Shown here: piece by piece, positions 1 to 64,000 of the stretch | Layout of the letters: every line of letters starts with the position of its first letter | Numbering within the stretch: position 1 is the first letter of the stretch | Assembly (NCBI GenBank): GCA_034521575.1 | Contig: JAXHMJ010000002.1 | Span: 30,706-94,705 of the forward strand | Origin: Candidatus Zhuqueibacterota bacterium | GTDB taxonomy: Bacteria; Zhuqueibacterota; Zhuqueibacteria; Residuimicrobiales; Krinioviventaceae | DNA: 64,000 bases | Reading direction: 5' to 3' | The notes under the pieces: generated by a model | Told to the model about the DNA's origin: nothing | The model's input: only the letters and a program-made list of their open reading frames with translations | Databases searched by the model: none | Position numbers and translations under genes: made by a program

Positions 1-860
1 CCTCGGTCCTGATTACCGGAGAAAGCGGCACCGGCAAGGAACTGGTGGCCAATGCCCTGCACTATCGGAGCAACCGGCGCGGCAAACCGCTGGTCAAGGT
101 CAACTGCGCGGCGCTGTCCGATAATGTGATAGAGAGCGAGCTGTTCGGGCATGAAAAAGGTTCGTTTACGTCGGCGATTTCACGCCGGATCGGCCGTTTT
201 GAACTGGCGGATACCGGGACGCTGTTTCTGGACGAGATCGGAGATATTCCGTTATCGACTCAGATCAAGTTATTGCGCTGCTGGAGCAAAAAGAATTCGA
301 ACGGCTGGGCGGCAATGAGACTATTAAAGTGGATGTGCGGGTGTTGGCGGCCACCAACCGCAATCTGGAAGAGTTGGTGAAACGCGGAGAGTTTCGCGAA
401 GATCTTTATTACCGATTGAACGTCATTAATATGCACATGACGCCGCTGCGTGAGCGCAAAGGTGATATTTCATTGCTGGCGAATCACTTTTTGGGTAAAT
501 ACTCGACGCAAATGAACAAACGCATCAGTCGAATTTCCAAATCGACGCTAAAGATGCTGGAATCTTATACCTGGCCGGGTAATGTGCGTGAACTCGAGAA
601 TGCCATTGAGCGCGCGGTGGTCTACTGCAAGGCCGCCATTATTACGGAAGCGGATCTGCCGGGCAATATCCAGGACGAAGAAGGTGAAACCACCATTTCT
701 CTTCGTCTGGCTTCCTGATAAACTCATGGAGGCGGAGAAAAAACTGATCGAGCTCGTCCTGAAACGCGCCAACAACAATATGAAATACGCGGCCGAGATG
801 CTGGATGTCAGTCGCGGCACATTGTACAGCAAATGTGAAAAGCTCAAAATTAATCGATAA
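1..860 (+). CDS. sigma-54-dependent transcriptional activator (AAA+ sigma54-interaction domain plus C-terminal Fis-type HTH). It is 5'-truncated by the window edge and split over three frames by two apparent 1-nt indels (near 279 and near 705).
   Basis: ORF-track pieces 45..380, 329..718 and 582..860. Motifs seen: GESGTGKE (Walker A), [15 protein letters not shown] (GAFTGA-loop variant GSFTSA), [37 protein letters not shown], and [22 protein letters not shown]. Frames join if one nt is restored at ~279 (LLR|VLEQ) and at ~705. Confidence 0.8.
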
Positions 861-897
861 CCGCAAACGATGCGGCTTGTAACAGGCCGGAGGCAGA

Positions 898-2074
898 ATG
901 AAATTATATGAATATCAGGCCAAGCAGCTTTTACATGCGCGCCGGATCGCTGTTCCGCCGGGCAGAGTGACGGATAGCGCAGAACGGGCTGGAGAGATAT
1001 TTGTTGAGCTCGGCGGCAAGCCGGTGGCCGTCAAAGCGCAGGTGCATGCCGGCGGCCGCGGCAAGGGCGGCGGTATTAAAATTGCCAAAACGGAAAAAGA
1101 ATGTCAAAGCATCGCGGAATCCATGCTCGGGTCCAATTTGGTGACCCCGCAGACCGGCAAAGCCGGCCTGCGGGTCCGCGAGGCCTGGATTGAACCGGCG
1201 GCCGCCATTCGTTCCGAATATTATGCGGGCATTGCCCTGGACCGGGATGCCCGAAAACTGGTGTTTATGGTCTGCAGCGAAGGTGGCGTCGAGATTGAAC
1301 AGGTCGCCTATCGGTCCCCGGAAAAAATATTCAAAGAGCATATCGACACCGCCCTGGGACTGCAGGTTTTTCAGGCGCGCCGACTGGCGTTCAAACTGGG
1401 ATTAAAAGACAACGTGCATCAACAGGCGGTTCAGCTTTTTTTAAATTTATACAAGACATTTGTTTCTCTGGATTGCTCGCTTTTGGAAATTAATCCGCTG
1501 GTGGTGACACAGGACGAACGCCTGCTGGCGCTGGACGTCAAGATGAACATTGATGACAATGCGTTGTACCGGCAGACGCAGTTAACTGAAGCATATGATC
1601 CCGCGCTTGATCTGGCGCCTTTGGAACGCAAAGCTTATGAATTTAACCTGAACTATGTCAAACTGGACGGCCATGTGGGCTGCATGGTCAACGGCGCCGG
1701 ACTGGCTATGGCCACTATGGAATCTGATCAAACTGGCGGGCGCTTCGCCTGCCAATTTTCTCGATGTCGGCGGCGGCGCTTCGGTGAAAACCATCGAAAA
1801 CGGATTCCGCATCCTGTTATCCGATTCCAATGTTAAAGTGGTGTTTGTCAATATCTTTGGCGGCATTGTCCGCTGTGACCGGGTGGCGGAGGGTATCATC
1901 CAGGCAGCCGGCAAGATCGGTGTGTATCTGCCGTTTGTGATCCGCTTGTCCGGAACCAATGCGCAGGAAGCCGCCAAAATTATCAAACAGTCGCCGGTCC
2001 CCTTTTCAATGGCTCCCTCGATGGAAAAAGCATCTGAACTTGTTATGGATATTCTGGCAGGAGAACAATCGTGA
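898..2074 (+). CDS. sucC: succinyl-CoA synthetase beta subunit (ADP-forming). One apparent 1-nt insertion near 1722 splits it into ORFs 898..1836 and 1655..2074.
   Basis: ATP-grasp N-terminus [12 protein letters not shown]...[15 protein letters not shown]-terminal CoA-ligase part [14 protein letters not shown](D)[18 protein letters not shown]...[10 protein letters not shown] continues in the second frame. The extra 'a' lies in 'atggaatctgat'. Confidence 0.88.
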
Positions 2075-2949
2075 GTATTTTAATCGATCATCAGACCCGT
2101 GTTGTGGTTCAGGGTATCACCGGGCAGGAGGGTTCATTTCATACCCCGCAAATGATCCAGTACGGCACATCCGTTGTGGCGGGTGTGACGCCCGGTAAGG
2201 GACAGACCACCTTTAAAGATGAAGTGCCGATATGTGATACGGTCGAAGAATCCGTCCAAACTTACCGGGCCAACGCCTCCGTCATTTTTGTGCCCGCGCC
2301 GTTTGCAGCGGATGCGGTGATGGAAGCGGCGCACGCCGGCATCCAGCTGATCGTCTGTATTACCGAAGGCATTCCGGTGCTGGATATGCTCAAGGTGACC
2401 GATTATACAAAAAAGCACGGTGTCCGCCTGATCGGACCGAATTGTCCCGGCATTATCACTCCGGATGAATGCAAAATCGGAATTATGCCCGGATTTATTC
2501 ATAAAAAGGGCAATGTAGGCGTGATATCACGCTCCGGAACGTTGACCTATGAAGCCGTTTACCAGATGACACAGATCGGAATTGGACAGAGCACAGTCGT
2601 GGGCATCGGAGGCGATCCGGTGATCGGCACCACGTTTATCGATCTGCTGCGTTTGTTTGAAGCGGATGAAGATACGAACGCGGTGGTGTTGATCGGTGAA
2701 ATCGGCGGCGCTGCGGAAGAAAAAGCGGCTGCGTACATTGCCGATCATATGAGCAAACCGGTGATCAGTTTTATTGCCGGACGCACCGCCCCGCCCGGAC
2801 GCAGAATGGGGCACGCCGGAGCCATTATCAGCGGCGGCAAAGGCACCGCATCGGACAAGATGGCTTCACTGGCGCGCGCCGGCGTACATTTGGTGGAAAA
2901 TCCCTCAGAGATCGGAACCATGGTGGAACATGTCCTTTCAAAACAATAG
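2071..2949 (+). CDS. sucD: succinyl-CoA synthetase alpha subunit
   Basis: GTG start overlaps the sucC stop (tcGTGAgt). Motifs: [17 protein letters not shown]-like, SRSGTLTYE (the phospho-His region precedes it), IGGDPV. Length 292 aa. Confidence 0.92.
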
Positions 2950-3583
2950 GCCGTATCAGCGCATCACGCGGGATCAGGCCCTAAAATCGGCACGGCATCG
3001 GCATTTGCATGATCCGCAAGAATTCCCCGAACACGCCCGTTATTATTATTGTGTACTGAAATTCGAAAAGAGTCAGTTTCAACGCTGGCAGCAAAAAATC
3101 ATGGAAAGAGGGCTGCGGGGCGAAATTGCCATGGCGGTTACCGATCCCGACGAACAGATTTTGCTGCACACCAAATCGTTTTATCCCAAAGGGACGTTTC
3201 GTATCCCGACGGGCGGCATTCATCCGGGTGAACCCGCGGACCGGGCCCTGCCGCGAGAACTGTATGAAGAAACCGGATTCAAAATGCTGCGGTATTCTGC
3301 GCCGGCGGTTGTGCTTTACGAGTTTCGTCATGAACAGGATTGTTTATCTTTTCTGTCATTTCTTTATCATGTGATCCCGGACCGCACCGAACCGGTCATC
3401 CACGATACAAGTGAAGAAATCACAGAGTTTATCTACAAGCCCCTGTCTTTTCTGGACTCTGTGATCCAGACTCTGCATTCCCTGCCCACTGCGGGGTGGC
3501 GGGACTGGGGACGCATGCGCTCTGTGTGCCATTTTATTCTGCTTGAACTGGCCTCGGACGGTCTGCTGCAGTTTCCTGATTAA
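2930..3583 (+). CDS. NUDIX-family hydrolase. The start is uncertain; 3101 is an alternative.
   Basis: Nudix box [23 protein letters not shown] (GX5EX7REUXEEXGU). Confidence 0.6.
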
Positions 3584-3621
3584 ACCATACACCTGAAATT
3601 GACAAGTGATCAAAAACAACG

Positions 3622-5541
3622 ATGATACATATAAAAGATATCAGCCATTCTATTGGTGAGCGAACGCTGTTCCGCTCGCTGTCCTGGACCTTGCCCGCCG
3701 GAAAACGATTTGCACTCATCGGACCGAACGGCTGCGGCAAGACCACGCTGCTGCGTGTACTTTGTGGAGAATTGACTCCAGAGGCGGGGACGATAACAAA
3801 ATCGAACGAGTACAAGATCGGATATCTGCCGCAGGATAATATGGTTTCGGGGGATAAAACACTGATCGAGTTTGTGCGCGTCGGTCGGCCGGATCTGGTT
3901 GATCTGGAAGAGCAGATTCATGACAAACGGCTGACAGTCGAGTCTGATCCGGAAAACAGTAAAGCCGTGGAGCAACTGGGTGGCCTGGAACATCAGTATG
4001 AAAATCTGGGCGGCTATACCCTGGACAGCCGCGCCAAGAGCATCCTGGCCGGACTGGGATTTGAAACCGATTCTCACGGGTATCCGCTGAGCCAGTTCAG
4101 CGGCGGATGGCGCATGCGCGCTTATCTGGCGAGACTGCTGCTCTATGAACCCGATCTGCTGCTGCTGGATGAGCCCACCAATCATCTTGATCTGCCCTCT
4201 CTGGAATGGCTGGAAGCGTTCCTGGCGTCGTTCAAAGGCACGATCGTGCTGGTGTCGCATGACCGGTTTTTCATCGACAAGCTGGCCACGGATATCTGTG
4301 AACTGGTAAAGGGAAAACTGCGGCATTATTCGGGCAATTATCACGATTATGAAAAGCAAAAAGAACAGCAAATTGAACAACTGATTGCCGCACAGGAGCA
4401 GCAGAAAAAACAGATACAGAAACAGGAACAGTTTATTGAACGCTTTCGCTATAAAGCCACAAAGGCATCGCAGGTACAGAGCCGCATCAAGCAGCTGGAA
4501 AAACTAAAGGAACTGGAAGATGTATCGGACATTCAGCAAAGCCAGTCGATTTCGTTTCGGATTCAGGTGCATCAGCAGAGCTACAAGCATGTGCTGCACA
4601 TGCAGAATGTGCACTTTAAATATGACGCCGACTGGGTTCTGAAGCATGTGAATCTGGATTTGTACCGCGGCGACAAGGTGGCGCTGGTGGGGGCGAATGG
4701 CGCCGGCAAAACCACGCTGACGCGTTGTATCGTCAATGAGCTGCAACCGCAAACAGGAGACTGCCGGCTGGGAAAGCGGGTGCAACCCGGATATTTTGCA
4801 CAACACCACACGGAAGCGCTGGATCTTGATTCGACTATTATCGATCAGGTGAATGCAAGTGTCGCGGATGAACATATTCCGCGCGTGCGTGATGTCTTGG
4901 GATTGTTCGGATTTTCCGGGGATGATGTGGACAAACCGGTCAAGGTTCTATCCGGCGGGGAAAAGGCACGGGTTTCTCTGGCAAAGATTCTGCTCTCGCC
5001 GGTTAATTTTCTGATCATGGATGAGCCCACCAACCATCTGGATATGAAATCCAAGGAAGCGCTGGAACATGCCCTGTCTGAATACGAAGGAACGCTTTTA
5101 CTGATTTCGCACGACCGGTATTTTCTGGACAAGATCGTTACGCGTGTTTTAGAGATGCAGGGCGGAGTGCTCAGGAGTTATGAGGGCAATTACAGTGATT
5201 ATATGGACCGCCGGCAGCAGGAACAGGAGATAAAAACCGCAGCGCCCAATCGCGCCAGGGAGGAGCGGCGCCGGCGCGCACAGTTGCTGCAGTCCATCAG
5301 CAAGGACCGGGGGCGTCTGCAGAACGCCATACAGGACTGTGAACAGGAGATTGAGCAGCTTGAAGCGCGCAAAGCCGAAATTGAACAGCAATTTTCCGAT
5401 ACCGGACTGTTTCAGGACGGGGGCCGGGTTGCGGAACTGCAGAAAGAATATGACGCGGTCCGCGAGCAAATCGAAGAACGTATGCTGACCTGGGAATCCA
5501 GTCAGGAAGAACTGGAGCAGCTACTCGATCAAATCCGCTGA
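3622..5541 (+). CDS. ABC-F family ATPase (Uup/EttA-like, no TMD) with two ABC domains and a C-terminal coiled coil
   Basis: Walker A GPNGCGKTT and GANGAGKTT. ABC signatures LSGGWRMR and LSGGEKAR. Inter-domain linker and charged coiled-coil tail (EQEIEQLEARKAEIEQQ). Confidence 0.88.
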   Translation: MIHIKDISHSIGERTLFRSLSWTLPAGKRFALIGPNGCGKTTLLRVLCGELTPEAGTITKSNEYKIGYLPQDNMVSGDKTLIEFVRVGRPDLVDLEEQIHDKRLTVESDPENSKAVEQLGGLEHQYENLGGYTLDSRAKSILAGLGFETDSHGYPLSQFSGGWRMRAYLARLLLYEPDLLLLDEPTNHLDLPSLEWLEAFLASFKGTIVLVSHDRFFIDKLATDICELVKGKLRHYSGNYHDYEKQKEQQIEQLIAAQEQQKKQIQKQEQFIERFRYKATKASQVQSRIKQLEKLKELEDVSDIQQSQSISFRIQVHQQSYKHVLHMQNVHFKYDADWVLKHVNLDLYRGDKVALVGANGAGKTTLTRCIVNELQPQTGDCRLGKRVQPGYFAQHHTEALDLDSTIIDQVNASVADEHIPRVRDVLGLFGFSGDDVDKPVKVLSGGEKARVSLAKILLSPVNFLIMDEPTNHLDMKSKEALEHALSEYEGTLLLISHDRYFLDKIVTRVLEMQGGVLRSYEGNYSDYMDRRQQEQEIKTAAPNRAREERRRRAQLLQSISKDRGRLQNAIQDCEQEIEQLEARKAEIEQQFSDTGLFQDGGRVAELQKEYDAVREQIEERMLTWESSQEELEQLLDQIR

Positions 5542-5634
5542 TTTTTTCATCAAACCGCGAAACAATTCAAAGGTTATATCGTTAAATATTTCTCTATTCA
5601 GAATCGAGAAAAAAATCTTTATAAAAAATTAATA

Positions 5635-5663
5635 TTGATTTAAAATCAAATAAAACATATAAA
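5635..5663 (+). promoter_or_regulatory. candidate sigma70-type promoter (TTGATT-17nt-TATAAA) inside the 257-bp AT-rich region upstream of hydrogenase operon 1
   Basis: Hexamer match with a 17-nt spacer about 140 nt upstream of the hydC start. The region is very AT-rich, so a chance match is possible. Confidence 0.3.
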
Positions 5664-5801
5664 TAAAACTTGTGGTTCGCAAAGTTGTGTTGAATCGATA
5701 AAAAAGTTTTGGTGATTTATTAAATAAATTATTACATTATGTTCTTTAGTAAACTCGAATGATCTCAATTTAAGAACACTGTCGGATAAAGAGAGGAATC
5801 A

Positions 5802-6257
5802 ATGGACACAGACGTATTATTGCGACGCTATCCCGAGAAAGATGCGTCCGCACTGATCCCGCTGCTTCAGGATATACAGGAAAGTTACGGTTATCTGTCG
5901 GAACCTGATCTGGCCAAAGTGGCCGGTTACTGTGACGTTCCCCTGTCGCGCATATACGGTGTGGCGACTTTTTATAATCAGTTCAGACTGCAGCCTCTGG
6001 GCAAGTATGTGATCCGTGTTTGCCGCGGAACCGCTTGTCATGTTAAAGGTTCGGGTGATTTACTGACCACACTTGAGAATGAACTCGGCATCAAAGCCGG
6101 TGAAACCACCAAGGATTTGAAATTTTCCATCGAAACCGTAGCTTGTATCGGCGCCTGTAGTATTGCGCCGGTGATTGCGATTAATGATGAATTTTACGGA
6201 AAACTGGATAATAAGAAAGTCAAGAAAATACTCAATGATCTAAAGTCTGAGGAGTAA
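5802..6257 (+). CDS. hydC: [FeFe]-hydrogenase NuoE-like [2Fe-2S] subunit (HydC/HndA family), operon 1
   Basis: Thioredoxin-like 2Fe-2S motifs CRGTAC...CIGACSIAPV. GAGAGG RBS. 151 aa. Confidence 0.88.
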   Translation: MDTDVLLRRYPEKDASALIPLLQDIQESYGYLSEPDLAKVAGYCDVPLSRIYGVATFYNQFRLQPLGKYVIRVCRGTACHVKGSGDLLTTLENELGIKAGETTKDLKFSIETVACIGACSIAPVIAINDEFYGKLDNKKVKKILNDLKSEE

Positions 6258-6260
6258 AAC

Positions 6261-8267
6261 GTGCCATTGCAGAATTCATATCAGGAGATTTTCACCAATT
6301 GCTGGCATAGTACGGAAAATCCCTGTCAATTTTTTATAGATTGTGTCAACAACGGACAAAAATGTCATCAGTCCGACGCCAGCGACAAACGACTCGATGC
6401 CTTTAAAAACGAGATTTTGTTAAACCATCATCAACATCCTGTTGTGTTGATCGGCATGGGAACCTGCGGACTTGCCAACGGCGCCGCCAAAGTTTATGAT
6501 GCCTTTAAGCAGCAGATCGATGCCCTCAATCAAAAAATCGATTTGGTGCAGACCGGATGTGTCGGATATTGTGCCAGGGAAGTGATTGTCGATGTAAAAC
6601 TTCCGGGTTCGCACCGGCTAACCTATTGTGAGGTGCAGCCTAAAGATGTTCCGACTATTGTTGAAGAAACACTGCTCAACCACCGGCCTGTGACCGACAA
6701 GCTGCTGGCGTTTCACAATGTCGGCGGCGAGCAAAAGGGCTGGGATCATGTTCTTGAAATGAAAGAAACCCCGTTTTTCAAAAAACAGCAGAAAAACGTA
6801 CTGGAAAACTGCGGCATAATCGATCCGGAAGAAATCGATCAATATTTGGCGCGCGGCGGTTATCAGGGATTATCCAAAGCGCTGTGGCAGCTGGACGCGC
6901 CCGGCGTCATCCAGCAAGTCCTGGACGGCGGTTTGCGCGGCCGCGGCGGCGGCGGTTTTCCCACCGGTAAAAAATGGCAACTCGCCTACAATTCACCCGG
7001 TGAGCAGAAATATGTGGTTTGTAATGCAGACGAAGGCGATCCCGGCGCGTTCATGGACCGAGCGGTGCTGGAAGGCGATCCGCACAAGGTGGTTGAGGGC
7101 ATGATCCTGGCTGCCTATGCGATCGGCGCCAGTGTGGGATATATTTACTGTCGTGCTGAGTATCCGCTGGCCATTCGCCGGCTGGAAAAAACCATCCAGG
7201 ATGCCAAAGCCTATGGACTGCTTGGAAAGAATATACTGGGCAGCGGGTTCAACTTTGAACTCAAGATCAAAAAAGGCGCGGGCGCCTTTGTGTGCGGCGA
7301 AGAAACAGCGCTGCTGCATTCAATTGAAGGCAAGCGGGGTATGCCCCGGCCGCGTCCCCCTTATCCGTCTGATGAAGGCCTGTTCGGCTGTCCTACCATC
7401 ATCAATAACGTGGAAACCTATGCCAATGTACCGGTGCTGATCCGAAACGGCAGCAAATGGTACTCGGATATCGGCACCGAAGGCTCCAAGGGGACCAAAG
7501 TGTTTGCCCTCTCCGGCACGGTCAAAAATGTCGGACTGGTTGAAGTGCCTATGGGTGTGACCCTGCGTGAAATTATTTTCGATATCGGCGGCGGCATTCA
7601 GGATGACAAGCCGTTCAAAGCCGTACAGATCGGCGGTCCGTCCGGCGGCGCATTGCCGGATTCGGTGATCGATACTCCGGTCGATTACGAGTCACTGAAA
7701 AGCATCGGCGCCATGATGGGCTCCGGTGGTCTGGTGGTCATGGACGAGTCCACCTGTATGGTGGATCTGGCCAAATATTTTATGACATTCATCCAGTCCG
7801 AGAGCTGCGGCAAGTGTATACCCTGCCGGGAAGGCACCAAACGGCTTTTGGAAATCCTGGAACGTCTGACCGAGAGTCACCGCAGCGAAAAAACGGTGGA
7901 AGAATCGCTGTTGCGCTTTCAGGGAATGGTTTACCTGGAACGTCTGGCAGATGTGATCAAAAATACCTCGTTATGCGGATTGGGTCAAACCGCAGCCAAC
8001 CCGGTATTGAGTACCCTTAAATATTTCCGGGAAGAGTACGAGTCTCACTTGTACGACCGAAAATGTCCGGCCGGCAGCTGCCGTCAATTGCTGACCTATA
8101 GAATTGATACCGACAAATGTACCGGCTGTACGTTGTGCGCGCGCAAATGTCCGGAAAACGCAATACTCGGAGAGCGCAAAAAAGCTCATTATATCATTGA
8201 TGAGAAATGTATCCGTTGCGACCAATGCCGCGCCAATTGCAAGTTTGATGCTATAGTCGTGGAATAA
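6261..8267 (+). CDS. hydB: [FeFe]-hydrogenase NuoF-like flavoprotein subunit (HydB/HndC family). It has an N-terminal fused HndB-like thioredoxin-like domain, a ~60-aa Cys/His-rich leader, and a C-terminal 2x[4Fe-4S] ferredoxin domain.
   Basis: GTG start 7 nt after a GAGGAG RBS. VLIGMGTCGLANGAAKV (HndB-like). NADH/FMN site GRGGGGFPTGKKW. Fe-S motifs ESCGKCIPCREG, CTGCTLCARKCP and CIRCDQCRANC. Confidence 0.88.
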   Translation: MPLQNSYQEIFTNCWHSTENPCQFFIDCVNNGQKCHQSDASDKRLDAFKNEILLNHHQHPVVLIGMGTCGLANGAAKVYDAFKQQIDALNQKIDLVQTGCVGYCAREVIVDVKLPGSHRLTYCEVQPKDVPTIVEETLLNHRPVTDKLLAFHNVGGEQKGWDHVLEMKETPFFKKQQKNVLENCGIIDPEEIDQYLARGGYQGLSKALWQLDAPGVIQQVLDGGLRGRGGGGFPTGKKWQLAYNSPGEQKYVVCNADEGDPGAFMDRAVLEGDPHKVVEGMILAAYAIGASVGYIYCRAEYPLAIRRLEKTIQDAKAYGLLGKNILGSGFNFELKIKKGAGAFVCGEETALLHSIEGKRGMPRPRPPYPSDEGLFGCPTIINNVETYANVPVLIRNGSKWYSDIGTEGSKGTKVFALSGTVKNVGLVEVPMGVTLREIIFDIGGGIQDDKPFKAVQIGGPSGGALPDSVIDTPVDYESLKSIGAMMGSGGLVVMDESTCMVDLAKYFMTFIQSESCGKCIPCREGTKRLLEILERLTESHRSEKTVEESLLRFQGMVYLERLADVIKNTSLCGLGQTAANPVLSTLKYFREEYESHLYDRKCPAGSCRQLLTYRIDTDKCTGCTLCARKCPENAILGERKKAHYIIDEKCIRCDQCRANCKFDAIVVE

Positions 8268-8281
8268 AACAGAGGAATACA

Positions 8282-9993
8282 ATGAGAATAACGATAAATG
8301 GAAAAGAATGCTGGGCCAATCCCGGAGAAACCATATTAAAAGTGGCTGAGCGGGAAGGTATCAATATCCCCACTCTTTGTTATTTAAAAGGCCTTTCTCC
8401 GACCGGTTCCTGCCGAATCTGTATAGTACAAGTTGACGGCGGCCGGATGGCGCCTTCCTGTGCGTTCCCGGTTTGCGAAGGCATGAACGTGGAAACCAAC
8501 TCTGCCCAAGTGCGCCGGGCGCGAAAAACCATTATTGAATTATTGATTGCCAATCATCCTCAGGATTGTCTGAACTGTGTCCGCAACGGCAACTGTGAAT
8601 TGCAGACGCTTGCCGAGGCTTATGGTGTACGCAGCAAGCGCTACATCGGTGAGCGCCGCAAAGCCAAACTGGATGTGGCGTCTCCGTCGATTGAACGCGA
8701 TCCGGAAAAATGTATTTTGTGCGGCCGCTGTGTGCGCGTTTGTCATGAGGTTCAGGGTGTCGGCGCCATTGATATCGCCAACCGCGGATTTCAGAGTACG
8801 GTGATGCCGGCGTTCAATCACAGTCTGAATACCGTGGCTTGTGTGTTCTGCGGTCAGTGTGTGGTCAATTGTCCCGTAGGCGCGCTGCGCGAAAAAAGCC
8901 ATGTGAAAAAAGTTTGGGAAGCGCTCAATGATCCGGACACGCTGGTGGTTTCACAGATCGCTCCGGCGGTACGTGTGGCTCTGGGTGAAGAGTTTGGACT
9001 GGAACCCGGTACCGTGGTGACCGGCAAAGCGGTGAGCGCGCTGCGCCGCATTGGCATGGATGTGGTGTTTGATACCAATTTCAGCGCCGATCTGACCATC
9101 ATGGAAGAAGCCACGGAACTGGTGTCGCGTCTGCAAAATAACGGCACCATCCCCATGCTGACCTCATGCAGTCCCGGATGGATAAAATATATAGAACATT
9201 TTTATCCCGAACTGCTGGAGCATGTGTCGAGCTGTAAATCCCCGCATCAGATGCAGGGTGCGCTGATCAAATCCTACTGGGCGGAGAAAAGGGAATCGAT
9301 CCGGAAAAGATTTTTGTAGTATCTATTATGCCCTGTACTGCCAAAAAATATGAAGCGCAGCGTCCGGAACTGGGAGATGAGCATCAGGATGTAGATGCGG
9401 TACTGACCACGCGCGAGCTGGCGCAGATGATAAAAACAGCAGGAATCGATTTTACCAGAATAGAAGATGATCATTTCGATGATCCGCTGGGCGAATCCAC
9501 TGGCGCGGCTATTATTTTCGGCGCCACCGGCGGTGTGATGGAAGCGGCGCTGCGAACCGCCCATTACAGCCTGACGGGTACGGAATGCGCTGATATTGAA
9601 TTCAAACCCATCCGCGGTCTGGAAGGCGTGAAGGAGGCTGAGATTAAGATCGACGGCACCGAACTCAGGGTTGCTGCGGTCAACAGTCTCAGCCAGATCA
9701 AATCTCTGCTCGATGATATCCGCGACGGCAAATCGCCGTATCAATTCATTGAAGTGATGGCCTGTCCGGGCGGCTGTATCAACGGCGGCGGTCAGCCACT
9801 GCCCTCGGATGCGGAAAAAACTGAAAAACGTATGCAGTCCATTTACAAGATCGACCGCGGGCTGCCGAAACGCTGTTCGCACCAGAATGAATCAGTGCAA
9901 AGACTGTATCAGGAATTTCTGGAAAAACCGAACAGCCACAAAGCCCACGAACTGCTGCACACACATTACGTCAAACGCACGGAAAGTGTCTAA
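8282..9993 (+). CDS. hydA: [FeFe]-hydrogenase catalytic subunit (HydA, group A multimeric type), operon 1. It is split by an apparent 1-nt deletion near 9283 into 8282..9319 and 9328..9993.
   Basis: N-terminal 2Fe-2S and His-ligated/4Fe-4S ferredoxin modules (CRICIV, HPQDCLNCVRNGNCELQ, CILCGRCVRVC, CVFCGQCVVNCP). H-cluster motifs TSCSPGW (L1, non-canonical), MPCTAKKYE (L2) and EVMACPGGCINGGGQP (L3). Paralog alignment with the 18606 gene shows a missing 't' in 'aaaa(t)ggg'. Confidence 0.85.
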
Positions 9994-10002
9994 TATCATA
10001 TT

Positions 10003-12033
10003 ATGGCTGTTGTCTGGACCATAGAAGAAAAATGCCGGCGCTGCTATTCCTGCGTCCGGGAATGTCCGGCCAAGGCGATCAAGGTTGAACACGGTCAGGC
10101 CAAAGTGATCGAGAACCGATGCCTGGGATGCGGACATTGTGTAAATGTGTGCTCTCAGGGTGCCAAAGAAGTGCTGAACGGCACCCGGGAGGTCATGCAT
10201 TACCTAAAATCGGACAGCGTGATTGCCATGCTGGCGCCGTCGTTTCCGGCTGTTTATCCGGATCTGGATACCCAACAGCTCGTCGGCGCCCTGCGCGCCT
10301 GCGGGTTTGATAAAGTCGTTGAAGTGGCATTCGGCGCGGATCTGGTCAACAAGGCGTATTTGCATCTGCTAAAAGCCCCTGATGATCCGGATATCGAAAC
10401 AATGCTGCCGGTGATTGCATCGTCGTGTCCGGCGATTTTTTCCTATGTTCAGAAATATATACCGGAGCTGGTACCGCATATTGCCCGCATTGTATCGCCG
10501 ATGGTGGCCATGGGACGCGCAGTGAATTATTTATATGGTCAGGACAAACGGGTGGTTTTCATCGGACCCTGCACGGCTAAAAAAGTTGAAATACAGGATG
10601 AACAGGTCAGTGATTCCGTGGATATGGTGCTGACCTTTGCCGAGCTGAACGATCTGTTTCAGTATTATCAAATTGATTTTGATGCTGTTGCCCCCCGGCC
10701 TCTGGATCCGCCGCATGCGTATCTGGGACGCCTGTATCCGGTGTCAGGCGGTTTTCTGCGCAGCGCCGGACTGCCTACGGATCTGATGAATGATGATATT
10801 GTGTTAACCGAGGGCAAAAACCGGGTTCTCAATTTGCTGGATCTGGTGAAGAAAAAGGAAATCGACGCCAAGCTTATTGATGTGCTGTTTTGTGAAGGCT
10901 GTATCAGCGGTCCGTTTTCCAATAAAAGTGAAAATTATTTTGACAGCAAGCGCAACATTGTGCGCTATACCGAGAACCGGCGCAACCAGGCCGATTATCC
11001 GGCCTGGCGGGAAACAATCGAAGACTGTTTGTCCCACGTAAATCTATATCGTTCTTTTAAAGCAGAATCGGTCAATAACCCCGAGCCGACGGAAGAAGAG
11101 ATTTCTGAAATTCTGGCGCGCATTGATAAACATGAAAAATCCGACGAGCTGAACTGCGGCGCCTGCGGCTATTCTTCATGCCGCGAACACGCGGTTGCGG
11201 TTTATCAGGGACTGGCCGAAGCGGATATGTGTCTGCCATTTCTTATCGACAAGATGGAACATATGAAAAATAAACTGCAGGCCTCTCTGGACAAGCTTGC
11301 GACCACGCAGGAGCAGTTGATTCAACATGAAAAACTGGCGTCAATCGGACAGCTGGCGGCCGGAGTCGCGCATGAAGTCAATAATCCGCTCGGTTCAATC
11401 CTGCTGTACGCGCATCTGGTCAAACAGCGAATGGATCAGGCTGAGGACGATGCAAAAGATCTGAGCTTTATTATCGAGGAAGCCAAACGCTGTCAGAACA
11501 TTGTATCCGGTCTGCTTGATTTTTCACGACAGGGACAGCTTACACTCAAACAGAATCATGTACCGGATATTATTTTGAAAATGATTGAGGTGGTCAAAGA
11601 ACAGCCCGAGTTTAAGCATGTCCGAATTCATACGGAATTTGCTGATGATCTGCCCGAGATTTATGTTGATGAGGATCAGCTGTATCAGGTGTTTTTGAAT
11701 ATCACCATGAATGCGGCTGAAGCTATGCCGGAGGGAGGAGACCTGACCATCAAGGCATTTTTGGATGATGACACCAACAAGATGCGCATCACATTCACGG
11801 ACACCGGTGTTGGAATCTCCAAAGACAATCAGAGCAAGGTGTTTACCCCCTTTTTCACCACAAAACAGATCGGCAAGGGAACCGGCCTGGGTCTGGCGAT
11901 CGCCTATGGTATATTAAAAATGCATAAAGGCAATATTCGTGTTAAAAGCGAGGTTGATAAAGGATCTACCTTTATTGTTGATATTCCCCTCGCTTCTAAT
12001 CAAACCATAACCAAAAAGGAGCAAGATGACTAA
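10003..12033 (+). CDS. HydS-like sensory [FeFe]-hydrogenase domain fused to a histidine kinase transmitter (2x[4Fe-4S] ferredoxin + H-domain + Cx2Cx4Cx16C + HisKA + HATPase_c)
   Basis: Ferredoxin motifs CRRCYSCVRECP and CLGCGHCVNVC. H-cluster-like motifs SSCP (L1 with first Cys to Ser), GPCTAKKVE (L2), FCEGCISGP (L3 variant). CGACGYSSC-x16-C. H-box HEVNNPLG. N/G boxes NITMNAAEAM, DTGVGI, GKGTGLGLAIAYG. Start is 10 nt after the hydA stop. Confidence 0.85.
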   Translation: MAVVWTIEEKCRRCYSCVRECPAKAIKVEHGQAKVIENRCLGCGHCVNVCSQGAKEVLNGTREVMHYLKSDSVIAMLAPSFPAVYPDLDTQQLVGALRACGFDKVVEVAFGADLVNKAYLHLLKAPDDPDIETMLPVIASSCPAIFSYVQKYIPELVPHIARIVSPMVAMGRAVNYLYGQDKRVVFIGPCTAKKVEIQDEQVSDSVDMVLTFAELNDLFQYYQIDFDAVAPRPLDPPHAYLGRLYPVSGGFLRSAGLPTDLMNDDIVLTEGKNRVLNLLDLVKKKEIDAKLIDVLFCEGCISGPFSNKSENYFDSKRNIVRYTENRRNQADYPAWRETIEDCLSHVNLYRSFKAESVNNPEPTEEEISEILARIDKHEKSDELNCGACGYSSCREHAVAVYQGLAEADMCLPFLIDKMEHMKNKLQASLDKLATTQEQLIQHEKLASIGQLAAGVAHEVNNPLGSILLYAHLVKQRMDQAEDDAKDLSFIIEEAKRCQNIVSGLLDFSRQGQLTLKQNHVPDIILKMIEVVKEQPEFKHVRIHTEFADDLPEIYVDEDQLYQVFLNITMNAAEAMPEGGDLTIKAFLDDDTNKMRITFTDTGVGISKDNQSKVFTPFFTTKQIGKGTGLGLAIAYGILKMHKGNIRVKSEVDKGSTFIVDIPLASNQTITKKEQDD

Positions 12034-12412
12034 CCATATTTTACTGATCGATGACGACGTCGATTTTGTGGAAATGAATAAAACCTTTTTGGAAACCAAA
12101 GGGTATACGGTAGATACCGCATACAATGGAACCGAAGGGGTGGAGCGCGTCAAAGAATCCGCGCCGAACTTGATCGTTCTGGATGTTATGATGGATCAGG
12201 TGGGGGAAGGATTTGAAGTGGCGCGGACTCTGAAACAGGATGAACAGTATAAACACATTCCCATCATCATGCTCACATCCGTAAACAAGGAACATGGATT
12301 TGATCTGACGGTGGGTGCGGACGAACAATGGAATCCTGTCGATTGCTTTTTAGAGAAACCATTGTCGCCTCAGGATTTATTAGCAAAAGTCAGAGAATTT
12401 TTGTCGGAATAA
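12026..12412 (+). CDS. stand-alone response-regulator receiver (CheY-like, no output domain)
   Basis: LLIDDDVDF...LIVLDVMMD...LTS...K: the Asp pocket and phospho-Asp are conserved. The gene overlaps the sensor-kinase stop. Confidence 0.85.
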   Translation: MTNHILLIDDDVDFVEMNKTFLETKGYTVDTAYNGTEGVERVKESAPNLIVLDVMMDQVGEGFEVARTLKQDEQYKHIPIIMLTSVNKEHGFDLTVGADEQWNPVDCFLEKPLSPQDLLAKVREFLSE

Positions 12413-12430
12413 ACAGGATAGGGAAACAGA

Positions 12431-12823
12431 ATGAACGATAAAGTACTTTTGGTAGATGATGATGTCGATCTGATTGAACAATATACACCGGTTCTGGAGC
12501 AGGCCGGTTATCAGGTAAAAGGCGCCTATGACAGCAAAGAAGGCCTGGAGGCATTTGAAGCATTTAAACCGGATGTGGTTTTTGTTGATCTGGCCATGGA
12601 GCAGTTTGATTCCGGGTTTGTGCTTTGCCAAAAGCTGAAAAAAACGCAAAAAGGTGCAGACACGCCGGTGATTATCATGACCTCAGCCGGTCACGAAACC
12701 GGTATTCGCTTTTCCACGGATACGGCGGAGGAGAAAAAATGGATCCGCGCGGATGATTATCTGGAAAAACCGGTTGCGCCCCGCGATCTGGTGCAATATC
12801 TGAATGAAAAAATCTTTAAATGA
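12431..12823 (+). CDS. stand-alone response-regulator receiver (second copy, no output domain)
   Basis: VLLVDDDVDL...VVFVDLAME...MTS...K. 130 aa. Confidence 0.85.
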   Translation: MNDKVLLVDDDVDLIEQYTPVLEQAGYQVKGAYDSKEGLEAFEAFKPDVVFVDLAMEQFDSGFVLCQKLKKTQKGADTPVIIMTSAGHETGIRFSTDTAEEKKWIRADDYLEKPVAPRDLVQYLNEKIFK

Positions 12824-14301
12824 AAATTAAAAACGCCGACATATTGGTTGTGGATGATGAACGCGGTATGCGGGAAGGGATTCAGAGACTGCTGGGCCTG
12901 AAAGGCCTGAATGTGGATACGGCCGAGAGTGGCAGTGAAGGGATTGAAAAAGGCATTTCAAAAGAATATGACCTGTATTTCATTGATCTGAAAATTCCGG
13001 ATATTGAAGGCACCCAGGTGCTGCGTGAGATCAAGCTGGCCTATCCTGAAGCGATTTGTGTGATCCTGACCGCTTATGCGTCCATTGAAACCGCCATTGA
13101 AACCACTCAGCTCGGCGCTTATCAATATATTCCCAAACCGTTTGATCCGGAAGAGCTGCAGAATCTGGTCAACCGGGCGCTCGAAAAACGCTGGTACGTG
13201 CTGGAAGCGCGTCAGCTGCGTGAAGAGCGCGAAAAACGTCTTTTGGAACTGCAGCATGAACAATCGCGGGTCCGCAGTATCGTCAATGCTTTGGATGACG
13301 GGGTGGTGGTGATCAATGTGGACGGCCAGGTGGTGTTTCACAACTCGAGTTTTTTAAAGATGCTCAATGTGCCCAATGATTTTCAGACCGGTGAACAGGT
13401 TTGGGATATTGTGCCGGGAGAACTGCATGACCAGATCAAGGAGGTCATGGCGCAGCAGGATGATTTTCGCGCCATCAAACAGGAAATCACCATCAAACCG
13501 CCGGCTGAACTGGTGCTGATGGCCAACACGACGCCCATTGTTGATACGGATCATGAACTCATCGGTGTGGTATCGGTTTTACGCGATATTTCGGAACTCA
13601 AAAAACTGGACATTTTGAAATCCCAGTTTGTGAATATGGCAGCCCATGAACTCAAGGCGCCCCTGGCTGCCGTTCAGGGATACCTTGATTTGATCATTGA
13701 TCGTTCCCTCGGAGACAATCTTGACAGCTATCAGACCTACCTGGAGCGCTCCCACGACCGCCTCGAAGCTCTTATTTCCATGATCAATGATCTTTTGAAT
13801 ATTTCCAGAATGGAAGCCGGCAAAGTCAGACGTGAAATTGAACAAGTCGATCTGGCCGGTTTGCTTAAAGATAAAATTGAACTGTTTACAAAAGAAATAA
13901 AGCAGAAAAATTTACAACTTGATATTCGTCTGCAGAAAGATTTCATGGTGAAATGCGATCGCGAAGAAATAGAACGCGTTTTTAACAATCTGATCAGCAA
14001 TGCCGTCAAATATAATAAAGAAAACGGTACAATATCGATCAAAGCAGGTAAAGACGGACACTATGCCAAAGTCAGTGTCAGTGATACCGGAATCGGTTTG
14101 CAGCCTGATGAAAAGGACCGGCTGTTTGAAGAATTTTATCGGGCTAAAAACAAGTTTACACGAAAAATCACCGGTACCGGACTGGGTTTGTCTATTGTCA
14201 AACGTATTATAGACGCCAACGCCGGAAAAATCATTGTCGAAAGTGAATTTGAAAAAGGAACAACCTTTACCGTCTTTTTGCCACTGGAAACTGAATACTA
14301 G
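12820..14301 (+). CDS. hybrid sensor kinase: N-terminal REC + PAS + HisKA + HATPase_c
   Basis: REC (ILVVDDERGM...LYFIDLKIPD), PAS-like segment (VVVINVDGQVVFHNSSFLKM), H-box AAHELKAPL, N box NLISNAVKYN, G boxes DTGIGL/GTGLGLSIV. Overlaps the upstream REC stop (ATGA). Confidence 0.85.
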   Translation: MKIKNADILVVDDERGMREGIQRLLGLKGLNVDTAESGSEGIEKGISKEYDLYFIDLKIPDIEGTQVLREIKLAYPEAICVILTAYASIETAIETTQLGAYQYIPKPFDPEELQNLVNRALEKRWYVLEARQLREEREKRLLELQHEQSRVRSIVNALDDGVVVINVDGQVVFHNSSFLKMLNVPNDFQTGEQVWDIVPGELHDQIKEVMAQQDDFRAIKQEITIKPPAELVLMANTTPIVDTDHELIGVVSVLRDISELKKLDILKSQFVNMAAHELKAPLAAVQGYLDLIIDRSLGDNLDSYQTYLERSHDRLEALISMINDLLNISRMEAGKVRREIEQVDLAGLLKDKIELFTKEIKQKNLQLDIRLQKDFMVKCDREEIERVFNNLISNAVKYNKENGTISIKAGKDGHYAKVSVSDTGIGLQPDEKDRLFEEFYRAKNKFTRKITGTGLGLSIVKRIIDANAGKIIVESEFEKGTTFTVFLPLETEY

Positions 14302-14350
14302 AGCGGCATAACACTGCCGCGACAGAGGTCAACCAACGGAGGACATCTGT

Positions 14351-14692
14351 ATGAAGCTGTCAGAGATTGCTCAGGCTCTCGGTCTGGACATAATCAGCGG
14401 TGAATCGAATCTGGACAAACAAGTGGAATATGGCTATTTGTCTGATATTCTCAGTGATGTGATGTCCAGGGCGCCTAAAGCAGCGATCTGGATCACCAAT
14501 CAAACCCATGAAAATATCCTGGCCCTGGTCTTCTTCAAGGGACTGGCCGGGGTGATCCTGCCGGAAAACATGTCTCTGGAAGAGGCGTCGATTAAAAAAG
14601 CGGAAGAGAAAAATATACCGGTGTTTCGAAGCAATTTGACGGCATTCGATATCGCCGGTCGATTGTACGAGCTGGGTATACGAGGTCAATAA
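14351..14692 (+). CDS. DRTGG-domain protein (hydrogenase-associated small regulator)
   Basis: 113 aa. Sequence LSDILSDVMS...NILALVFFKGLAGVIL is typical of the DRTGG/CBS-associated domain found next to HydABC operons. Confidence 0.6.
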   Translation: MKLSEIAQALGLDIISGESNLDKQVEYGYLSDILSDVMSRAPKAAIWITNQTHENILALVFFKGLAGVILPENMSLEEASIKKAEEKNIPVFRSNLTAFDIAGRLYELGIRGQ

Positions 14693-15444
14693 TGCTCAGT
14701 TGGTACAAAGCGGATTTGCATATCCATACGGTGCTTTCGGCCTGTGCTGAACTCAGCATGGGACCGAAAGATATTGTCCGTAAGAGCCTTGAACAGGGAC
14801 TGGATATCATCGCGATCACCGATCATAATTCCGCTGAAAATATCACGGCCGTCATCAAAGCCGCGGAATCGACCGATTTGCTGGTGCTTCCCGGTATGGA
14901 AGTGTACAGCCGCGACGAGGCGCATATTGTCTGTCTGTTTGAAACCCTGGGTGATGTGCTTGCGTTTCAGCGTATCATCTATGCGGCAGTGGCTGAAGGC
15001 AAATATGATTCAAGTATGTTCGGCGAGCAGATTCTTTGTGATGCGAATGAAAATGTACTCGGTGAAAGCGATCGGCTTTTATCGCTGCCGGTGAATCTGA
15101 ATCTGGATCAGATTGCGGATTATATTGCAGAGTTTAACGGCATTATGATTCCGGCGCATGTGGACCGGCGGTCTCACAGCATCTTGCGGGTGCTGAGTTT
15201 TATGCCGAATAATCTTCCGATTTACGCAATGGAGATCGCGCATTCGTATGAAAAGGCGTGCAAATCTTTCAGTATATTAAAGAACGGCAAGTATTCGGTG
15301 ATCCGCTCTTCGGATGCGCATGATATTGATCAGATTGGCCAAAAGTTTACGTATTTCAAGCTAAAAGAAAAGTCGTTCAGCGAGATACGCAAGGCCCTGC
15401 GTCAGGTGGACGGACGAATGGCATCACTGGACAAGGTGAACTGA
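14692..15444 (+). CDS. PHP-domain (polymerase/histidinol-phosphatase-like) metal-dependent phosphoesterase
   Basis: ADLHIHTVLS...IAITDHNS...HVDRR His/Asp metal-binding motifs. Start overlaps the DRTGG stop (TAATG). Confidence 0.75.
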   Translation: MLSWYKADLHIHTVLSACAELSMGPKDIVRKSLEQGLDIIAITDHNSAENITAVIKAAESTDLLVLPGMEVYSRDEAHIVCLFETLGDVLAFQRIIYAAVAEGKYDSSMFGEQILCDANENVLGESDRLLSLPVNLNLDQIADYIAEFNGIMIPAHVDRRSHSILRVLSFMPNNLPIYAMEIAHSYEKACKSFSILKNGKYSVIRSSDAHDIDQIGQKFTYFKLKEKSFSEIRKALRQVDGRMASLDKVN

Positions 15445-15992
15445 TGCGCGAACTGTCGCTGAACATACTGGATATCATCACCAATTCCATCGAAGCGGAG
15501 GCAAACCGTGTGATTCTGCATATTGATGAAGACAAGGTGGAAAATCGTCTGACTTTTCGGATTCGGGACAACGGCCGCGGCATGAGTCAGGAATTTGTCC
15601 GGCAGGTGATGGATCCGTTTGTCACATCGCGCACCACGCGTCCGGTGGGCATGGGCCTGTCACTGTTGCACCAGCTGGCGCGGCAGGCGCGCGGAGACCT
15701 TGATATTCGATCAGAACTCGGTCAGGGTACGGAGGTCAGTACCTATTTGCGACTGCATTGCCTCAATCGACCGCCTCTGGGTGATGTGGGCGGGACGATT
15801 GTCAATCTGGTGATCAGCAATCTGGATGTGCATTTTATGTACATCCACACAACAGACTATGGACGGCTCTGGTTTGATTCTTACTGGATACTGGCGCGGG
15901 CGGCGGAACAGGATAAAACGCTTTACGATATGATTCATCCGTCTTTGGAACATATCAAAAGCCGGTTGAAAGACATTAATTCGAAAGCATAA
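15444..15992 (+). CDS. GHKL/HATPase_c-type ATP-binding protein (anti-sigma-factor / Ser-kinase-like)
   Basis: NILDIITNSIEA (N-box-like), RIRDNGRGM (G1), GMGLSLL (G2). Overlaps the PHP stop (CTGATG). Confidence 0.7.
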   Translation: MRELSLNILDIITNSIEAEANRVILHIDEDKVENRLTFRIRDNGRGMSQEFVRQVMDPFVTSRTTRPVGMGLSLLHQLARQARGDLDIRSELGQGTEVSTYLRLHCLNRPPLGDVGGTIVNLVISNLDVHFMYIHTTDYGRLWFDSYWILARAAEQDKTLYDMIHPSLEHIKSRLKDINSKA

Positions 15993-16010
15993 AATGAGAG
16001 AATAACAGGT

Positions 16011-16033
16011 TCCCGGGTGAATCCGGGATTTTA
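16011..16033 (+). terminator. weak hairpin (CCCGG-gtgaat-CCGGG) followed by ATTTT, between the HATPase gene and hndB
   Basis: 5-bp GC stem plus a short T-tract. Possible attenuator/terminator separating the regulatory genes from hydrogenase operon 2. Confidence 0.3.
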
Positions 16034-16064
16034 GAATGGAAACCAAAGACAAGGAGGTCCAGAA

Positions 16065-16427
16065 GTGAAAACACTTGCAGATCTTCGCGCGGTCAAAGAA
16101 CAAGCCAAAAAAGAAATGGCCGCTCGTGAAAAAACAGCAAAGTACCGTGTCTGTGTCGGCATGGGCACATGCGGTATTGCAGCAGGCGCCCGGGATGTGA
16201 TGAGCGCGCTGCTGGACGAAATCAGTAAACGAGGTGTTGAAGACGCGGTGGTCACGCAGACGGGCTGCCAGGGATACTGTGATCAGGAACCGCTGGTACA
16301 GGTGACTCAGCCGGATAAAACTGTCATTTCCTACGGCAAAGTGACGCCCCAGAGCGCCCGTGATATTGTGGCGCAGCATATCATAGAGGGTAACGTGCTC
16401 TCTGATCTGGTGTTTAAACAGGATTAA
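16065..16427 (+). CDS. hndB: HndB-like small thioredoxin-like [2Fe-2S] ferredoxin subunit, operon 2
   Basis: VCVGMGTCGIAAGA...CQGYCDQEP. GTG start after an AAGGAGG RBS. Confidence 0.8.
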   Translation: MKTLADLRAVKEQAKKEMAAREKTAKYRVCVGMGTCGIAAGARDVMSALLDEISKRGVEDAVVTQTGCQGYCDQEPLVQVTQPDKTVISYGKVTPQSARDIVAQHIIEGNVLSDLVFKQD

Positions 16428-16474
16428 GAAGAACAAATCAAGACGTGTATACGCGTTAAACAAGGAGGTTATCA

Positions 16475-16951
16475 ATGCAGAACTTGGATCGAGTGGATGC
16501 GATCGTGAAAAATTATAACGATATGAAAACACCACTCATTTACATTCTCAAGGATGTTCAGAAAGAATACGGATTTCTCTCTGAGGATATTCTGACGCGG
16601 GTCGCACAGAGAACCGATATCCCTCTGAGCAATATCTATGGTGTTGCGACATTTTACAGTCTCTTCACCACAGAAGAAAAGGGCAAATATATCGTTCGCT
16701 GCTGCAACAATGCCCCCTGTCATGTCAAAGGTTCAAAAGATGTTCTGGATGCAATCCAGAATTATCTCGGTGTGCAGGTCAATGAGACCTCACTGGACAA
16801 GACATTTACTCTGGAATTTACCAGCTGTCTCGGATTGTGTGCGGTTGCTCCCGTCATGATGATCAATGACGAGGTATATGGTAATCTGACTCCGGAAAAA
16901 GCAGTGTCAATTTTGAAAGATTATAAAATGAAAGGGCTGTCGAATGCATAG
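16475..16951 (+). CDS. hndA: NuoE-like [2Fe-2S] subunit (HndA/HydC family), operon 2
   Basis: CCNNAPCHVKG...CLGLCAVAPV. Paralogous to 5802..6257. Confidence 0.88.
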   Translation: MQNLDRVDAIVKNYNDMKTPLIYILKDVQKEYGFLSEDILTRVAQRTDIPLSNIYGVATFYSLFTTEEKGKYIVRCCNNAPCHVKGSKDVLDAIQNYLGVQVNETSLDKTFTLEFTSCLGLCAVAPVMMINDEVYGNLTPEKAVSILKDYKMKGLSNA

Positions 16952-18546
16952 ATCACATATACTCATCGCAATGGACGCTCACACGATAGCCCAGGGTGCC
17001 CGTGCCGTCAAGGAGGCTCTCGTGCGTGAGCTTGAAATGGCAAATCTCGGCAATGAGGTCAAGGTTGTTGAAACCGGCAGTCTGGGAATTTACAACAAGG
17101 GCGTGGTTCTGGTTGTGTTTCCGGATGCGGTTTACTATGCCGGTGTCAAGGTGGAAGATGTATCCGAGATTATTTCCGAGCACATTATCAAAGGGCGCAT
17201 TGTCGAACGTCTGCGCTATACCGACGTACCCGAATACAAAGAAGGCGAACAGGGCGAAGCCCCGCGCTTTGGCAAACAGATACGCGTTGTGTTGAAGAAC
17301 GCCGGCAATATTGATCCGGAAAGCATTCAGGAATATATCGCGAATGACGGTTATGAAGCGCTGGGACGTGCATTGACCGAGATGAAACCCGGTGAGGTGC
17401 TGGAAACCGTGAAAAACAGTGAACTGCTGGGACGCGGCGGCGCGTTTTTTCCCACTGGATTGAAATGGAGTTTTGCCGCAGCTGAAAAAAACACGCCCAA
17501 ATATATTGTCTGTAACGCCGATGAAGGCGAACCCGGCACATTTAAAGACCGGTTGATCCTGGAAGGCGATCCGCACCTCATTTTAGAGGGTATGGCACTG
17601 TCCGGATACGCGGTCGGCGCATCCATGGGCTATATTTACATTCGCGGTGAATATAAAATGTCCATTGAACGCATCAACCGCGCCATTGAACAGGCGCGTG
17701 AAAACGGATTGTTGGGCGAAAACCTGTTCGATTCGGATTTTTCTTTTGATATTGAGGTGCGTGAAGGCGCAGGCGCCTATATCTGCGGTGAGGAAACCGC
17801 TTTGATTGAATCGATCGAAGGCAAACGCGGTGAACCGCGTGATAAACCGCCGTTTCCGCCGTCAGAAGGTCTGTGGGGTAAACCCACAATCGTCAATAAT
17901 GTGGAAACTCTGGCCAATATTCCGCCGATTCTGCGCAATGGTCCGGACTGGTTCAAGAAAATGGGAACCGAGAAAAGCCGCGGCACCAAGGTGTTTACCA
18001 TGGTCGGCAATATCAACAATCCCGGATTGATCGAAGTGCCCATGGGCATCACGCTTCGTGAAATCATTTACGATATCGGACATGGCATTCCCAACGGCAA
18101 GGGCTTTAAACTGGCTCAGATGGGCGGCACCACCGGTGGTATTCTGACGGAAGAACACCTGGACATGCCCATGACGGTTGAAAATCTGCGCAGTGTCGGA
18201 GCCGGTCTGGGTTCGGGCGCTCTGCTGGTGGTTGATGAGTCTCAGGATGTGGTTGATCTGGTTCGCAATTTTGTTGAATTTTTCAACCATGAATCCTGCG
18301 GCAAATGTACACTGTGCCGTGAAGGCAACGGTCGACTGCTGCAGCTGCTGGATAAAATCCTGGACGGTCAGGGAACCGTTAAAGATATTGAATTGATGCA
18401 AGAATTTGGCACAGACCATGATGAAAGGCGCGTTCTGCGGCCTGGGTCAGGCCGCTCCCATTCCCGTGCTGGGATGTCTGAACCATTTCAGGAAAGATTT
18501 TCTGGCGGTTGTCCAAACCGCAGCGTCTGAAATTGAAGCTGCCTGA
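16944..18546 (+). CDS. hndC: NuoF-like flavoprotein subunit (HndC/HydB family), operon 2. An apparent 1-nt indel near 18405-18417 moves the last ~40 aa into another frame. It has no fused N-terminal HndB domain and no C-terminal ferredoxin tail.
   Basis: GRGGAFFPTGLKW, HESCGKCTLCREG. Then TMMKGAFCGLGQAAPIPV...AASEIEAA in frame +1, matching the NTSLCGLGQTAANPV tail of the paralog. Confidence 0.85.
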
Positions 18547-18605
18547 GGTCTGTGAAGCAATGTTGAACTGGAACTGTGATAATCATGAATAAACGGAGGT
18601 GTCCT

Positions 18606-20345
18606 GTGGCAAACGTCACCGTAACCATAGACGGCATTCAGCTGAGTGTTCCCCAGGGGACAACAGTCATGGATGCTGCAGAAAAAGCAAAAATACAAAT
18701 TCCACGATTGTGCTATCATCCTGATCTTCCTCCGGTCTCCGCCTGCCGCCTGTGTGTGGTCGAAATTGAAGGCGACCGGCTGTTGAGAACCGCGTGTTCC
18801 TGGAAGTGTCAGGACGGTATGAACATCAAAACACGCACCAAACAGGTGCGCGATTCCCGTAAAATGGCGCTGGAACTGATTCTGTCGCGTCACCCCATGT
18901 TGTGCACCGAATGTGTGCGCAATCAGGATTGCGAACTCCAGAGCATGGCGGAACAGCTGGGTATTCGCGAAACCCGTTTTGAATACTCGGAGCGTCCCGG
19001 TGTAGCCGATCATTCCAGTGAAGCGATTGTTCGCGATCCGGCCAAATGTATCCTGTGCCGCCGTTGTATCCAGACCTGTGAACTGGTGCAGAGCGTCAGC
19101 GCGATCGGCCTGGAAGGCCGCGGCTATGATACCTGGGTGGATACACCGTTCGGCAAAGGCATCGCCGATGTGGCGTGTGTGTCCTGTGGTCAATGTATCG
19201 ACCGCTGTCCGGTCGGCGCCTTGTACGAAAATCCGCATATCCAGCGTGTCTGGGATGCGATTGATGATCCGGAAAAACATGTGGTCATCCAGACGGCTCC
19301 GGCTGTCCGCGCTGCCATTGGCGAAGAGTTCGGTATGGAACCGGGGTCACTGGTCACGGATAAAATGGTGACCGGTCTGCGCATGCTGGGTGTGGACAAG
19401 GTGTTTGATACCAACTTTACCGCGGATCTGACCATTATGGAAGAAGGTCATGAGCTGCTGGGTCGCATCAAAAACGGCGGTACTTTGCCGCTCTTGACCA
19501 GCTGTTCGCCGGGATGGATTAATTTTATCGAGCATTTCTATCCCAGTCTGCTGCCGCACGTGTCCTCCTGTAAATCGCCGCAGCAGATGTTCGGCGCTTT
19601 GGCAAAAACCTATTACGCGGATAAAATGGGTATCAAACCGGAAAATATTTACAGTGTTTCGGTCATGCCCTGCACCGCGAAAAAAGTCGAAGCCGGACGT
19701 CCTGAGATGAACGACAGCGGATTCCAGGATGTGGATGCGGTACTGACCACGCGCGAAGCGGCGTTTATGATGAAACAGGTGGGTATCAATCTACCGGATT
19801 TGCAGCCCGGCGAATATGATGAACCTCTGGGTGTATCAACCGGCGCCGCTGTGATTTTCGGCAACACCGGCGGTGTGATGGAAGCGGCCCTGCGTACCGT
19901 GTATGAAGTGGTGACCGAATCCAAGATCGAAGATGTCAATATCAAAGCCGTACGCGGCATGCAAGGCGTTCGTGAAGCGGAAATCAATCTAAACGGCACC
20001 ATCGTCAAGGGCGCGGTCGCCAACGGACTGGCCAATGCGCGCCAGCTCATGGACAAGATCGTGTCCGGTGAAGCGGATTACCACTTTATCGAGATCATGG
20101 CCTGTCCGGGCGGATGTATCGGCGGCGGCGGTCAGCCGATCCCGACGTCCATGGACATCCGTCAGAAACGTGTGGATGCCATCTATGCGGCGGATGAAAG
20201 TCTCGAAATCCGCAAATCACATGAAAATCCGGCGGTGATCAAACTCTATAAAGAGTTCCTGGGTGAACCGAACGGACATAAATCTCATGAACTGCTGCAC
20301 ACGCATTATACGGAAAAACAGGTCTACAAAGACGTACCTGCTTAA
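18606..20345 (+). CDS. hndD: [FeFe]-hydrogenase catalytic subunit, operon 2 (intact). A GTG start at 18606 is assumed after a GGAGG RBS; an upstream ATG at 18576 is possible.
   Basis: N-terminal ferredoxin modules as in hydA. H-cluster motifs TSCSPGW, MPCTAKKVE and EIMACPGGCIGGGGQP. Confidence 0.88.
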   Translation: MANVTVTIDGIQLSVPQGTTVMDAAEKAKIQIPRLCYHPDLPPVSACRLCVVEIEGDRLLRTACSWKCQDGMNIKTRTKQVRDSRKMALELILSRHPMLCTECVRNQDCELQSMAEQLGIRETRFEYSERPGVADHSSEAIVRDPAKCILCRRCIQTCELVQSVSAIGLEGRGYDTWVDTPFGKGIADVACVSCGQCIDRCPVGALYENPHIQRVWDAIDDPEKHVVIQTAPAVRAAIGEEFGMEPGSLVTDKMVTGLRMLGVDKVFDTNFTADLTIMEEGHELLGRIKNGGTLPLLTSCSPGWINFIEHFYPSLLPHVSSCKSPQQMFGALAKTYYADKMGIKPENIYSVSVMPCTAKKVEAGRPEMNDSGFQDVDAVLTTREAAFMMKQVGINLPDLQPGEYDEPLGVSTGAAVIFGNTGGVMEAALRTVYEVVTESKIEDVNIKAVRGMQGVREAEINLNGTIVKGAVANGLANARQLMDKIVSGEADYHFIEIMACPGGCIGGGGQPIPTSMDIRQKRVDAIYAADESLEIRKSHENPAVIKLYKEFLGEPNGHKSHELLHTHYTEKQVYKDVPA

Positions 20346-20353
20346 CAAACAGA

Positions 20354-20381
20354 GCCCCGGGTTGACGCCCGGGGCTTTTTT
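20354..20381 (+). terminator. rho-independent terminator after hydrogenase operon 2
   Basis: GCCCCGGG-ttgacg-CCCGGGGC, an 8-bp GC stem, followed by TTTTTT. Confidence 0.85.
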
Positions 20382-20484
20382 GAAGGGGTGTATTGAAAAC
20401 GTCCGATCATCAATGTTTTTGTTGCTTGATAAAACGCACAACCTGCCTGTAGACTATTAGACCGCACTTTTTTTTAAAAAAAGC

Positions 20485-20513
20485 TTGACTTTTAAAAAAT
20501 TATTCAGTATTAT
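20485..20513 (+). promoter_or_regulatory. candidate sigma70-type promoter (TTGACT-17nt-TATTAT) upstream of the LacI-family gene
   Basis: Hexamers with a 17-nt spacer about 85 nt upstream of 20599, in an AT-rich region. Confidence 0.35.
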
Positions 20514-20598
20514 AATAACGTTATCATTAAAAAGCATTAAGCAGTAAAATAAACCTAATAAATACAATAAATTAGCATAATGAAAACGTTTACATTAA

Positions 20599-21606
20599 AT
20601 GCAAAAGAATCCAAGCCTAAAACAGGTTGCTGAAAAAGCCAATGTGTCTATAGCAACGGTTTCTCGAGCGCTCAACTATCCTGAAAAGGTTGATCCGAAA
20701 ACTCTGAACAGAATTAATAAAGTGATCAAAGCGCTTAATTATCGTCCGAACAGGGTGGCGCAACGATTGCGCATTAAAGATGGACATCGAAAGATCATCG
20801 GTCTGTTGGTTCCGGATATTCAAAATCCTTTTTATGTGGATGTTGTCAGAGGGGTTGAAGATTATGCTTACAGTAGAAATTATGCCTTGTTGATGTGCAA
20901 CTTTGCGCAAAACAAGGAAAAAGAGCGCATGTATCTGGACATTATGGTATCAGAATCTGTTGACGGGATGATTTTAGCGCCTTTTGATGAATATGATCAG
21001 GATGTTATGGATCTTTTGGGAAAAAATTACCCCATTGTTTGTGTTGACAGGGGATTGGCCGAGTATCAGGATGTGGATATTGTTTTGGTTGATAATGAAA
21101 GAGGGGCATTTGAAGCGGTGAGTTTTTTAATTGAGCAGGGTTATAAACGAATAGCTTATGTAGGCGGTCTGCCCTCTATCCCCACAAGTCAACAGCGTAA
21201 AGACGGCTATGTGAAGGCTCTTCAGAGACATAATATACCGGTCGAGAACGAGTTGGTCAGATTTGGTGATTCGAAGCATGACAGCGGCAAAGTCATTGTC
21301 CGGGAACTGCTTCAGCTCGAGGAAAGACCGACTGCTTTTTTTACAGGCAATAATCTTATTACTCTGGGCGCTTTGGAAACCATACATGCCATGAATCTGG
21401 CTATTCCGGACGATGTGGCCATAATTGGATTTGATGATATGCCGTGGTCTATTTCATTGAATCCGCCACTGACCGCCGTGAAGCAACCCGGATACGAAAT
21501 TGGCAAAAGAGCGGCTGATTTATTGTATCAAAAAATTATTGAACCAGAAAAGCCGTCGATTAAAATGATGTTGAATACTGAATTGATGATACGTGATTCT
21601 TGCTAA
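20599..21606 (+). CDS. LacI-family transcriptional regulator
   Basis: HTH LKQVAEKANVSIATVSRALN plus a periplasmic-binding-like sugar-binding core. Confidence 0.88.
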   Translation: MQKNPSLKQVAEKANVSIATVSRALNYPEKVDPKTLNRINKVIKALNYRPNRVAQRLRIKDGHRKIIGLLVPDIQNPFYVDVVRGVEDYAYSRNYALLMCNFAQNKEKERMYLDIMVSESVDGMILAPFDEYDQDVMDLLGKNYPIVCVDRGLAEYQDVDIVLVDNERGAFEAVSFLIEQGYKRIAYVGGLPSIPTSQQRKDGYVKALQRHNIPVENELVRFGDSKHDSGKVIVRELLQLEERPTAFFTGNNLITLGALETIHAMNLAIPDDVAIIGFDDMPWSISLNPPLTAVKQPGYEIGKRAADLLYQKIIEPEKPSIKMMLNTELMIRDSC

Positions 21607-21641
21607 ATCACGACTTGTGTCATAACAAACAGGAGGTAACA

Positions 21642-23444
21642 ATGTACAAGTTTGCCAACAAAATTTTGTTTTTTATTTTAATTGGAGTGGCTTTTTCTCT
21701 AAATGCTCAGGAACTCCTTTTATCGCCCTCTCCATTATATATGGGGAAAATTCCAGTCGGCAGTTCATCAGAACGACAAATGCTTCTTTATAACATTACA
21801 GCAGATCCAATAAAAGTGAGTTCTGTTTCCATTGACGGTACAGATGAATCGCTTTTTACCCTAATAGAAAATCCCGGAAATTTCACCCTGGGACCTATTG
21901 AGAAAAAAGCAATATCGATAAAGTACCAGCCTGACAGCCCTGTTGAAAACACAGCGATTTTCAAGGTTGAAAGCAGCGCCGGTACGTTTTCGGATACGTT
22001 GTCCGGATACGGTATTCAAAAGTCAGGTGGCCTTCAGCTGTTTGAGAGGATATTGGGGACGAATGAAGATGATAATGGAAGCAATATCAATCAAACAAGG
22101 GACGGCGGTTTTATCATTGTCGGAAGCACAACGCCGTTTGATGAAGACTATAGGAGTGTTTATTTGATCAAGACAGATGCTGCGGGTAAGGTGGAATGGA
22201 CTGCAATTTATGGCGATGAGAAAGGAGTTGACTCGGGCGCTGATGTGGTGCAAACAGAGGATGGCGGTTATCTTGTTCTGGGTCATACAGAAAACTTTGG
22301 AGTCGGCGGTTTTGATATCCTGTTGCTGCGATACAATTCAGATGGAGAATATCAGTGGAAAAAAACGTACGGGTCTGTCAATGAAGAGTCGGGATCGAGA
22401 ATAATCGCTACTGATGACGGAGGCTATTTTCTGCTGGGACAAACGACTCCTCGATCGGGGATTGGTAAGAATATGTTTCTGGTCAAAACAGACGCAGAGG
22501 GGTCAGAGCAATGGACGACCACATATGGAGGAGAAAACGGCACTGGCGGCGATGATATAATACAGTTGTCAGATGGAAATTTTGCCATCGTCGGCTTTCT
22601 TACCAAAGATGATGATTTTCAGGTTTATTTTATAAAGATAGATGACAAAGGAGATTCGATCTGGGAAAAATCGTTCGGCGGCTCGGCGTATGATGTCGGA
22701 TCATCGGTTCGGGAGACTCGTGACGGCGGTTTTGTTGTCTGCGGTTATACTGCCAGCATGGGAGCGGGAGGCCGGGATGGGTATGTCGTCAGGTTGGATG
22801 ATTCGGGTCGTCTGTTGTGGGAAGAGACATTTGGAGATGTTAATAACGATCAATTCGGGGGTATTGCGGAAACACCCGCCGGCAATTTTATTGCCGTCGG
22901 AAATACGGTCACCCGGATTACAACGGAGCAACAATATACGGATGCTTTTATGGTCAAACTCGACAAGAACGGCAATCATATATGGTCTAAACAATTTGGC
23001 GGATATTTATCTGATGGGTTGGGTAAAATATTAAAAACCAATGACGATGGCTATGTCAATTTGGGGAACACCCGCAGTTACAGTAAATCCAGAGATATTT
23101 ATCTGAGTAAATTCAATAATGACGGCGTTGTCTCTTCAATAGATAAAGAGCAAGGTTCAAAGACGCGTCCCGATAACTTTGTATTATATCAGAATTATCC
23201 GAATCCATTTAATGCCTCGACGCGAATAAAATTTACAGTTCCCCAGGGCAAACTTGAACAGCATGTCTCTATAAAATTAATTGATATTTTAGGTCATATC
23301 AGAGCAACGCTACTCGATACCAGAAAAAATCCGGGTGTTTATGAAATACAATTTACGGCAAATCATTTATCCAGTGGTGTTTATTTTTATCAATTAAAAG
23401 CCGGCGAGAGTGTCTGTACAAAAAAAATGATTTTACTTGAATAA
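21642..23444 (+). CDS. secreted repeat (beta-propeller-like) protein with a T9SS type-A C-terminal sorting domain
   Basis: Signal peptide MYKFANKILFFILIGVAFSLNAQE after a CAGGAGG RBS. Repeated DGGY...LGxT units. C-terminus NYPNPFNASTRIKF...SGVYFYQLKAG...KKMILLE, typical of the Por_Secre_tail. Confidence 0.8.
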   Translation: MYKFANKILFFILIGVAFSLNAQELLLSPSPLYMGKIPVGSSSERQMLLYNITADPIKVSSVSIDGTDESLFTLIENPGNFTLGPIEKKAISIKYQPDSPVENTAIFKVESSAGTFSDTLSGYGIQKSGGLQLFERILGTNEDDNGSNINQTRDGGFIIVGSTTPFDEDYRSVYLIKTDAAGKVEWTAIYGDEKGVDSGADVVQTEDGGYLVLGHTENFGVGGFDILLLRYNSDGEYQWKKTYGSVNEESGSRIIATDDGGYFLLGQTTPRSGIGKNMFLVKTDAEGSEQWTTTYGGENGTGGDDIIQLSDGNFAIVGFLTKDDDFQVYFIKIDDKGDSIWEKSFGGSAYDVGSSVRETRDGGFVVCGYTASMGAGGRDGYVVRLDDSGRLLWEETFGDVNNDQFGGIAETPAGNFIAVGNTVTRITTEQQYTDAFMVKLDKNGNHIWSKQFGGYLSDGLGKILKTNDDGYVNLGNTRSYSKSRDIYLSKFNNDGVVSSIDKEQGSKTRPDNFVLYQNYPNPFNASTRIKFTVPQGKLEQHVSIKLIDILGHIRATLLDTRKNPGVYEIQFTANHLSSGVYFYQLKAGESVCTKKMILLE

Positions 23445-23589
23445 AGGTCGTAACATGAAATTAATGATTTTACCATAGGAATCGAAAGCAGCGGTCTAAA
23501 AACTTAAAGGAGGTGTGTTGGAAGCGGTTGTTTTACAGGCAGTACATAAAAAAAAGAGTACAGTTTATCAACCAAACGGAGGCTCAACC

Positions 23590-26377
23590 ATGAAGTCTTA
23601 TTTCCTGTTAGTGCAAGTGTTCATCATCCTCTTTACGGGGATCGTTCTGCAACCGCAGCGTGTATGCCCAACGAAGCGGAAGCATTGAAGGCAGAGTTAT
23701 AGATGCGGAAAGCGGAGAGTATTTACCCGGGGCAAACATTTACCTGGAGGGTACACAGATCGGCGCTGCCAGTGATGCGAACGGATATTTTACAATCGAA
23801 AATGTGCCTTTTGGAGACTATACCTTAAAGGTTACCTACATCGGATACGAAGAGTTTTCAAGCGAGGTCGAATTAAAACCATCTGATGCCAAAGTAAACA
23901 TCGATGTCCCCATGAATTTTACTGCGCTTGAATTAGATGCGTTTGTCGTAGAAGGTTTAAGACAGGGGCAGGTTAAAGCATTGAATCAGCAGAAAAATGC
24001 GGCCAACATTAAAAATGTCGTGTCGAAAGAAGAAATGGAAAAATTCCCGGATATGAACACGGCTGAAGTTTTACAGCGGATTCCCGGCATAGCAGTTGAA
24101 CGCAGCCTGGGTGAAGGAGCGTTTGTTATGCTGCGCGGAACAGAGCCTCGTCTTACCAATGTTACCGTAAATGGACAAAAAATTGCCACGCCCCGTGAAC
24201 AAGACAGATTTATCGGGCTTAATGTGGTCAATGCGAATCAATTGGCATCTATAGATGTCACAAAAGCCAGTACGCCTGATATGGATGGTAGTGCAATCGG
24301 CGGTACGGTCAATCTGGTGACACGCAGTGCGTTTGATTACCAGGAGCCCCGCCTTAATGTGAATCTGGGCAGCGGCTATCAAAAATTGGGAAACGATCCG
24401 CTTTATCGCGCTTCACTAAACTATAGCACCTTTTTGAATAAAGATAAAACAATCGGTGTCACGGTCGGCGCCAGCTGGTACAGAAATTCCATTACAGCGC
24501 ATTCCAATGAATTTGATTGGGAAGATGTTGAAGATATAAACGGGAACGAAATTGCTGAAGCGTTGACTGATTTAAAGATTTTTAATTATGAGACAAATCG
24601 AGACCATATCGGTTTAAATGCCGGGATCGAATTCAGGCCCTCCAAAGACCACAGATATTTTATTAACGCCATGTACAACAAGCGGACCGATGATATGGAT
24701 AGAAATCAGGTCCGTTATCGTTTTGACAAGGGAGATTATCTGAATGCGACGACAATAAGCGGTGGTCGCGTGGCTTTTGAATTGAACAGCCGGAATGAAA
24801 TACAGGATCTGTATGCCTTTACCGCAGGCGGTCAAAATAAATTCGGACTTTTGAACCTGGATTATACACTATCCTATAGTCATGGTGAAGAATATACCGG
24901 TGATAACGGACACATAAAATCCGAATGGCAGATAAAAAATATCGATTATGCATTGGACCTGTCGGACGTAGATTTTCCGGGTGTTAACATCACCAACCAT
25001 GAGCAAAGCTATTTTTTCAATCCTGAAAACTGGAATGAAGATAAACAACAATATAAAGATAGATTTGCTTCGAATGATAATTTTAACAGCGCTGTTAACG
25101 TAAAATATCCCTATTATCTGGGTGCTTTTCCGGCAGAGTTTAAAGCCGGTGGTAAATTAACGATTGACCAAAAAGATCGAAACAGTCGTCGTTATAATTA
25201 TAGATGGCGCGGTGATTATGATCTCGGCATGTTTGGGACGACCGGAGAAACGATAGATGATTTATTACTTGACAATTACACATTGGGTCCCATAATGGAT
25301 GGTGATAAAGCGAGCGAGTTTTTACAGAACAATCTCGATCCCGACAATGGCTTCCGCAAGGAACCGGTGAATGATAGCGAGGATGGTTTTGGCGGTCAAT
25401 ATGAGGGTTCCGAAAGCATCTATGCCGGTTATTTAATGACCACGATTCACTTTAATGAATTGATGGTTTTGGCCGGTGTGAGAAGCGAATTAACGCAAAC
25501 GACGTATGATGGAATCGAGCTTCAACTGGATGATGACGGAGCGATTGTGAATGACAAACCCGTTTCCCAGGAAAATGATTATGTCAACTTTTTCCCCGCT
25601 GTGCACTTTCGGTACAATATATCTCCTATGACAAATGTCAGACTTGCCTATACTCAGGGTATTGCCAGACCCAATTATTTTGATTTGGCTCCGTACCGAT
25701 GGATTATTCCGGATGATAATGAGATCGTTGCCGGGAATCCGGAGCTTGAGCCGACTGAATCAAAAAACATGGATTTAATGCTGGGTCATTATTTTCAAAG
25801 TGTCGGCGCTATCAATGTAGGGTTGTTCTATAAAAGTCTGGACAAGGTCATTTATCCAGCGGCGACTCGAATTGAAGGCGGCAACTATGACGGTTATGAC
25901 GAAATAATGCAGGTTAACGGCGGAACAGCGGACTTGTATGGTGTTGAAATCGGATGGATGCAGCAATTAACCTTTTTGCCGGGCTTTTGGAATGGATTCG
26001 GCGTCTATGCCAACTATACCTATACCCAGGCTGATGTTGATCTCACCTATGCAGACCGTGATGTGCTTCCCGGCCAGGCGGGTGATGTCGGTAATGTAGG
26101 ATTAAGTTTCGAAAGAGGCGACTTGACCGCCCGTTTGAGTTTTAATTATACTTCGGAAGTGCTGGTTGAGGTTGAAACGGATAAAGAATTCGACCGCTGG
26201 AACGACGAACGGCTCCAGGTTGATTTTTCAGGATCCTATGAGTTTATACCCGGCTTTGAATTCTATATCGATGCCGTCAATTTGACAAATGCAGTTAAGC
26301 GTGTGTATTACCATATACCTTCTCGTCCAGAGAAAATGCGTATTATGGCATCTCCGTACGCTCTGGTATTAAAATGA
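23590..26377 (+). CDS. TonB-dependent outer-membrane receptor (CarboxypepD_reg-like N-domain + plug + barrel). An apparent indel near 23650 separates the signal peptide from the mature part.
   Basis: MKSYFLLVQVFIILFTG signal after an ACGGAGG RBS. Next frame continues YAQRSGSIEGRVID...ANIYLEGT (CarbopepD_reg). Plug motifs EVLQRIPGIAVERS, VMLRGTEPR. Terminal aromatic end. Confidence 0.8.
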
Positions 26378-26394
26378 CTCTATAGTTCCCATAT

Positions 26395-26456
26395 AAATCC
26401 TCCCAATTACGGGCAAAGGCTCATTACGCCCCGGTTCTTGGGAGGATTTATTTTAT
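26395..26456 (+). terminator. long inverted repeat (12-bp arms AAATCCTCCCAA/TTGGGAGGATTT) with a T-rich tail after the TonB receptor gene
   Basis: Perfect 12-bp arms around a structured ~31-nt loop, followed by ATTTTAT. Confidence 0.5.
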
Positions 26457-26477
26457 ATCTAAAAAACAGGACTTTAT

Positions 26478-27943
26478 ATGCAACGAAGAGAATTTATCAA
26501 AAATATTGGAAAAACAGGATTGTGTGTTACGGGTTTGTCCCTGACCGGCTCTTTGAGTTGTACGCATAAATCTGAAAAAAAATGGAATGTTGTACTTGTC
26601 GTGGCTGATGATTTGGCCTGGAATCAGGTGAATTATCACGGATTCGGGTTTTATGAAACACCCAACATCGATAAAATTGCCGCGGCCGGGATGTGGTTTA
26701 CAGATGCTTACTCTGCGGGGCCGGTCTGTTCGCCGACCCGGGTTAGCCTGATGACCGGGAAAAATCCCGCGCGATTACATATGACCGATTACATACCCGG
26801 AAGTCCTTATCCGTATGCGCGCTTGTCCAGGCCCAAAGTGCCCGAGTATCTGTTGACTGTCGGATTGCCGCTTGAAGAAAAGACTGTCGCAGAACTGTTT
26901 AAAGAACATGGATACCATACCGGCCATTTCGGTAAATGGCATCTCAGCAAAGATAAAGAGTACCAGGCGGGCAGACCCGGAGATCCGGGCTCGCAGGGCT
27001 TTGATGAAGTGCTAACTACAGTCAAACCGGAATATGAAGCGCCTCCCAATGACGCGCACCATGCTGTTGAAATCACCAACCAATCTCTTGACTTTATTGA
27101 CAGACATAAAGATGATCTGTTTTTCTGTTATACCAGCCATCATGTTGTTCATCGACCGTTGATGGAAAAAGATGATCTGGTACAAAAGTATAAAGACAAA
27201 CCCTATTCCAATGATCCCGTGAATAATCCCGTGATGGGTGCAATGATTGAAAGAATGGATACCGGGATAGGTCAGATACTGGATAAACTTGAAGAACATA
27301 ACCTGACTGAAAAAACGATTGTGATTTTTTATTCCGATAACGGCGGATATGAACTGCATCAGGAGCAAGACCCGTTACGCGGCGGTAAGGCAATGATTTA
27401 TGAGGGCGGAATTAAAGTGCCTTTTTGTATAAAATGGCCGGGTGTCATAGCACCGGGAACGGTATCGAATGAACTGGTAACATCGGATGATTTCTATCCA
27501 ACGTTTGCAGATATACTCGGAGAAAAAGAATTGCCGTTGAATCTGGACGGCGTCAGTTTGCTGCCGTTGATCAAGCAGGAAAAAAATCTTGATCGGGATT
27601 TTTTATGCTGGCATTTTCCCCATTATCATCACCTGGGATATAAACCTGCTGCTGCCATCCGGGAGGGCAATTACAAGTTAATTGAATGGTTTGAGCAAAG
27701 CAAGTTAGGTCAAGAAAAACCGTATCAGCTTTTTAATGTGGAAAATGATCCAGTGAGATCAATGATCTGGCGGATAAAATGCCTGAACTCGCTGAGCGGT
27801 TGTTTGTAAAATTAAAAAACTGGAGAGACAAAGTCGGCGCCTGGGAGATGACCGTTAATCCCGATTATGATCCTGATAAATCAGATTGGCGGTTTGAAAA
27901 TCGAAAAGGCTGGAGAGTAAAAGACGGTATTATTGTAACCTGA
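26478..27943 (+). CDS. sulfatase (formylglycine-dependent, Tat-exported). An apparent 1-nt deletion near 27753 splits off the C-terminal ~60 aa.
   Basis: Twin-arginine signal MQRREFIKN. Sulfatase signature CSPTRVSLMTG (CxPxR). The tail ...NDLADKMPELAERLFVKLKNW... resumes in frame +1. Confidence 0.85.
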
Positions 27944-27959
27944 TTCTAAATGGAAAAGA

Positions 27960-29105
27960 ATGCGAACAATTTGTCTCAATCTTCCTCAAAAACTGGTTTT
28001 CGGAAATGGTTGCAGTGATCTGTTTATTGCTGATTATAAAACAACGGGTTGTAAAACGCTACTGCTGATTACAACCGAGCCATTGCTTGAACACATTCAT
28101 CCTTTAACCCAAAAAATAAAAGCAGATGGCGCTGATGTTTTTGTGTATCAAACTGTCAACAGCGAACCCACGATTGAGGATTTTCAAAATGCTTTGCACT
28201 TTGCTCAACAGAAAAACATTGACAGCGTAGCGGGTATTGGAGGAGGAAGCGTTTTAGACCTTGCTAAATTACTGGCCGCCATGCTTGACAATGATCAAAA
28301 TATTCTGGAGATGCTTGATGGCGGCCGTTTAAAACAACGGCAGGTTTATTTAGCCTGTCTGCCGACAACATCAGGAACCGGAAGTGAGGTGTCACCCAAT
28401 GCAATATTGCTTGATGAGACTGATAATCTTAAAAAAGGCGTGACAAGCTCTTACCTGATTCCAGATGCAGCCTATATAAACCCCTTGTTTACAAAATCCG
28501 TTCCTCCTTCTGTTACAGCAACCACGGGTTTGGATGCGCTCATACATTGTATTGAAGAATATACCAACCTGTATGCTCATCCTGTTATTGACATGTTTGC
28601 TTTGGAAGGCATTCGATTAATCGGTAGTTCTCTGTGGCGTGCCTATAATGATGGAAATGATGAAAAAGCGCGTGAAAACATGGCGCTCGGCAGTCTTTAT
28701 GGAGGCATCGGACTTGGCTCTGTCAATACCGCTGCCGTACATGCTTTATCTTATCCGTTGGGCGGCGAATATCATATTCCGCATGGATTGTCCAATGCTG
28801 TTTTATTCCCCTATGTTATGAAATTCAATATGGTGGAATCTACTGAACGCTACGCAACGGTTGCCCGCGCTTTGGGTGGGGAAGAAGGGAAAAATGATTA
28901 TGAAACGGCTCAAAACGGCGTTGATAGAATATTTCAACTTTGTGAGTTCCTGAACGTAAAGGTAAAACTTTCTACTCTGAATATTCCCAAAACCGCTGTG
29001 CAGAGACTGGCGGAAGCGGCCATGAAGGTAGAAAGGCTTTTAAAAAATAATCCTCGTCATGTAACACTCGAGGACGCAAAAAAAATATATCATGAAGCTT
29101 ATTGA
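27960..29105 (+). CDS. iron-containing (group III) alcohol dehydrogenase family oxidoreductase
   Basis: GIGGGSVLDLAKLLA NAD-binding motif and the His-rich metal site region HALSYPLG...HG. Confidence 0.8.
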   Translation: MRTICLNLPQKLVFGNGCSDLFIADYKTTGCKTLLLITTEPLLEHIHPLTQKIKADGADVFVYQTVNSEPTIEDFQNALHFAQQKNIDSVAGIGGGSVLDLAKLLAAMLDNDQNILEMLDGGRLKQRQVYLACLPTTSGTGSEVSPNAILLDETDNLKKGVTSSYLIPDAAYINPLFTKSVPPSVTATTGLDALIHCIEEYTNLYAHPVIDMFALEGIRLIGSSLWRAYNDGNDEKARENMALGSLYGGIGLGSVNTAAVHALSYPLGGEYHIPHGLSNAVLFPYVMKFNMVESTERYATVARALGGEEGKNDYETAQNGVDRIFQLCEFLNVKVKLSTLNIPKTAVQRLAEAAMKVERLLKNNPRHVTLEDAKKIYHEAY

Positions 29106-30043
29106 AAAAGGCAAACTCTATGATTGAAAGGCGAAAAGAATATTCCGGCATTATCATCCCTGTGGTGACTCCGTTTGATGATAACGGAAAAATAGATATC
29201 CCTGCATTGGAAAGAATTATCGAAAATTTCAACGCAAATGACTGTGAGACTCTGCTGTTTGGAACCACCGGTGAAACAGCTTCGATCCCTCAATCTGCAA
29301 AAACAAAAGCTGTAGCTGCTTTACAAAAATATATTGATCAACACAGAATTTATGTTGCCATATCCGATAATTGTTTTGAGGATGCGGTAACAGCCGCAAA
29401 TCGTTATTTTGATTCAGGAGTAGAGGCGGTGGTAGTTTTACTTCCCGGTTACTATCCTTTAACCCATGATCAGATGCTGAATTATTACGAGCGTTTTGTC
29501 AAAGCCATTCATGGAAAAATGTTTATTTATAATATTCCGGCGACAACCCATATGTCCATCCCGCTTACAGTCATTGAAAAGCTAAGTCACCATGAACGGA
29601 TCATTGGGCTAAAAGACTCTGAACGAGGTATGGAGAGATTGCAACAATCCATTGAATTGTGGGCAAATCGAGAGGACTTTTCATACTTTATCGGCTGGGG
29701 TGCGCAGTCATTTAACGGGTTGTGGAGCGGAGTGGATGGTATTGTTCCGAGCACAGGTAACTTTAATGCCCCGGTCTACAAAGATATGTATCAGGCTGTT
29801 ATTAATAGAGATAAAGAAAATGCTGAGCTTTGTCAAAACATTTCGATGGAAATAGCAAGCGTTTATCAAAAAGATAAAATACTGGGCCAATCTTTACCCG
29901 CACTCAAAGTTATGATGAACGAAGCGGGATTGTGCGGTAAAAAAGTTACACTGCCATTTACAAAGCTGCCGGAAAATGAAGAAAAAATGATTCACGAACA
30001 AACTCGTCATTTAATTGATAAATATGATTTAACCTGGAGTTGA
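29102..30043 (+). CDS. DHDPS/N-acetylneuraminate-lyase family class I aldolase
   Basis: IIPVVTPFDDNGKIDIPALERIIENF...LLFGTTGE. Schiff-base Lys region in the FIYNIP...GLKDS context. Confidence 0.7.
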   Translation: MKKANSMIERRKEYSGIIIPVVTPFDDNGKIDIPALERIIENFNANDCETLLFGTTGETASIPQSAKTKAVAALQKYIDQHRIYVAISDNCFEDAVTAANRYFDSGVEAVVVLLPGYYPLTHDQMLNYYERFVKAIHGKMFIYNIPATTHMSIPLTVIEKLSHHERIIGLKDSERGMERLQQSIELWANREDFSYFIGWGAQSFNGLWSGVDGIVPSTGNFNAPVYKDMYQAVINRDKENAELCQNISMEIASVYQKDKILGQSLPALKVMMNEAGLCGKKVTLPFTKLPENEEKMIHEQTRHLIDKYDLTWS

Positions 30044-30053
30044 TGAGTATCTA

Positions 30054-31107
30054 ATGGCGAACCAAAAACCTATAATCGGAATCACAATGGGCGACCCTGC
30101 AGGCATTGGTCCTGAAATTGTTGTGAAAGCGTTGTGTGATGATAGAGTGACTGAATGGTGTAACCCTGTTCTGGTCGGCGATTTGAGTGTTATTCGAAAA
30201 GCCGCTGCTGAGCAAAACGTTCCGAAAAACATAAAATCAATAGATAATATTAGAAAAGCCGAATTTGATCGAAATACAATAACTGTTTACTCTCTTGACC
30301 TGATAGATTTAGATAAACTTGAAATGGGTAAAATATCGCCCATGGCTGGAGAGGCTGCGTTTCAATGTGTGAAAACAGTCATTGAGCTTGCTCTGGCCAA
30401 AGAAATTGATGCCACTGTCACCGCACCGATCAACAAAAAGTCTGTAAATGTGGCGGGCCATAAATTTTCCGGACATACTGAAATGTATGCCCATTTTACC
30501 CAAACAAAGAACTATGCAATGCTCCTGATTGACGAAAATTTTCGGGTGGTTCACGTTTCTACCCATGTTTCTTTAAGAAAGGCATGCGACGCCGTAAAAA
30601 AGCAAAGAATAGTCCAGGTAACTGAATTATTAAACAATGCGTGCAAACAGTTTGGTGTGATCAAGCCCCGAATCGGGATAGCCGCTCTTAATCCGCATGC
30701 CGGCGATGGCAATTTGTTCGGCGATGAAGATACCAGAGAAATACTGCCGGCTGTTGAACGCGCAAAGGAACTGGGTATTGACGCAGAAGGTCCGTTCCCG
30801 GCTGATACATTATTTGCTGCTGCAAAGGCCGGAGCCTTTGACGGTTGTGTTGCCATGTATCATGATCAGGGCCATATACCCTTCAAGTTGGCTGCGTTTC
30901 AATGGGATCAAGCGACAGGAAAAATAAAGAGCGTAACCGGTGTCAATATTACGTTAGGTTTACCCATTATTCGGACCTCTGTTGATCATGGTACGGCTTT
31001 TGAGATTGCTGGTCAGGGCATAGCCAGCAAAGATGCATTGGTGCTTGCCATTAAATATGCGGTATCAATGTCCGATCGTAAATTCAGAAAAGGTTGGAAA
31101 CAAATCA
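30054..31107 (+). CDS. PdxA-family 4-hydroxythreonine-4-phosphate dehydrogenase-like enzyme (PdxA2 type). It runs into the downstream kinase without an in-frame stop.
   Basis: N-terminus KPIIGITMGDPAGIGPEI and metal-site His motifs (HTEMYAH, HDQGHIPFK) of the PdxA family. Confidence 0.7.
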
Positions 31108-32277
31108 TGATGACAGTGATCGCAGATGACTTTACAGGCGCCGCTGAAATCGCCGGACTGGGTTTACGATACGGGCTTGCGGTCGAAATTGAACCACATG
31201 TTCATAGAATATCCGAGTCCGATTTATTAATCATTGCAACCGATACCCGGTCTATGAAAGCAGAGAATGCATATAATGAAGTTTATTCTATCACAAAACA
31301 ATTGACGGAATTGGGTCGTGGTTTAACCTTTAAAAAAACGGATTCGATATTTAGAGGTCATATTTATAAAGAACTCCAGGCTGTTTTAAACGCAGATGTT
31401 TATGATAAAGTTCTTTTGGTGCCGGCAAATCCTTCTCTTGGCCGCATTCTAAAAGAGGGGATTTATTATATAAAAAACCGGTATCTACATGAAACGAAAC
31501 TGGCTGACGATCCTGATTACCCTTTAACCACATCCAATGTACTGGAATTGATAAATGCTGATGATCTCAATACGGTTCACGTCTTAGCGCTTGGTCAAAA
31601 CATCATCCGGCAAGGAATAATAATCGGTGAAGCATTGTACGAGCAAAGATCTGAAAGACTGGGCTTCCAAGGTTGATAACACGATTTTGCCGGCCGGCGG
31701 GGCTGAATTTTTCAAAGCTTTACTTGAGATTAAAGGATATGATAAAGTCATTTCAAAGACCGGGAAATCTGTAAAGTTTGGAAAAAATATATTGATTGTA
31801 TGCGGCAGCGCCTACTCAAAAGGTAAGGCCGGATTTAAAGACATAGCGAATAAGGCTTTAAAAATAATTCCAATGCCTGATAGTGTATTTACTAACAGCC
31901 TTGGTGTGGAAGACTCTTTTCAATGGTGGAAAGAAAAGGTTGTACAGGCTTTTCATAAACATACTGTTGTCATTATCGAAATAGATCAGCAGGTTGTTCG
32001 CGACAAGAATTATGCCGTGCGACTAAGAAAAGAGATGGCAAGACTGGTACATGTTGTTCTGAAGCAGGTAGATGTCAATGAGCTTTTGATAGATGGAGGA
32101 GCGACCGTACATTCAATCACGGAAAAACTCGGGTTTGAAAAATTGTTTCCGGTTCAAGAGCTTTCTCCGGGTGTTATCAGAATGCGTGTACAATCACGCG
32201 ATCATTTTTTTGTAACGATTAAACCCGGCAGTTATGCATGGCCGGCATGGTTGTTGAATTATTTAGGCGCTCGATAA
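31108..32277 (+). CDS. DUF1537 four-carbon acid-sugar kinase (OtnK-like). An apparent indel near 31650 splits the N-domain and C-domain.
   Basis: MMTVIADDFTGAAEIAG (the DDFTGA motif of DUF1537). The C-domain (VKFGKNILIVCGS...) continues in frame +1 from 31627. Confidence 0.65.
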
Positions 32278-32372
32278 TCTTTATCAATGAAAATCAGGAT
32301 AAAAGGGTCATTGTAAAAAGATGCGATGGCTTTGAAAATGAATGAATAACCGGATTATAAACAGATACTATT

Positions 32373-33689
32373 ATGACTACTTTGATCAGTTTAATTATTA
32401 TTTTGACAATCGTTGTCATTGCCACAGCAAAATACAAATTGCATCCTTTTATATCGTTGTTATTGGCTTCTATAGTCATCGGGTTTTTATCCGGTCTTGA
32501 ATCAACCGTAATCATTGAATCGATAGAAAAGGGATTTGGCGATACATTGGAAAGTATCGGCCTGATTATTGTTTTTGGTGCAATAATAGGTCAATATCTT
32601 GAAAAAAGCAGTGCAACAAAAACAATAGCAGAAACCTTGTTGCGAATAATCGGGGAAAGAGATCTCCTCTTGTGATGAATCTTACCGGTTTTATTGTGTC
32701 CATTCCTGTTTTCTGTGATTCCGGTTTTATAATTCTTTCATCGCTTAACAAAGCAATCAGTAAAAAAACAGGAATGTCGTTGACAGTCTTGAGTGTCGCC
32801 TTGGCAACCGGTTTGTATGCAACCCATGTTTTTGTGCCGCCAACTCCCGGGCCCCTGGCTGCAGCGGCAGCTTTAGGTGCGGATATCGGCCTGGTACTTG
32901 TTCTGGGTTCTGATTGCAGCCATACCCTCGGCTTTGGCGGGTTTGTTTTGGGCAAAGAATTTTGCTAAAAAATTCAAGGTTGCCCCCGATACCGATGAAC
33001 CCCAAAGCAATGATCGTGTTTTGCCTTCCACGTCACTTTCCTTTGCCCCTGTTATGATTCCGATCATCTTGATAGCCTGCAAATCTATTGCAAACTCTCC
33101 ATCGACCCCTTTTGGAGAAGGTGTACTCTACAAGTTTATTGATTTTACAGGTGATCCGTTCATTGCATTATTCATTGCAGTTTTTATTTCATTTTTCTTA
33201 AAAAGAAAAAGCCCAAGTACCCATAGCGGTTGGATAACGGATGGTTTGAAAAATGCGGGTGTCATCATTTTGATAACAGGCGCAGGTGGCGCATTCGGTA
33301 ATGTTTTGAGAACAACGGATTTGGGAGCGTATTTAGGCCATACATTGTCGAATTGGAACGCGGGCTTGCTTCTTCCGTTTATGATTGCCGCTCTATTAAA
33401 GACATCTCAGGGTTCGTCAACGGTCGCCATCATCACCACCGCAGCAATTATTTCACCTCTGTTGGGTCCGCTTGAACTGGATGGTGAAATAGCCAAAGCA
33501 TTAACTGTTTTGGCAATCGGCGCCGGAGCCATGACCGTTTCTCATATTAATGACAGTTATTTTTGGGTGGTGTCTCAGTTTTCCAATATGGATACACCCA
33601 CTGCTCTGAAAACTCATACCATCGCAACCCTGTTGCAGGGTGTATTCGGTATGATCATTATTCTATTGTTATCACTCATTTTGTTGTAA
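32373..33689 (+). CDS. GntP-family (gluconate/acid-sugar:H+) permease, split over three frames by two apparent indels (~32660 and ~32900)
   Basis: IGFLSGL...ESIEKGFGDTLESIGLIIVFGAIIGQYLEKSSATKTIAETLL resembles GntP. Downstream pieces FIVSIPVFCDSGFIILS and the hydrophobic 32877..33689 ORF. Confidence 0.7.
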
Positions 33690-33707
33690 AAAAAAGAAAG
33701 GTTGATT

Positions 33708-35666
33708 ATGATCTACAAATTAATGCTCTCATTTCTATTGTTGGTTTCAAGTTTGATATTTTCACAGCAAAAAATGCCTCCCGGGGTAGAAAAATCAAAA
33801 GACGAACCCATTGTTTACTCGGGCGAACAGACCGTCGATAAACATTATTTTGACGGCAAGCTGCCGCATGCTGTGGGTGTGCATCAATATCAAGTCGTAA
33901 GAGCAAACCGACAACATCCTCCGGGTGAAGGCGGCATTGGCTATACCTATAATCATCAGCCTTACCTGGCCTATTGGAACGGTCGGTTTTATTATCAGTA
34001 TTTGTCCGGTTTGTATCAGGAACATACACCGCCAACCCGCACTTCCATATTGACGTCCCAAGATGGTGTGAACTGGAGTGATCCGACGGTGGTTTTCCCT
34101 GTTTATAGATTGCCCGAGATTACAAGAGATGATATTCATATTCCCGAAGGAATGCCAGCGGTTATGCATCAACGTATGGGTTTTTATGTCGCGCCGAACG
34201 GCAGATTACTGACATCCGGGTTTTATAGTTACTGCAAAAGTCCACAGCATTCTCCCAATGTCGGCAAGGGTTTGGGACGAGTCGTCAGGGAAATTAAAAA
34301 GGACGGTACATTCGGCCCCATCTATTTTATTCGCTACAACCGGCATGCCGGTTTCGACGAATCGAATACAAAATATCCCTTTTATACCGAGAGTGATGAT
34401 ACAGGGTTTATCAAAGCTTGTGAAGCTCTTTTGCAAAACAAGCTGATGACCCTGCAGTGGTGGGAAGAAGATCGGGCTGAAGACGGTTTTTACCCGATTA
34501 ATCCCGGGGATATTGAAAATGCGTTTCAGTTTCATCAAAAAATTACAACCTCAAAGGGTGCGGGGAAAGCGTTTGATTGGTATACACGACCTGATAGTGT
34601 GGTGGTGGGATTGTGGAAAAACCAGTATGCGGCCTTGACAACTGATAAAGGCAATACCTGGACGCCGATTACGAAAAATAAAACATTGATTACGGCAGGG
34701 TCCAAAACATGGGCACAAAAAACAGATGATGGCAGATATGCGCTCGTTCATAACCAGTCACCCACATGGCGAAATCGTTTCCCGATGGTTGTAATGACAA
34801 GTGAGGACGGATATGAATTTACAGAAATGTTATGTGTCAGCGGACAAGTTCCACCGCAACGGTACAGCGGATTAAATAAAAATTTTGGCCCTCAATATTT
34901 CCGCGGCATTGCCGAGGGAAATGGCAATCCCCCGGGGGATAAAATGTGGGTTGTATTCAGCAACAATAAAGAAGATATGTGGATTGCAAATATAACAACA
35001 CCTATAACAGGCGAGGTCACCAAAGATATTGATCAAAATTTCAACTCAGTTGCCCGTGCTGATGCACTGGATTACTGGAATCTATATGTCCCCCAATGGG
35101 CATCTGTTGACATTGTCAATGATCTGGACGGCATAAACAAAGTACTACAACTCAAAGATGAAGAACCTTATGATTATGCGCGAGCCGAAAAAATATTCCC
35201 TCAAAGTCAACATATCGAGATCAGCTTTAGAGTTTATCCCTACGGGGTGAGGCTCGGCAAAGCGCTTGAAGTTGAGGTGCACAGTGAAAAAGGAGAGAGG
35301 GCGGCGCGGCTGCGCATCGACCATGATAATGTTCGTTTCGACTTGCTTGATGTTGAACTGGACGGGGTTGATATGCAACCGCTGACATGGCATCAAATCA
35401 AGCTCGTTCTTGATTGTGATTCACAATCCTATGATTTTTATCTCGACGGAAAGATTCAAAGAAAAGCCATTGAGTTTGGTGAGCCGGTCAGCAATGTAAA
35501 CCGTATCGTATTTAGAACGGGCCCATACAGGAATATTGTGCCGCTTGATTACCTCGATGGTTATCCGGATGCCGTTGGAATGTTTGGTGAGGATTTGCCT
35601 TTTTCCGGACAAAAAGTAAAACCTGTTGTTTACTGGATTGATGATTTTGTGACCCGGAGTCATTAG
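33708..35666 (+). CDS. secreted BNR/Asp-box (sialidase-like) beta-propeller protein with a C-terminal beta-sandwich. Paralog of 45492..47435.
   Basis: Signal peptide. Asp-boxes TSQDGVNWSDP and TTDKGNTWTPI. About 45% identity to the 45492 gene over the full length. Confidence 0.65.
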   Translation: MIYKLMLSFLLLVSSLIFSQQKMPPGVEKSKDEPIVYSGEQTVDKHYFDGKLPHAVGVHQYQVVRANRQHPPGEGGIGYTYNHQPYLAYWNGRFYYQYLSGLYQEHTPPTRTSILTSQDGVNWSDPTVVFPVYRLPEITRDDIHIPEGMPAVMHQRMGFYVAPNGRLLTSGFYSYCKSPQHSPNVGKGLGRVVREIKKDGTFGPIYFIRYNRHAGFDESNTKYPFYTESDDTGFIKACEALLQNKLMTLQWWEEDRAEDGFYPINPGDIENAFQFHQKITTSKGAGKAFDWYTRPDSVVVGLWKNQYAALTTDKGNTWTPITKNKTLITAGSKTWAQKTDDGRYALVHNQSPTWRNRFPMVVMTSEDGYEFTEMLCVSGQVPPQRYSGLNKNFGPQYFRGIAEGNGNPPGDKMWVVFSNNKEDMWIANITTPITGEVTKDIDQNFNSVARADALDYWNLYVPQWASVDIVNDLDGINKVLQLKDEEPYDYARAEKIFPQSQHIEISFRVYPYGVRLGKALEVEVHSEKGERAARLRIDHDNVRFDLLDVELDGVDMQPLTWHQIKLVLDCDSQSYDFYLDGKIQRKAIEFGEPVSNVNRIVFRTGPYRNIVPLDYLDGYPDAVGMFGEDLPFSGQKVKPVVYWIDDFVTRSH

Positions 35667-35758
35667 ACATTTGGATATCAAAAAAAAATATTATGTCGGT
35701 AATAATGTGACAGTGCAATTAATGAAAATTTATCAAATGAAAATTTGAGGTCATAACG

Positions 35759-36553
35759 ATGTTCAGACGCAAAAAAATATGTCAAATAGCAACCCTTGTA
35801 TTTCTATCCATATTCTGGCTGTTTATATCATGTGGAACTAATACGCAAACGCTTGATAAAGACTATTCGCTGCTCATTCTCAGTGATATTCATATCAGCA
35901 ATGATGAGACAAAAGATCAGCGTCTGATTGATATGATCAGCGCTGTCAATGATGGAATGTTTGAAAACCTGGACATGCTTGTAATAACCGGCGATGCGGT
36001 ATCAAGCTTTCAACGTTTCAGAGATAAAGTGGGCCTGCCTGGAAATCAAAGGGCGGAAAAATTTTTAAAGATAATAAACCGGATTGAAATTCCCTGGCAT
36101 ATCGCACTCGGAAACCATGATTATAAGATTGACAGTGACCGGGATTCCGATGCCCTTTTTTCATTTCAGGATATTGATACCATGGAAGTGTTATGGCACG
36201 AGTTGGCGGATATTGAGCCCTATTATGCGATTGAACATAAAGGATGGAATTTATTGTTTCTCAACAGTATGCGTGGAAGATATCTCGATCGGTTTTTTGA
36301 TGACCAGCAAATGCAGTGGTTGAAAAACGAATTACAAAAAGGGCTGCCTGTTCTACTCTTTATTCATCATCCTGTCAAAACGGATCATATAAAAATACGG
36401 AATAAGCCCAAAGACCTTATTTCGCCAAAAATAGAACCGGAATTTTTCTCACTGGTTGACGCTCATAAAGAGCAAATTAAAGGAATCTTTGTCGGTCATG
36501 TTCATCGGTGGATGAAAGATGAACTTTTTGCGAACGATTCCGGTCTATCGTAA
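35759..36553 (+). CDS. calcineurin-like metallophosphoesterase
   Basis: Motifs LSDIHIS, ITGDAV, GNHDY, HHP, GHVHR. Confidence 0.75.
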   Translation: MFRRKKICQIATLVFLSIFWLFISCGTNTQTLDKDYSLLILSDIHISNDETKDQRLIDMISAVNDGMFENLDMLVITGDAVSSFQRFRDKVGLPGNQRAEKFLKIINRIEIPWHIALGNHDYKIDSDRDSDALFSFQDIDTMEVLWHELADIEPYYAIEHKGWNLLFLNSMRGRYLDRFFDDQQMQWLKNELQKGLPVLLFIHHPVKTDHIKIRNKPKDLISPKIEPEFFSLVDAHKEQIKGIFVGHVHRWMKDELFANDSGLS

Positions 36554-36726
36554 CGGATTCATTCGCCGATAATAATAAAAGTCCGTTCCATCTGGTTGGT
36601 ATTGATACAACAAAGAATTCAATACACGTAACCCGACATGAGTTTATAAAGAATTAAGGTATCTGGTTCTAAAGGTCAAATTATGAGTGCGGCAAGTAAA
36701 GCCAAATATTGGAAAGGAATCATATT

Positions 36727-39174
36727 ATGTCTACTCAAAAAAAAATCACGGTTTTTTTACTAGTCGGAATTCTGTTCATGTTGACGACCAGCAGCAATTC
36801 CCGGGAAACCGATAAAAGCACAATTGCTTTCTGGCCATTCGATGAGCAGCAGGGGATTTATCCGAGTTGTGTTCTGTCTGATTTATCTGACGATGATTAC
36901 CCCTGGTTCTCGGTTTGGGCGGGAAAATCTGAAACGGTAAATTCGGAAATGCCTTGCTACCGGTCGGACAAGCAGAGTCCGATTTTGTAGAGATTGAAGG
37001 AATGGTGAGATTTGGTTTGGACCAACTGCCCGTACCTGATGGGCGGAGTGTAGAGCCAATGTCCTGGTTCAATGCCGACTTTGCCGCTTTAATGACAAGC
37101 GGAGAAACTCACCTGCGCAAAGAGGTCGGTTTCCCCCAGGTTACTCAAACAGATTTAAATCTTGGTGATTTTGACTGGACTGTGGAATTCTGGTTTTACC
37201 CGTTGCGCAAGACTGATGAAACCGGAACCGTTTTTGAGATAGGGACGGGGCCCAGAGGGGAGAACCGGATTTATACCACATTGAAACTTGACCGGGATAT
37301 GGGACAATTTATCTTTTATAATCAACCGAGCCGAACTCTGATCGAGATTCCTTCGTCGCTTGAACCGGAGGCATGGCAGCATCTTGCGTTTGTATATGAT
37401 TCAAGAGAAAACCAATTGACTTATTTTGTCAATGGAAAGATGATCAGCCAGGAGAATTCTGAAGCGTTAAAGCCGCTGCCGGTGGGTGAAGAGGATTACA
37501 TGAGTGTGGGAAGAAACGGTTTGTGGAAGGAACCCCTTCAAGGCAAAATTGATGAATTGAGGTTTTCTCAAGGTATGATATATCCGGATAAATTCACGCC
37601 GCCCCAAAGTTTCTCTTATCTGCATGATCTGGAACAAACAAATAATTTGATTGCCGGGCCTGAACTGTTATTCGATGGTGAAAAACTTGATCAACCCATC
37701 AAACTGGGCTCTCGAAAACATCTTTTTATTGATGATGCCCTCCTTGAAACAACCGGAGACGCTGAATTTGTTGTCAATCCTCCGCGTATGGAAGAAATTG
37801 TTTTAACAAATATCAAGGGACATATTCGAAAACATCTCAGTGTTGTTGAAGATAAAGACGGAAACATTCGTATCTATACCACGGTTGAGGATGACTATTT
37901 GGCTGTATGGATTTCAAAAGATGGAGTTCATTTTACAGCGCCTGATTTGCCGAACGGACACTATAAAGGTCGTACCAATATTGTCCTGCATAAAAATGTG
38001 GGCATGGGGATTGTCTTTACTGGATCCCCACGCGCCTGATGATGAACGCTATACAATATAAGCGACTATCACCGCAGGGCTGTTTCCATATTTTATTCCA
38101 AAGACGGTTTGAGTTTTGAACGCTATAAACAGCCTGTGCTTCCGTTCCGTTCGGGCTCGCAGGCCAATATTTATTATGATGATCAAAAACAGGTCTATAC
38201 GACATTTCACCGATCAGATTTCGGCCGCACCCGGACCGGGGATACTCAGCGTGACTTTGTGATGACGGAAACAAAAGATTTATTACGACCCTGGCCGTTC
38301 ACTCCTCTGACTCCGGCTGAAACAAAAGAAAGAGCCGAGGGAAAACGGATTGCTGAATACAGGCCCTGGTATCTTGATAACGGTCCTCTGACTCCCGGCG
38401 GTTTCTCTTTGGAATACCCCTGGATTTTTTCGCCAATCGACAGCCTGGACCCACGGGAAACGGATGTTTATATTCCCAAAGCTCATAAATACCCGTGGGC
38501 ACCGGATACGTATGTGGCTTTTCCTGTGATGTATTTTCATTATGAGGAATCATTACCGGAAGAAAGAAGTATCCTTTTCGAGGAAAGCAGGCAGCTCGGC
38601 TCCGGGCCGCTTGAGACTCAATTTTCGGCAAGCCGCAACGGCGTTGACTGGCAACGATATCCAAGACCCGCATATGTCGGCATCGGCAGACATCAGGGGA
38701 TTGATTTTGTAACCGCTTATATCGCCTACGGCATGGTAAAACGTGAGAATCAAATCTGGCAATATGTGTTCTGTGAACCGCATTATCATGCACCCTGGGT
38801 AAAATATGATGATAAAAGATCCGTGATCAGACTGGTTCAGAGACTTGACGGTTTTGTTTCACTCGATTCTCCTTATGAGAAAGAGACAACGGTTATCACA
38901 AAACCTTTGGTTTTTAAAGGCAACAGACTTGTCATCAATATTGATACCGAAGCGACGGGCTATGCACAAGTCGGATTATTGGATGAAAATGGAACCCCAA
39001 TTGAGGGATTCGCCGTCGATGAATGCGTTTATATCAACGGAGATTTCCTGGGAAAAAGAAATAGAGTGGATGCAGAAAGGTAAAGATATATCCGAGCTCG
39101 CCGGAAAAACGGTACAGATTGTTCTTGAGATGAGAGGCTCAAAGTTATACGCTCTGCAGTTTACAAATGAATAA
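36727..39174 (+). pseudogene. copy A of the triplicated LamG-like + BNR/Asp-box propeller secreted protein (~830 aa). It is broken into at least four frames (indels near 36960, 38040-38100 and 39050) and may be an artifact-ridden or decaying copy.
   Basis: Pieces 36709..36990, 36954..38039, 38109..39083 and 38845..39174 each align colinearly to the intact paralog 39205..41703 (WFNADFAALMTSGETHLRKEVGF, GKIDELRFS, YLDNGPLTPGGF, ...RGSKLYALQFTNE). Confidence 0.7.
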
Positions 39175-39204
39175 TCTGAAATAATCTAAAAAGGTGTTCT
39201 GAAT

Positions 39205-41703
39205 ATGTTGAATCATAAAGTATTGCTTGCTGTCATTGTCTTTTTTTACGCAACTCTGTTATCCGCCCCCAAAGAGGACCATACTGTATCTCTTTGGCTG
39301 TTTGATGAACAATGCGATTTATATCCAAGTCAGGTTTTAGTGAACTGTTCGGAACATAATCTGCCGCTTGTACTCGGCCCGGGCGGAAGAATTGTTAAAG
39401 GCAAATTTGGAAATGCGCTCGAGCCCCTGATGCATCCTAAAGTTGTGCTGCCCGAGGGCCAGAAAAGATTCGGGCTTGTAAAGCTTGATCCTCCTCCGGG
39501 ACGCACCGTTGCGCCTTTGACGTGGTACAATGCCGAATTTGCGGCGTTGATGACCAGCGGCGAAACGCATCTGCGCAAACAGGTCGGGTTTCAAAGCCCG
39601 GCGGCGACTGCAATGAATCTGGGCGATTTTGACTGGACCGTAGAATTCTGGTTTTATCCCAATCAGAATTCTGATAGCGGAACCGTTTTTGAAATTGGAG
39701 CCGGGCCCAGGGGGGAAAATGAAAAATTAACACGCCTCAGTCTGGATCTAAAGAACCGTTCATTTAGTTTCTTTAACCCAAAGATTCAAAGCGCGGTTAC
39801 TCTGCCTACTGAGCTCACGTTTGAAACATGGCATCATGTTGCATTTGTGCATGTCGCTGATAACGACAAAATTCTCCATTTTGTGGATGGAGTATTATTG
39901 TCGACAGCGAATAACGTCACTATCGGGAAACTCAGACCTTCCTTTGCCGAAGATTATATGAGCATTGCCCGGGACGGTCTGTGGGAACATCCTCTGCAAG
40001 GCAAAATCGATGAATTGAGATTTTCGGATGATGTAATTTATACAAATGAGTTTAATCCGCCTGAAAGCTTTTCCAGTATTTATCAGGAAGGATACGTTGC
40101 GGATCAACTTGAAAAAGGCCCGCCTCTGTTGTTTGATGATGAATCCAGGGATGATACGCCGCTACAGCTGGGCGGCAGAAAACATCTGTTTATTGATGAT
40201 GCGTTTCTTGAGACCGTCGGCGATGTCGAGTTTACGGTTAATCCTCCTGAAAAAAAAGAACTGGTAATTGGTAATGTTAAAGGCCGCTTTAGAAAACATT
40301 TAACCGTTATCGAAGATGAGGATGGATTGATCCGCATCTATAATTCCGTCCAGGATGATTATATGATTGTTCATACATCCAGAGACGGCGTAAATTTTAA
40401 AGCTCCCAATACCGGTACAAGTCATGGCGGCTGGGATAATATTGTGATTCCCGAACGTGTTGGCGGTAAAGGCACTCCTTTTATCGATCCGAACGGCAAA
40501 GGCGATCATAAATGGAAATATATATCCAGTTATCATAATCGCGGGGTTTATCTTTATACCTCTGCGGACGGCTGGAGCTGGAGCCGCCGGAAAATGGCTT
40601 TAATTCCTTTTAGAAGTGGCACGCAATCCTGTACATTTTATGATGACCAGCGGCAGATGTATGTTTCAACCCACCGGACCGGTATATTTCATACACCGGG
40701 CGGCGCCACTCAAAGAAGTACAGTCATTACTCAAACTGAGAATCTGTACAAGCCTGTCAAATATGAACCTCTAAGCCAAATGGACTATTGGGAACTGGAT
40801 AAAAAATACCGACTGCGCGAACCACAGCCCTGGTGGCTTGATAACGGTCCGCTGACTCCCGGTGATTTTGGGTTGGAATTTCCGCATGCCTTTGATCCAA
40901 CCGGGGACGATCCCGTTGGAATGGATATTTATATAACCAAAGCTATAAAGTACGAGTATGCTCCGGATACGTATCTCTCGTTTCCGATCACTTATTTTCA
41001 TTATGAAAAAGATGGGCCGCTGACACGACAGATATTATACGATTCGACTCGACTGCGAGGAGAAGGACCAATTGAAACCCAGATCGCTGTGAGTCGCAAT
41101 GGGCTGGACTGGAAACGGTATTATCAACCCGCGTATGTTCCCATTGGAAAACATAAAGGAATTGATGTAAAGATGGCCTATATCGCGCAGGGTATGGTCA
41201 GGCGTGGAGATGAACTGTGGCAGCATTATTGGGCTGAACCGCATTATCATGGGCCCTGGGTAACGTATGATGACAAGAGAGCGGTATTTCGATTGGTGCA
41301 ACGATTGGACGGATTCATATCGATTGACAGTCCGTATGAAAAAGAAGCCGTGATCAAGACAAAGCCGTTTGTTTTTGAGGGAAACCGGCTTGTTCTTAAT
41401 ATTGACACCGATGCGGTAGGGTATACTCAGGTTGGTTTTGTGGATGAGCATGATAATCCGATTCAAGGCTTTTCAGTGGATGATTGTGTTTACATCAATG
41501 GTGACTTTATTAAAGAAAAAGCTGAATGGATTCAAAATCGCGAGGAATTTACAGATGTGAGTATTGGCGAAGGTGAATCCACTGAAATATTGGAAAAAGT
41601 AAAGACGACAAAAGATGTTTCTCCGCTTGAAGGTAAAGTGGTAAAACTTGTTTTTCGAATGAGAGGGTCAAAACTCTATTCTCTGCAGTTTACAAATAAA
41701 TAA
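39205..41703 (+). CDS. copy B (intact, 832 aa): signal peptide + LamG/concanavalin-like jelly-roll + BNR/Asp-box propeller + C-terminal beta-sandwich
   Basis: GKIDELRFSDDVIY (Laminin_G_3-type terminal motif). Asp-boxes TSADGWSWSRR and VSRNGLDWKRY. C-terminus KLVFRMRGSKLYSLQF. Confidence 0.7.
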   Translation: MLNHKVLLAVIVFFYATLLSAPKEDHTVSLWLFDEQCDLYPSQVLVNCSEHNLPLVLGPGGRIVKGKFGNALEPLMHPKVVLPEGQKRFGLVKLDPPPGRTVAPLTWYNAEFAALMTSGETHLRKQVGFQSPAATAMNLGDFDWTVEFWFYPNQNSDSGTVFEIGAGPRGENEKLTRLSLDLKNRSFSFFNPKIQSAVTLPTELTFETWHHVAFVHVADNDKILHFVDGVLLSTANNVTIGKLRPSFAEDYMSIARDGLWEHPLQGKIDELRFSDDVIYTNEFNPPESFSSIYQEGYVADQLEKGPPLLFDDESRDDTPLQLGGRKHLFIDDAFLETVGDVEFTVNPPEKKELVIGNVKGRFRKHLTVIEDEDGLIRIYNSVQDDYMIVHTSRDGVNFKAPNTGTSHGGWDNIVIPERVGGKGTPFIDPNGKGDHKWKYISSYHNRGVYLYTSADGWSWSRRKMALIPFRSGTQSCTFYDDQRQMYVSTHRTGIFHTPGGATQRSTVITQTENLYKPVKYEPLSQMDYWELDKKYRLREPQPWWLDNGPLTPGDFGLEFPHAFDPTGDDPVGMDIYITKAIKYEYAPDTYLSFPITYFHYEKDGPLTRQILYDSTRLRGEGPIETQIAVSRNGLDWKRYYQPAYVPIGKHKGIDVKMAYIAQGMVRRGDELWQHYWAEPHYHGPWVTYDDKRAVFRLVQRLDGFISIDSPYEKEAVIKTKPFVFEGNRLVLNIDTDAVGYTQVGFVDEHDNPIQGFSVDDCVYINGDFIKEKAEWIQNREEFTDVSIGEGESTEILEKVKTTKDVSPLEGKVVKLVFRMRGSKLYSLQFTNK

Positions 41704-41733
41704 TCTGAAATAATCTAAAAAGGTGTTCTGAAT

Positions 41734-44231
41734 ATGTTGAATTATAAAGTATTGCTTGCTGTCATTGTCTTTTTTTACGCAACTCTGTTATCCGCCCCCA
41801 AAGAGGATCATACTGTATCTCTCTGGCTGTTTGATGAACAATGCGATTTATATCCAAGTCAGGTTTTAGAAAACAGTTCGGAACATAATTTGCCGCTTGT
41901 ACTCGGCCCGGGCGGAAGAATTGTTAAAGGTAAATTTGGAAATGCGTTCGAGCCCCTGATGCATCCTAAAGTTGAGCTGCCCGAGGGTGAAAAAAAGTTC
42001 GGGCTTGTAAAGCTTGATCCTCCTCCGGGACGCACCGTTGCGCCTTTGACGTGGTACAATGCCGAGTTTTCGGCGTTGATGACAAGCGGCGAAACGCATC
42101 TGCGCAAAGAGGTCGGGTTCCAAAGCCCGGCGGCGACTGCAATGAATCTGGGCGATTTTGACTGGACCGTAGAATTCTGGTTTTATCCCAATCAGAATTC
42201 TGATATTGGAACGGTCTTTGAAATTGGCGCCGGACCCAGGGGGGAAAATGAAAAATTGACACGTCTCAGTCTGGATCTAAAGAACCGTTCATTTAATTTC
42301 TTTAACCCAAAGATTCAAAGCGCGGTTACTCTGCCTACTGAGCTCACGTTTGAAACATGGCATCATGTTGCATTTGTGCATTTCGCTGATAACGACAAGA
42401 TTCTCCATTTTGTAGATGGAAAATTATTGTCGACAGCGAATAACGTCACTATCGGGAAACTCGAGCCTTCCTTTGCCGAAGATTATATGAGCATTGCCCG
42501 GGACGGTCTGTGGGAACATCCTCTGCAAGGTAAAATTGATGAATTGAGATTTTCGGATGATGTAATTTATACAAATGAGTTTAATCCGCCTGAAAGCTTT
42601 TCCAGTATTTATCAGGAAGGATACGTTGCGGATCAACTTGAAAAAGGCCCGCCTCTGTTGTTTGATGATGAATCCAGGGATGATACGCCGCTACAGCTGG
42701 GCGGCAGAAAACATCTGTTTATTGATGATGCGTTTCTTGAGACCGTCGGCGATGTCGAGTTTACGGTTAATCCCCCTGAAAAAAAGAACTGGTAATGGGT
42801 AATATTAAAGGCCCCTTTAGAAAACATTTAACCGTTATCGAAGATGAGGATGGATTAATCCGCATCTATAATTCCGCCCATGACGATTTTATGATTGTTC
42901 ATACATCCAGAGACGGCGTAAATTTTAAAGCTCCCAATACCGGTACAAGCTATCGCGGCAGGGATAATATTGTGATTCCCGAACGTGTTGGCGGTAAAGG
43001 CACTCCTTTTATCGATCCGAACGGCAAAGGCGATCATAAATGGAAATATATATCCAGTTATCATAACCGCGGTGTTTACCTTTATACCTCTGCGGACGGC
43101 TGGAGCTGGAGCCGCCGGAAAATGGCTTTAATTCCTTTTAGAAGTGGCACGCAATCCTGTACATTTTATGATGACCAGCGGCAGATGTATGTTTCAACCC
43201 ACCGGACCGGTATATTTCATACACCGGGCGGCGCCACTCGAAGAAGTACAGTCATTACTCAAACTGAGAATCTGTACAAGCCTGTCAAATATGAACCTCT
43301 AAGCCAAAATGACTATTGGGAACTGGATAAAAAATACCGACTGCGCGAACCACAGCCCTGGTGGCTTGACAATGGTCCGTTGACCCCCGGTGATTTTGGG
43401 TTGGAATTTCCGCATGCCTTTGATCCAACCGGGGACGATCCCGTTGGAATGGATATTTATGTAACCAAAGCTATAAAGTACGAGTATGCTCCGGATACGT
43501 ATATCTCGTTTCCGATCACTTATTTTCATTATGAAGAAGATGGACCGCTGACACGACAGATATTAATAGATTCGACTCGACTGCGGGGAGCCGGACCAAT
43601 TGAAACCCAGATCGCTGTGAGTCGCAATGGGCTGGACTGGAAACGGTATTATCAACCCGCGTATGTTCCCATTGGAAAACATGGGGGGATTGATGTAAAG
43701 ACCGCCTATATCGCACAGGGTATGGTCAGGCGTGGAAATGAACTGTGGCAGTATTATTTTGCTGAACCGCATTATCATTCCGCCTGGGTAAAATATGATG
43801 ACAAGAGAGCGGTATTTCGACTGGTGCAACGATTAGACGGATTCATATCAATTGACAGTCCGTATGAAAAAGAAGCCGTGATCAAGACAAAGCCGTTTGT
43901 TTTTGAAGGAAACCGGCTGGTCCTTAATATTGACACCGATGCGGTAGGGTATACTCAGGTTGGTTTTGTGGATGAGCATGATAATCCGATTCAAGGCTTT
44001 TCAGTGGATGATTGTGTTTACATCAATGGTGACTTTATTAAAGAAAAAGCTGAATGGATTCAAAATCGCGAGGAATTTACAGATGTGAGTATTGGCGAGG
44101 GTGAATCGACTGAAATATTGGAAAAAGTAAAGACGACAAAAGATGTTTCTCCGCTTGAAGGTAAAGTGGTAAAACTTGTTTTTCGAATGAGAGGGTCAAA
44201 ACTCTATTCTATGCAGTTTTTGAACGAGTAA
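41734..44231 (+). CDS. copy C, about 95% nt identity to copy B. One frameshift at an A7-versus-A8 homopolymer near 42785 splits it into 41734..42795 and 42795..44231.
   Basis: Near-identical nucleotide sequence to copy B, including the 30-bp upstream spacer. 'cctgaaaaaaagaactgg' versus 'cctgaaaaaaaagaactgg' in copy B. Confidence 0.75.
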
Positions 44232-44270
44232 AAGGCCGGTCTATATTTTTAATGTCTAAAGGAGCATCAA

Positions 44271-45401
44271 GTGAACGTATTTTATTTATCAGTTATAGTT
44301 TTTCTTTTTTCGACCAGTCTTGCGGCACAATCATTAAAGATTGAGCATAAAATAGCCGCTGTTCAAAAAAACTATTTTCATGGTTGGCCTGCTAATAATG
44401 GTGTCTGGGTTTGGGGGGATGAAATATTGGTCGGGTTTACACAGGTAGAATATGCAAAAGCTGATGGACATAATATAAAAGAAAATGCTCCTTTTAAAAG
44501 TCTGTTGACCCGAAGTAAAGATGGTGGAAAAACATGGACGATGTTTGATCCCGAAAATTATGTTGGTGATGGCGGCACAAAATCAAAATTACAAGACCCC
44601 GTTAATTTCAAACATGAAAATTTTGCAATGCGGATATTGGGTTCAACTTATCACGGTAATAACGATCCAGACGGAGCTTTCTATTATTCTTATGATAAAG
44701 GAAATACATGGAACGGTCCTTTTTACCTTGGTGATATTCATAAGCATAAAAGATTTGAGGCCCGCATCCTTACTCCAAGAACGGATTACATTGCATTAAG
44801 TGAAAAAGAATGTTTAATCTTTATTACGTCCCGAATTGATGGTACCGGATTATCCGATGATATTTCGGTTATCAAAACAAATGACGGCGGTTTGACTTTT
44901 AAATTAATCTCACCCTGGGTCGTCCCTTGTGAAGATCCATATCGAAATGCAATGCCCAATACAGTTCAACTGGATAAAGATGAAATGGTTATGGTTGCAA
45001 GGCGAAGAAATATATCTGATAGAAACCAATGCTGGATTGATGCCTACAAATCGGATGATGGCGGATATTCGTGGAGATTTACAAGCAAGGTTGGCGATAC
45101 AGGAGAACACAACGGTAATCCTCCCGCTCTGGTTAAACTTGATGACGGCAGATTATGTGCAATATACGGAAACCGAACAACACTTCAGATACTTGGAAGA
45201 TACAGCAATGATCATGGAGAAACCTGGGAACCCGAATTTGTTATTCGGGATGATTTTATCAGAACAGAAACCGGAAGAATGAGAGACCTCGGTTATCCAA
45301 GAATTGTTCAAACCAAAGAAGGCAATGTGGTTGCAATATATTATTGGGCGACAGAGGAGAATCCGCAGCAGCATATCGCTGCATCAATCTGGAAGCCATA
45401 A
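44271..45401 (+). CDS. BNR/Asp-box sialidase-like six-bladed propeller protein (376 aa, secreted)
   Basis: Five Asp-boxes: SKDGGKTWT, SYDKGNTWN, KTNDGGLTF, KSDDGGYSW, SNDHGETWE. GTG start after an AAAGGAG RBS. Confidence 0.8.
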   Translation: MNVFYLSVIVFLFSTSLAAQSLKIEHKIAAVQKNYFHGWPANNGVWVWGDEILVGFTQVEYAKADGHNIKENAPFKSLLTRSKDGGKTWTMFDPENYVGDGGTKSKLQDPVNFKHENFAMRILGSTYHGNNDPDGAFYYSYDKGNTWNGPFYLGDIHKHKRFEARILTPRTDYIALSEKECLIFITSRIDGTGLSDDISVIKTNDGGLTFKLISPWVVPCEDPYRNAMPNTVQLDKDEMVMVARRRNISDRNQCWIDAYKSDDGGYSWRFTSKVGDTGEHNGNPPALVKLDDGRLCAIYGNRTTLQILGRYSNDHGETWEPEFVIRDDFIRTETGRMRDLGYPRIVQTKEGNVVAIYYWATEENPQQHIAASIWKP

Positions 45402-45491
45402 GTAGCATGTTTATGAATGTTGTGAATTTTTTGGAGTGCTGCTGAAAATAAGAAACAGCACTTATGAGTATAAAATTCGGGAATCAAGTTC

Positions 45492-47435
45492 ATGAAAAAT
45501 CTATCAAAAAGTATAATAGTTATAGTAATTTTGTTTTTGAATGTCGGGATCCATGCTGAAAAAAAATATCCGCTATCAATAAAAGAAAGCAAAAACGAGC
45601 CGGTTAAATATATTGGAAACCGTCAAACGAACAAATATTTCTATGATGGAAAATTACCGCATGCCGCCGGGGTACATACTTTTCAGGTTTTTAGAGCCAA
45701 CCGTTCAAATCCGACAGAGGGCGGCTTGATCGGTTGGACATACAGCCATGCTCCGATGTTGGCATTTTGGAACGGTAAATTTTATCTGCAGTATTTAAGT
45801 AACTTGAAAGAAGAACACGGCGCTCCCGGCAGAACTTTGATTGCTGCTTCGGAAAACGGAACTGACTGGACTAATCCTCAAGTTGTTTTTCCTGTTTATT
45901 CGCTCCCCGAGATTGATGCCGGATTTGGATACATACCGAAAGGTATGGCTTCTGTGATGCATCAGCGTATGGGATTTTATGTGGCGCCAAACGGCAAACT
46001 TTTAACAATAGGGTTTTACAGTTATTGTGCCACACCCAGACATAGCCCGAACCTGGGGCAAGGACTGGGAAGAGTTGTCAGAGAAATCTATAAAGATGGC
46101 TCTTTCGGTCCGATTTACTTTATTCGATATAACCGGCATGCCGGATGGAATGAAACCAATACGGATTACCCGTTCTACAAAGAAAGTGATGACCCGGCAT
46201 TTCTCAAGGCATGTGAGGATTTACTTGCCGATAAACTGGCGACTCTGCAATGGTGGGAAATGGATAGAGCTAAAGATGGCTTTTACAATATTGATAGGGG
46301 CAAACATGAAATTAAGGCGCTTTGTTATTATAAACGACCTGATGATGTCGTTGTTGGTTTATGGAAACATAATCTTGCGGCTCTGAGTTCCGATACCGGT
46401 GAGACCTGGACAAGTATCAGCACTTGTCCCACTCTAAAAACCTGCGGGGCAAAAGTGTGGGGCCAGAGAACGAAAGATAACAGATACGCTCTGGTTTATA
46501 ACCATTCGGCTTCGTTAAGAAATCGATTTCCACTTGTTATTATTACCGGTAACGATGGGCATCATTTTGATGATATGCTTTGTATTAATGGGCAGGTACC
46601 GCCGATGAGATATCAGGGTATTCATAAAGGTTTAGGGCCACAATATATTCGCGGGATTGTGCCTGGTAATGGTAATCCGGCGGGGAATGATATCTGGATC
46701 ACCTACAGTGTTAACAAGGAAGATATTTGGATATCAAAAATCAAGGTTCCCGTCACCGGAATTGCTGATGAGCATATTAACGAATCATTCGATGATATCA
46801 ATGAGATAGCCGATTTAGCAGAGTGGAGTTTCTATGTTCCTAAATGGGCCCCGGCGGAAATTGCATCAAAGAAGCAGCAATCTGCCGATAACGTTCTAAG
46901 ATTAACGGACGAAGAACCTTACGATTATCTGCGAGTTGAAAAGCTCATTCCCGAGAGCAAAAAGCTTTCAGTTAAATTCAGCATCAAACAAGTCCTGCTC
47001 GGTTCCGCCAAGTTGGAATTTGAAATTCATGACATAAAAGGCAAAAGACCACTGCGTCTTCTCTTTTCAGAAGAGTGGCTTATGTTCGATAGAGGTCCTC
47101 TGGAAATTGATCCTGTTAAATATTCAGTCGGAGACTGGCGGCATATCGAGTTAAAACTGAATTGTGAAACTCAATCTTATGATGTCTATTTAGATAAAGC
47201 GTTGGTCAAAGAAAAAATCCCTTTTGCTGTTAAAACAGAATCTTTGCAGCGAATTGTTTTTAGAACCGGACCCTGGCGCGGTGACGTCAGACCTTTCATC
47301 GTTAATGGAGAACCTGGTAATCCGGGTTTGTACCAGGAAGATTTGCCGGGCGCTGATTTTAAAACAGGCGCAAGCATTTTTGAAATTGATAATATTCAGA
47401 CCACAATGGATGAGGCTATTAAAAGCGGAGAATGA
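45492..47435 (+). CDS. secreted BNR/Asp-box propeller protein, paralog of 33708..35666
   Basis: Asp-boxes ASENGTDWTNP and SSDTGETWTSI. Shared blocks YFYDGKLPHA, MHQRMGFYVAPNG, GLGRVVREI. Confidence 0.65.
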   Translation: MKNLSKSIIVIVILFLNVGIHAEKKYPLSIKESKNEPVKYIGNRQTNKYFYDGKLPHAAGVHTFQVFRANRSNPTEGGLIGWTYSHAPMLAFWNGKFYLQYLSNLKEEHGAPGRTLIAASENGTDWTNPQVVFPVYSLPEIDAGFGYIPKGMASVMHQRMGFYVAPNGKLLTIGFYSYCATPRHSPNLGQGLGRVVREIYKDGSFGPIYFIRYNRHAGWNETNTDYPFYKESDDPAFLKACEDLLADKLATLQWWEMDRAKDGFYNIDRGKHEIKALCYYKRPDDVVVGLWKHNLAALSSDTGETWTSISTCPTLKTCGAKVWGQRTKDNRYALVYNHSASLRNRFPLVIITGNDGHHFDDMLCINGQVPPMRYQGIHKGLGPQYIRGIVPGNGNPAGNDIWITYSVNKEDIWISKIKVPVTGIADEHINESFDDINEIADLAEWSFYVPKWAPAEIASKKQQSADNVLRLTDEEPYDYLRVEKLIPESKKLSVKFSIKQVLLGSAKLEFEIHDIKGKRPLRLLFSEEWLMFDRGPLEIDPVKYSVGDWRHIELKLNCETQSYDVYLDKALVKEKIPFAVKTESLQRIVFRTGPWRGDVRPFIVNGEPGNPGLYQEDLPGADFKTGASIFEIDNIQTTMDEAIKSGE

Positions 47436-47436
47436 A

Positions 47437-48213
47437 ATGATAAATCGATTTTATAAACAAGGACAAAAACTTGATGTAGCGGGACTTAATGAAATAACGG
47501 TTTTGATTGATAGAAGTGAAACTGAATTAACTGAAATCGGTTGGAATTGCTGGACACCAAACCAGGATGGCCCCCCTCATAAACATAATGATAAAAGCCA
47601 GATATTTTATGTAACGAATGGAGTCGGTAAAATTCATTTGGGCAAAGATGTGTTTGATGCCAAACCGGGTTCACTCGCTTATGTACCTGCCGGATTGGTA
47701 CATCAGACCATTACAACAACAGAGGAACGCTTGTGTTATATTCTTTTCAACGTATTCCTGAATCCGGATAAAGAAGGACACTCTACTTTTGCAGACCATA
47801 TTGAAAAAGTTAAACAAATCAGAAAGCAGCAAGCTGTCTCAGGAAAAGTTGATACTGATAATGAAAAAACAAATTTTGAACCAGGACCGGGAAAATTTTA
47901 CAAAGATCTTTTTTCATTTATAAAAAAAGATACTGCACATTTAAAAACAACTTTAATGGATGCAAAAGCAAACCGTATTCAAATGAAATTGCTATCATAT
48001 CCTTGCGGTCAATCAATTCGTAATATTAAAGACAACTCTGTTGAGCAGACATTTTTTGTTTTGCGAGGAGAAGCTCTAGTAACCGTTGAAAATGATACTA
48101 TAGAGAACGTAAATGCAGGAAATATTTTCTTTACACCGAGGGATACAGCATACGATATTAAAGCCGGCAATGAAGACATGTTGTGCTTGTGTCTGAGTGC
48201 TTTTACTGACTGA
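47437..48213 (+). CDS. bicupin (two cupin beta-barrel domains) protein
   Basis: Two cupin-like segments (PPHKHNDKSQIFYVTNGVGKIHLG and EQTFFVLRGEALVTVEND). ATG one nt after the upstream stop, with a GGAG RBS. Confidence 0.55.
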   Translation: MINRFYKQGQKLDVAGLNEITVLIDRSETELTEIGWNCWTPNQDGPPHKHNDKSQIFYVTNGVGKIHLGKDVFDAKPGSLAYVPAGLVHQTITTTEERLCYILFNVFLNPDKEGHSTFADHIEKVKQIRKQQAVSGKVDTDNEKTNFEPGPGKFYKDLFSFIKKDTAHLKTTLMDAKANRIQMKLLSYPCGQSIRNIKDNSVEQTFFVLRGEALVTVENDTIENVNAGNIFFTPRDTAYDIKAGNEDMLCLCLSAFTD

Positions 48214-48501
48214 AATTAAATTTGAACGAGAGTAATAATGAATAATCAATTTGTGACCGAAATACTTGATGGAAAAGGATTCCACGTGAATAAAAGTCGA
48301 TTCAAATATGTGATATAGTCAGCAATTAATGACAGAATTTTAGAGTTGGGTGTGAACATTATAATATATATGGGAGAAAAACAGATACTAAAAGCGGGTC
48401 ATTTGCTAATCAATATAGTTCTTGTATCTTTAACAAGCGAGCCGCAGGATGTTAAACTTTAGTTGCCACCTGGAAACCAACACAAATTCGGAGAAGTTTT
48501 T

Positions 48502-50072
48502 ATGAAATCAAAACTTGCACTCTTTATTTTATTAGCTGCAGTTTATTCTTTTGCTCAGGTAAAAGGACCTGCAACCCGACTTGTTGAACGTGATGGATAT
48601 TCACAAATATTCTTTATTGCCAAAGACGGCTCTGATGAGATGAATAGAGGAACAAAGGATAATCCTTTTAAAACCATTCAATGTGCAGTATCAAACGTCA
48701 AAAATGCAACTGGATCAAATAGAATTGCACTATTTGTTTCTAAAGGGATATATGATGGAGAGACAATTGCTCTGAAACCGTTTGTCGATTTATATGGAGG
48801 CTTTAATCGTGAATCCTGGGAAAGAGATGTTGGATTATACCCCACTGAAATCAACATTAAAAACGAGCAAAGAGCAATCATAGCAGATGATAACTGCATT
48901 ATAGATGGGTTCGTCATAAGCAACTCGGAATATCGTGGAAAAGGAGCCGCTATATATTGTGATGGCGCTTCACCCACAATTTCGAATAACAAATTTATTC
49001 ATAATAAATCCCTAAAGCCCCTTGACTGGAATCCGGAATACTGGCATGAAACGGCAAATGACGGCGGGGCAATCTACGGTAAGGATGGCGCCGCACCTTT
49101 GATCAAGAATAATTTGTTTGCTCATAACAAAACTGAAAACGGAAGAGGCGCTGCCATTGCTTTCGATAACCAATGTGATCCTCAGATTCTCAATAATGTT
49201 TTCTTAAAAAATGAGAGCGGATTGGATGATCCCATGAGGAGCAGTGACGGCGGCGCTGTTTCGATTTTTCGTTGGAGTAAAGGGTTGATTGACGGAAATA
49301 TTTTCCTTGGCAACTATGCTGGTTCCGAAAATGATGCCGGTGCTGTTTTTATTGCTTTATGGAGTTCGACCCTTGTTAGAAATAATATATTTGTTGATAA
49401 TGAATGCACCGATGATGCCGGTGCTTTGTTCGTCGGTGGACAAGAGCACAGGTATGATGCACCGCTTGACCCATACCCGCGCCGGGAAAACTTTTACGTT
49501 ACAATCGAGAATAATGTTTTCATCGCCAATCGAAATCCGTCCATGAACTCAGGCGCCATGCGCTTTACCATGGAAAGCAGAGGCGAGTTTGTCAATAATA
49601 TTGTTGCACAGAACAGCGGGATTTATTTTCAAAGAAGCGAAACCGAGATCAGAAACAATGTTATATTGGACAACATGCTTGTCATTGAAACCAAGGATTA
49701 CCTGGACAAAACAGTAATTAGAAACAATATCATCTGGGCTGATTTTGTTTTGCAGGAAACCGTTGCAGAGATTCACGATAATTATATGCTGCAGGCGGAA
49801 AAATTCAAAGGGAATAAAAATGAATTCCCGGATTTTTTGACAACGGAATTAATTTATCTGTTTTGTCGGCCCGAAAGGCTGAGCATTATTCCGAACTGGT
49901 TATTCAAGATGAGAAGGAACTTTTACCCGAAAAAATATCAGATCGGATCGTCAATGCTGGAGGCCGTTGGGGGGTGGTAAAGGATTATGACAACCATATT
50001 CTGCGAGTGTGGGGAGATTTTCCCCGTGTTACATCATTAAATATACTGCCAACATTTACTTTGAATCATTAA
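48502..50072 (+). CDS. secreted right-handed parallel beta-helix (pectate-lyase-fold, PbH1-repeat) protein. A T6 homopolymer at 49833-49838 probably hides a frameshift that joins 48502..49980 to 49863..50072.
   Basis: Signal MKSKLALFILLAAVYSFAQ. Repeated NNxFxxN / GGAIY units (ISNNKFIHN, IKNNLFAHN, ILNNVFLKN, VRNNIFVDN). Confidence 0.65.
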
Positions 50073-50084
50073 CGGAGGAATGCT

Positions 50085-51059
50085 ATGTATTTGAAAAACT
50101 TGAAAAGTATCGTTTTTATTATTCTGATAACCTGCTCGTCATTAGCAATCGCTCAGCAGAGCTTTGTGGATTCAAACTATACACCGCAAAGGATAAACAA
50201 ATGCATTGAACTGTTCAATGCGGGACAGCCGGTCTATTATAAAGGCGCTCAAACCACCGGCGGTTATGAGGAAGGCGTGAAAATGGCGCAGACCTGGGCG
50301 GATTATATTGTTTATAATATGGAACATCGTCCGCTTGATTTCTCACGTTTGCGGGATTTCATGCGCGGACTGGTAGACGGAGGCCCCACGCCAAGCGGAC
50401 ATAGAACACCCACTGTGGTCGTTGTCGTACCGGTGCTTGGTACTGATACGGTTTCGTTTATGGGAAGCTCCTGGATTGTTCAGCAAGCATTGGCAACAGG
50501 TGTCCACGGTGTTCATTTACCGCGCGCCCGGGATCCAAAGGCAGTTTTAAAATACGTTCAAACTGCACGTTATCCTGTTCACAAGCAAAAAATCGATGTG
50601 ATCGGAGAAGGATTGCGCGGCTGGGGAAGCCATGGATTTGCCGCATGGGTTTGGGGGCTTGATGAGGAAGAATACTTGAAAAAAGCCGACGTTTGGCCGC
50701 TAAATCCGAACGGTGAAATAATGCTGGGTGTAAAGATTGAAGACCCGCACGCCCTGAGTCATGCAAAAGAAACATTACAAATACCCGGACTGGCATTTGC
50801 AGAACACGGCCCTCGGGATTTCGGGTTTTCACTCGGCTATCTTGAAGGCAGAGCGGATCCTCCTGTACCGGAAGGTGTTGCCGAAGCCGGCGATCGTGTG
50901 CTTGCCCTGTGCAAAAAAAATGGACTTTATTTCCTGGACAATGTTTTACCGGATAATGTCAAAAAACGTGTTGATAAAGGTGTAATGATTGGAGCCGGAA
51001 GTAATAAACAAGCGGCGCAAGTCGGCAGAGTGTATACCAAAAGAGAGATGCCCTGGTAA
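50085..51059 (+). CDS. HpcH/HpaI-family class II 2-keto-3-deoxy-acid aldolase with an N-terminal signal peptide
   Basis: IMLGVKIEDPHAL...EHGPRDFGFSLGY (GPxDLSxSLG-like motif). N-terminal hydrophobic leader IVFIILITCSSLAIAQQ. Confidence 0.65.
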   Translation: MYLKNLKSIVFIILITCSSLAIAQQSFVDSNYTPQRINKCIELFNAGQPVYYKGAQTTGGYEEGVKMAQTWADYIVYNMEHRPLDFSRLRDFMRGLVDGGPTPSGHRTPTVVVVVPVLGTDTVSFMGSSWIVQQALATGVHGVHLPRARDPKAVLKYVQTARYPVHKQKIDVIGEGLRGWGSHGFAAWVWGLDEEEYLKKADVWPLNPNGEIMLGVKIEDPHALSHAKETLQIPGLAFAEHGPRDFGFSLGYLEGRADPPVPEGVAEAGDRVLALCKKNGLYFLDNVLPDNVKKRVDKGVMIGAGSNKQAAQVGRVYTKREMPW

Positions 51060-51084
51060 TATTTTAAGACTGGAATTATCCGAA

Positions 51085-51921
51085 ATGGCAAAAAACACAC
51101 AACAATCAATTTTCTGCAGATACAAAAAAGATGGCAATACGTATTACGGCAAGTATGAGGATAATACCATTCATCAGCTTGAGAAGGCGCCCTGGTTTGG
51201 AATTGAATTCACTGGCATTACTTGTGAATTGTCCCAGGTCAAACTCTTGTATCCCAGCGAGCCTGCGAAAATAATCGGTTTGGTAAAAGCCTATAAACAA
51301 GCATGGCAAGACAAGACACCGCCAAAGTTTGTAAGATGGTTTTTAAAACCGGCCTCTTCTGCCGCATCAGACGGAGACGAGATTGTTTTGCCGGCTGCGT
51401 TAGATAAAGTCAAAGTAGAATGTGAATTGACCATCATTATCGGCAAGCCGATTGCAGATTCAGATGAGCAGGAAGCGGAAGCAGCCATTTTTGGCTTTAC
51501 TGTTGGAAACGATATTATGGGATCTGCCGATTCTTTTGTAGAGGCAACCGGAGATACCCCTGATTATCAGGATCCTTCTCTTGCTGCAGCTTTAAAAATA
51601 GGTGATGGATTTGCGCCTTTTGGACCTTTTGTGTGGACAAACGTTGATTGGCTGGACAAGAGCTTGACTGTTTCTATCCAAAATCCTGAAACGAATATGA
51701 ATGCTGTTTATCATGGCAGTACCAATGATCTACTCTATTCACCGGCAAAAATTGTTTCTGACTTGACAAAAATCGTAAAATTATATCCCGGTGATGTCAT
51801 AATGACCGGGACTTTTAAGTCATTTGTTGCATCTCATAAGGATATAGTTTCTGTTGAGATTGAAGGACTTGGTAGACTAACAAATTATATATCCAATGAG
51901 CGGGAAAAAACTTGTGAATGA
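51085..51921 (+). CDS. fumarylacetoacetate-hydrolase (FAH) family hydrolase/isomerase
   Basis: FAH-fold blocks KPASSAASDGDEIVLP, ECELTIIIGKP, FGFTVGNDI. Confidence 0.65.
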   Translation: MAKNTQQSIFCRYKKDGNTYYGKYEDNTIHQLEKAPWFGIEFTGITCELSQVKLLYPSEPAKIIGLVKAYKQAWQDKTPPKFVRWFLKPASSAASDGDEIVLPAALDKVKVECELTIIIGKPIADSDEQEAEAAIFGFTVGNDIMGSADSFVEATGDTPDYQDPSLAAALKIGDGFAPFGPFVWTNVDWLDKSLTVSIQNPETNMNAVYHGSTNDLLYSPAKIVSDLTKIVKLYPGDVIMTGTFKSFVASHKDIVSVEIEGLGRLTNYISNEREKTCE

Positions 51922-52537
51922 AAGCCTTAAAGATATTATTGGGGTCATAAACACCCCGTTTACTTTAGAGAATAGAGTTGATACCGACTCACTTGAAAGA
52001 TATGTTGCGCATTCATTAAAGTGCAAGGTTTCGGGATTTCTCGCTTTAGGCTTAGCCGCAGAAGTAAACAAACTCGGTCATGAAGAAAAACGTTTAATAG
52101 CGGAGACCGTCGTTAACAAGACTGATGGAAAAGTGCCGGTAATTTGCTGCACGACGGCAAGATCACAGGATGAAAGATTAAATCTTTCGGGTGGATGGGC
52201 AGGAACGCAGATGATTGAAGCTCTTGATCGAGGTGTAGATGCCTTTATGCCCACCATTCTGCATGATGTTTATGGAATGATATATCATTTACATAACATT
52301 GGAAAACGAGAAAAAGCAAAGATTCTATTTCATAAACTCCTGCCCATTATTTCCTTCTCGCATCAGCATCTTGATATTTCTATTCATTTTAACAAGAGAT
52401 TGGTGCATCGCCAGGGAATATTCAACACAGCAAAGGTAAGAGAACCCATTTTGTCATTTCACACGTACCATGAAAACATAGCCGACGAACTGATCACTGA
52501 TGCTATAAGCTCAAGTGACAATATAAACAAAGGATAA
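51896..52537 (+). CDS. short DHDPS-like TIM-barrel protein (213 aa, possibly truncated)
   Basis: GVINTPFTLENRVDTDSLERYVAHSL resembles the DapA/NanA-family N-terminus. Confidence 0.4.
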   Translation: MSGKKLVNESLKDIIGVINTPFTLENRVDTDSLERYVAHSLKCKVSGFLALGLAAEVNKLGHEEKRLIAETVVNKTDGKVPVICCTTARSQDERLNLSGGWAGTQMIEALDRGVDAFMPTILHDVYGMIYHLHNIGKREKAKILFHKLLPIISFSHQHLDISIHFNKRLVHRQGIFNTAKVREPILSFHTYHENIADELITDAISSSDNINKG

Positions 52538-52541
52538 TGGA

Positions 52542-53621
52542 ATGGATAAATTGAAATATTATATTGCGCTGGGAGCTCCTCCAATTCGAACACCTGCCAC
52601 AGGCGATGAAGCGTTTATGCGTCCAGAAGTCGGTTTTAATCCATCATGGTTTCATAAATTTTGCGGGATTGATTTTTCTGAAAAGTGGCATACCGATGTC
52701 GGATTTAGATTGAAATGTCATGAAACGATGCGCCGGGAAATCAGAAAACGTTTTCCGGGCTATAATATCGGCGAGGCATTGCAAGACGAACCTTATGATC
52801 TGTTAACCGGGATTTATGGTATCGGGATTCTTGATTCTATCTTTAACAGACCGCTGCACTATTCCCAGAGTCAATGGCCGGTGCCCAAAGGCGCAAAATT
52901 GACCGATGATGATGCTTTATCACTCAAGGTACCTGATTTATCAAATAATGCATTTTTCATGAATATTTTTGATCAGATTGACCGGATTTACAAGGTTACA
53001 GGAGGCGTGCGAGGTTTTCTCAATTGGCAGGGAAACCTGAATACTGCTTTTCGATTCAGAGGCGAATCTGTTTTTCTTGATCTTATGGATCAGGCCGGGC
53101 CCGCAGATCACCTGCTTGATGTGATTTCCGACACATTCATTCAGGGCGTAAACCTCCTCTATGCGAAACAGCGGGAATACGGTCAAATGTATGATTTTTC
53201 TACAATCGCCAACTGTACTGTAAATATGGTCGGTCCCGAGGTATATAAATCCCGATTATTAAAATACGATCAAAAGATTGCGAGTGAATTCCCGATTATC
53301 GGTGTCCACAATTGTGCATGGACGGTTACACCCTATCTGGACCCTTATTCACAAATACCCAATGTCGCTTATATTGACATGGGCATTGATTCTGATCTGA
53401 ACAAGGCGCGTGAGGTGTTTCCTGAAGCGAGAAGAAACTGTCTGTATAAATCTATAGATCTGAAAAACAAAACGAATCAGGAAATCAGAAACGATTTTAA
53501 ATTCATTGCAGAAAACCTCGCTCCCTGTGATGTTGGAATGCCTGATATCGAATGTGATGTTCCCGATGAAAAGATCATGTTTGCTATGGATTTATGTCAA
53601 GAGTTTTCGGAACAGAAATGA
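52542..53621 (+). CDS. uroporphyrinogen-decarboxylase (URO-D)-like fold protein of unknown function
   Basis: Length and distribution of conserved acidic/aromatic residues only. No diagnostic motif was confirmed. Confidence 0.3.
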   Translation: MDKLKYYIALGAPPIRTPATGDEAFMRPEVGFNPSWFHKFCGIDFSEKWHTDVGFRLKCHETMRREIRKRFPGYNIGEALQDEPYDLLTGIYGIGILDSIFNRPLHYSQSQWPVPKGAKLTDDDALSLKVPDLSNNAFFMNIFDQIDRIYKVTGGVRGFLNWQGNLNTAFRFRGESVFLDLMDQAGPADHLLDVISDTFIQGVNLLYAKQREYGQMYDFSTIANCTVNMVGPEVYKSRLLKYDQKIASEFPIIGVHNCAWTVTPYLDPYSQIPNVAYIDMGIDSDLNKAREVFPEARRNCLYKSIDLKNKTNQEIRNDFKFIAENLAPCDVGMPDIECDVPDEKIMFAMDLCQEFSEQK

Positions 53622-53729
53622 TGAATAGTTCTGATTGCCGTATAGTTTTTGACTATCTTTTAAACTCATGATCCGATGTTTACGTGTTCTGAGAATGATA
53701 TTTTTTAAAATGAAAGATTTGGAGGAGTT

Positions 53730-55429
53730 GTGAGATCTTGTAAAATTATAGTCATTATTTGCATTGGTTTTTTGATAGCTGGATGTCAGCAACAAGAGTA
53801 TGAATTCAAATCATTAAGTGAATACGGACAATTTGCTCCGCCCGATGCGTTTGAAGAAAATGCGGAATACGCTTATTACGGCAGTGAAAATGAATGGAAC
53901 CGGCGTATGTTTTCAGAAAATGCCACATCAAAGTATTACAAGCGCCAGGGGCAAAGACAATTACTGGAAATTTTGGATGGTCATTTTGATAACGCCATTC
54001 GCATTTGTAAAAATACACTTGATGTACAGCCCCATGATTTGGAATCCTGTTTCAATTTATCCATTGCGTTTTCCCAAAAAAGTGAAATCGATTCGGCGCT
54101 CTATTATATGAAGCTTGCTTTACATAACGGGCTTCCGTTTACCAGATATCTGGCCGGACCGAAAGATTTGCTCCAACCGATTTATGAAACCGACTATTTC
54201 AAAAATCTCAAAAAAGAAAAAGATATAAAATTGATTCACGGACCCATGAAAGGCGCTGTTACAACGACGAGCGCCAGAATTTGGCTGCGTACTGCTGACG
54301 AATCCGAGGTGGAAATTGTTGTCAGTAAAAATAACAGAGATGTGATTGGCGCTTTTAGCGGGAATACAGAAGCAGTGAATGATTACAGCGTGGAAATTCC
54401 TGTCACCGGTTTAGAACCGGATACTGAATATACTTTTCAAATCTCGATTGATGGAAAACAAACAGCAAAAAACTACTCTCTCAAAACTTATCCGGAAAGT
54501 TATAAGGATAAAATTGCAATAGGTTTTGGCGGCGGTGCCGGGTACACGGATAAGCATGAAAGAATCTGGGATACGCTTGCGTCTTATTCATTGGATGCTT
54601 TTTTGATGCTCGGCGACAATGTATATGTCGACCTTCCCGAAATGCCCGGCGCTTTTCATGATTATACGTATTATCGCAGACAATCAAGACCGGAATACAA
54701 AAGATTTCTGCAAAGCACAAACATCTATGCAATTTGGGATGATCACGATGCGGCCATAGATGATATTTGGATGGGACCTTACCTTGACAAGCCTGAATGG
54801 AAACTGCCGATGCTGCGTCATTTTGAAAGACAATGGGTTAATCCATTTAACGGGTTGGAGAAGCGCCCGGCAGTTATTTTAATTTTTCCATAGGCGAGAT
54901 TGAATTGTTTATGCTCGACTGCCGGTTTTATAGAACGAATCCTTACAAGGAAGAGCGGACAATGCTCGGGCCGGATCAAAAGAAATGGTTGAAAGAAAAA
55001 ATTCTTGAATCTAAAGCCAAAGTAAAAGTAATCGTATCATCTGTGCCATGGGCGTTAGATGCAAAACCGGGAAGTAAAGATACCTGGGCAGGATTTGAAG
55101 CTGAACGGCAGGAGATTTTTAAATTTTTGACGGACCATACAATTGACCGAGTCATTCTCCTCTCAGCGGATCGCCATAGAACCGATGTCTGGAAGATTGA
55201 ACGTGATCATGATTACCCGCTTTACGAATTTCAGAGTTCGCGACTGACGAATATTCATACTCACCCGGTCATGCCCGAGGCGTTAATTGCATATAATGAA
55301 AAATGTTCTTTTGGATTACTCGAGTTTGATTTGAGTCAAAATAAAATAGGTTTCAATATTATCAGTATTGATAACCAGTCAAAGGGTCGTATCACAGTTG
55401 ATCTGGATGAACTGCAATCGAACAGATAA
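53730..55429 (+). CDS. PhoD-like alkaline phosphatase/metallophosphatase lipoprotein. An apparent C3-versus-C4 homopolymer frameshift near 54870 splits it into 53730..54893 and 54905..55429.
   Basis: Lipobox LIAGC. FLMLGDNVYVD and GSYFNFSIGEIELFMLDCRFYRT blocks typical of PhoD. Confidence 0.7.
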
Positions 55430-55614
55430 CGATCCTTTGCAAGACACTGTCGAAACTGTAAAGCAGCCGAGAACGCGTCAGGCAATAACAGAAAAGGCAT
55501 GAGACAACGACAATAGATTCTCGTGTCGATCAATGATCTGCGTTGTCAGTGTATATATATCTAAAGACAGTGATTAATGATCAATGTAACCCATAAAAAA
55601 TAGGAGTTTACCTG

Positions 55615-56490
55615 ATGAACGCGCCTGTTCAAAAAATAGAGGAATTGGAAAAAACAGCCAACACCATTCGGACGCATTTGGTGAAAATGATCGCAAAATC
55701 CGGCACCGGCCACGCCGGCGGATCGTCATCAATAACGGAAATTGTCACGGTATTATATTTTCACGAAATGAATGTAAAAAAAGGCAACCCTGACTATCCG
55801 GAACGCGACCGGTTCGTGCTGTCCAAAGGTCATGCGTGTCCTGCTCAGTACGCTGCCTTTGCGGAATTGGATTATATCCCCAAAGACATGTTATGGACGC
55901 TGCATCATATCAACAGTCCGCTGCAAATGCATCCGGAATTGGGTTTTTGTCCGGGTATTGAAATGAGCACGGGAGCGCTGGGTCAGGGGCTTTCCGCCGG
56001 AATCGGCATGGCTCTGGGGCTGCGTAAACAAAAAAAGAATAGTCGTGTGTACGTGGTGATCGGCGATGGTGAATCCATGGAAGGCCAAATCTGGGAAGCG
56101 GCCATGAGCGCGCCGAAATTCAAGCTTGATAATCTGTGTGCTGTCTTGGATTATAACAAATTTTCACTATCCGATCGGGTCCAGAATGTCATGCCGCTTG
56201 AGCCGCTCCGTGATAAATGGCAGGCATTTGGCTGGTATGTGCTTGAGGTGAATGGGCATTCGATTGCGCAGCTTGTTAACGCGTTTGATCAGGCCAGACA
56301 AATCAAAGGCAAACCGGTGATAATCATCGCCCATACGGTCAAGGGATTCAGGATTACCCATGTAGAAGATCAGGCGCAAAGTCATTCGGTGTCATTTACA
56401 AAAGATCAGGTCAAAAGTACCCTGCAGCACTTTGGCTGTTCGCAACAAGAGATAGACGAAACAATCGCCATTATGGAAGGAGTGAAATAG
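55615..56490 (+). CDS. transketolase, N-terminal (TPP-binding) subunit
   Basis: GHAGGSSSITE, SKGHACPAQYA, GALGQGLSAGIGMA. Confidence 0.85.
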   Translation: MNAPVQKIEELEKTANTIRTHLVKMIAKSGTGHAGGSSSITEIVTVLYFHEMNVKKGNPDYPERDRFVLSKGHACPAQYAAFAELDYIPKDMLWTLHHINSPLQMHPELGFCPGIEMSTGALGQGLSAGIGMALGLRKQKKNSRVYVVIGDGESMEGQIWEAAMSAPKFKLDNLCAVLDYNKFSLSDRVQNVMPLEPLRDKWQAFGWYVLEVNGHSIAQLVNAFDQARQIKGKPVIIIAHTVKGFRITHVEDQAQSHSVSFTKDQVKSTLQHFGCSQQEIDETIAIMEGVK

Positions 56491-57427
56491 ATGAATCAGC
56501 AAATCGCACCCCGGGATGTCCTGGGGCAGACGTTGATAGAATTGGCGGAACAAAATGAGGATATTGTGTTGCTGGATGCCGATTTTAATCCGGCTTCAAA
56601 AATAAATTCATTCGAAAGACCGATTCCCCGAACGTTTTTATCAGATTGGTATCGCGGAACAAAATATGATGGGCATTGCGGCCGGTCTGAGCACCACCGG
56701 TCTCATACCTTTCGTATCGACGATTTGTACCTTTTGTTCCAGACGCGCCTGTGATCAAGTCACCACCTCGATCGCTCTGCCTCGATTGAATGTAAAAATA
56801 ATGGGACTTTACGCCGGACTATTTGTGGGCAAGAACGGCGCGTCGCATCAATCACTGGAAGATATTGCCATTATGCGCGCGATCGCCAATATGACGGTTC
56901 TTCAGCCGGCGGATGCCCGGGAAACGCAAGCCATATTGCGGTATGCTTTGACCTATGACGGGCCGATGTATATTCGCATTGGCCGCGATCCGGTTCCGCA
57001 ATATGTCCCGGATGATTATGAATTTGAATTGGGCAAGGCATTGACGCTTCGCGACGGGAAGGATATCACATTGATCGGTTATGGAGATTTGATCGGTGAT
57101 ACCCTTGCAGCAGCCGATATTCTGAGCAAGAAAGGCATCAAGGCGCGAGTGTTAAATATGAGCTCTATCAAACCGATTGATGAAAAAGCGATCATACAGG
57201 CGGCCCAGGATACAGGTTATATTCTTACAGTAGACAATCATAATATATACGGCGGTGTGGGCTCTGCTGTTGCAGAAGTGCTGTCTGAAAACCGGCCCAC
57301 GAAGATGAAACGTGTGGGAGTCCGCGATGTGTTCGGCAAGTCTGGATCAAACGAGGAAATGAAAGAGAAATTCGGACTGACACACTCGGATATCGCCAAT
57401 GAAGCATTGACCTTGTTGCAAAAGTAA
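56491..57427 (+). CDS. transketolase, C-terminal (pyrimidine-binding/transketolase-C) subunit. An apparent indel near 56600 splits it into 56491..56754 and 56666..57427.
   Basis: KDRFPERFYQIGIAEQNMMGIAAGLSTTG continues in frame +1 from the first ORF. Confidence 0.8.
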
Positions 57428-57435
57428 AAAGAGTA

Positions 57436-57470
57436 AAGGTATGCAGTATCAATACCTTGCTGACTTTTCT
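57436..57470 (+). terminator. weak hairpin (AAGGTAT-9nt-ATACCTT) with a T-rich tail after the transketolase genes
   Basis: 7-bp AT-rich stem followed by CTTTTCTGTTCTT. Confidence 0.3.
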
Positions 57471-57539
57471 GTTCTTAAAGCATTACAAACAAAGATCATA
57501 GCTATTGTTTTATTAAAACCTTAATTTTTTGGAGGAAAC

Positions 57540-59090
57540 ATGTACGATCAAGCATTGCATTGGCTGGATTATCTGGTAATTGGTATCTCTTTGCTGGTTT
57601 CCTTGTACATTGGAAATCGATTTGCCAATAAACAAACCAGCACAGATAATTATTACGCCGCCGGCGGGTCTATCCCGGCCTGGGCTGTAGGATTTTCAAT
57701 CATGGCAACACTCATCAGCAGTGTTACCTTTTTGGCCTATCCGGGAGAGGGATTCAGCGATAACTGGCTTTTGCTGGTTCAGGGAATCATGGTGGTTGTT
57801 GTCCTGGTAGGATTTGTATGGTTTGTTGTGCCGCTGTACCGCAAGGTGATCGGCATAAGCGCATACGAGTATTTTGAAAAACGATTCGGCTTTTTAGCGC
57901 GTCTGTATAGTTCATTAGCGTTTGCGTTTGCCCACGGCGCCAAAATGGGAACGGTGTTCTTTTTAATGGGCCTTGCCCTGGCCAGTTTGACGGGACTCAA
58001 TACCCTTTTGATTATTTGGGTGATCGGCCTGGCTGTGATCTTTATTACCCTGCGCGGGGGGATAGAAGGTGTGATCTGGCTTGATGTGATTCAGGGCTTT
58101 TTATTGATCGGCGGCGGTTTGTTGGCGATTGGAATCATTTTGTTTTCGATCGACGGAGGTATCGTTCACCTGTTTGAGGTCGCCATTAAACATAAGCGGA
58201 TCAGCTTTGCCCCCTATGCATGGGATTTCACGCGTCTGACGTTCTGGGTCATGGTTTTTAACGGATTGTTTTACGGCATACAGAAATATGGAACCGACCA
58301 GACGATTGTTCAGAGGTATCTGGCCGCAAAATCAGAAAAGGATGCCGAAAAAGCCTCTTTGATCGGACTGTTTGTCAGTTTGCCGGTCTGGACGCTGTTT
58401 ATGTTTATCGGAACAGCCTTGTTTGTATACTATAAAGCCACACCGGAATCGCTGCCGGCCAACATTGCCTCGGATGCTGTTTTCCCGTACTTTATTCTAA
58501 CTCAAATTCCGATAGGTTTGACCGGCCTTATCATATCAGCATTGATGGCTGCTTCTATCTCCAGTCTGGACTCTGATTTGAATTGCTTGTCGGCTATTGT
58601 TGTTGAAGATTATTATATTCGTTTAAAAAAGAACGCCACGGATCAACAAAAACTTAAATTCGGCAAGGGTGTGACTGTTGTGTTTGGATTTATAAGTTTA
58701 TTAGTGGCTTCTCTTTATGTCTATCTGGGTAGTGAAGGAATACTGGGTATTATCTTTGCATTATACGCTATTTTTTCAGGTGGAATTGCGGGTATTTTTA
58801 TCCTCGGCACTCTTTCCAAACGTGCCAACAAGCAAGGCTTGTACATCGCTATTGTGCTGACCATCTTGTTCACAGGGTATGCCGTGCTGACATCCAATGA
58901 ATTCAATGGGATGATTTTGCTGGATTTGGGCAAGTGGAATTTCCCGCATCATAAATATATGATTGGTGTTTATTCTCATCTGATCATCGTTTTTGTGGGA
59001 TATTTTGCCAGTTTATTCTTCCCCCATGCAGAGGTGCATGAAGATTTGACCATCCATGCCTGGTACAAAAGACGGCGCGCTGGTCAATAA
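57540..59090 (+). CDS. sodium:solute symporter (SSS family) transporter
   Basis: About 13 predicted hydrophobic helices. SSS-family blocks (GGSIPAW, YFLAYPGEG). Confidence 0.75.
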   Translation: MYDQALHWLDYLVIGISLLVSLYIGNRFANKQTSTDNYYAAGGSIPAWAVGFSIMATLISSVTFLAYPGEGFSDNWLLLVQGIMVVVVLVGFVWFVVPLYRKVIGISAYEYFEKRFGFLARLYSSLAFAFAHGAKMGTVFFLMGLALASLTGLNTLLIIWVIGLAVIFITLRGGIEGVIWLDVIQGFLLIGGGLLAIGIILFSIDGGIVHLFEVAIKHKRISFAPYAWDFTRLTFWVMVFNGLFYGIQKYGTDQTIVQRYLAAKSEKDAEKASLIGLFVSLPVWTLFMFIGTALFVYYKATPESLPANIASDAVFPYFILTQIPIGLTGLIISALMAASISSLDSDLNCLSAIVVEDYYIRLKKNATDQQKLKFGKGVTVVFGFISLLVASLYVYLGSEGILGIIFALYAIFSGGIAGIFILGTLSKRANKQGLYIAIVLTILFTGYAVLTSNEFNGMILLDLGKWNFPHHKYMIGVYSHLIIVFVGYFASLFFPHAEVHEDLTIHAWYKRRRAGQ

Positions 59091-59259
59091 TACCAGGTTT
59101 TGCTATTTAATCATCAAGGCGAACCTGCTGACCATACTGGACTGAGGAGATTTTGAGATGAATAAACAAGTGAAAAACGAATTCAAAAAATGGCCAAAAT
59201 TGGAAACAATTGTCGGATTTGGACTATCGTTGTACTGCATACAAAAAGGAAATAAATGA

Positions 59260-60580
59260 ATGGCGTATTATCGCAATCGTCGGTCTTTTCTCAAAACGAG
59301 TGTATTGACTGTATCATCACTTGTTTTAACAGGGGTTAACTGTTCGTCTAAAAACGCGACGGAAGAGAAATCCAAGCAGCCGAACATTATATTTATACTG
59401 GCGGATGATTTGGGATGTGAAATTCCGGGAGTTTATGGCGGTGAGACGTACAAAACGCCGAACGTTGACGCCCTTGCCCGTCGCGGTATCCGTTTCACAC
59501 AGTGTTACAGTTCCCCGGCATGCGCGCCTTCGCGTGTTAAACTGTTAACAGGCAAATACGGTTTTCGTAATTATATCGGATGGGGGGCAATGAAGGATAA
59601 AGAACGAACCTTTGCTCATGTTTTAAAAAATGCCGGTTATAAAACCGCAATTGCCGGGAAATGGCAAATGGTTTTGCAAAAAAATGAACCGGATCATGTT
59701 CAGAAAATGGGCTTTGATGAGAGCTGTGTGTATGGGTGGCATGAAGGCCCGCGCTATTACGGGCCGTTTATCTACGAAAACGGCAAACCGCGAAAAGAAC
59801 CGGATGATCAATATGGCCCGGATATATTCTGCAAATTTATAACCGATTTCATCAGAAACAATCAGGGATTCCCCTTTTTTGGCCTATTATTCTATGTGCC
59901 TGCCGCATGAGATCAGCAATGACTTGCCTTCACCGCCGCCCACCGGCCCTGATGGACGCTATCAGACCTATAAGGAGCTAATTGAAACAATGGATATACT
60001 GATCGGACGAGTTGTAAAAACACTCGACGAGTTGAAGATATGCGAGGATACGCTGATTTTGTTCGCAGGAGATAACGGAACTCCGCCTGCTTTTATTTCA
60101 CGATATGAGAATGGCGAATATATAAAAGAGCCTTTATATTCAATTGTGAATGGTGAAAAAGCTATCGGAGGCAAGAAACAGCTCACAGATGCCGGTACCC
60201 ATGTGCCGTTGATCGCCAGCTGGCCGGGAACCACACCGGCAGGGACGGTTTGCGATGATCTGGTCGATTTTACTGATTTTCTGCCTACTTTTGCCGACTT
60301 GGCTCATACTTTGCCGCCTGAAAATCTGACTATTGACGGCATTAGTTTTTTACCGCAAATTCTGGGTCAAAAGAATCCAAATTCAAGAAAGTGGTCTTAT
60401 TGCCAATGGGATGGACAGGCCTGGGTTCGCACAAAACATTTCAAGCTCTACCGCGACGGCCGGTTTTATGATATGAAACGTGATCCTTTGGAACAATCAC
60501 CGATAGATCATGATACAGCAGCGAGCAAAAGGGCGAGAACAAAATTAGTAAAAATTCTCAGCCTTTGTGACACCAACTGA
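59260..60580 (+). CDS. sulfatase (formylglycine-dependent). An apparent T6 homopolymer frameshift near 59885 splits it into 59260..59910 and 59879..60580.
   Basis: Signal. Signature CAPSRVKLLTGK (CxPxR). The second ORF continues YYSMCLPHE...LFAGDNGTP. Confidence 0.8.
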
Positions 60581-60782
60581 TCGATAAACACATTATCAAG
60601 TATATCATGCTGTGCTCTGTATCAATTTTAACGATGCTGAGCCCAAAACGCGCATACAAAAAAGATGGTTGATCAAGTGGTGTCGATTCTTGTTTGTCTG
60701 GGATTACAGCCGGAACCTGAGCGTGGATACAACAGCTTGCTTTAACTCGTTGTGTATGTGAATAGCAGGCTCTTTTAATAAC

Positions 60783-62411
60783 ATGAGGAGAATCATGAGA
60801 ATGACAATGCTGTTTTTTGTATTTATGGTATTGACAGTAATTGTGCATGCACAGCAAAGGCCGAGTCCGGCAGCATCGTCAGACTGGCCGCCTGAATGCC
60901 GAAAAATTGAAATCAAATCTTCAATCGACGGTCAACCGCAGCCGGCCTATTTCTACAATGCCGGAGGGTCAGCGGCGCGTCCACTCATTGTTAGTCTGCA
61001 CACCTGGAGCAATGGATATGAACAGAAAGATACCCTGTCACAAATGTGCATTGAACGGGATTATCATTACATTCATCCGCATTTCCGGGGACCGAACAAC
61101 AATCCGGACGCCTGTGGCAGTCCTCTGGCTATTCAGGATATTGACGATGCCATCGCCTATGTGATAAACAATGCCGAGGTTGATACAGCGCAGATCCATG
61201 TGATCGGCCTAAGCGGCGGCGGATATGCCACATTGCTGGCTTTTATGAAATCAAACTACGCAATAAAGTCCTTCTCCGCCTGGGTGCCAATCTCCGATCT
61301 GGTGAAATGGTACCACGAATCCAAAGCCAGAGGCCGGAAATACGCCATGGATATCGAAAAATCGACTGTAACATGGCAGCAGTACGAGCAAGGCACGTTT
61401 TCTTTTAACAAGGATGAGGCTGTCAGACGCTCACCGTATTATATGCAGACGCCGATGTCCAGGAAACGGAGCAAACTTGCTTTATATGCCGGCATTCATG
61501 ACGGTTATGAAGGCTCGGTGCCGATTACTCAATCTCTTTTGTTTTATAACAAGGTGGTACGCGATTTTGATATCGCAGAGACCCATGCCCTGATCCCTGT
61601 TCGGGATATGCTTGAAATGACAAGCATGCGCAACACCCTGAAGCCTGACAAGCAAACTCTGGGAGGCAGAACGATCCATTATGAAAAAATGTATAAAGAT
61701 TTGGTAAAGGTTGTGATTTTTGAGGGGGGACACGAGATACTGCCTAAAGTTGCATTGGATCATGTACCTGCCAGGCGTATTTTGGCGGTCGGTGATTCGA
61801 ACGGCAAGGCGGAAACGGGCTGGGTTAATCAATTGAAAAAGATGCGTTATAATGATTTTATTTACAATACCAGTATCTCTGGAAATACCATCGGTTTTGA
61901 TAATCTGGGCGATCAGAAATTAAACACGCTTCGCAATATCAACACTTATATCGAGGATGCCTATGAACAGCTTGACGGTCTTGATGCGATTCTTATCATG
62001 CTGGGCACAAACGACTGCAAAGCGGTTTTTGATGAACGACTGCACAAAGTTCCTGAATATATGGAAACACTGATCAATTGCATAAAACAACATCCGCTTT
62101 ATAAGGTTTCGAATCCTGATATTTATCTGATCTCGCCTCCGCCCCAGGGAAAAGATAAAATAATGCGTGAAAAATATCACGGCGGGGCTGAACGTATTGC
62201 CTGGCTTTATCCACGCTTTAAAAAAATCGCTGAAAAAACGCATTGCCCGTTTATTGATGTTTATAGCCGACTGCGGCCTGTCTGGGACTATTATGCCGCT
62301 GATGGTATCCATCCCCAAACAGAAGCCCAGCGATTAATCGCGCGGATCATCAACAAAGAGCTAAAAACCAAAAGTCCGACAAAAGAGAAAGAGTGGGAAA
62401 CAAGAGAATAG
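60783..62411 (+). CDS. secreted two-domain esterase: N-terminal alpha/beta-hydrolase (GxSxG) plus C-terminal SGNH/GDSL hydrolase
   Basis: Signal peptide. GLSGGGY nucleophile elbow. GDSN block ILAVGDSNG, then LGTNDC, and DGIHP (the catalytic His of the SGNH fold). Confidence 0.7.
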   Translation: MRRIMRMTMLFFVFMVLTVIVHAQQRPSPAASSDWPPECRKIEIKSSIDGQPQPAYFYNAGGSAARPLIVSLHTWSNGYEQKDTLSQMCIERDYHYIHPHFRGPNNNPDACGSPLAIQDIDDAIAYVINNAEVDTAQIHVIGLSGGGYATLLAFMKSNYAIKSFSAWVPISDLVKWYHESKARGRKYAMDIEKSTVTWQQYEQGTFSFNKDEAVRRSPYYMQTPMSRKRSKLALYAGIHDGYEGSVPITQSLLFYNKVVRDFDIAETHALIPVRDMLEMTSMRNTLKPDKQTLGGRTIHYEKMYKDLVKVVIFEGGHEILPKVALDHVPARRILAVGDSNGKAETGWVNQLKKMRYNDFIYNTSISGNTIGFDNLGDQKLNTLRNINTYIEDAYEQLDGLDAILIMLGTNDCKAVFDERLHKVPEYMETLINCIKQHPLYKVSNPDIYLISPPPQGKDKIMREKYHGGAERIAWLYPRFKKIAEKTHCPFIDVYSRLRPVWDYYAADGIHPQTEAQRLIARIINKELKTKSPTKEKEWETRE

Positions 62412-62469
62412 GTCTCCAGAATTTGAGAGTGTAGACCTTGATTCTCAAATCCGGATATAAAGCAGAACC

Positions 62470-62745
62470 ATGGCTATCAAAAAGTCCACAATTAAACAGC
62501 TCAATCTGTTATGGGAACGCATCCAGGTCGAGCGCTACAGCGGCAGCAAAGCCAATGAGGCTCCGACAGCTCTTGTTTTTCAGGACCGCCGCGTCAAAAT
62601 CACCGACATACAGGATCGATGGTACGAAGGCGGACTCGACTCGAGCCGACCTGCCTTGTACTATTTCAAAGTTCGAACCACGGATGACGAGATTTATCTG
62701 CTGCGCTACGACCCCCTGTTTGATAAATGGTTCTTTCGCGAGTAG
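62470..62745 (+). CDS. small hypothetical protein (91 aa)
   Basis: Protein-like composition (RWYEGGLDSSRPALYYFKVRTTDDEIYLLRYDPLFDKWFF). The overlapping 62438..62764 ORF in another frame looks less protein-like. Confidence 0.3.
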   Translation: MAIKKSTIKQLNLLWERIQVERYSGSKANEAPTALVFQDRRVKITDIQDRWYEGGLDSSRPALYYFKVRTTDDEIYLLRYDPLFDKWFFRE

Positions 62746-62879
62746 AGTTCCTGGAGAAGAATAATCGTTCCGGTAATGCAGGGTGGGAACGTGTGGGGAA
62801 TAGATGCTTTAACTTTATCTTTGCATTTTTGCATGAAAATGAGTAAATAGTAAAGCTCACTATGGGTTAATCATGTTCA

Positions 62880-63581
62880 ATGAGTACAAGGAGACCCGAG
62901 AATATGAATGTCAATCTAAAGAAAGAACAACACGCATCCAGAGAGAGACCCCGATATCCCTATTCGCTTGCGGCAAAAGCCTTTTTCTTTTCTATGGACT
63001 TGATCACCGGTAAAAAAATTACCTTGGCCAAGGCCAAACTCATAGAGATGCTGGCAAGCATCCCTTACCGATCCTGGGAAATTCGCCAGTACGCTCGAAT
63101 GACACGATGCTACCGAAATTCAGAGTTGGTTCAAGAAGCATCCAATATTTTAAACTGGAGTCGAGAAGCGCAGGACAACGAATTCTGGCACCTGATGGTC
63201 ATTGATGAGAAAATGAAAAAAGATGGCGTAAAAGAGCCCTGGTATCTGTTCCCTGTTTTCCCCTTTGTTATGGTTACTGTTTATGTTATCCTGACGCGCC
63301 TTGTGGCTCTGGTGAGCATTCGCAGAGCGTTTCTGTTCAATGCAGAATTTGAGGATCATGCTGAACACGTCTATGCACAATTTGTGGACGAACATCCTGA
63401 ATGGGAAAATGAACCTGTTACGAATAAAGTCAGGGAATATGCAAATCTGGATAACTGGGCCGATATCTTTAGGCGTATTGGACTGGATGAACGGGATCAC
63501 ATGAATAACAGTTTTGTCTTATGCGGCAAGCCGGAACGTGTTGTGAAATATGGCGGCATGCCTGATCTGCCCACAGTTTAA
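62880..63581 (+). CDS. alternative oxidase (AOX/PTOX-family di-iron carboxylate quinol oxidase)-like protein. A start at 62904 after an AGGAGA RBS is possible.
   Basis: Four-helix di-iron motifs in order: IEMLASIP (LET-like), NEFWHLMV (NERMHL-like), EFEDHAEHVY (LEEEA-like), DERDHMN (RADEAxH-like). Confidence 0.65.
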   Translation: MSTRRPENMNVNLKKEQHASRERPRYPYSLAAKAFFFSMDLITGKKITLAKAKLIEMLASIPYRSWEIRQYARMTRCYRNSELVQEASNILNWSREAQDNEFWHLMVIDEKMKKDGVKEPWYLFPVFPFVMVTVYVILTRLVALVSIRRAFLFNAEFEDHAEHVYAQFVDEHPEWENEPVTNKVREYANLDNWADIFRRIGLDERDHMNNSFVLCGKPERVVKYGGMPDLPTV

Positions 63582-63759
63582 AGCCTTGATTCAAGAGTGA
63601 TCCATCGGTAAATTGACAAAAGCTCCGGATGCAAGTGTTACTATTGAAAACAGGGGACAGGAGGGGGCAAACGCGTTTATTGACGCATGATTGGCAGGAA
63701 AATATTTGTCTGAAAACGCAAAGCATGCTATCATCACAATATAATGAGGAGAGCCCCCG

Positions 63760-64000
63760 TGAAATCCATTTTTATTCTGTTTTCAATTGTTCTTGCGACA
63801 TCTGTAGTGTCACAAACGCCAGAGGTCGAATATGTTACCGGCAGTACGGTGAAAATCTCACAACTCGTCGGTGAATACGGACCGTATCAATTTGACGAAC
63901 TGGCAACCGGAACCGATTCCACCACCACTCTGTATTACACCCTGTCCACATGGAATCCATATACGGTTATGCTCATGAAATCCACGTTAAAACTTTCAAA
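63760..64000 (+). CDS. 5' part of a secreted protein (GTG start, signal peptide), truncated by the window end
   Basis: GAGGAGAG RBS followed by VKSIFILFSIVLATSVVSQ, a typical signal peptide. Open to the window end. Confidence 0.5.

What the first reader, a model, noticed from the sequence alone, without database searches (positions are those of the whole stretch)
14351..15992. Conserved but uncharacterised DRTGG / PHP / GHKL-ATPase trio embedded between two hydrogenase operons
The three genes are translationally coupled (TAATG, CTGATG overlaps). In Thermotogae and Clostridia they recur next to NADH-dependent [FeFe]-hydrogenase genes, and no function is established for them there. Here they sit exactly between an H2-sensing phosphorelay and the second hydrogenase operon. 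A GHKL ATPase of the anti-sigma/Ser-kinase type plus a PHP phosphoesterase looks like a kinase/phosphatase partner-switch pair. They may act on the DRTGG protein or on hydrogenase subunits.
Basis: partly seen in the sequence, partly recalled or inferred. Interest (0 to 1): 0.55.

Follow-up and report, generated by a model that had tools for sequence, protein, structure and literature searches.

The report
Hydrogenase-linked DRTGG, PHP and ATPase genes
Three small overlapping genes (a DRTGG-fold protein, a PHP metal phosphoesterase and a histidine-kinase-type ATP-binding protein) are really there, and they belong to a widespread, still uncharacterised gene module that sits beside NADH-linked hydrogenase operons and is a leading candidate for the missing signalling partners of hydrogen-sensing [FeFe]-hydrogenases.

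Summary
Three ORFs (14351-14692, 14692-15444, 15444-15992, + strand) overlap by one base each and match Pfam DRTGG, PHP and HATPase_c. They lie between a HydS-histidine-kinase phosphorelay and a second HydABC-type operon.

The trio is not a local oddity. The ATPase family has 849 representatives at 50% identity and occurs in at least 589 species genomes across many phyla. In 66 of 79 loci it is followed by a small [2Fe-2S] ferredoxin, and it is almost always embedded in a NuoE/NuoF-type hydrogenase or formate-dehydrogenase-like operon. DRTGG plus PHP lie upstream in 56 of 69 loci.

The common form of the cluster also carries a second DRTGG protein, an RsbW-like kinase and a group D sensory hydrogenase. 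In the KSB1 lineage of this window, a HydS-HK relay replaces those three genes. At least five independent PHP-ATPase fusion proteins show that these two act as one unit.

A kinase/phosphatase reading is plausible but unproven. The ATPase is histidine-kinase-type, not anti-sigma-type. The PHP protein's nearest solved relatives are nucleases and nucleotidases, not protein phosphatases. It is not a histidinol phosphatase.

Verdict: a real, conserved, uncharacterised regulatory module. It is a known kind in a new variant, of moderate to high interest.

The parts
14351..14692 (+). DRTGG-fold protein (113 aa), the 'DRTGG2' type that always sits just upstream of the PHP gene
14692..15444 (+). PHP-family metal-dependent phosphoesterase (250 aa)
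   Evidence: Pfam PHP scores 42.3 bits. Residues H10, H12, D44/H45, E70, H78, H156, D208 and H210 are invariant, as are the family-specific C18, M23, Q113 and E181. The nearest solved relatives are EndoQ, RNase AM, TM0559 and pAp phosphatase.
15444..15992 (+). Stand-alone GHKL ATP-binding protein (182 aa): a histidine-kinase-type catalytic domain (about residues 1-105) with no DHp/His domain, plus a conserved C-terminal extension of about 75 aa
10003..12033 (+). Sensory-type [FeFe]-hydrogenase fused to a histidine kinase (HydS-HK). This is the presumed H2 input.
   Evidence: Pfam hits are Fer4, Fe_hyd_lg_C (169 bits), FeS (PF04060), HisKA and HATPase_c. The H-cluster motifs SSCP, GPCTAKK and FCEGC are visible in the translation.
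12026..12412 (+). Single-domain response regulator
   Evidence: Pfam Response_reg scores 73.8 bits.
12431..12823 (+). Single-domain response regulator
   Evidence: Pfam Response_reg scores 75.5 bits.
12820..14301 (+). Hybrid receiver-PAS-histidine kinase. It has no DNA-binding output and directly precedes the trio in all KSB1-type loci.
   Evidence: Pfam hits are Response_reg, PAS, HisKA and HATPase_c. The same position is seen in L001, L003, L004, L007-L009 and L085.
16065..16427 (+). Small thioredoxin-like [2Fe-2S] ferredoxin (120 aa). It is the most constant downstream neighbour of the ATPase.
   Evidence: Pfam 2Fe-2S_thioredx scores 26.8 bits. It is the gene after the ATPase in 66 of 79 loci.
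16475..16951 (+). NuoE/HydC-like subunit
16944..18530 (+). NuoF/HydB-like subunit. Its C-terminus is frameshifted near 18400.
18576..20345 (+). HydA [FeFe]-hydrogenase catalytic subunit of the second operon
5802..9993 (+). First HydC/HydB/HydA operon. Its hydA is split by a frameshift near 9285. It runs straight into HydS-HK.

Best explanation
The trio is the conserved effector half of a signalling module dedicated to NuoE/NuoF-type (HydABC/Bfu-type) hydrogenase operons.

Shown:
- The ATPase gene belongs with the hydrogenase structural genes. It sits next to NuoE and the small [2Fe-2S] ferredoxin.
- DRTGG2 plus PHP co-occur with a sensor/input module.
- PHP and the ATPase form one functional unit, because they are fused in several lineages.
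- The ATP site and the PHP metal site are both under strict conservation.
- The input module is interchangeable. It can be DRTGG1 plus an RsbW-like kinase plus group D HydS, a CBS-containing version of that kinase, or, as here, a HydS-HK phosphorelay.
- None of these input versions has a DNA-binding output.

Inferred mechanism:
- The ATPase acts as an ATP-dependent kinase, or an ATP-driven switch, on a protein of the hydrogenase's NADH/ferredoxin module or on DRTGG2.
- The PHP enzyme reverses the modification.
- DRTGG2 couples the PHP/ATPase pair to the H2 or redox sensor.
- Hydrogenase activity would thus be set post-translationally according to H2 or redox state.
- The logic resembles a constitutive kinase opposed by a signal-controlled phosphatase.
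For: Anatomy, domains and overlaps.

Synteny: L001, L003/L004 and L085 carry the identical 15-gene layout. A genome scan found at least 589 species with a relative, and 80 loci were annotated.
- Of 69 loci with at least 3.5 kb upstream, 56 have PHP plus DRTGG, 47 have an RsbW-like HATPase_c_2 and 43 have a HydS-like gene.
- Of 52 loci with at least 5 kb downstream, 43 have a NuoG-type catalytic subunit.
- The gene after the ATPase is the small 2Fe-2S ferredoxin in 66 of 79 loci. The gene before it is NuoE in 43 and PHP in 30.
- PHP presence tracks the presence of an input module: 43 of 47 loci with PHP have one, against 1 of 11 without PHP.

Fusions: PHP-ATPase in L025, L055, P0341, P0387 and P0411. 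DRTGG1-HATPase_c_2 in L067.

Conservation: ATP-site residues are invariant in 79 copies, and PHP metal ligands are invariant.

Output: the receivers are single-domain and the kinases carry only PAS/HisKA/HATPase domains. In Thermoanaerobacterium the transcriptional regulator next door is Rex, a separate system.

Literature: kinases between sensory and bifurcating hydrogenases have been noted but not studied (PMC3561251). Signalling partners of group D HydS are unknown (PMC13104023).
Against: No direct evidence of protein phosphorylation exists.

The PHP subfamily is closest to nucleic-acid and nucleotide phosphoesterases: EndoQ 2e-12 and RNase AM 8e-9. It shows no detectable similarity to the PHP tyrosine phosphatases.

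Thirteen of the 69 loci with enough upstream sequence carry the ATPase without PHP within 6 kb, and all but one of those also lack DRTGG, so DRTGG2 cannot be its only partner.

The 80 loci are the best tblastn hits, not a random sample.
Confidence: 0.45

Rival explanations
1. ATP-gated nuclease or nucleotide phosphoesterase. The PHP enzyme cleaves a nucleic acid (for example hyd mRNA) or a nucleotide signal. The ATPase acts as a MutL-like ATP-driven switch. DRTGG acts as a nucleotide-binding regulator. Control would then be post-transcriptional or through a small molecule, not through protein phosphorylation.
Against: By sequence the ATPase is clearly a histidine-kinase catalytic domain: 1e-15 to KinB against 2.5e-5 to MutL. 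No nucleic-acid-binding domain is present. The context is always metabolic and sensor-linked. A second, RsbW-like protein kinase sits in the canonical cluster.
Confidence: 0.2
2. Accessory or maturation factors. The three proteins would help assemble or repair the NuoE/NuoF/ferredoxin module (flavin or Fe-S insertion) rather than signal.
For: The ATPase gene lies inside the structural operon, between NuoE and the ferredoxin, in 43 loci. In L010 it precedes hypA/B/F/D. In L087 a related DRTGG/CBS-kinase set sits next to hypA/D/E/C.
Against: The first HydABC operon in this same window has no such genes. DRTGG and PHP track sensor modules, not enzyme presence. From general knowledge, native and recombinant HydABC(D) enzymes are purified active without these proteins. 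In a synthetic operon Tte0891 was treated simply as a hypothetical protein (PMC4694547).
Confidence: 0.1
3. Auxiliary parts of the two-component relay. The ATPase would be a trans-acting catalytic domain for a DHp-containing kinase, and PHP would be a phosphatase for the phosphorylated receivers encoded just upstream.
For: In KSB1-type loci the trio always follows the receiver-PAS-kinase, and two output-less receivers lie upstream. In L010 the ATPase directly follows that kinase.
Against: Most lineages with the trio have no receivers or classical kinases nearby. Both kinases in the window already carry their own catalytic domains.
Confidence: 0.08
4. Unrelated housekeeping genes, for example a histidinol phosphatase, lying here by chance.
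For: Weak domain-level hits to histidinol-phosphatase models.
Against: Those hits are far below their cut-offs (22.8 against 90.2 bits). Gene order is conserved across at least 10 phyla and fusion proteins exist.
Confidence: 0.02

Closest known systems
The 'histidine kinase-like' ORF inside clostridial/Thermoanaerobacter bifurcating hydrogenase operons (Tte0891, Cthe_0339), together with the upstream group D (M2e) sensory hydrogenase cluster
   Same: Same ATPase family and same place in the operon. A Thermoanaerobacterium locus (L067) has DRTGG-HATPase_c_2 | HydS | DRTGG | PHP | NuoE | ATPase | Fd | NuoF | HydA, with 40% identity to the window protein. The literature places a kinase between the sensory and the bifurcating hydrogenase (PMC3561251, PMC3990059, PMC4694547).
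   Different: Here the DRTGG1 / RsbW-like kinase / group D HydS half is replaced by a HydS-histidine-kinase fusion, two receivers and a hybrid kinase. NuoE lies after the ferredoxin, not before the ATPase. I did not align Tte0891 or Cthe_0339 themselves.
Partner-switching modules (RsbW/RsbV/RsbU; SpoIIAB/SpoIIAA/SpoIIE)
   Same: A small GHKL kinase, an opposing phosphatase and a small alpha/beta partner protein are encoded together. A constitutive kinase opposed by a regulated phosphatase is a plausible shared logic. DRTGG has an invariant Ser at a helix N-terminus, as the phospho-acceptor does in STAS proteins (the STAS comparison is from general knowledge).
   Different: The ATPase is HATPase_c-type, not HATPase_c_2. 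The partner has a DRTGG fold, not STAS. The phosphatase is PHP, not PP2C. No sigma factor is involved.
Mitochondrial PDK/BCKDK kinases with their phosphatases
   Different: There is no four-helix N-terminal domain here, and no evidence that a hydrogenase subunit is phosphorylated.
H2-sensing regulatory [NiFe]-hydrogenase HoxBC with HoxJ kinase and HoxA regulator (general knowledge)
   Same: A catalytically slow hydrogenase acts as an H2 sensor coupled to a histidine kinase that controls hydrogenase genes. The HydS-HK fusion upstream of the trio is the [FeFe] analogue.
   Different: HoxA is a DNA-binding output. Here no DNA-binding protein is encoded, and the trio occupies the output position.
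HPr kinase/phosphorylase
   Different: The HPrK/P catalytic domain is P-loop, not GHKL, and it uses phosphorolysis rather than a PHP hydrolase.
MutL (GHL ATPase plus metal-dependent endonuclease)
   Different: Sequence similarity to MutL is marginal (2.5e-5 over residues 10-63). There is no transducer domain, and the context has nothing to do with DNA repair.

Membership tests
Pfam DRTGG (PF07085) | Profile score above the gathering threshold | tested here: met
   The score is 26.0 bits against a cut-off of 25.2, which is marginal. Most homologues carry PF07085 precomputed.
Pfam DRTGG (PF07085) | DRTGG fold as in AF1212 and the CBS-pyrophosphatase insert | tested here: met
Pfam DRTGG (PF07085) | The eponymous conserved D-R-T-G-G residues | tested here: inconclusive
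   The DRTGG2 consensus keeps T49 but reads W.T.Q.H.N and LAGVILP where DRTGG1 has LLTGL and VRGK. The mapping to the Pfam motif was done by eye only.
PHP superfamily (PF02811) | Profile match plus the His/Asp/Glu metal-binding motifs | tested here: met
   The score is 42.3 bits against a cut-off of 26.4. H10, H12, D44, H45, E70, H78, H156, D208 and H210 are invariant in 51-59 sequences.
Histidinol-phosphate phosphatase, HisJ/HisK type | Family model above its cut-off; his-operon context | tested here: not met
   TIGR01856 scores 22.8 bits against a cut-off of 90.2, and the other HolPase models are also far below theirs. Every context seen is hydrogenase-linked.
PHP protein-tyrosine phosphatases (CpsB/YwqE) | Detectable sequence relationship to the solved members | tested here: not met
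   A family profile searched against all PDB sequences at E<=1 returns EndoQ, RNase AM, TM0559, pAp phosphatase, PolC and YcdX, but no CpsB or YwqE.
Two-component sensor histidine kinase | HATPase_c catalytic domain with N, G1 and G2 boxes | tested here: met
   HATPase_c scores 63.8 bits. N14, D42-x-G44-x-G46 and G69-x-G71 are invariant.
Two-component sensor histidine kinase | DHp/HisKA dimerisation domain with a phospho-acceptor His | tested here: not met
   The protein starts 9 residues before the N-box, there is no HisKA hit, and the first helix of the model is the N-box helix.
Anti-sigma factor Ser kinases (RsbW/SpoIIAB, HATPase_c_2) | HATPase_c_2-type domain; STAS antagonist and sigma factor partners | tested here: not met
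   There is no HATPase_c_2 hit at E<=0.01. TIGR01925 scores 30.5 bits against a cut-off of 135. The partner has a DRTGG fold, not STAS. No sigma factor gene lies in the operon.
GHL ATPases (MutL/GyrB/Hsp90/MORC) | Extended Bergerat fold | tested here: met
GHL ATPases (MutL/GyrB/Hsp90/MORC) | Catalytic Glu four residues before the Mg-binding Asn; a transducer domain supplying a Lys | tested here: not met
   The position four residues before N14 is an invariant Asp (D10), not Glu. The protein ends at residue 182 with no transducer domain. Whether Asp can substitute for Glu is not testable here.
Clostridial sensory-hydrogenase/kinase/bifurcating-hydrogenase cluster (M2e type) | The ATPase gene embedded beside NuoE, ferredoxin, NuoF and HydA, with DRTGG and PHP upstream | tested here: met
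Clostridial sensory-hydrogenase/kinase/bifurcating-hydrogenase cluster (M2e type) | Stand-alone group D HydS with an RsbW-like kinase and a first DRTGG protein | tested here: not met
   There is no second DRTGG and no HATPase_c_2 protein anywhere in the 64 kb window. A HydS-HK relay takes that place.

The most novel reading that the evidence does not exclude
DRTGG, PHP and the ATPase form a previously unrecognised type of phospho-signalling switch, a functional analogue of partner switching built from different folds. It would be the long-sought output of sensory [FeFe]-hydrogenases (group D, and the kinase-linked group C). It would act post-translationally on the NADH/ferredoxin module of electron-bifurcating hydrogenases and related Bfu-type enzymes.
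Probability: 0.35. Interest if true: 0.8.

Novelty: new variant of a known kind. Interest (0 to 1): 0.6.

Why it matters
Electron-bifurcating hydrogenases set the H2, NADH and ferredoxin balance of anaerobic fermenters, syntrophs and acetogens.

How cells sense H2 through sensory [FeFe]-hydrogenases is an open question. A 2026 study of the group D sensor concluded that finding its interaction partners is critical (PMC13104023).

This analysis names concrete candidates: two DRTGG proteins, an RsbW-like kinase, a PHP enzyme and a histidine-kinase-type ATPase. It shows that PHP and the ATPase are one unit. It also shows that the same output trio is wired to at least three different input modules.

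That makes the question directly testable in tractable organisms. It also suggests that hydrogenase activity may be controlled after translation, which matters for engineering H2 or ethanol yield.

Tried and rejected
- Histidinol phosphatase or other housekeeping role for PHP: rejected, because the scores are far below the cut-offs.
- Anti-phage system: PHP resembles the N-domain of Ppl/TrlF. PADLOC gives only weak domain-level hits for PHP and nothing for the other two proteins, and the context is metabolic. Rejected.
- Promoter and terminator scan of 5400-20700: the counts are no better than shuffled sequence. It gives no evidence for internal promoters or terminators. A 6-bp GC hairpin at 16011-16028 between the ATPase and the ferredoxin gene was not pursued.
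- Literature searches for DRTGG plus hydrogenase, and for PHP plus FeFe plus kinase, found nothing relevant. The D. vulgaris DRTGG hit concerns a different protein. Zheng et al. 2014 was not available.
- The 'HoxY/HoxH' pair that fills the sensor slot in L015 and L021 turned out to be NuoB/NuoD-like (Oxidored_q6 and Complex1_49kDa). I do not claim it is a [NiFe] H2 sensor.
- Apparent long PHP or DRTGG ORFs (about 290-310 aa) in some loci are longest-ORF start artefacts, not fusions. Only fusions with both domains scored in one ORF or protein were counted.
Full report

Yes. The window holds three consecutive + strand ORFs at 14351-14692 (113 aa), 14692-15444 (250 aa) and 15444-15992 (182 aa). 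The stop of each overlaps the start of the next by one base: TAATG at 14690-14694 and CTGATG at 15441-15446. Each start has a Shine-Dalgarno-like motif upstream.

Pfam assigns DRTGG (26.0 bits, just above the 25.2 cut-off, plus a weak Hpr_kinase_N hit), PHP (42.3 bits, plus PHP_C) and HATPase_c (63.8 bits, plus HATPase_c_3 at 36.3 bits).

All genes from 5802 to 20345 are on the + strand with short or negative gaps:
- NuoE, NuoF and HydA (first operon).
- A hydrogenase-like protein fused to HisKA and HATPase_c (10003-12033). It has Fe_hyd_lg_C at 169 bits, the PF04060 Fe-S motif and visible H-cluster Cys motifs.
- Two single-domain receivers.
- A receiver-PAS-histidine kinase.
- The trio.
- A 120-aa thioredoxin-like [2Fe-2S] ferredoxin, then NuoE, NuoF and HydA (second operon).

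The window is from a candidate division KSB1 genome. An identical protein is named from that source.

**2. How widespread is it, and with what does it travel?**

*Family sizes and spread.* Each of the three proteins belongs to a family of stand-alone proteins of the same length. An exhaustive profile search gave 849 representatives (clusters at 50% identity) of the ATPase family at E<=1e-30. These come from KSB1, Bacteroidota, many Clostridia, Halanaerobiales, Selenomonadales, Desulfobacterota, Chloroflexota, Planctomycetota, Actinomycetes and others. Further look-ups added WOR-3 and Spirochaetota.

The common form is: DRTGG1 | RsbW-like HATPase_c_2 kinase (about 140 aa, or about 320 aa with an N-terminal CBS pair) | HydS-like sensory hydrogenase (about 420-460 aa) | DRTGG2 | PHP | [NuoE] | ATPase | small 2Fe-2S ferredoxin | NuoF | HydA.

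*Counts.*
- Of 69 loci with at least 3.5 kb upstream of the ATPase gene, 56 have PHP and DRTGG, 43 have two DRTGG genes, 47 have the RsbW-like kinase and 43 have a HydS-like gene.
- Of 52 loci with at least 5 kb downstream, 43 have a NuoG-type catalytic subunit: 35 HydA, 5 molybdopterin (formate-dehydrogenase-like) and 3 others.
- The gene after the ATPase is the small ferredoxin in 66 of 79 loci.
- The gene before it is NuoE in 43 loci and PHP in 30.

*Two patterns matter for function.*
- The ATPase can occur without DRTGG and PHP. This is the NuoE | ATPase | Fd | NuoF | HydA form, seen in at least 10 loci. PHP and DRTGG2 are present almost only when an input module is present: 43 of 47 loci with PHP have one, against 1 of 11 without PHP. 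The trio is therefore the seam between a sensor unit and the enzyme operon.
- The input module is interchangeable. DRTGG1 + RsbW-like kinase + HydS occurs in 29 loci. DRTGG1 + CBS-kinase without HydS occurs in 9. The HydS-HK + receiver + receiver + receiver-PAS-kinase relay occurs in 5, plus the window and L085.

None of these inputs carries a DNA-binding domain. In a Thermoanaerobacterium locus the adjacent transcription factor is Rex, a separate and well-known NADH sensor.

**3. Fusions**

In-frame PHP-ATPase fusions occur in L025 (Sedimentisphaerales) and L055. They also occur in three further cluster representatives, P0341, P0387 and P0411 (427-433 aa; PHP at the N-terminus and the full ATPase at the C-terminus). 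P0341 sits directly after a DRTGG gene and a hydrogenase fragment carrying the Fe-S motif.

A DRTGG1-RsbW-like kinase fusion occurs in L067.

These fusions show that PHP and the ATPase act as one unit. They also show that DRTGG proteins pair physically with the enzyme encoded after them.

**4. What each protein looks like**

*ATPase.* By sequence it is a histidine-kinase catalytic domain. The family profile hits KinB at 1e-15 and ZraS at 1e-13, but MutL only at 2.5e-5 over 54 residues. It has no DHp/His domain, because it begins nine residues before the N-box.

All nucleotide-site residues are invariant in 79 copies, including copies from loci without PHP. These residues are D10, N14, D42, G44, G46, D57-P58-F59, T61, R63, R66, G69, G71, G95 and T96. 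The protein therefore binds and uses ATP. Whether it transfers phosphate or only hydrolyses ATP cannot be decided here.

It is not an anti-sigma-type kinase.

*PHP.* All canonical metal ligands are invariant, as are the family-specific C18, M23, Q113 and E181. C18 lies six residues after the HxH motif. My reading that this is where many PHP enzymes have a metal-binding Asp or His rests on memory and was not tested.

The nearest solved relatives are EndoQ (2e-12), RNase AM (8e-9), a Bifidobacterium phosphoesterase, TM0559 and a pAp phosphatase. No histidinol phosphatase and no CpsB/YwqE protein phosphatase is detected. The chemistry (phosphoester hydrolysis) is secure, but the substrate is open.

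Both DRTGG types share a D-L-(L/M)-S-D-V motif with an invariant Ser35 at the start of a helix. DRTGG1 additionally keeps invariant R58, R72 and K74, which DRTGG2 lacks. The Ser could be a phospho-acceptor. Equally, the domain could be a regulatory or dimerising adaptor, as it is in HPrK/P and CBS-pyrophosphatases. The DRTGG-kinase fusion and the trans pairing of DRTGG with CBS favour the adaptor reading slightly.

**5. Most likely mechanism**

*Shown:* this is a conserved module tied to NuoE/NuoF-type hydrogenase operons, with an ATP-using GHKL protein belonging to the enzyme operon. The PHP/DRTGG2 pair belongs to the sensor side. PHP and the ATPase work as one unit, the inputs are interchangeable, and no transcriptional output is encoded.

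*Inferred:* the ATPase modifies a protein by phosphorylation. Candidates are its most constant neighbours (the small ferredoxin and NuoE) or DRTGG2. PHP removes the modification under control of the H2 or redox sensor through DRTGG2. Hydrogenase activity would then be tuned post-translationally.

I put about 0.45 on this reading. Within it, DRTGG2 as the substrate is less likely than not.

*Rivals:*
- An ATP-gated nuclease or nucleotide phosphoesterase (0.2). It is supported by the PHP relatives and the MutL-like fold.
- An assembly or maturation role (0.1).
- Auxiliary parts of the two-component relay (0.08).
- Chance or housekeeping (0.02).

**6. Comparison with what is known**

The presence of a 'histidine/serine kinase' between monomeric sensory (M2e, group D) and trimeric bifurcating hydrogenases was noted in comparative genomics (PMC3561251). 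Cthe_0339 is annotated as a histidine kinase inside Cthe_0338-0342 (PMC3990059). Tte0891 is called a hypothetical protein within hydC-tte0891-hydD-hydB-hydA (PMC4694547). [quoted passage not shown]

No held paper links DRTGG or PHP to hydrogenases. A 2026 study states that the interaction partners of the group D sensor remain to be identified (PMC13104023).

So the gene family and its location are known, but the function is not. The following appear to be new descriptions:
- the DRTGG and PHP components;
- the fusions;
- the split of the trio between sensor side and enzyme side;
- the extension to non-[FeFe] partners;
- the KSB1 variant in which a HydS-HK relay replaces the group D half.

**7. 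Verdict**

The feature is real and conserved. I rate it a new variant of a known but uncharacterised kind, with interest 0.6.

*Caveats:*
- The 80 genome loci are the best hits, not a random sample.
- My locus annotation uses ad hoc profiles and longest ORFs.
- The Thermotogae claim was not checked.
- Everything about substrates is inference.

Noticed in passing
window 9270-9310 (hydA of the first operon, ORFs 8282-9319 and 9328-9993): The first HydA is split by a frameshift at an A/G run (GGAGAAAAGGG). The +2 frame continues with GIDPEKIFVVSIMPCTAKK, matching the intact 570-aa orthologue in L001. This is either an assembly indel or a pseudogene.
   Followed up: partly
window ~18390-18420 (NuoF-like gene 16944-18530): The C-terminus of the second NuoF-like gene is frameshifted. 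Another frame reads MMKGAFCGLGQAAPIPVLGCLNHFRKDF, matching L001. As annotated, the protein loses its last Fe-S motif.
   Followed up: partly
window 45-718 and 898-2074: A sigma-54 activator fragment (ORFs 45-380 and 329-718) and the succinyl-CoA synthetase beta gene (898-1836 and 1655-2074) also look split by frameshifts. Four such breaks in 20 kb suggest error-prone assembly rather than real gene decay.
   Followed up: no
window 10003-12033: This sensory-type [FeFe]-hydrogenase is fused directly to HisKA and HATPase_c with no PAS domain. It starts 10 bp after the first hydA. Its H-cluster motifs read SSCP, GPCTAKK and FCEGC, so the proton-relay Cys of catalytic enzymes is missing.
   Followed up: partly
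window 16011-16028: A 6-bp GC-rich hairpin (TCCCGG...CCGGGA) followed by TTTTAG lies in the 72-bp gap between the ATPase gene and the ferredoxin gene. It could be a weak attenuator or an RNA-processing site. The scan as a whole was no better than shuffled sequence.
   Followed up: no
L010 10001-15164: In another KSB1 genome, two HydS-HK fusions and the same relay are followed by the ATPase alone (no DRTGG or PHP) and then by hypA, hypB, hypF and hypD. This links the ATPase to [NiFe] maturation genes.
   Followed up: partly
L025, L049, L055 (Planctomycetota and relatives): DRTGG1 | CBS-kinase | DRTGG2 | PHP(-)ATPase sits inside an operon. Upstream lie a NuoF-type subunit (fused to a GltD-like domain in L025) and downstream a 1081-aa NuoG-like/flavoprotein subunit, with [NiFe] small and large subunit genes nearby. 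There is no sensory hydrogenase.
   Followed up: partly
L015 6189-6914; L021 6312-8751: In two Desulfobacterota-type loci the slot normally held by HydS contains NuoB-like and NuoD-like (Complex1_49kDa) genes, and the downstream catalytic subunit is a molybdopterin enzyme.
   Followed up: partly
L067 5557-6189: In Thermoanaerobacterium a Rex-type redox repressor gene overlaps the start of the DRTGG-kinase fusion gene. Transcriptional (Rex) control and the kinase module are therefore co-encoded.
   Followed up: no
window 14692-15444, residue 18 of the PHP protein: An invariant Cys lies six residues after the HxH motif, in the consensus S-P-C where TM0559 has S-D-G. It is a possible redox-sensitive or unusual metal ligand.
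   Followed up: no

What the first reader, a model, noticed from the sequence alone, without database searches (positions are those of the whole stretch)
62880..63581. Alternative-oxidase-like di-iron protein in an organism geared for H2-producing fermentation
The ORF carries, in the right order and spacing, the four Glu/His helices of AOX/PTOX quinol oxidases: IEMLASIP, NEFWHLMV, EFEDHAEHVY and DERDHMN. The central membrane-association region is hydrophobic. AOX is rare in bacteria and unexpected next to electron-bifurcating hydrogenases. It could provide O2 detoxification or quinol re-oxidation during transient oxygen exposure. Alternatively it belongs to a different di-iron family such as the DMQ hydroxylase Coq7-like or rubrerythrin-like proteins.
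Basis: partly seen in the sequence, partly recalled or inferred. Interest (0 to 1): 0.55.

Follow-up and report, generated by a model that had tools for sequence, protein, structure and literature searches.

The report
PTOX/AOX-like di-iron oxidase of anaerobes
The gene is real and encodes a heme-free, two-iron membrane enzyme related to the "alternative" oxygen-consuming oxidases of mitochondria and chloroplasts, but it belongs to a separate, unstudied branch found mainly in oxygen-shunning bacteria, where it probably burns off stray oxygen.

Summary
The ORF at 62880..63581 (+) exists, and all four quoted motifs are in it. The true start is probably ATG 62904, giving 225 aa.

**What it is**
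- It scores above Pfam's threshold for AOX (26.7 vs 22.7 bits) and below threshold for COQ7.
- All six iron ligands, the catalytic Tyr and two second-sphere residues are conserved.
- It is neither a canonical AOX nor a canonical PTOX. It sits in a third clade (bootstrap 99), closer to PTOX by profile comparison.
- Its own subfamily is 60-84% identical across at least 252 species of mostly anaerobic phyla, under strong purifying selection.

**Context**
- The gene stands alone, with no conserved operon.
- In Cloacimonadota-type loci it lies in a Fur/PerR-like operon with Fpg, flavodiiron protein, ferritin and desulfoferrodoxin.
- In Marinimicrobia it lies near rubrerythrin and flavodiiron protein.

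**Best reading (0.55):** a non-pumping quinol:O2 oxidoreductase, probably using menaquinol, that scavenges oxygen.

**Caveats**
- Activity and substrate are untested.
- The hydrogenases are in the window but 43 kb away.
- Databases already label the protein "alternative oxidase".
- A 2025 survey reports prokaryotic AOX only in Pseudomonadota and PTOX only in Cyanobacteriota.

The parts
62904..63581 (+). Gene for the AOX/PTOX-like di-iron protein, 225 aa from the probable true start. The first-ATG ORF begins at 62880 and gives 233 aa. Residue numbers in this report use the 233-aa frame.
   Evidence: ORF. Homologues and the NCBI copy P0001 start at Met9. Pfam AOX above the gathering cut-off.
62888..62893 (+). 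Shine-Dalgarno-like aaggag, 10 nt before ATG 62904.
   Evidence: Read directly from the sequence.
62967..63008 (+). Helix 1 (res 30-43, LAAKAFFFSMDLIT). It aligns with the amphipathic membrane-side helix alpha1 of AOX.
   Evidence: Secondary structure of the model. hhalign against bacterial AOX.
63042..63065 (+). Motif IEMLASIP on bundle helix 2. Glu56 (63045-63047) is Fe ligand 1 and aligns with TAO E123. The invariant Lys51 sits at the position of TAO R118.
   Evidence: Invariant in A1 and A4. hhalign. TAO numbering.
63177..63200 (+). Motif NEFWHLMV on helix 3. Glu101 (63180-63182) and His104 (63189-63191) are Fe ligands and align with TAO E162 and H165. Asn100 aligns with the second-sphere residue N161.
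63237..63329 (+). Hydrophobic helix 4 (res 120-150). This is the presumed monotopic membrane anchor, equivalent to AOX alpha4.
   Evidence: Hydropathy. Model helix 126-145. hhalign.
63345..63374 (+). Motif EFEDHAEHVY on helix 5. Glu158 (63351-63353) is an Fe ligand and aligns with TAO E213. Tyr165 (63372-63374) aligns with the catalytic Tyr, TAO Y220, at E+7. The 'E-x-H-A' form of the motif is PTOX-like.
63486..63506 (+). Motif DERDHMN on helix 6. Glu204 (63489-63491) and His207 (63498-63500) are Fe ligands and align with TAO E266 and H269. Asp203 aligns with the second-sphere residue D265.

Best explanation
The gene encodes a single-subunit, monotopic membrane di-iron carboxylate oxidase of the AOX/PTOX superfamily. 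It belongs to a third, uncharacterised clade that is sister to cyanobacterial and plastid PTOX.

Proposed mechanism, by analogy with AOX and PTOX:
- The protein docks on the cytoplasmic face of the membrane through helices 1 and 4.
- It takes electrons from the membrane quinol pool. In these hosts that is most likely menaquinol.
- At a di-iron centre held by E56, E101/H104, E158 and E204/H207, with Tyr165 assisting, it reduces O2 to water without pumping protons.

Proposed role: in a KSB1 bacterium that relies on O2-sensitive [FeFe]-hydrogenases, the enzyme would be a heme- and copper-free oxygen scavenger or quinol-pool relief valve during transient O2 exposure. AOX-type enzymes are also cyanide-, sulfide- and NO-insensitive.

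Shown here: homology, fold, ligand conservation, purifying selection, clade placement, and an oxidative-stress context in some phyla.

Inferred: O2 reduction, the quinol donor, membrane topology, and the physiological role in this organism.
For: - **Active-site residues.** The six ligands, Tyr165, Asn100, Asp203 and Lys51 are invariant or nearly so in the family. They align with TAO E123, E162, H165, E213, E266, H269, Y220, N161, D265 and R118.
- **Relation to PTOX and AOX.** Profile-profile comparison gives PTOX probability 99.5% (E 4e-22) and AOX 96.4% (E 1e-9).
- **Selection.** dN is 0.12-0.30 with dS saturated.
- **Gene organisation.** The gene stands alone in 76 loci, as expected for a one-subunit enzyme.
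- **Oxidative-stress context.** In four Cloacimonadota-type loci it lies in a co-directional cluster: Fur-family regulator, Fpg, this gene, flavodiiron protein, then ferritin and desulfoferrodoxin further downstream. A conserved 7-1-7 operator, TTGTAATnGTTACAA, lies upstream of the regulator gene in the three of these loci that hold it. In Marinimicrobia, rubrerythrin and flavodiiron protein lie 3-4 genes away. Flavodiiron genes occur in 8 of 76 loci.
- **Menaquinol donor.** The sister subgroup occurs in Actinomycetota. By established knowledge these organisms make menaquinone only.
- **Host lifestyle.** KSB1 is described as largely facultatively anaerobic (PMC11683472).
Against: - No activity data exist for any member of this clade.
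- The window gene has no stress-related neighbours. It is flanked by a sulfatase, an esterase and a secreted protein.
- No quinone-biosynthesis or respiratory gene was seen among about 47 annotated window ORFs. The rest of the genome could not be inspected.
- Sequence identity to AOX and PTOX is only 23-28%. A family profile does not find TAO by sequence alone.
- AOX and PTOX are known with ubiquinol and plastoquinol. No menaquinol-dependent member is documented.
- The stress operon occurs in a minority of loci (about 9 of 76) from a few lineages. The enrichment estimate is rough and not phylogenetically corrected.
- The TAO T219 position is Val here.
Confidence: 0.55

Rival explanations
1. 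It uses the same fold and di-iron centre, but the physiological role is resistance to nitric oxide or sulfide. It would be an NO- or sulfide-insensitive bypass for quinol oxidation, or direct NO handling together with the flavodiiron protein, rather than general O2 scavenging.
For: Canonical relatives fetched here sit beside NO-related genes. Group III truncated haemoglobin lies next to the AOX of Azospirillum and Sphingobium, and the NO-reductase large subunit lies next to Acaryochloris PTOX. Flavodiiron proteins, the commonest recurrent neighbour, are O2 and/or NO reductases.
Against: The other operon partners (Fpg, ferritin, desulfoferrodoxin, rubrerythrin) point to O2 and ROS rather than NO. 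There is no NO-sensor or nitrosative-stress gene next to the window gene. This rival overlaps heavily with the best explanation, because the enzyme would still be a quinol oxidase.
Confidence: 0.12
2. It is an O2-dependent di-iron hydroxylase or desaturase acting on a membrane lipid or quinone precursor (COQ7-like chemistry), not a terminal oxidase.
For: There is a sub-threshold COQ7 hit (14.7 bits). Some sources label homologues 'demethoxyubiquinone hydroxylase'. The E/ExxH/E/ExxH site is shared with hydroxylases. Unusually strong sequence constraint, with conserved N- and C-terminal extensions, could reflect a specific substrate or partner.
Confidence: 0.12
3. It is an ordinary canonical alternative oxidase (ubiquinol oxidase) recently acquired from Proteobacteria.
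For: NCBI and JGI name it 'alternative oxidase' or 'ubiquinol oxidase'.
Against: - Identity to bacterial AOX is 23%.
- The NJ tree separates AOX (bootstrap 100), PTOX (100) and the new clade (99).
- Every one of 27 clade members best-hits PTOX, not AOX.
- The motifs differ: ASIPY, not AAVPG; FEDHAEH, not LEEEA.
- Gene GC (0.445) matches the window (0.451), and dS is saturated against all relatives, so there was no recent transfer.
Confidence: 0.03
4. It is a chance ORF or a decayed pseudogene whose motifs are coincidental.
For: None beyond the weak single-sequence Pfam score.
Against: There are 1032 homologues, strong purifying selection, a confident fold, an intact reading frame and a ribosome-binding site.
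Confidence: 0.01

Closest known systems
Plastoquinol (plastid) terminal oxidase, PTOX/IMMUTANS, of cyanobacteria, cyanophages and plastids
   Same: It is the closest known family by profile comparison (hhalign 99.5%, E 4e-22) and the best canonical BLAST hit for all 27 clade members. The two share:
- the motif forms LE..A(R/S)(V/I)PY, NE..H, E-x-H-A-..-Y and DE..H;
- the six ligands and the Tyr;
- a basic residue five positions before the first Glu;
- single-subunit, stand-alone gene organisation.
   Different: It forms a separate clade (PTOX bootstrap 100, new clade 99). Identity is only 23-28%. The hosts are non-photosynthetic, mostly anaerobic bacteria that are not expected to hold plastoquinone. 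It has conserved extensions absent from PTOX: N-terminal RPRYxYS and C-terminal VxYxGMP. No activity has been shown.
Alternative oxidase (AOX), e.g. Trypanosoma brucei TAO (PDB 3VV9) and proteobacterial AOX
   Different: Identity is 15-24%. A family profile does not detect TAO by sequence. The AOX signatures LET(V)AAVPG, NERMHL, LEEEA and RADEAxHRxxNH are replaced. It is a distinct clade. The host range differs: a 2025 survey reports AOX only in Alpha-, Beta- and Gammaproteobacteria among prokaryotes (PMC7618691).
COQ7/Clk-1 demethoxyubiquinone hydroxylase
   Same: It is a membrane-associated di-iron four-helix-bundle protein acting on a quinone. Sequence similarity is weak (14.7 bits).
Soluble O2/ROS-defence di-iron proteins of anaerobes (rubrerythrin, flavodiiron protein)
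   Same: These are also non-heme di-iron proteins that remove O2 or peroxide in anaerobes. They are encoded next to homologues of this gene in some phyla.

Membership tests
AOX/PTOX superfamily (Pfam PF01786, membrane-bound di-iron carboxylate quinol oxidases) | HMM score at or above the curated gathering cut-off | tested here: met
   26.7 bits against a cut-off of 22.7, covering residues 37-208 and model positions 33-208 of 216. Seven of ten distant clade members scanned also pass, an eighth scores 20.8 bits, just below the cut-off, and two do not reach it.
AOX/PTOX superfamily | Six iron ligands, E / ExxH / E / ExxH, on four helices | tested here: met
   E56, E101, H104, E158, E204 and H207 are invariant in 35 close homologues and invariant or at least 90% conserved in 27 distant ones. 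hhalign aligns them to PTOX and AOX ligands, and the TAO register comes.
AOX/PTOX superfamily | Conserved catalytic Tyr seven residues after the third ligand Glu (TAO Y220) | tested here: met
   Tyr165 = E158+7. It is invariant in A1 and A4.
AOX/PTOX superfamily | Six-long-helix fold: a four-helix bundle plus two membrane-side helices | tested here: met
AOX/PTOX superfamily | Monotopic membrane association through hydrophobic or amphipathic helices alpha1 and alpha4 | tested here: inconclusive
   Residues 120-150 are strongly hydrophobic and align with AOX alpha4. Topology and membrane binding themselves were not testable.
AOX/PTOX superfamily | Cyanide-insensitive quinol:O2 oxidoreductase activity | not testable with these tools
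   This needs biochemistry or heterologous complementation.
Canonical AOX clade (ubiquinol oxidase of mitochondria and Proteobacteria) | Groups with AOX in phylogeny and carries the AOX signature motifs | tested here: not met
   In the NJ tree AOX has bootstrap 100 excluding it, and the new clade has 99. Identity to bacterial AOX is 23%. A profile search does not hit TAO.
Canonical PTOX clade (plastoquinol oxidase of oxygenic phototrophs) | Groups within PTOX, and the host holds plastoquinone | tested here: not met
   PTOX is monophyletic at bootstrap 100 without it. The hosts are KSB1, Desulfobacterota, Planctomycetota and similar, not Cyanobacteria. It remains the nearest relative.
COQ7 (PF03232) | HMM score at or above the gathering cut-off | tested here: not met
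   14.7 bits against a cut-off of 23.5. The fold match is weak.
Rubrerythrin / ferritin-like (soluble four-helix bundle only) | Best match by HMM or fold | tested here: not met

The most novel reading that the evidence does not exclude
The window protein represents a third major, so far unrecognised branch of the AOX/PTOX superfamily. The branch would be a heme-free menaquinol:O2 oxidoreductase that strict and facultative anaerobes from more than 15 phyla (and, in a sister subgroup, Actinomycetota) use as a membrane oxygen scavenger, in some lineages under PerR-type control. If true, it would:
- overturn the current picture that prokaryotic AOX is confined to Pseudomonadota and PTOX to Cyanobacteriota;
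- add a new class of terminal oxidase to anaerobe O2 defence;
- bear on the old idea that di-iron proteins were early oxygen reductases.
Probability: 0.4. Interest if true: 0.75.

Novelty: new variant of a known kind. Interest (0 to 1): 0.58.

Why it matters
Current surveys of oxygen reductases count four types: heme-copper, bd, AOX and PTOX. They place prokaryotic AOX only in Pseudomonadota and PTOX only in Cyanobacteriota (PMC7618691).

A strongly conserved AOX/PTOX-type enzyme spread across anaerobic phyla, with thousands of relatives in Actinomycetota-type metagenome sequences, would matter in four ways:
- It would change estimates of who can consume O2 and when such enzymes arose.
- It would add a heme- and copper-independent O2 scavenger, presumably sulfide- and cyanide-insensitive, to the defence toolkit of anaerobes that run O2-sensitive hydrogenases.
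- If the donor is menaquinol, it would be the first low-potential-quinol member of the superfamily.
- It is a small single-subunit enzyme, so it is directly testable by expression in an oxidase-deficient E. coli.

Tried and rejected
- **PDB by sequence.** Sequence-only searches of the PDB found no AOX, with either the protein or the 35-sequence profile. Homology to TAO rests on Pfam, profile-profile comparison and the model.
- **NCBIfam.** It has no model for this protein.
- **Plasmids.** tblastn against plasmids gave no match.
- **Genome context of the window copy.** The look-up of encoding contigs for the exact protein returned only a 1.2-kb contig, so the MAG's wider genome could not be read.
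- **AFDB.** The afdb50 fold library was unavailable.
- **Promoters and terminators.** The sigma-70 promoter and terminator scan around the gene was no better than shuffles.
- **Tree building.** The first tree script timed out. The second produced a meaningless ladder because saturated distances gave NaN. Only the Poisson-distance NJ tree is used.
- **Conserved operon.** Clustering and Pfam scans of upstream and downstream neighbours in 76 loci found no universal partner.
- **Upstream 91-aa ORF (62470..62745).** It has no Pfam hit and does not recur with the family.
- **Literature.** Searches for this clade in anaerobes, KSB1 or Actinobacteria found nothing specific. The quinone-distribution paper and its supplements did not list the relevant phyla.
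- **Rejected readings.** COQ7, rubrerythrin, canonical AOX and chance ORF were considered and rejected. The reasons are given under the rival explanations.

Full report
**1. Observation**

The ORF listing returns an ORF at 62880..63581 on the + strand, 233 aa. The translation holds the four quoted motifs in order:
- IEMLASIP (res 55-62)
- NEFWHLMV (100-107)
- EFEDHAEHVY (156-165)
- DERDHMN (203-209)

Residues 120-150 form a strongly hydrophobic stretch, with Kyte-Doolittle values up to 2.3 over 19 residues.

Thirty-four close homologues and the NCBI copy of this very protein begin at the second Met. The NCBI copy is P0001, 225 aa, named 'alternative oxidase [candidate division KSB1 bacterium]'. 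ATG 62904 is preceded by aaggag at 62888-62893. The gene is therefore most likely 62904..63581.

**2. Family assignment**

- Against Pfam the only hits are AOX (PF01786; 26.7 bits, cut-off 22.7; residues 37-208 on model positions 33-208 of 216) and a sub-threshold COQ7 match (14.7 bits, cut-off 23.5).
- NCBIfam has no model for it.
- phmmer of the protein, and hmmsearch of a 35-sequence family profile, against all PDB sequences find no oxidase. The relationship to solved AOX structures is too remote for plain sequence search.
- An AlphaFold2 model built on the family alignment is confident: mean pLDDT 88.9, pTM 0.87. It has helices at 30-43, 49-76, 81-114, 126-145, 147-170 and 193-214.
- Foldseek against the PDB returns only trypanosome alternative oxidase (TAO) chains as significant hits (TM 0.69 at best, 228-251 columns). 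The next hit is COQ7, at E 0.2 and TM 0.34.

The model therefore reproduces the full six-helix AOX architecture, not only a four-helix bundle.

**3. Catalytic residues**

The residues below are invariant in the 35-sequence alignment A1: E56, E101, H104, E158, Y165, E204, H207, K51, D99, D203 and others. N100 is nearly invariant there (at least 90%).

In a 27-sequence alignment that includes relatives of only 23-35% identity (A4), E56, E101, Y165, K51 and G44 stay invariant. H104, E158, D203, E204 and H207 are at least 90% conserved.

To get real reference sequences I used AOX and PTOX fragments recalled from memory purely as probes. They retrieved:
- TAO from the PDB, with its numbering;
- three proteobacterial AOX genes;
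- two cyanobacterial and three cyanophage PTOX genes, taken from annotated records.

hhalign of A4 against these puts the residues in register as follows:

| This protein | TAO |
|---|---|
| E56 | E123 |
| E101 / H104 | E162 / H165 |
| E158 | E213 |
| Y165 | Y220 |
| E204 / H207 | E266 / H269 |
| N100 | N161 |
| D203 | D265 |
| K51 | R118 |

PTOX also has a basic residue (Arg) at the K51/R118 position.

The assignment of roles to the TAO residues (ligands, catalytic Tyr, inhibitor- or quinol-contacting Arg) rests on my knowledge of the published TAO structure work, not on a tool result.

**4. Which branch**

- Profile-profile scores favour PTOX (probability 99.5%, E 4e-22, 167 columns) over AOX (96.4%, E 1e-9).
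- By BLASTP, every one of the 27 sequences in A4 has a PTOX, never an AOX, as its best canonical hit. Values reach 37% identity and E 2e-19 for the distant members. The window protein itself is only 23-28% identical to either family.
- A neighbour-joining tree (Poisson distances, 216 columns, 100 bootstraps) resolves three groups: AOX (100), PTOX (100), and a clade of all the new sequences (99). The window's tight subfamily is supported at 100. Rooted on AOX, the new clade is sister to PTOX. This is a simple distance tree and the deep branching needs better methods.
- A HMMER search of 1.84 billion 50%-identity representatives with the family profile finds only 397 representatives at E 1e-3 or better, and 41 at 1e-30 or better. 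The window's subfamily is thus compact.
- A profile of the more distant subgroup retrieves at least 4697 proteins. The few of these that carry a source name are from Actinomycetota (Acidimicrobiales, Mycobacteriales, Solirubrobacteraceae) and Rokubacteria MAGs.

**5. Distribution and evolution**

- The subfamily has 1032 detected members in a 5.8-billion-protein collection. The best 120 are all 65-84% identical to the window protein.
- In one-genome-per-species GTDB contigs, 252 stretches encode it. The 80 best are nearly all MAGs. They come from Verrucomicrobiota, Lentisphaerota/Victivallis, Planctomycetota/Phycisphaerae, Thermodesulfobacteriota, Geobacter, Syntrophales, Nitrospirota, Krumholzibacteriota, Omnitrophota, Marinimicrobia, Cloacimonadota, Aminicenantes, Fermentibacteria, Anaerolineae, Chrysiogenales and others. 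Most of these lineages are anaerobic.
- Against homologues from 13 of these loci, non-synonymous divergence is 0.12-0.30. Synonymous sites are saturated in nearly all pairs.
- The gene's GC (0.445) and GC3 (0.469) match the window (0.451; other genes 0.467 and 0.480).
- The high identity across phyla therefore reflects strong, long-standing purifying selection, probably with old transfers. It does not reflect a recent acquisition.

**6. Genomic context**

In the window:
- Upstream of the gene lie a Na+/solute symporter, a sulfatase split by a frameshift, a GDSL-esterase/peptidase fusion and an unconserved 91-aa ORF.
- Downstream lies a secreted protein that runs off the window.
- Two HydABC-type gene sets (NuoE-like, NuoF-like, [FeFe]-hydrogenase) lie at 5802..9993 and 16475..20345. 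A hydrogenase-domain histidine kinase lies between them.
- No quinone-biosynthesis or respiratory-chain gene was seen among about 47 ORFs scanned.

Across 76 related loci:
- Crude ORF calling followed by all-against-all clustering finds no universal neighbour.
- Pfam scans of the 71 upstream and 71 downstream neighbours give no family in more than four loci each.
- Homologues of the actinobacterial subgroup are also stand-alone.
- This fits a single-subunit enzyme.

Among the recurrent non-generic neighbours, oxidative-stress genes stand out: a flavodiiron protein in 8 loci, rubrerythrin in 5, a Fur-family regulator in 5, Fpg in 4, ferritin in 3 and desulfoferrodoxin in 3. Together they occupy 9 loci.
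- In four Cloacimonadota-type loci (L070, L072, L073, L078) the genes are tightly packed and co-directional: Fur-family regulator, Fpg, AOX-like gene, flavodiiron protein. In L073 these are followed by an ECF S-component, a phosphoribosyltransferase, ferritin and desulfoferrodoxin.
- Upstream of the regulator gene, all three loci that include it carry the same 7-1-7 inverted repeat TTGTAAT-n-GTTACAA, between a -10-like box and the ribosome-binding site. This is the typical form of a Fur/PerR-family operator.
- In Marinimicrobia (L057, L074), rubrerythrin and a flavodiiron protein lie three and four genes downstream on the other strand.
- My rough expectation for flavodiiron genes among 1088 neighbouring ORFs is below one, assuming about two per 3000-gene genome, against eight observed. 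This estimate is an inference, and the loci are not phylogenetically independent. At least three lineages are involved.

**7. Mechanism proposed**

By homology with AOX and PTOX (established knowledge of those enzymes):
- The protein would sit on the cytoplasmic face of the membrane through helices 1 and 4.
- It would bind a quinol near Lys51 and the di-iron site.
- It would use four electrons from two quinols to reduce O2 to water without proton translocation.

Most host lineages, and the Actinomycetota of the sister subgroup, are known to use menaquinone. The likely donor is therefore menaquinol.

AOX-type enzymes are insensitive to cyanide, sulfide and NO and need neither heme nor copper. 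This suits sulfidic, iron-rich anoxic habitats.

In this KSB1 bacterium the enzyme would protect O2-sensitive [FeFe]-hydrogenases and other iron-sulfur enzymes during oxygen intrusions. KSB1/Zhuqueibacterota are described from MAGs as largely facultative anaerobes (PMC11683472), so some O2-handling capacity is not out of character.

Shown here: homology, fold, ligand and second-sphere conservation, selection, clade position, and linkage to O2/ROS-defence genes in some phyla.

Inferred: O2 reduction, the electron donor, topology, and the role in this particular organism, whose copy has no informative neighbours.

**8. Comparison with what is known, and novelty**

The protein meets the tested defining features of the AOX/PTOX superfamily. 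It fails membership of both canonical clades (see the membership rows).

Databases already call it 'alternative oxidase', 'ubiquinol oxidase' or even 'demethoxyubiquinone hydroxylase'. The gene product is therefore not unannotated.

A December 2025 survey of oxygen reductases found prokaryotic AOX only in Alpha-, Beta- and Gammaproteobacteria and PTOX only in Cyanobacteriota, using a RefSeq-balanced set without most MAGs (PMC7618691).

Nine full-text searches found no paper on an AOX/PTOX-type enzyme in KSB1, anaerobes or Actinobacteria. The library does not cover subscription journals, so an existing description cannot be excluded.

I rate it a new variant of a known kind. The catalytic scaffold is familiar. 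The clade is distinct, the host physiology is different, and the quinone is probably different too.

**9. Verdict**

- Its main interpretation (AOX/PTOX-like di-iron protein, possibly for O2 detoxification) is supported.
- Its alternative (COQ7- or rubrerythrin-like) is rejected.
- Interest is moderate to fairly high, at 0.58. A specialist in terminal oxidases or anaerobe oxygen defence would find a conserved PTOX-like enzyme across anaerobic phyla, sometimes inside a PerR-type operon, surprising and easy to test. The enzyme class itself is known, and function here is still inference.

Noticed in passing
window 10003..12033 (+): A 676-aa ORF combines an [FeFe]-hydrogenase H-cluster domain (PF02906, 1.8e-49), Fe-S motifs, HisKA and HATPase_c. 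This looks like a sensory hydrogenase fused to a histidine kinase. It lies between two HydABC-type gene sets and is followed by a PAS/receiver hybrid kinase at 12820..14301.
   Followed up: no
window 8282..9319 and 9328..9993 (+): The HydA-like gene of the first NuoE/NuoF/hydrogenase set is split into two ORFs in different frames. The H-cluster domain matches model positions 3-117 in the first ORF and 128-245 in the second. This is a frameshift, a pseudogene or an assembly error. The second set (16475..20345) is intact.
   Followed up: no
window 59260..59910 and 59879..60580 (+): Two overlapping ORFs both cluster with sulfatases of related loci. This is probably one sulfatase gene interrupted by a frameshift.
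   Followed up: no
window 33702..35666 and 45492..47435; 39205..41703 and 41734..42795: These are duplicated glycan-degradation-type genes. Two are BT_1020-like beta-propeller / sialidase-like CBM proteins. Two are Laminin_G_3 proteins with the domain at identical residue positions (139-278). Several sulfatases and a TonB-dependent receptor lie nearby. Together they suggest a sulfated-polysaccharide utilisation region.
   Followed up: no
L073 8700..8760, L078 3970..4028, L070 140..190: A conserved 7-1-7 inverted repeat, TTGTAAT-n-GTTACAA, followed by a further TTGTAACAA half-site, lies between a -10-like box and the ribosome-binding site of the Fur-family gene. That gene heads the Fpg / AOX-like / flavodiiron operon. 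It is a candidate PerR-type operator of Cloacimonadota.
   Followed up: partly
L085 1049.., L086 1440.., L088 1..342: Canonical relatives sit beside NO-related genes. Group III truncated haemoglobin lies next to Azospirillum and Sphingobium AOX, and the nitric-oxide reductase large subunit lies next to Acaryochloris PTOX.
   Followed up: no
L090 7144..8446; L093 10135..11739: Nitrile hydratase alpha and beta genes lie within about 0.4 kb (L090) to 3.4 kb (L093) of actinobacterial-type homologues of the oxidase in two different MAG contigs. Coincidence is not excluded.
   Followed up: no
window 62470..62745 (+): A 91-aa ORF directly upstream of the oxidase gene has a plausible protein-like sequence. 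It has no Pfam hit and does not recur next to homologues.
   Followed up: partly
P0231 (alignment A4): One distant clade member has lost several ligand positions (AAALASHAEH in place of FEDHAEH, and DKRDDMN in place of DERxH). It is possibly an inactive paralogue.
   Followed up: no
L059 and L060: One deltaproteobacterial MAG (MFD00032.bin.1.71) carries two copies of the oxidase gene on different contigs.
   Followed up: no
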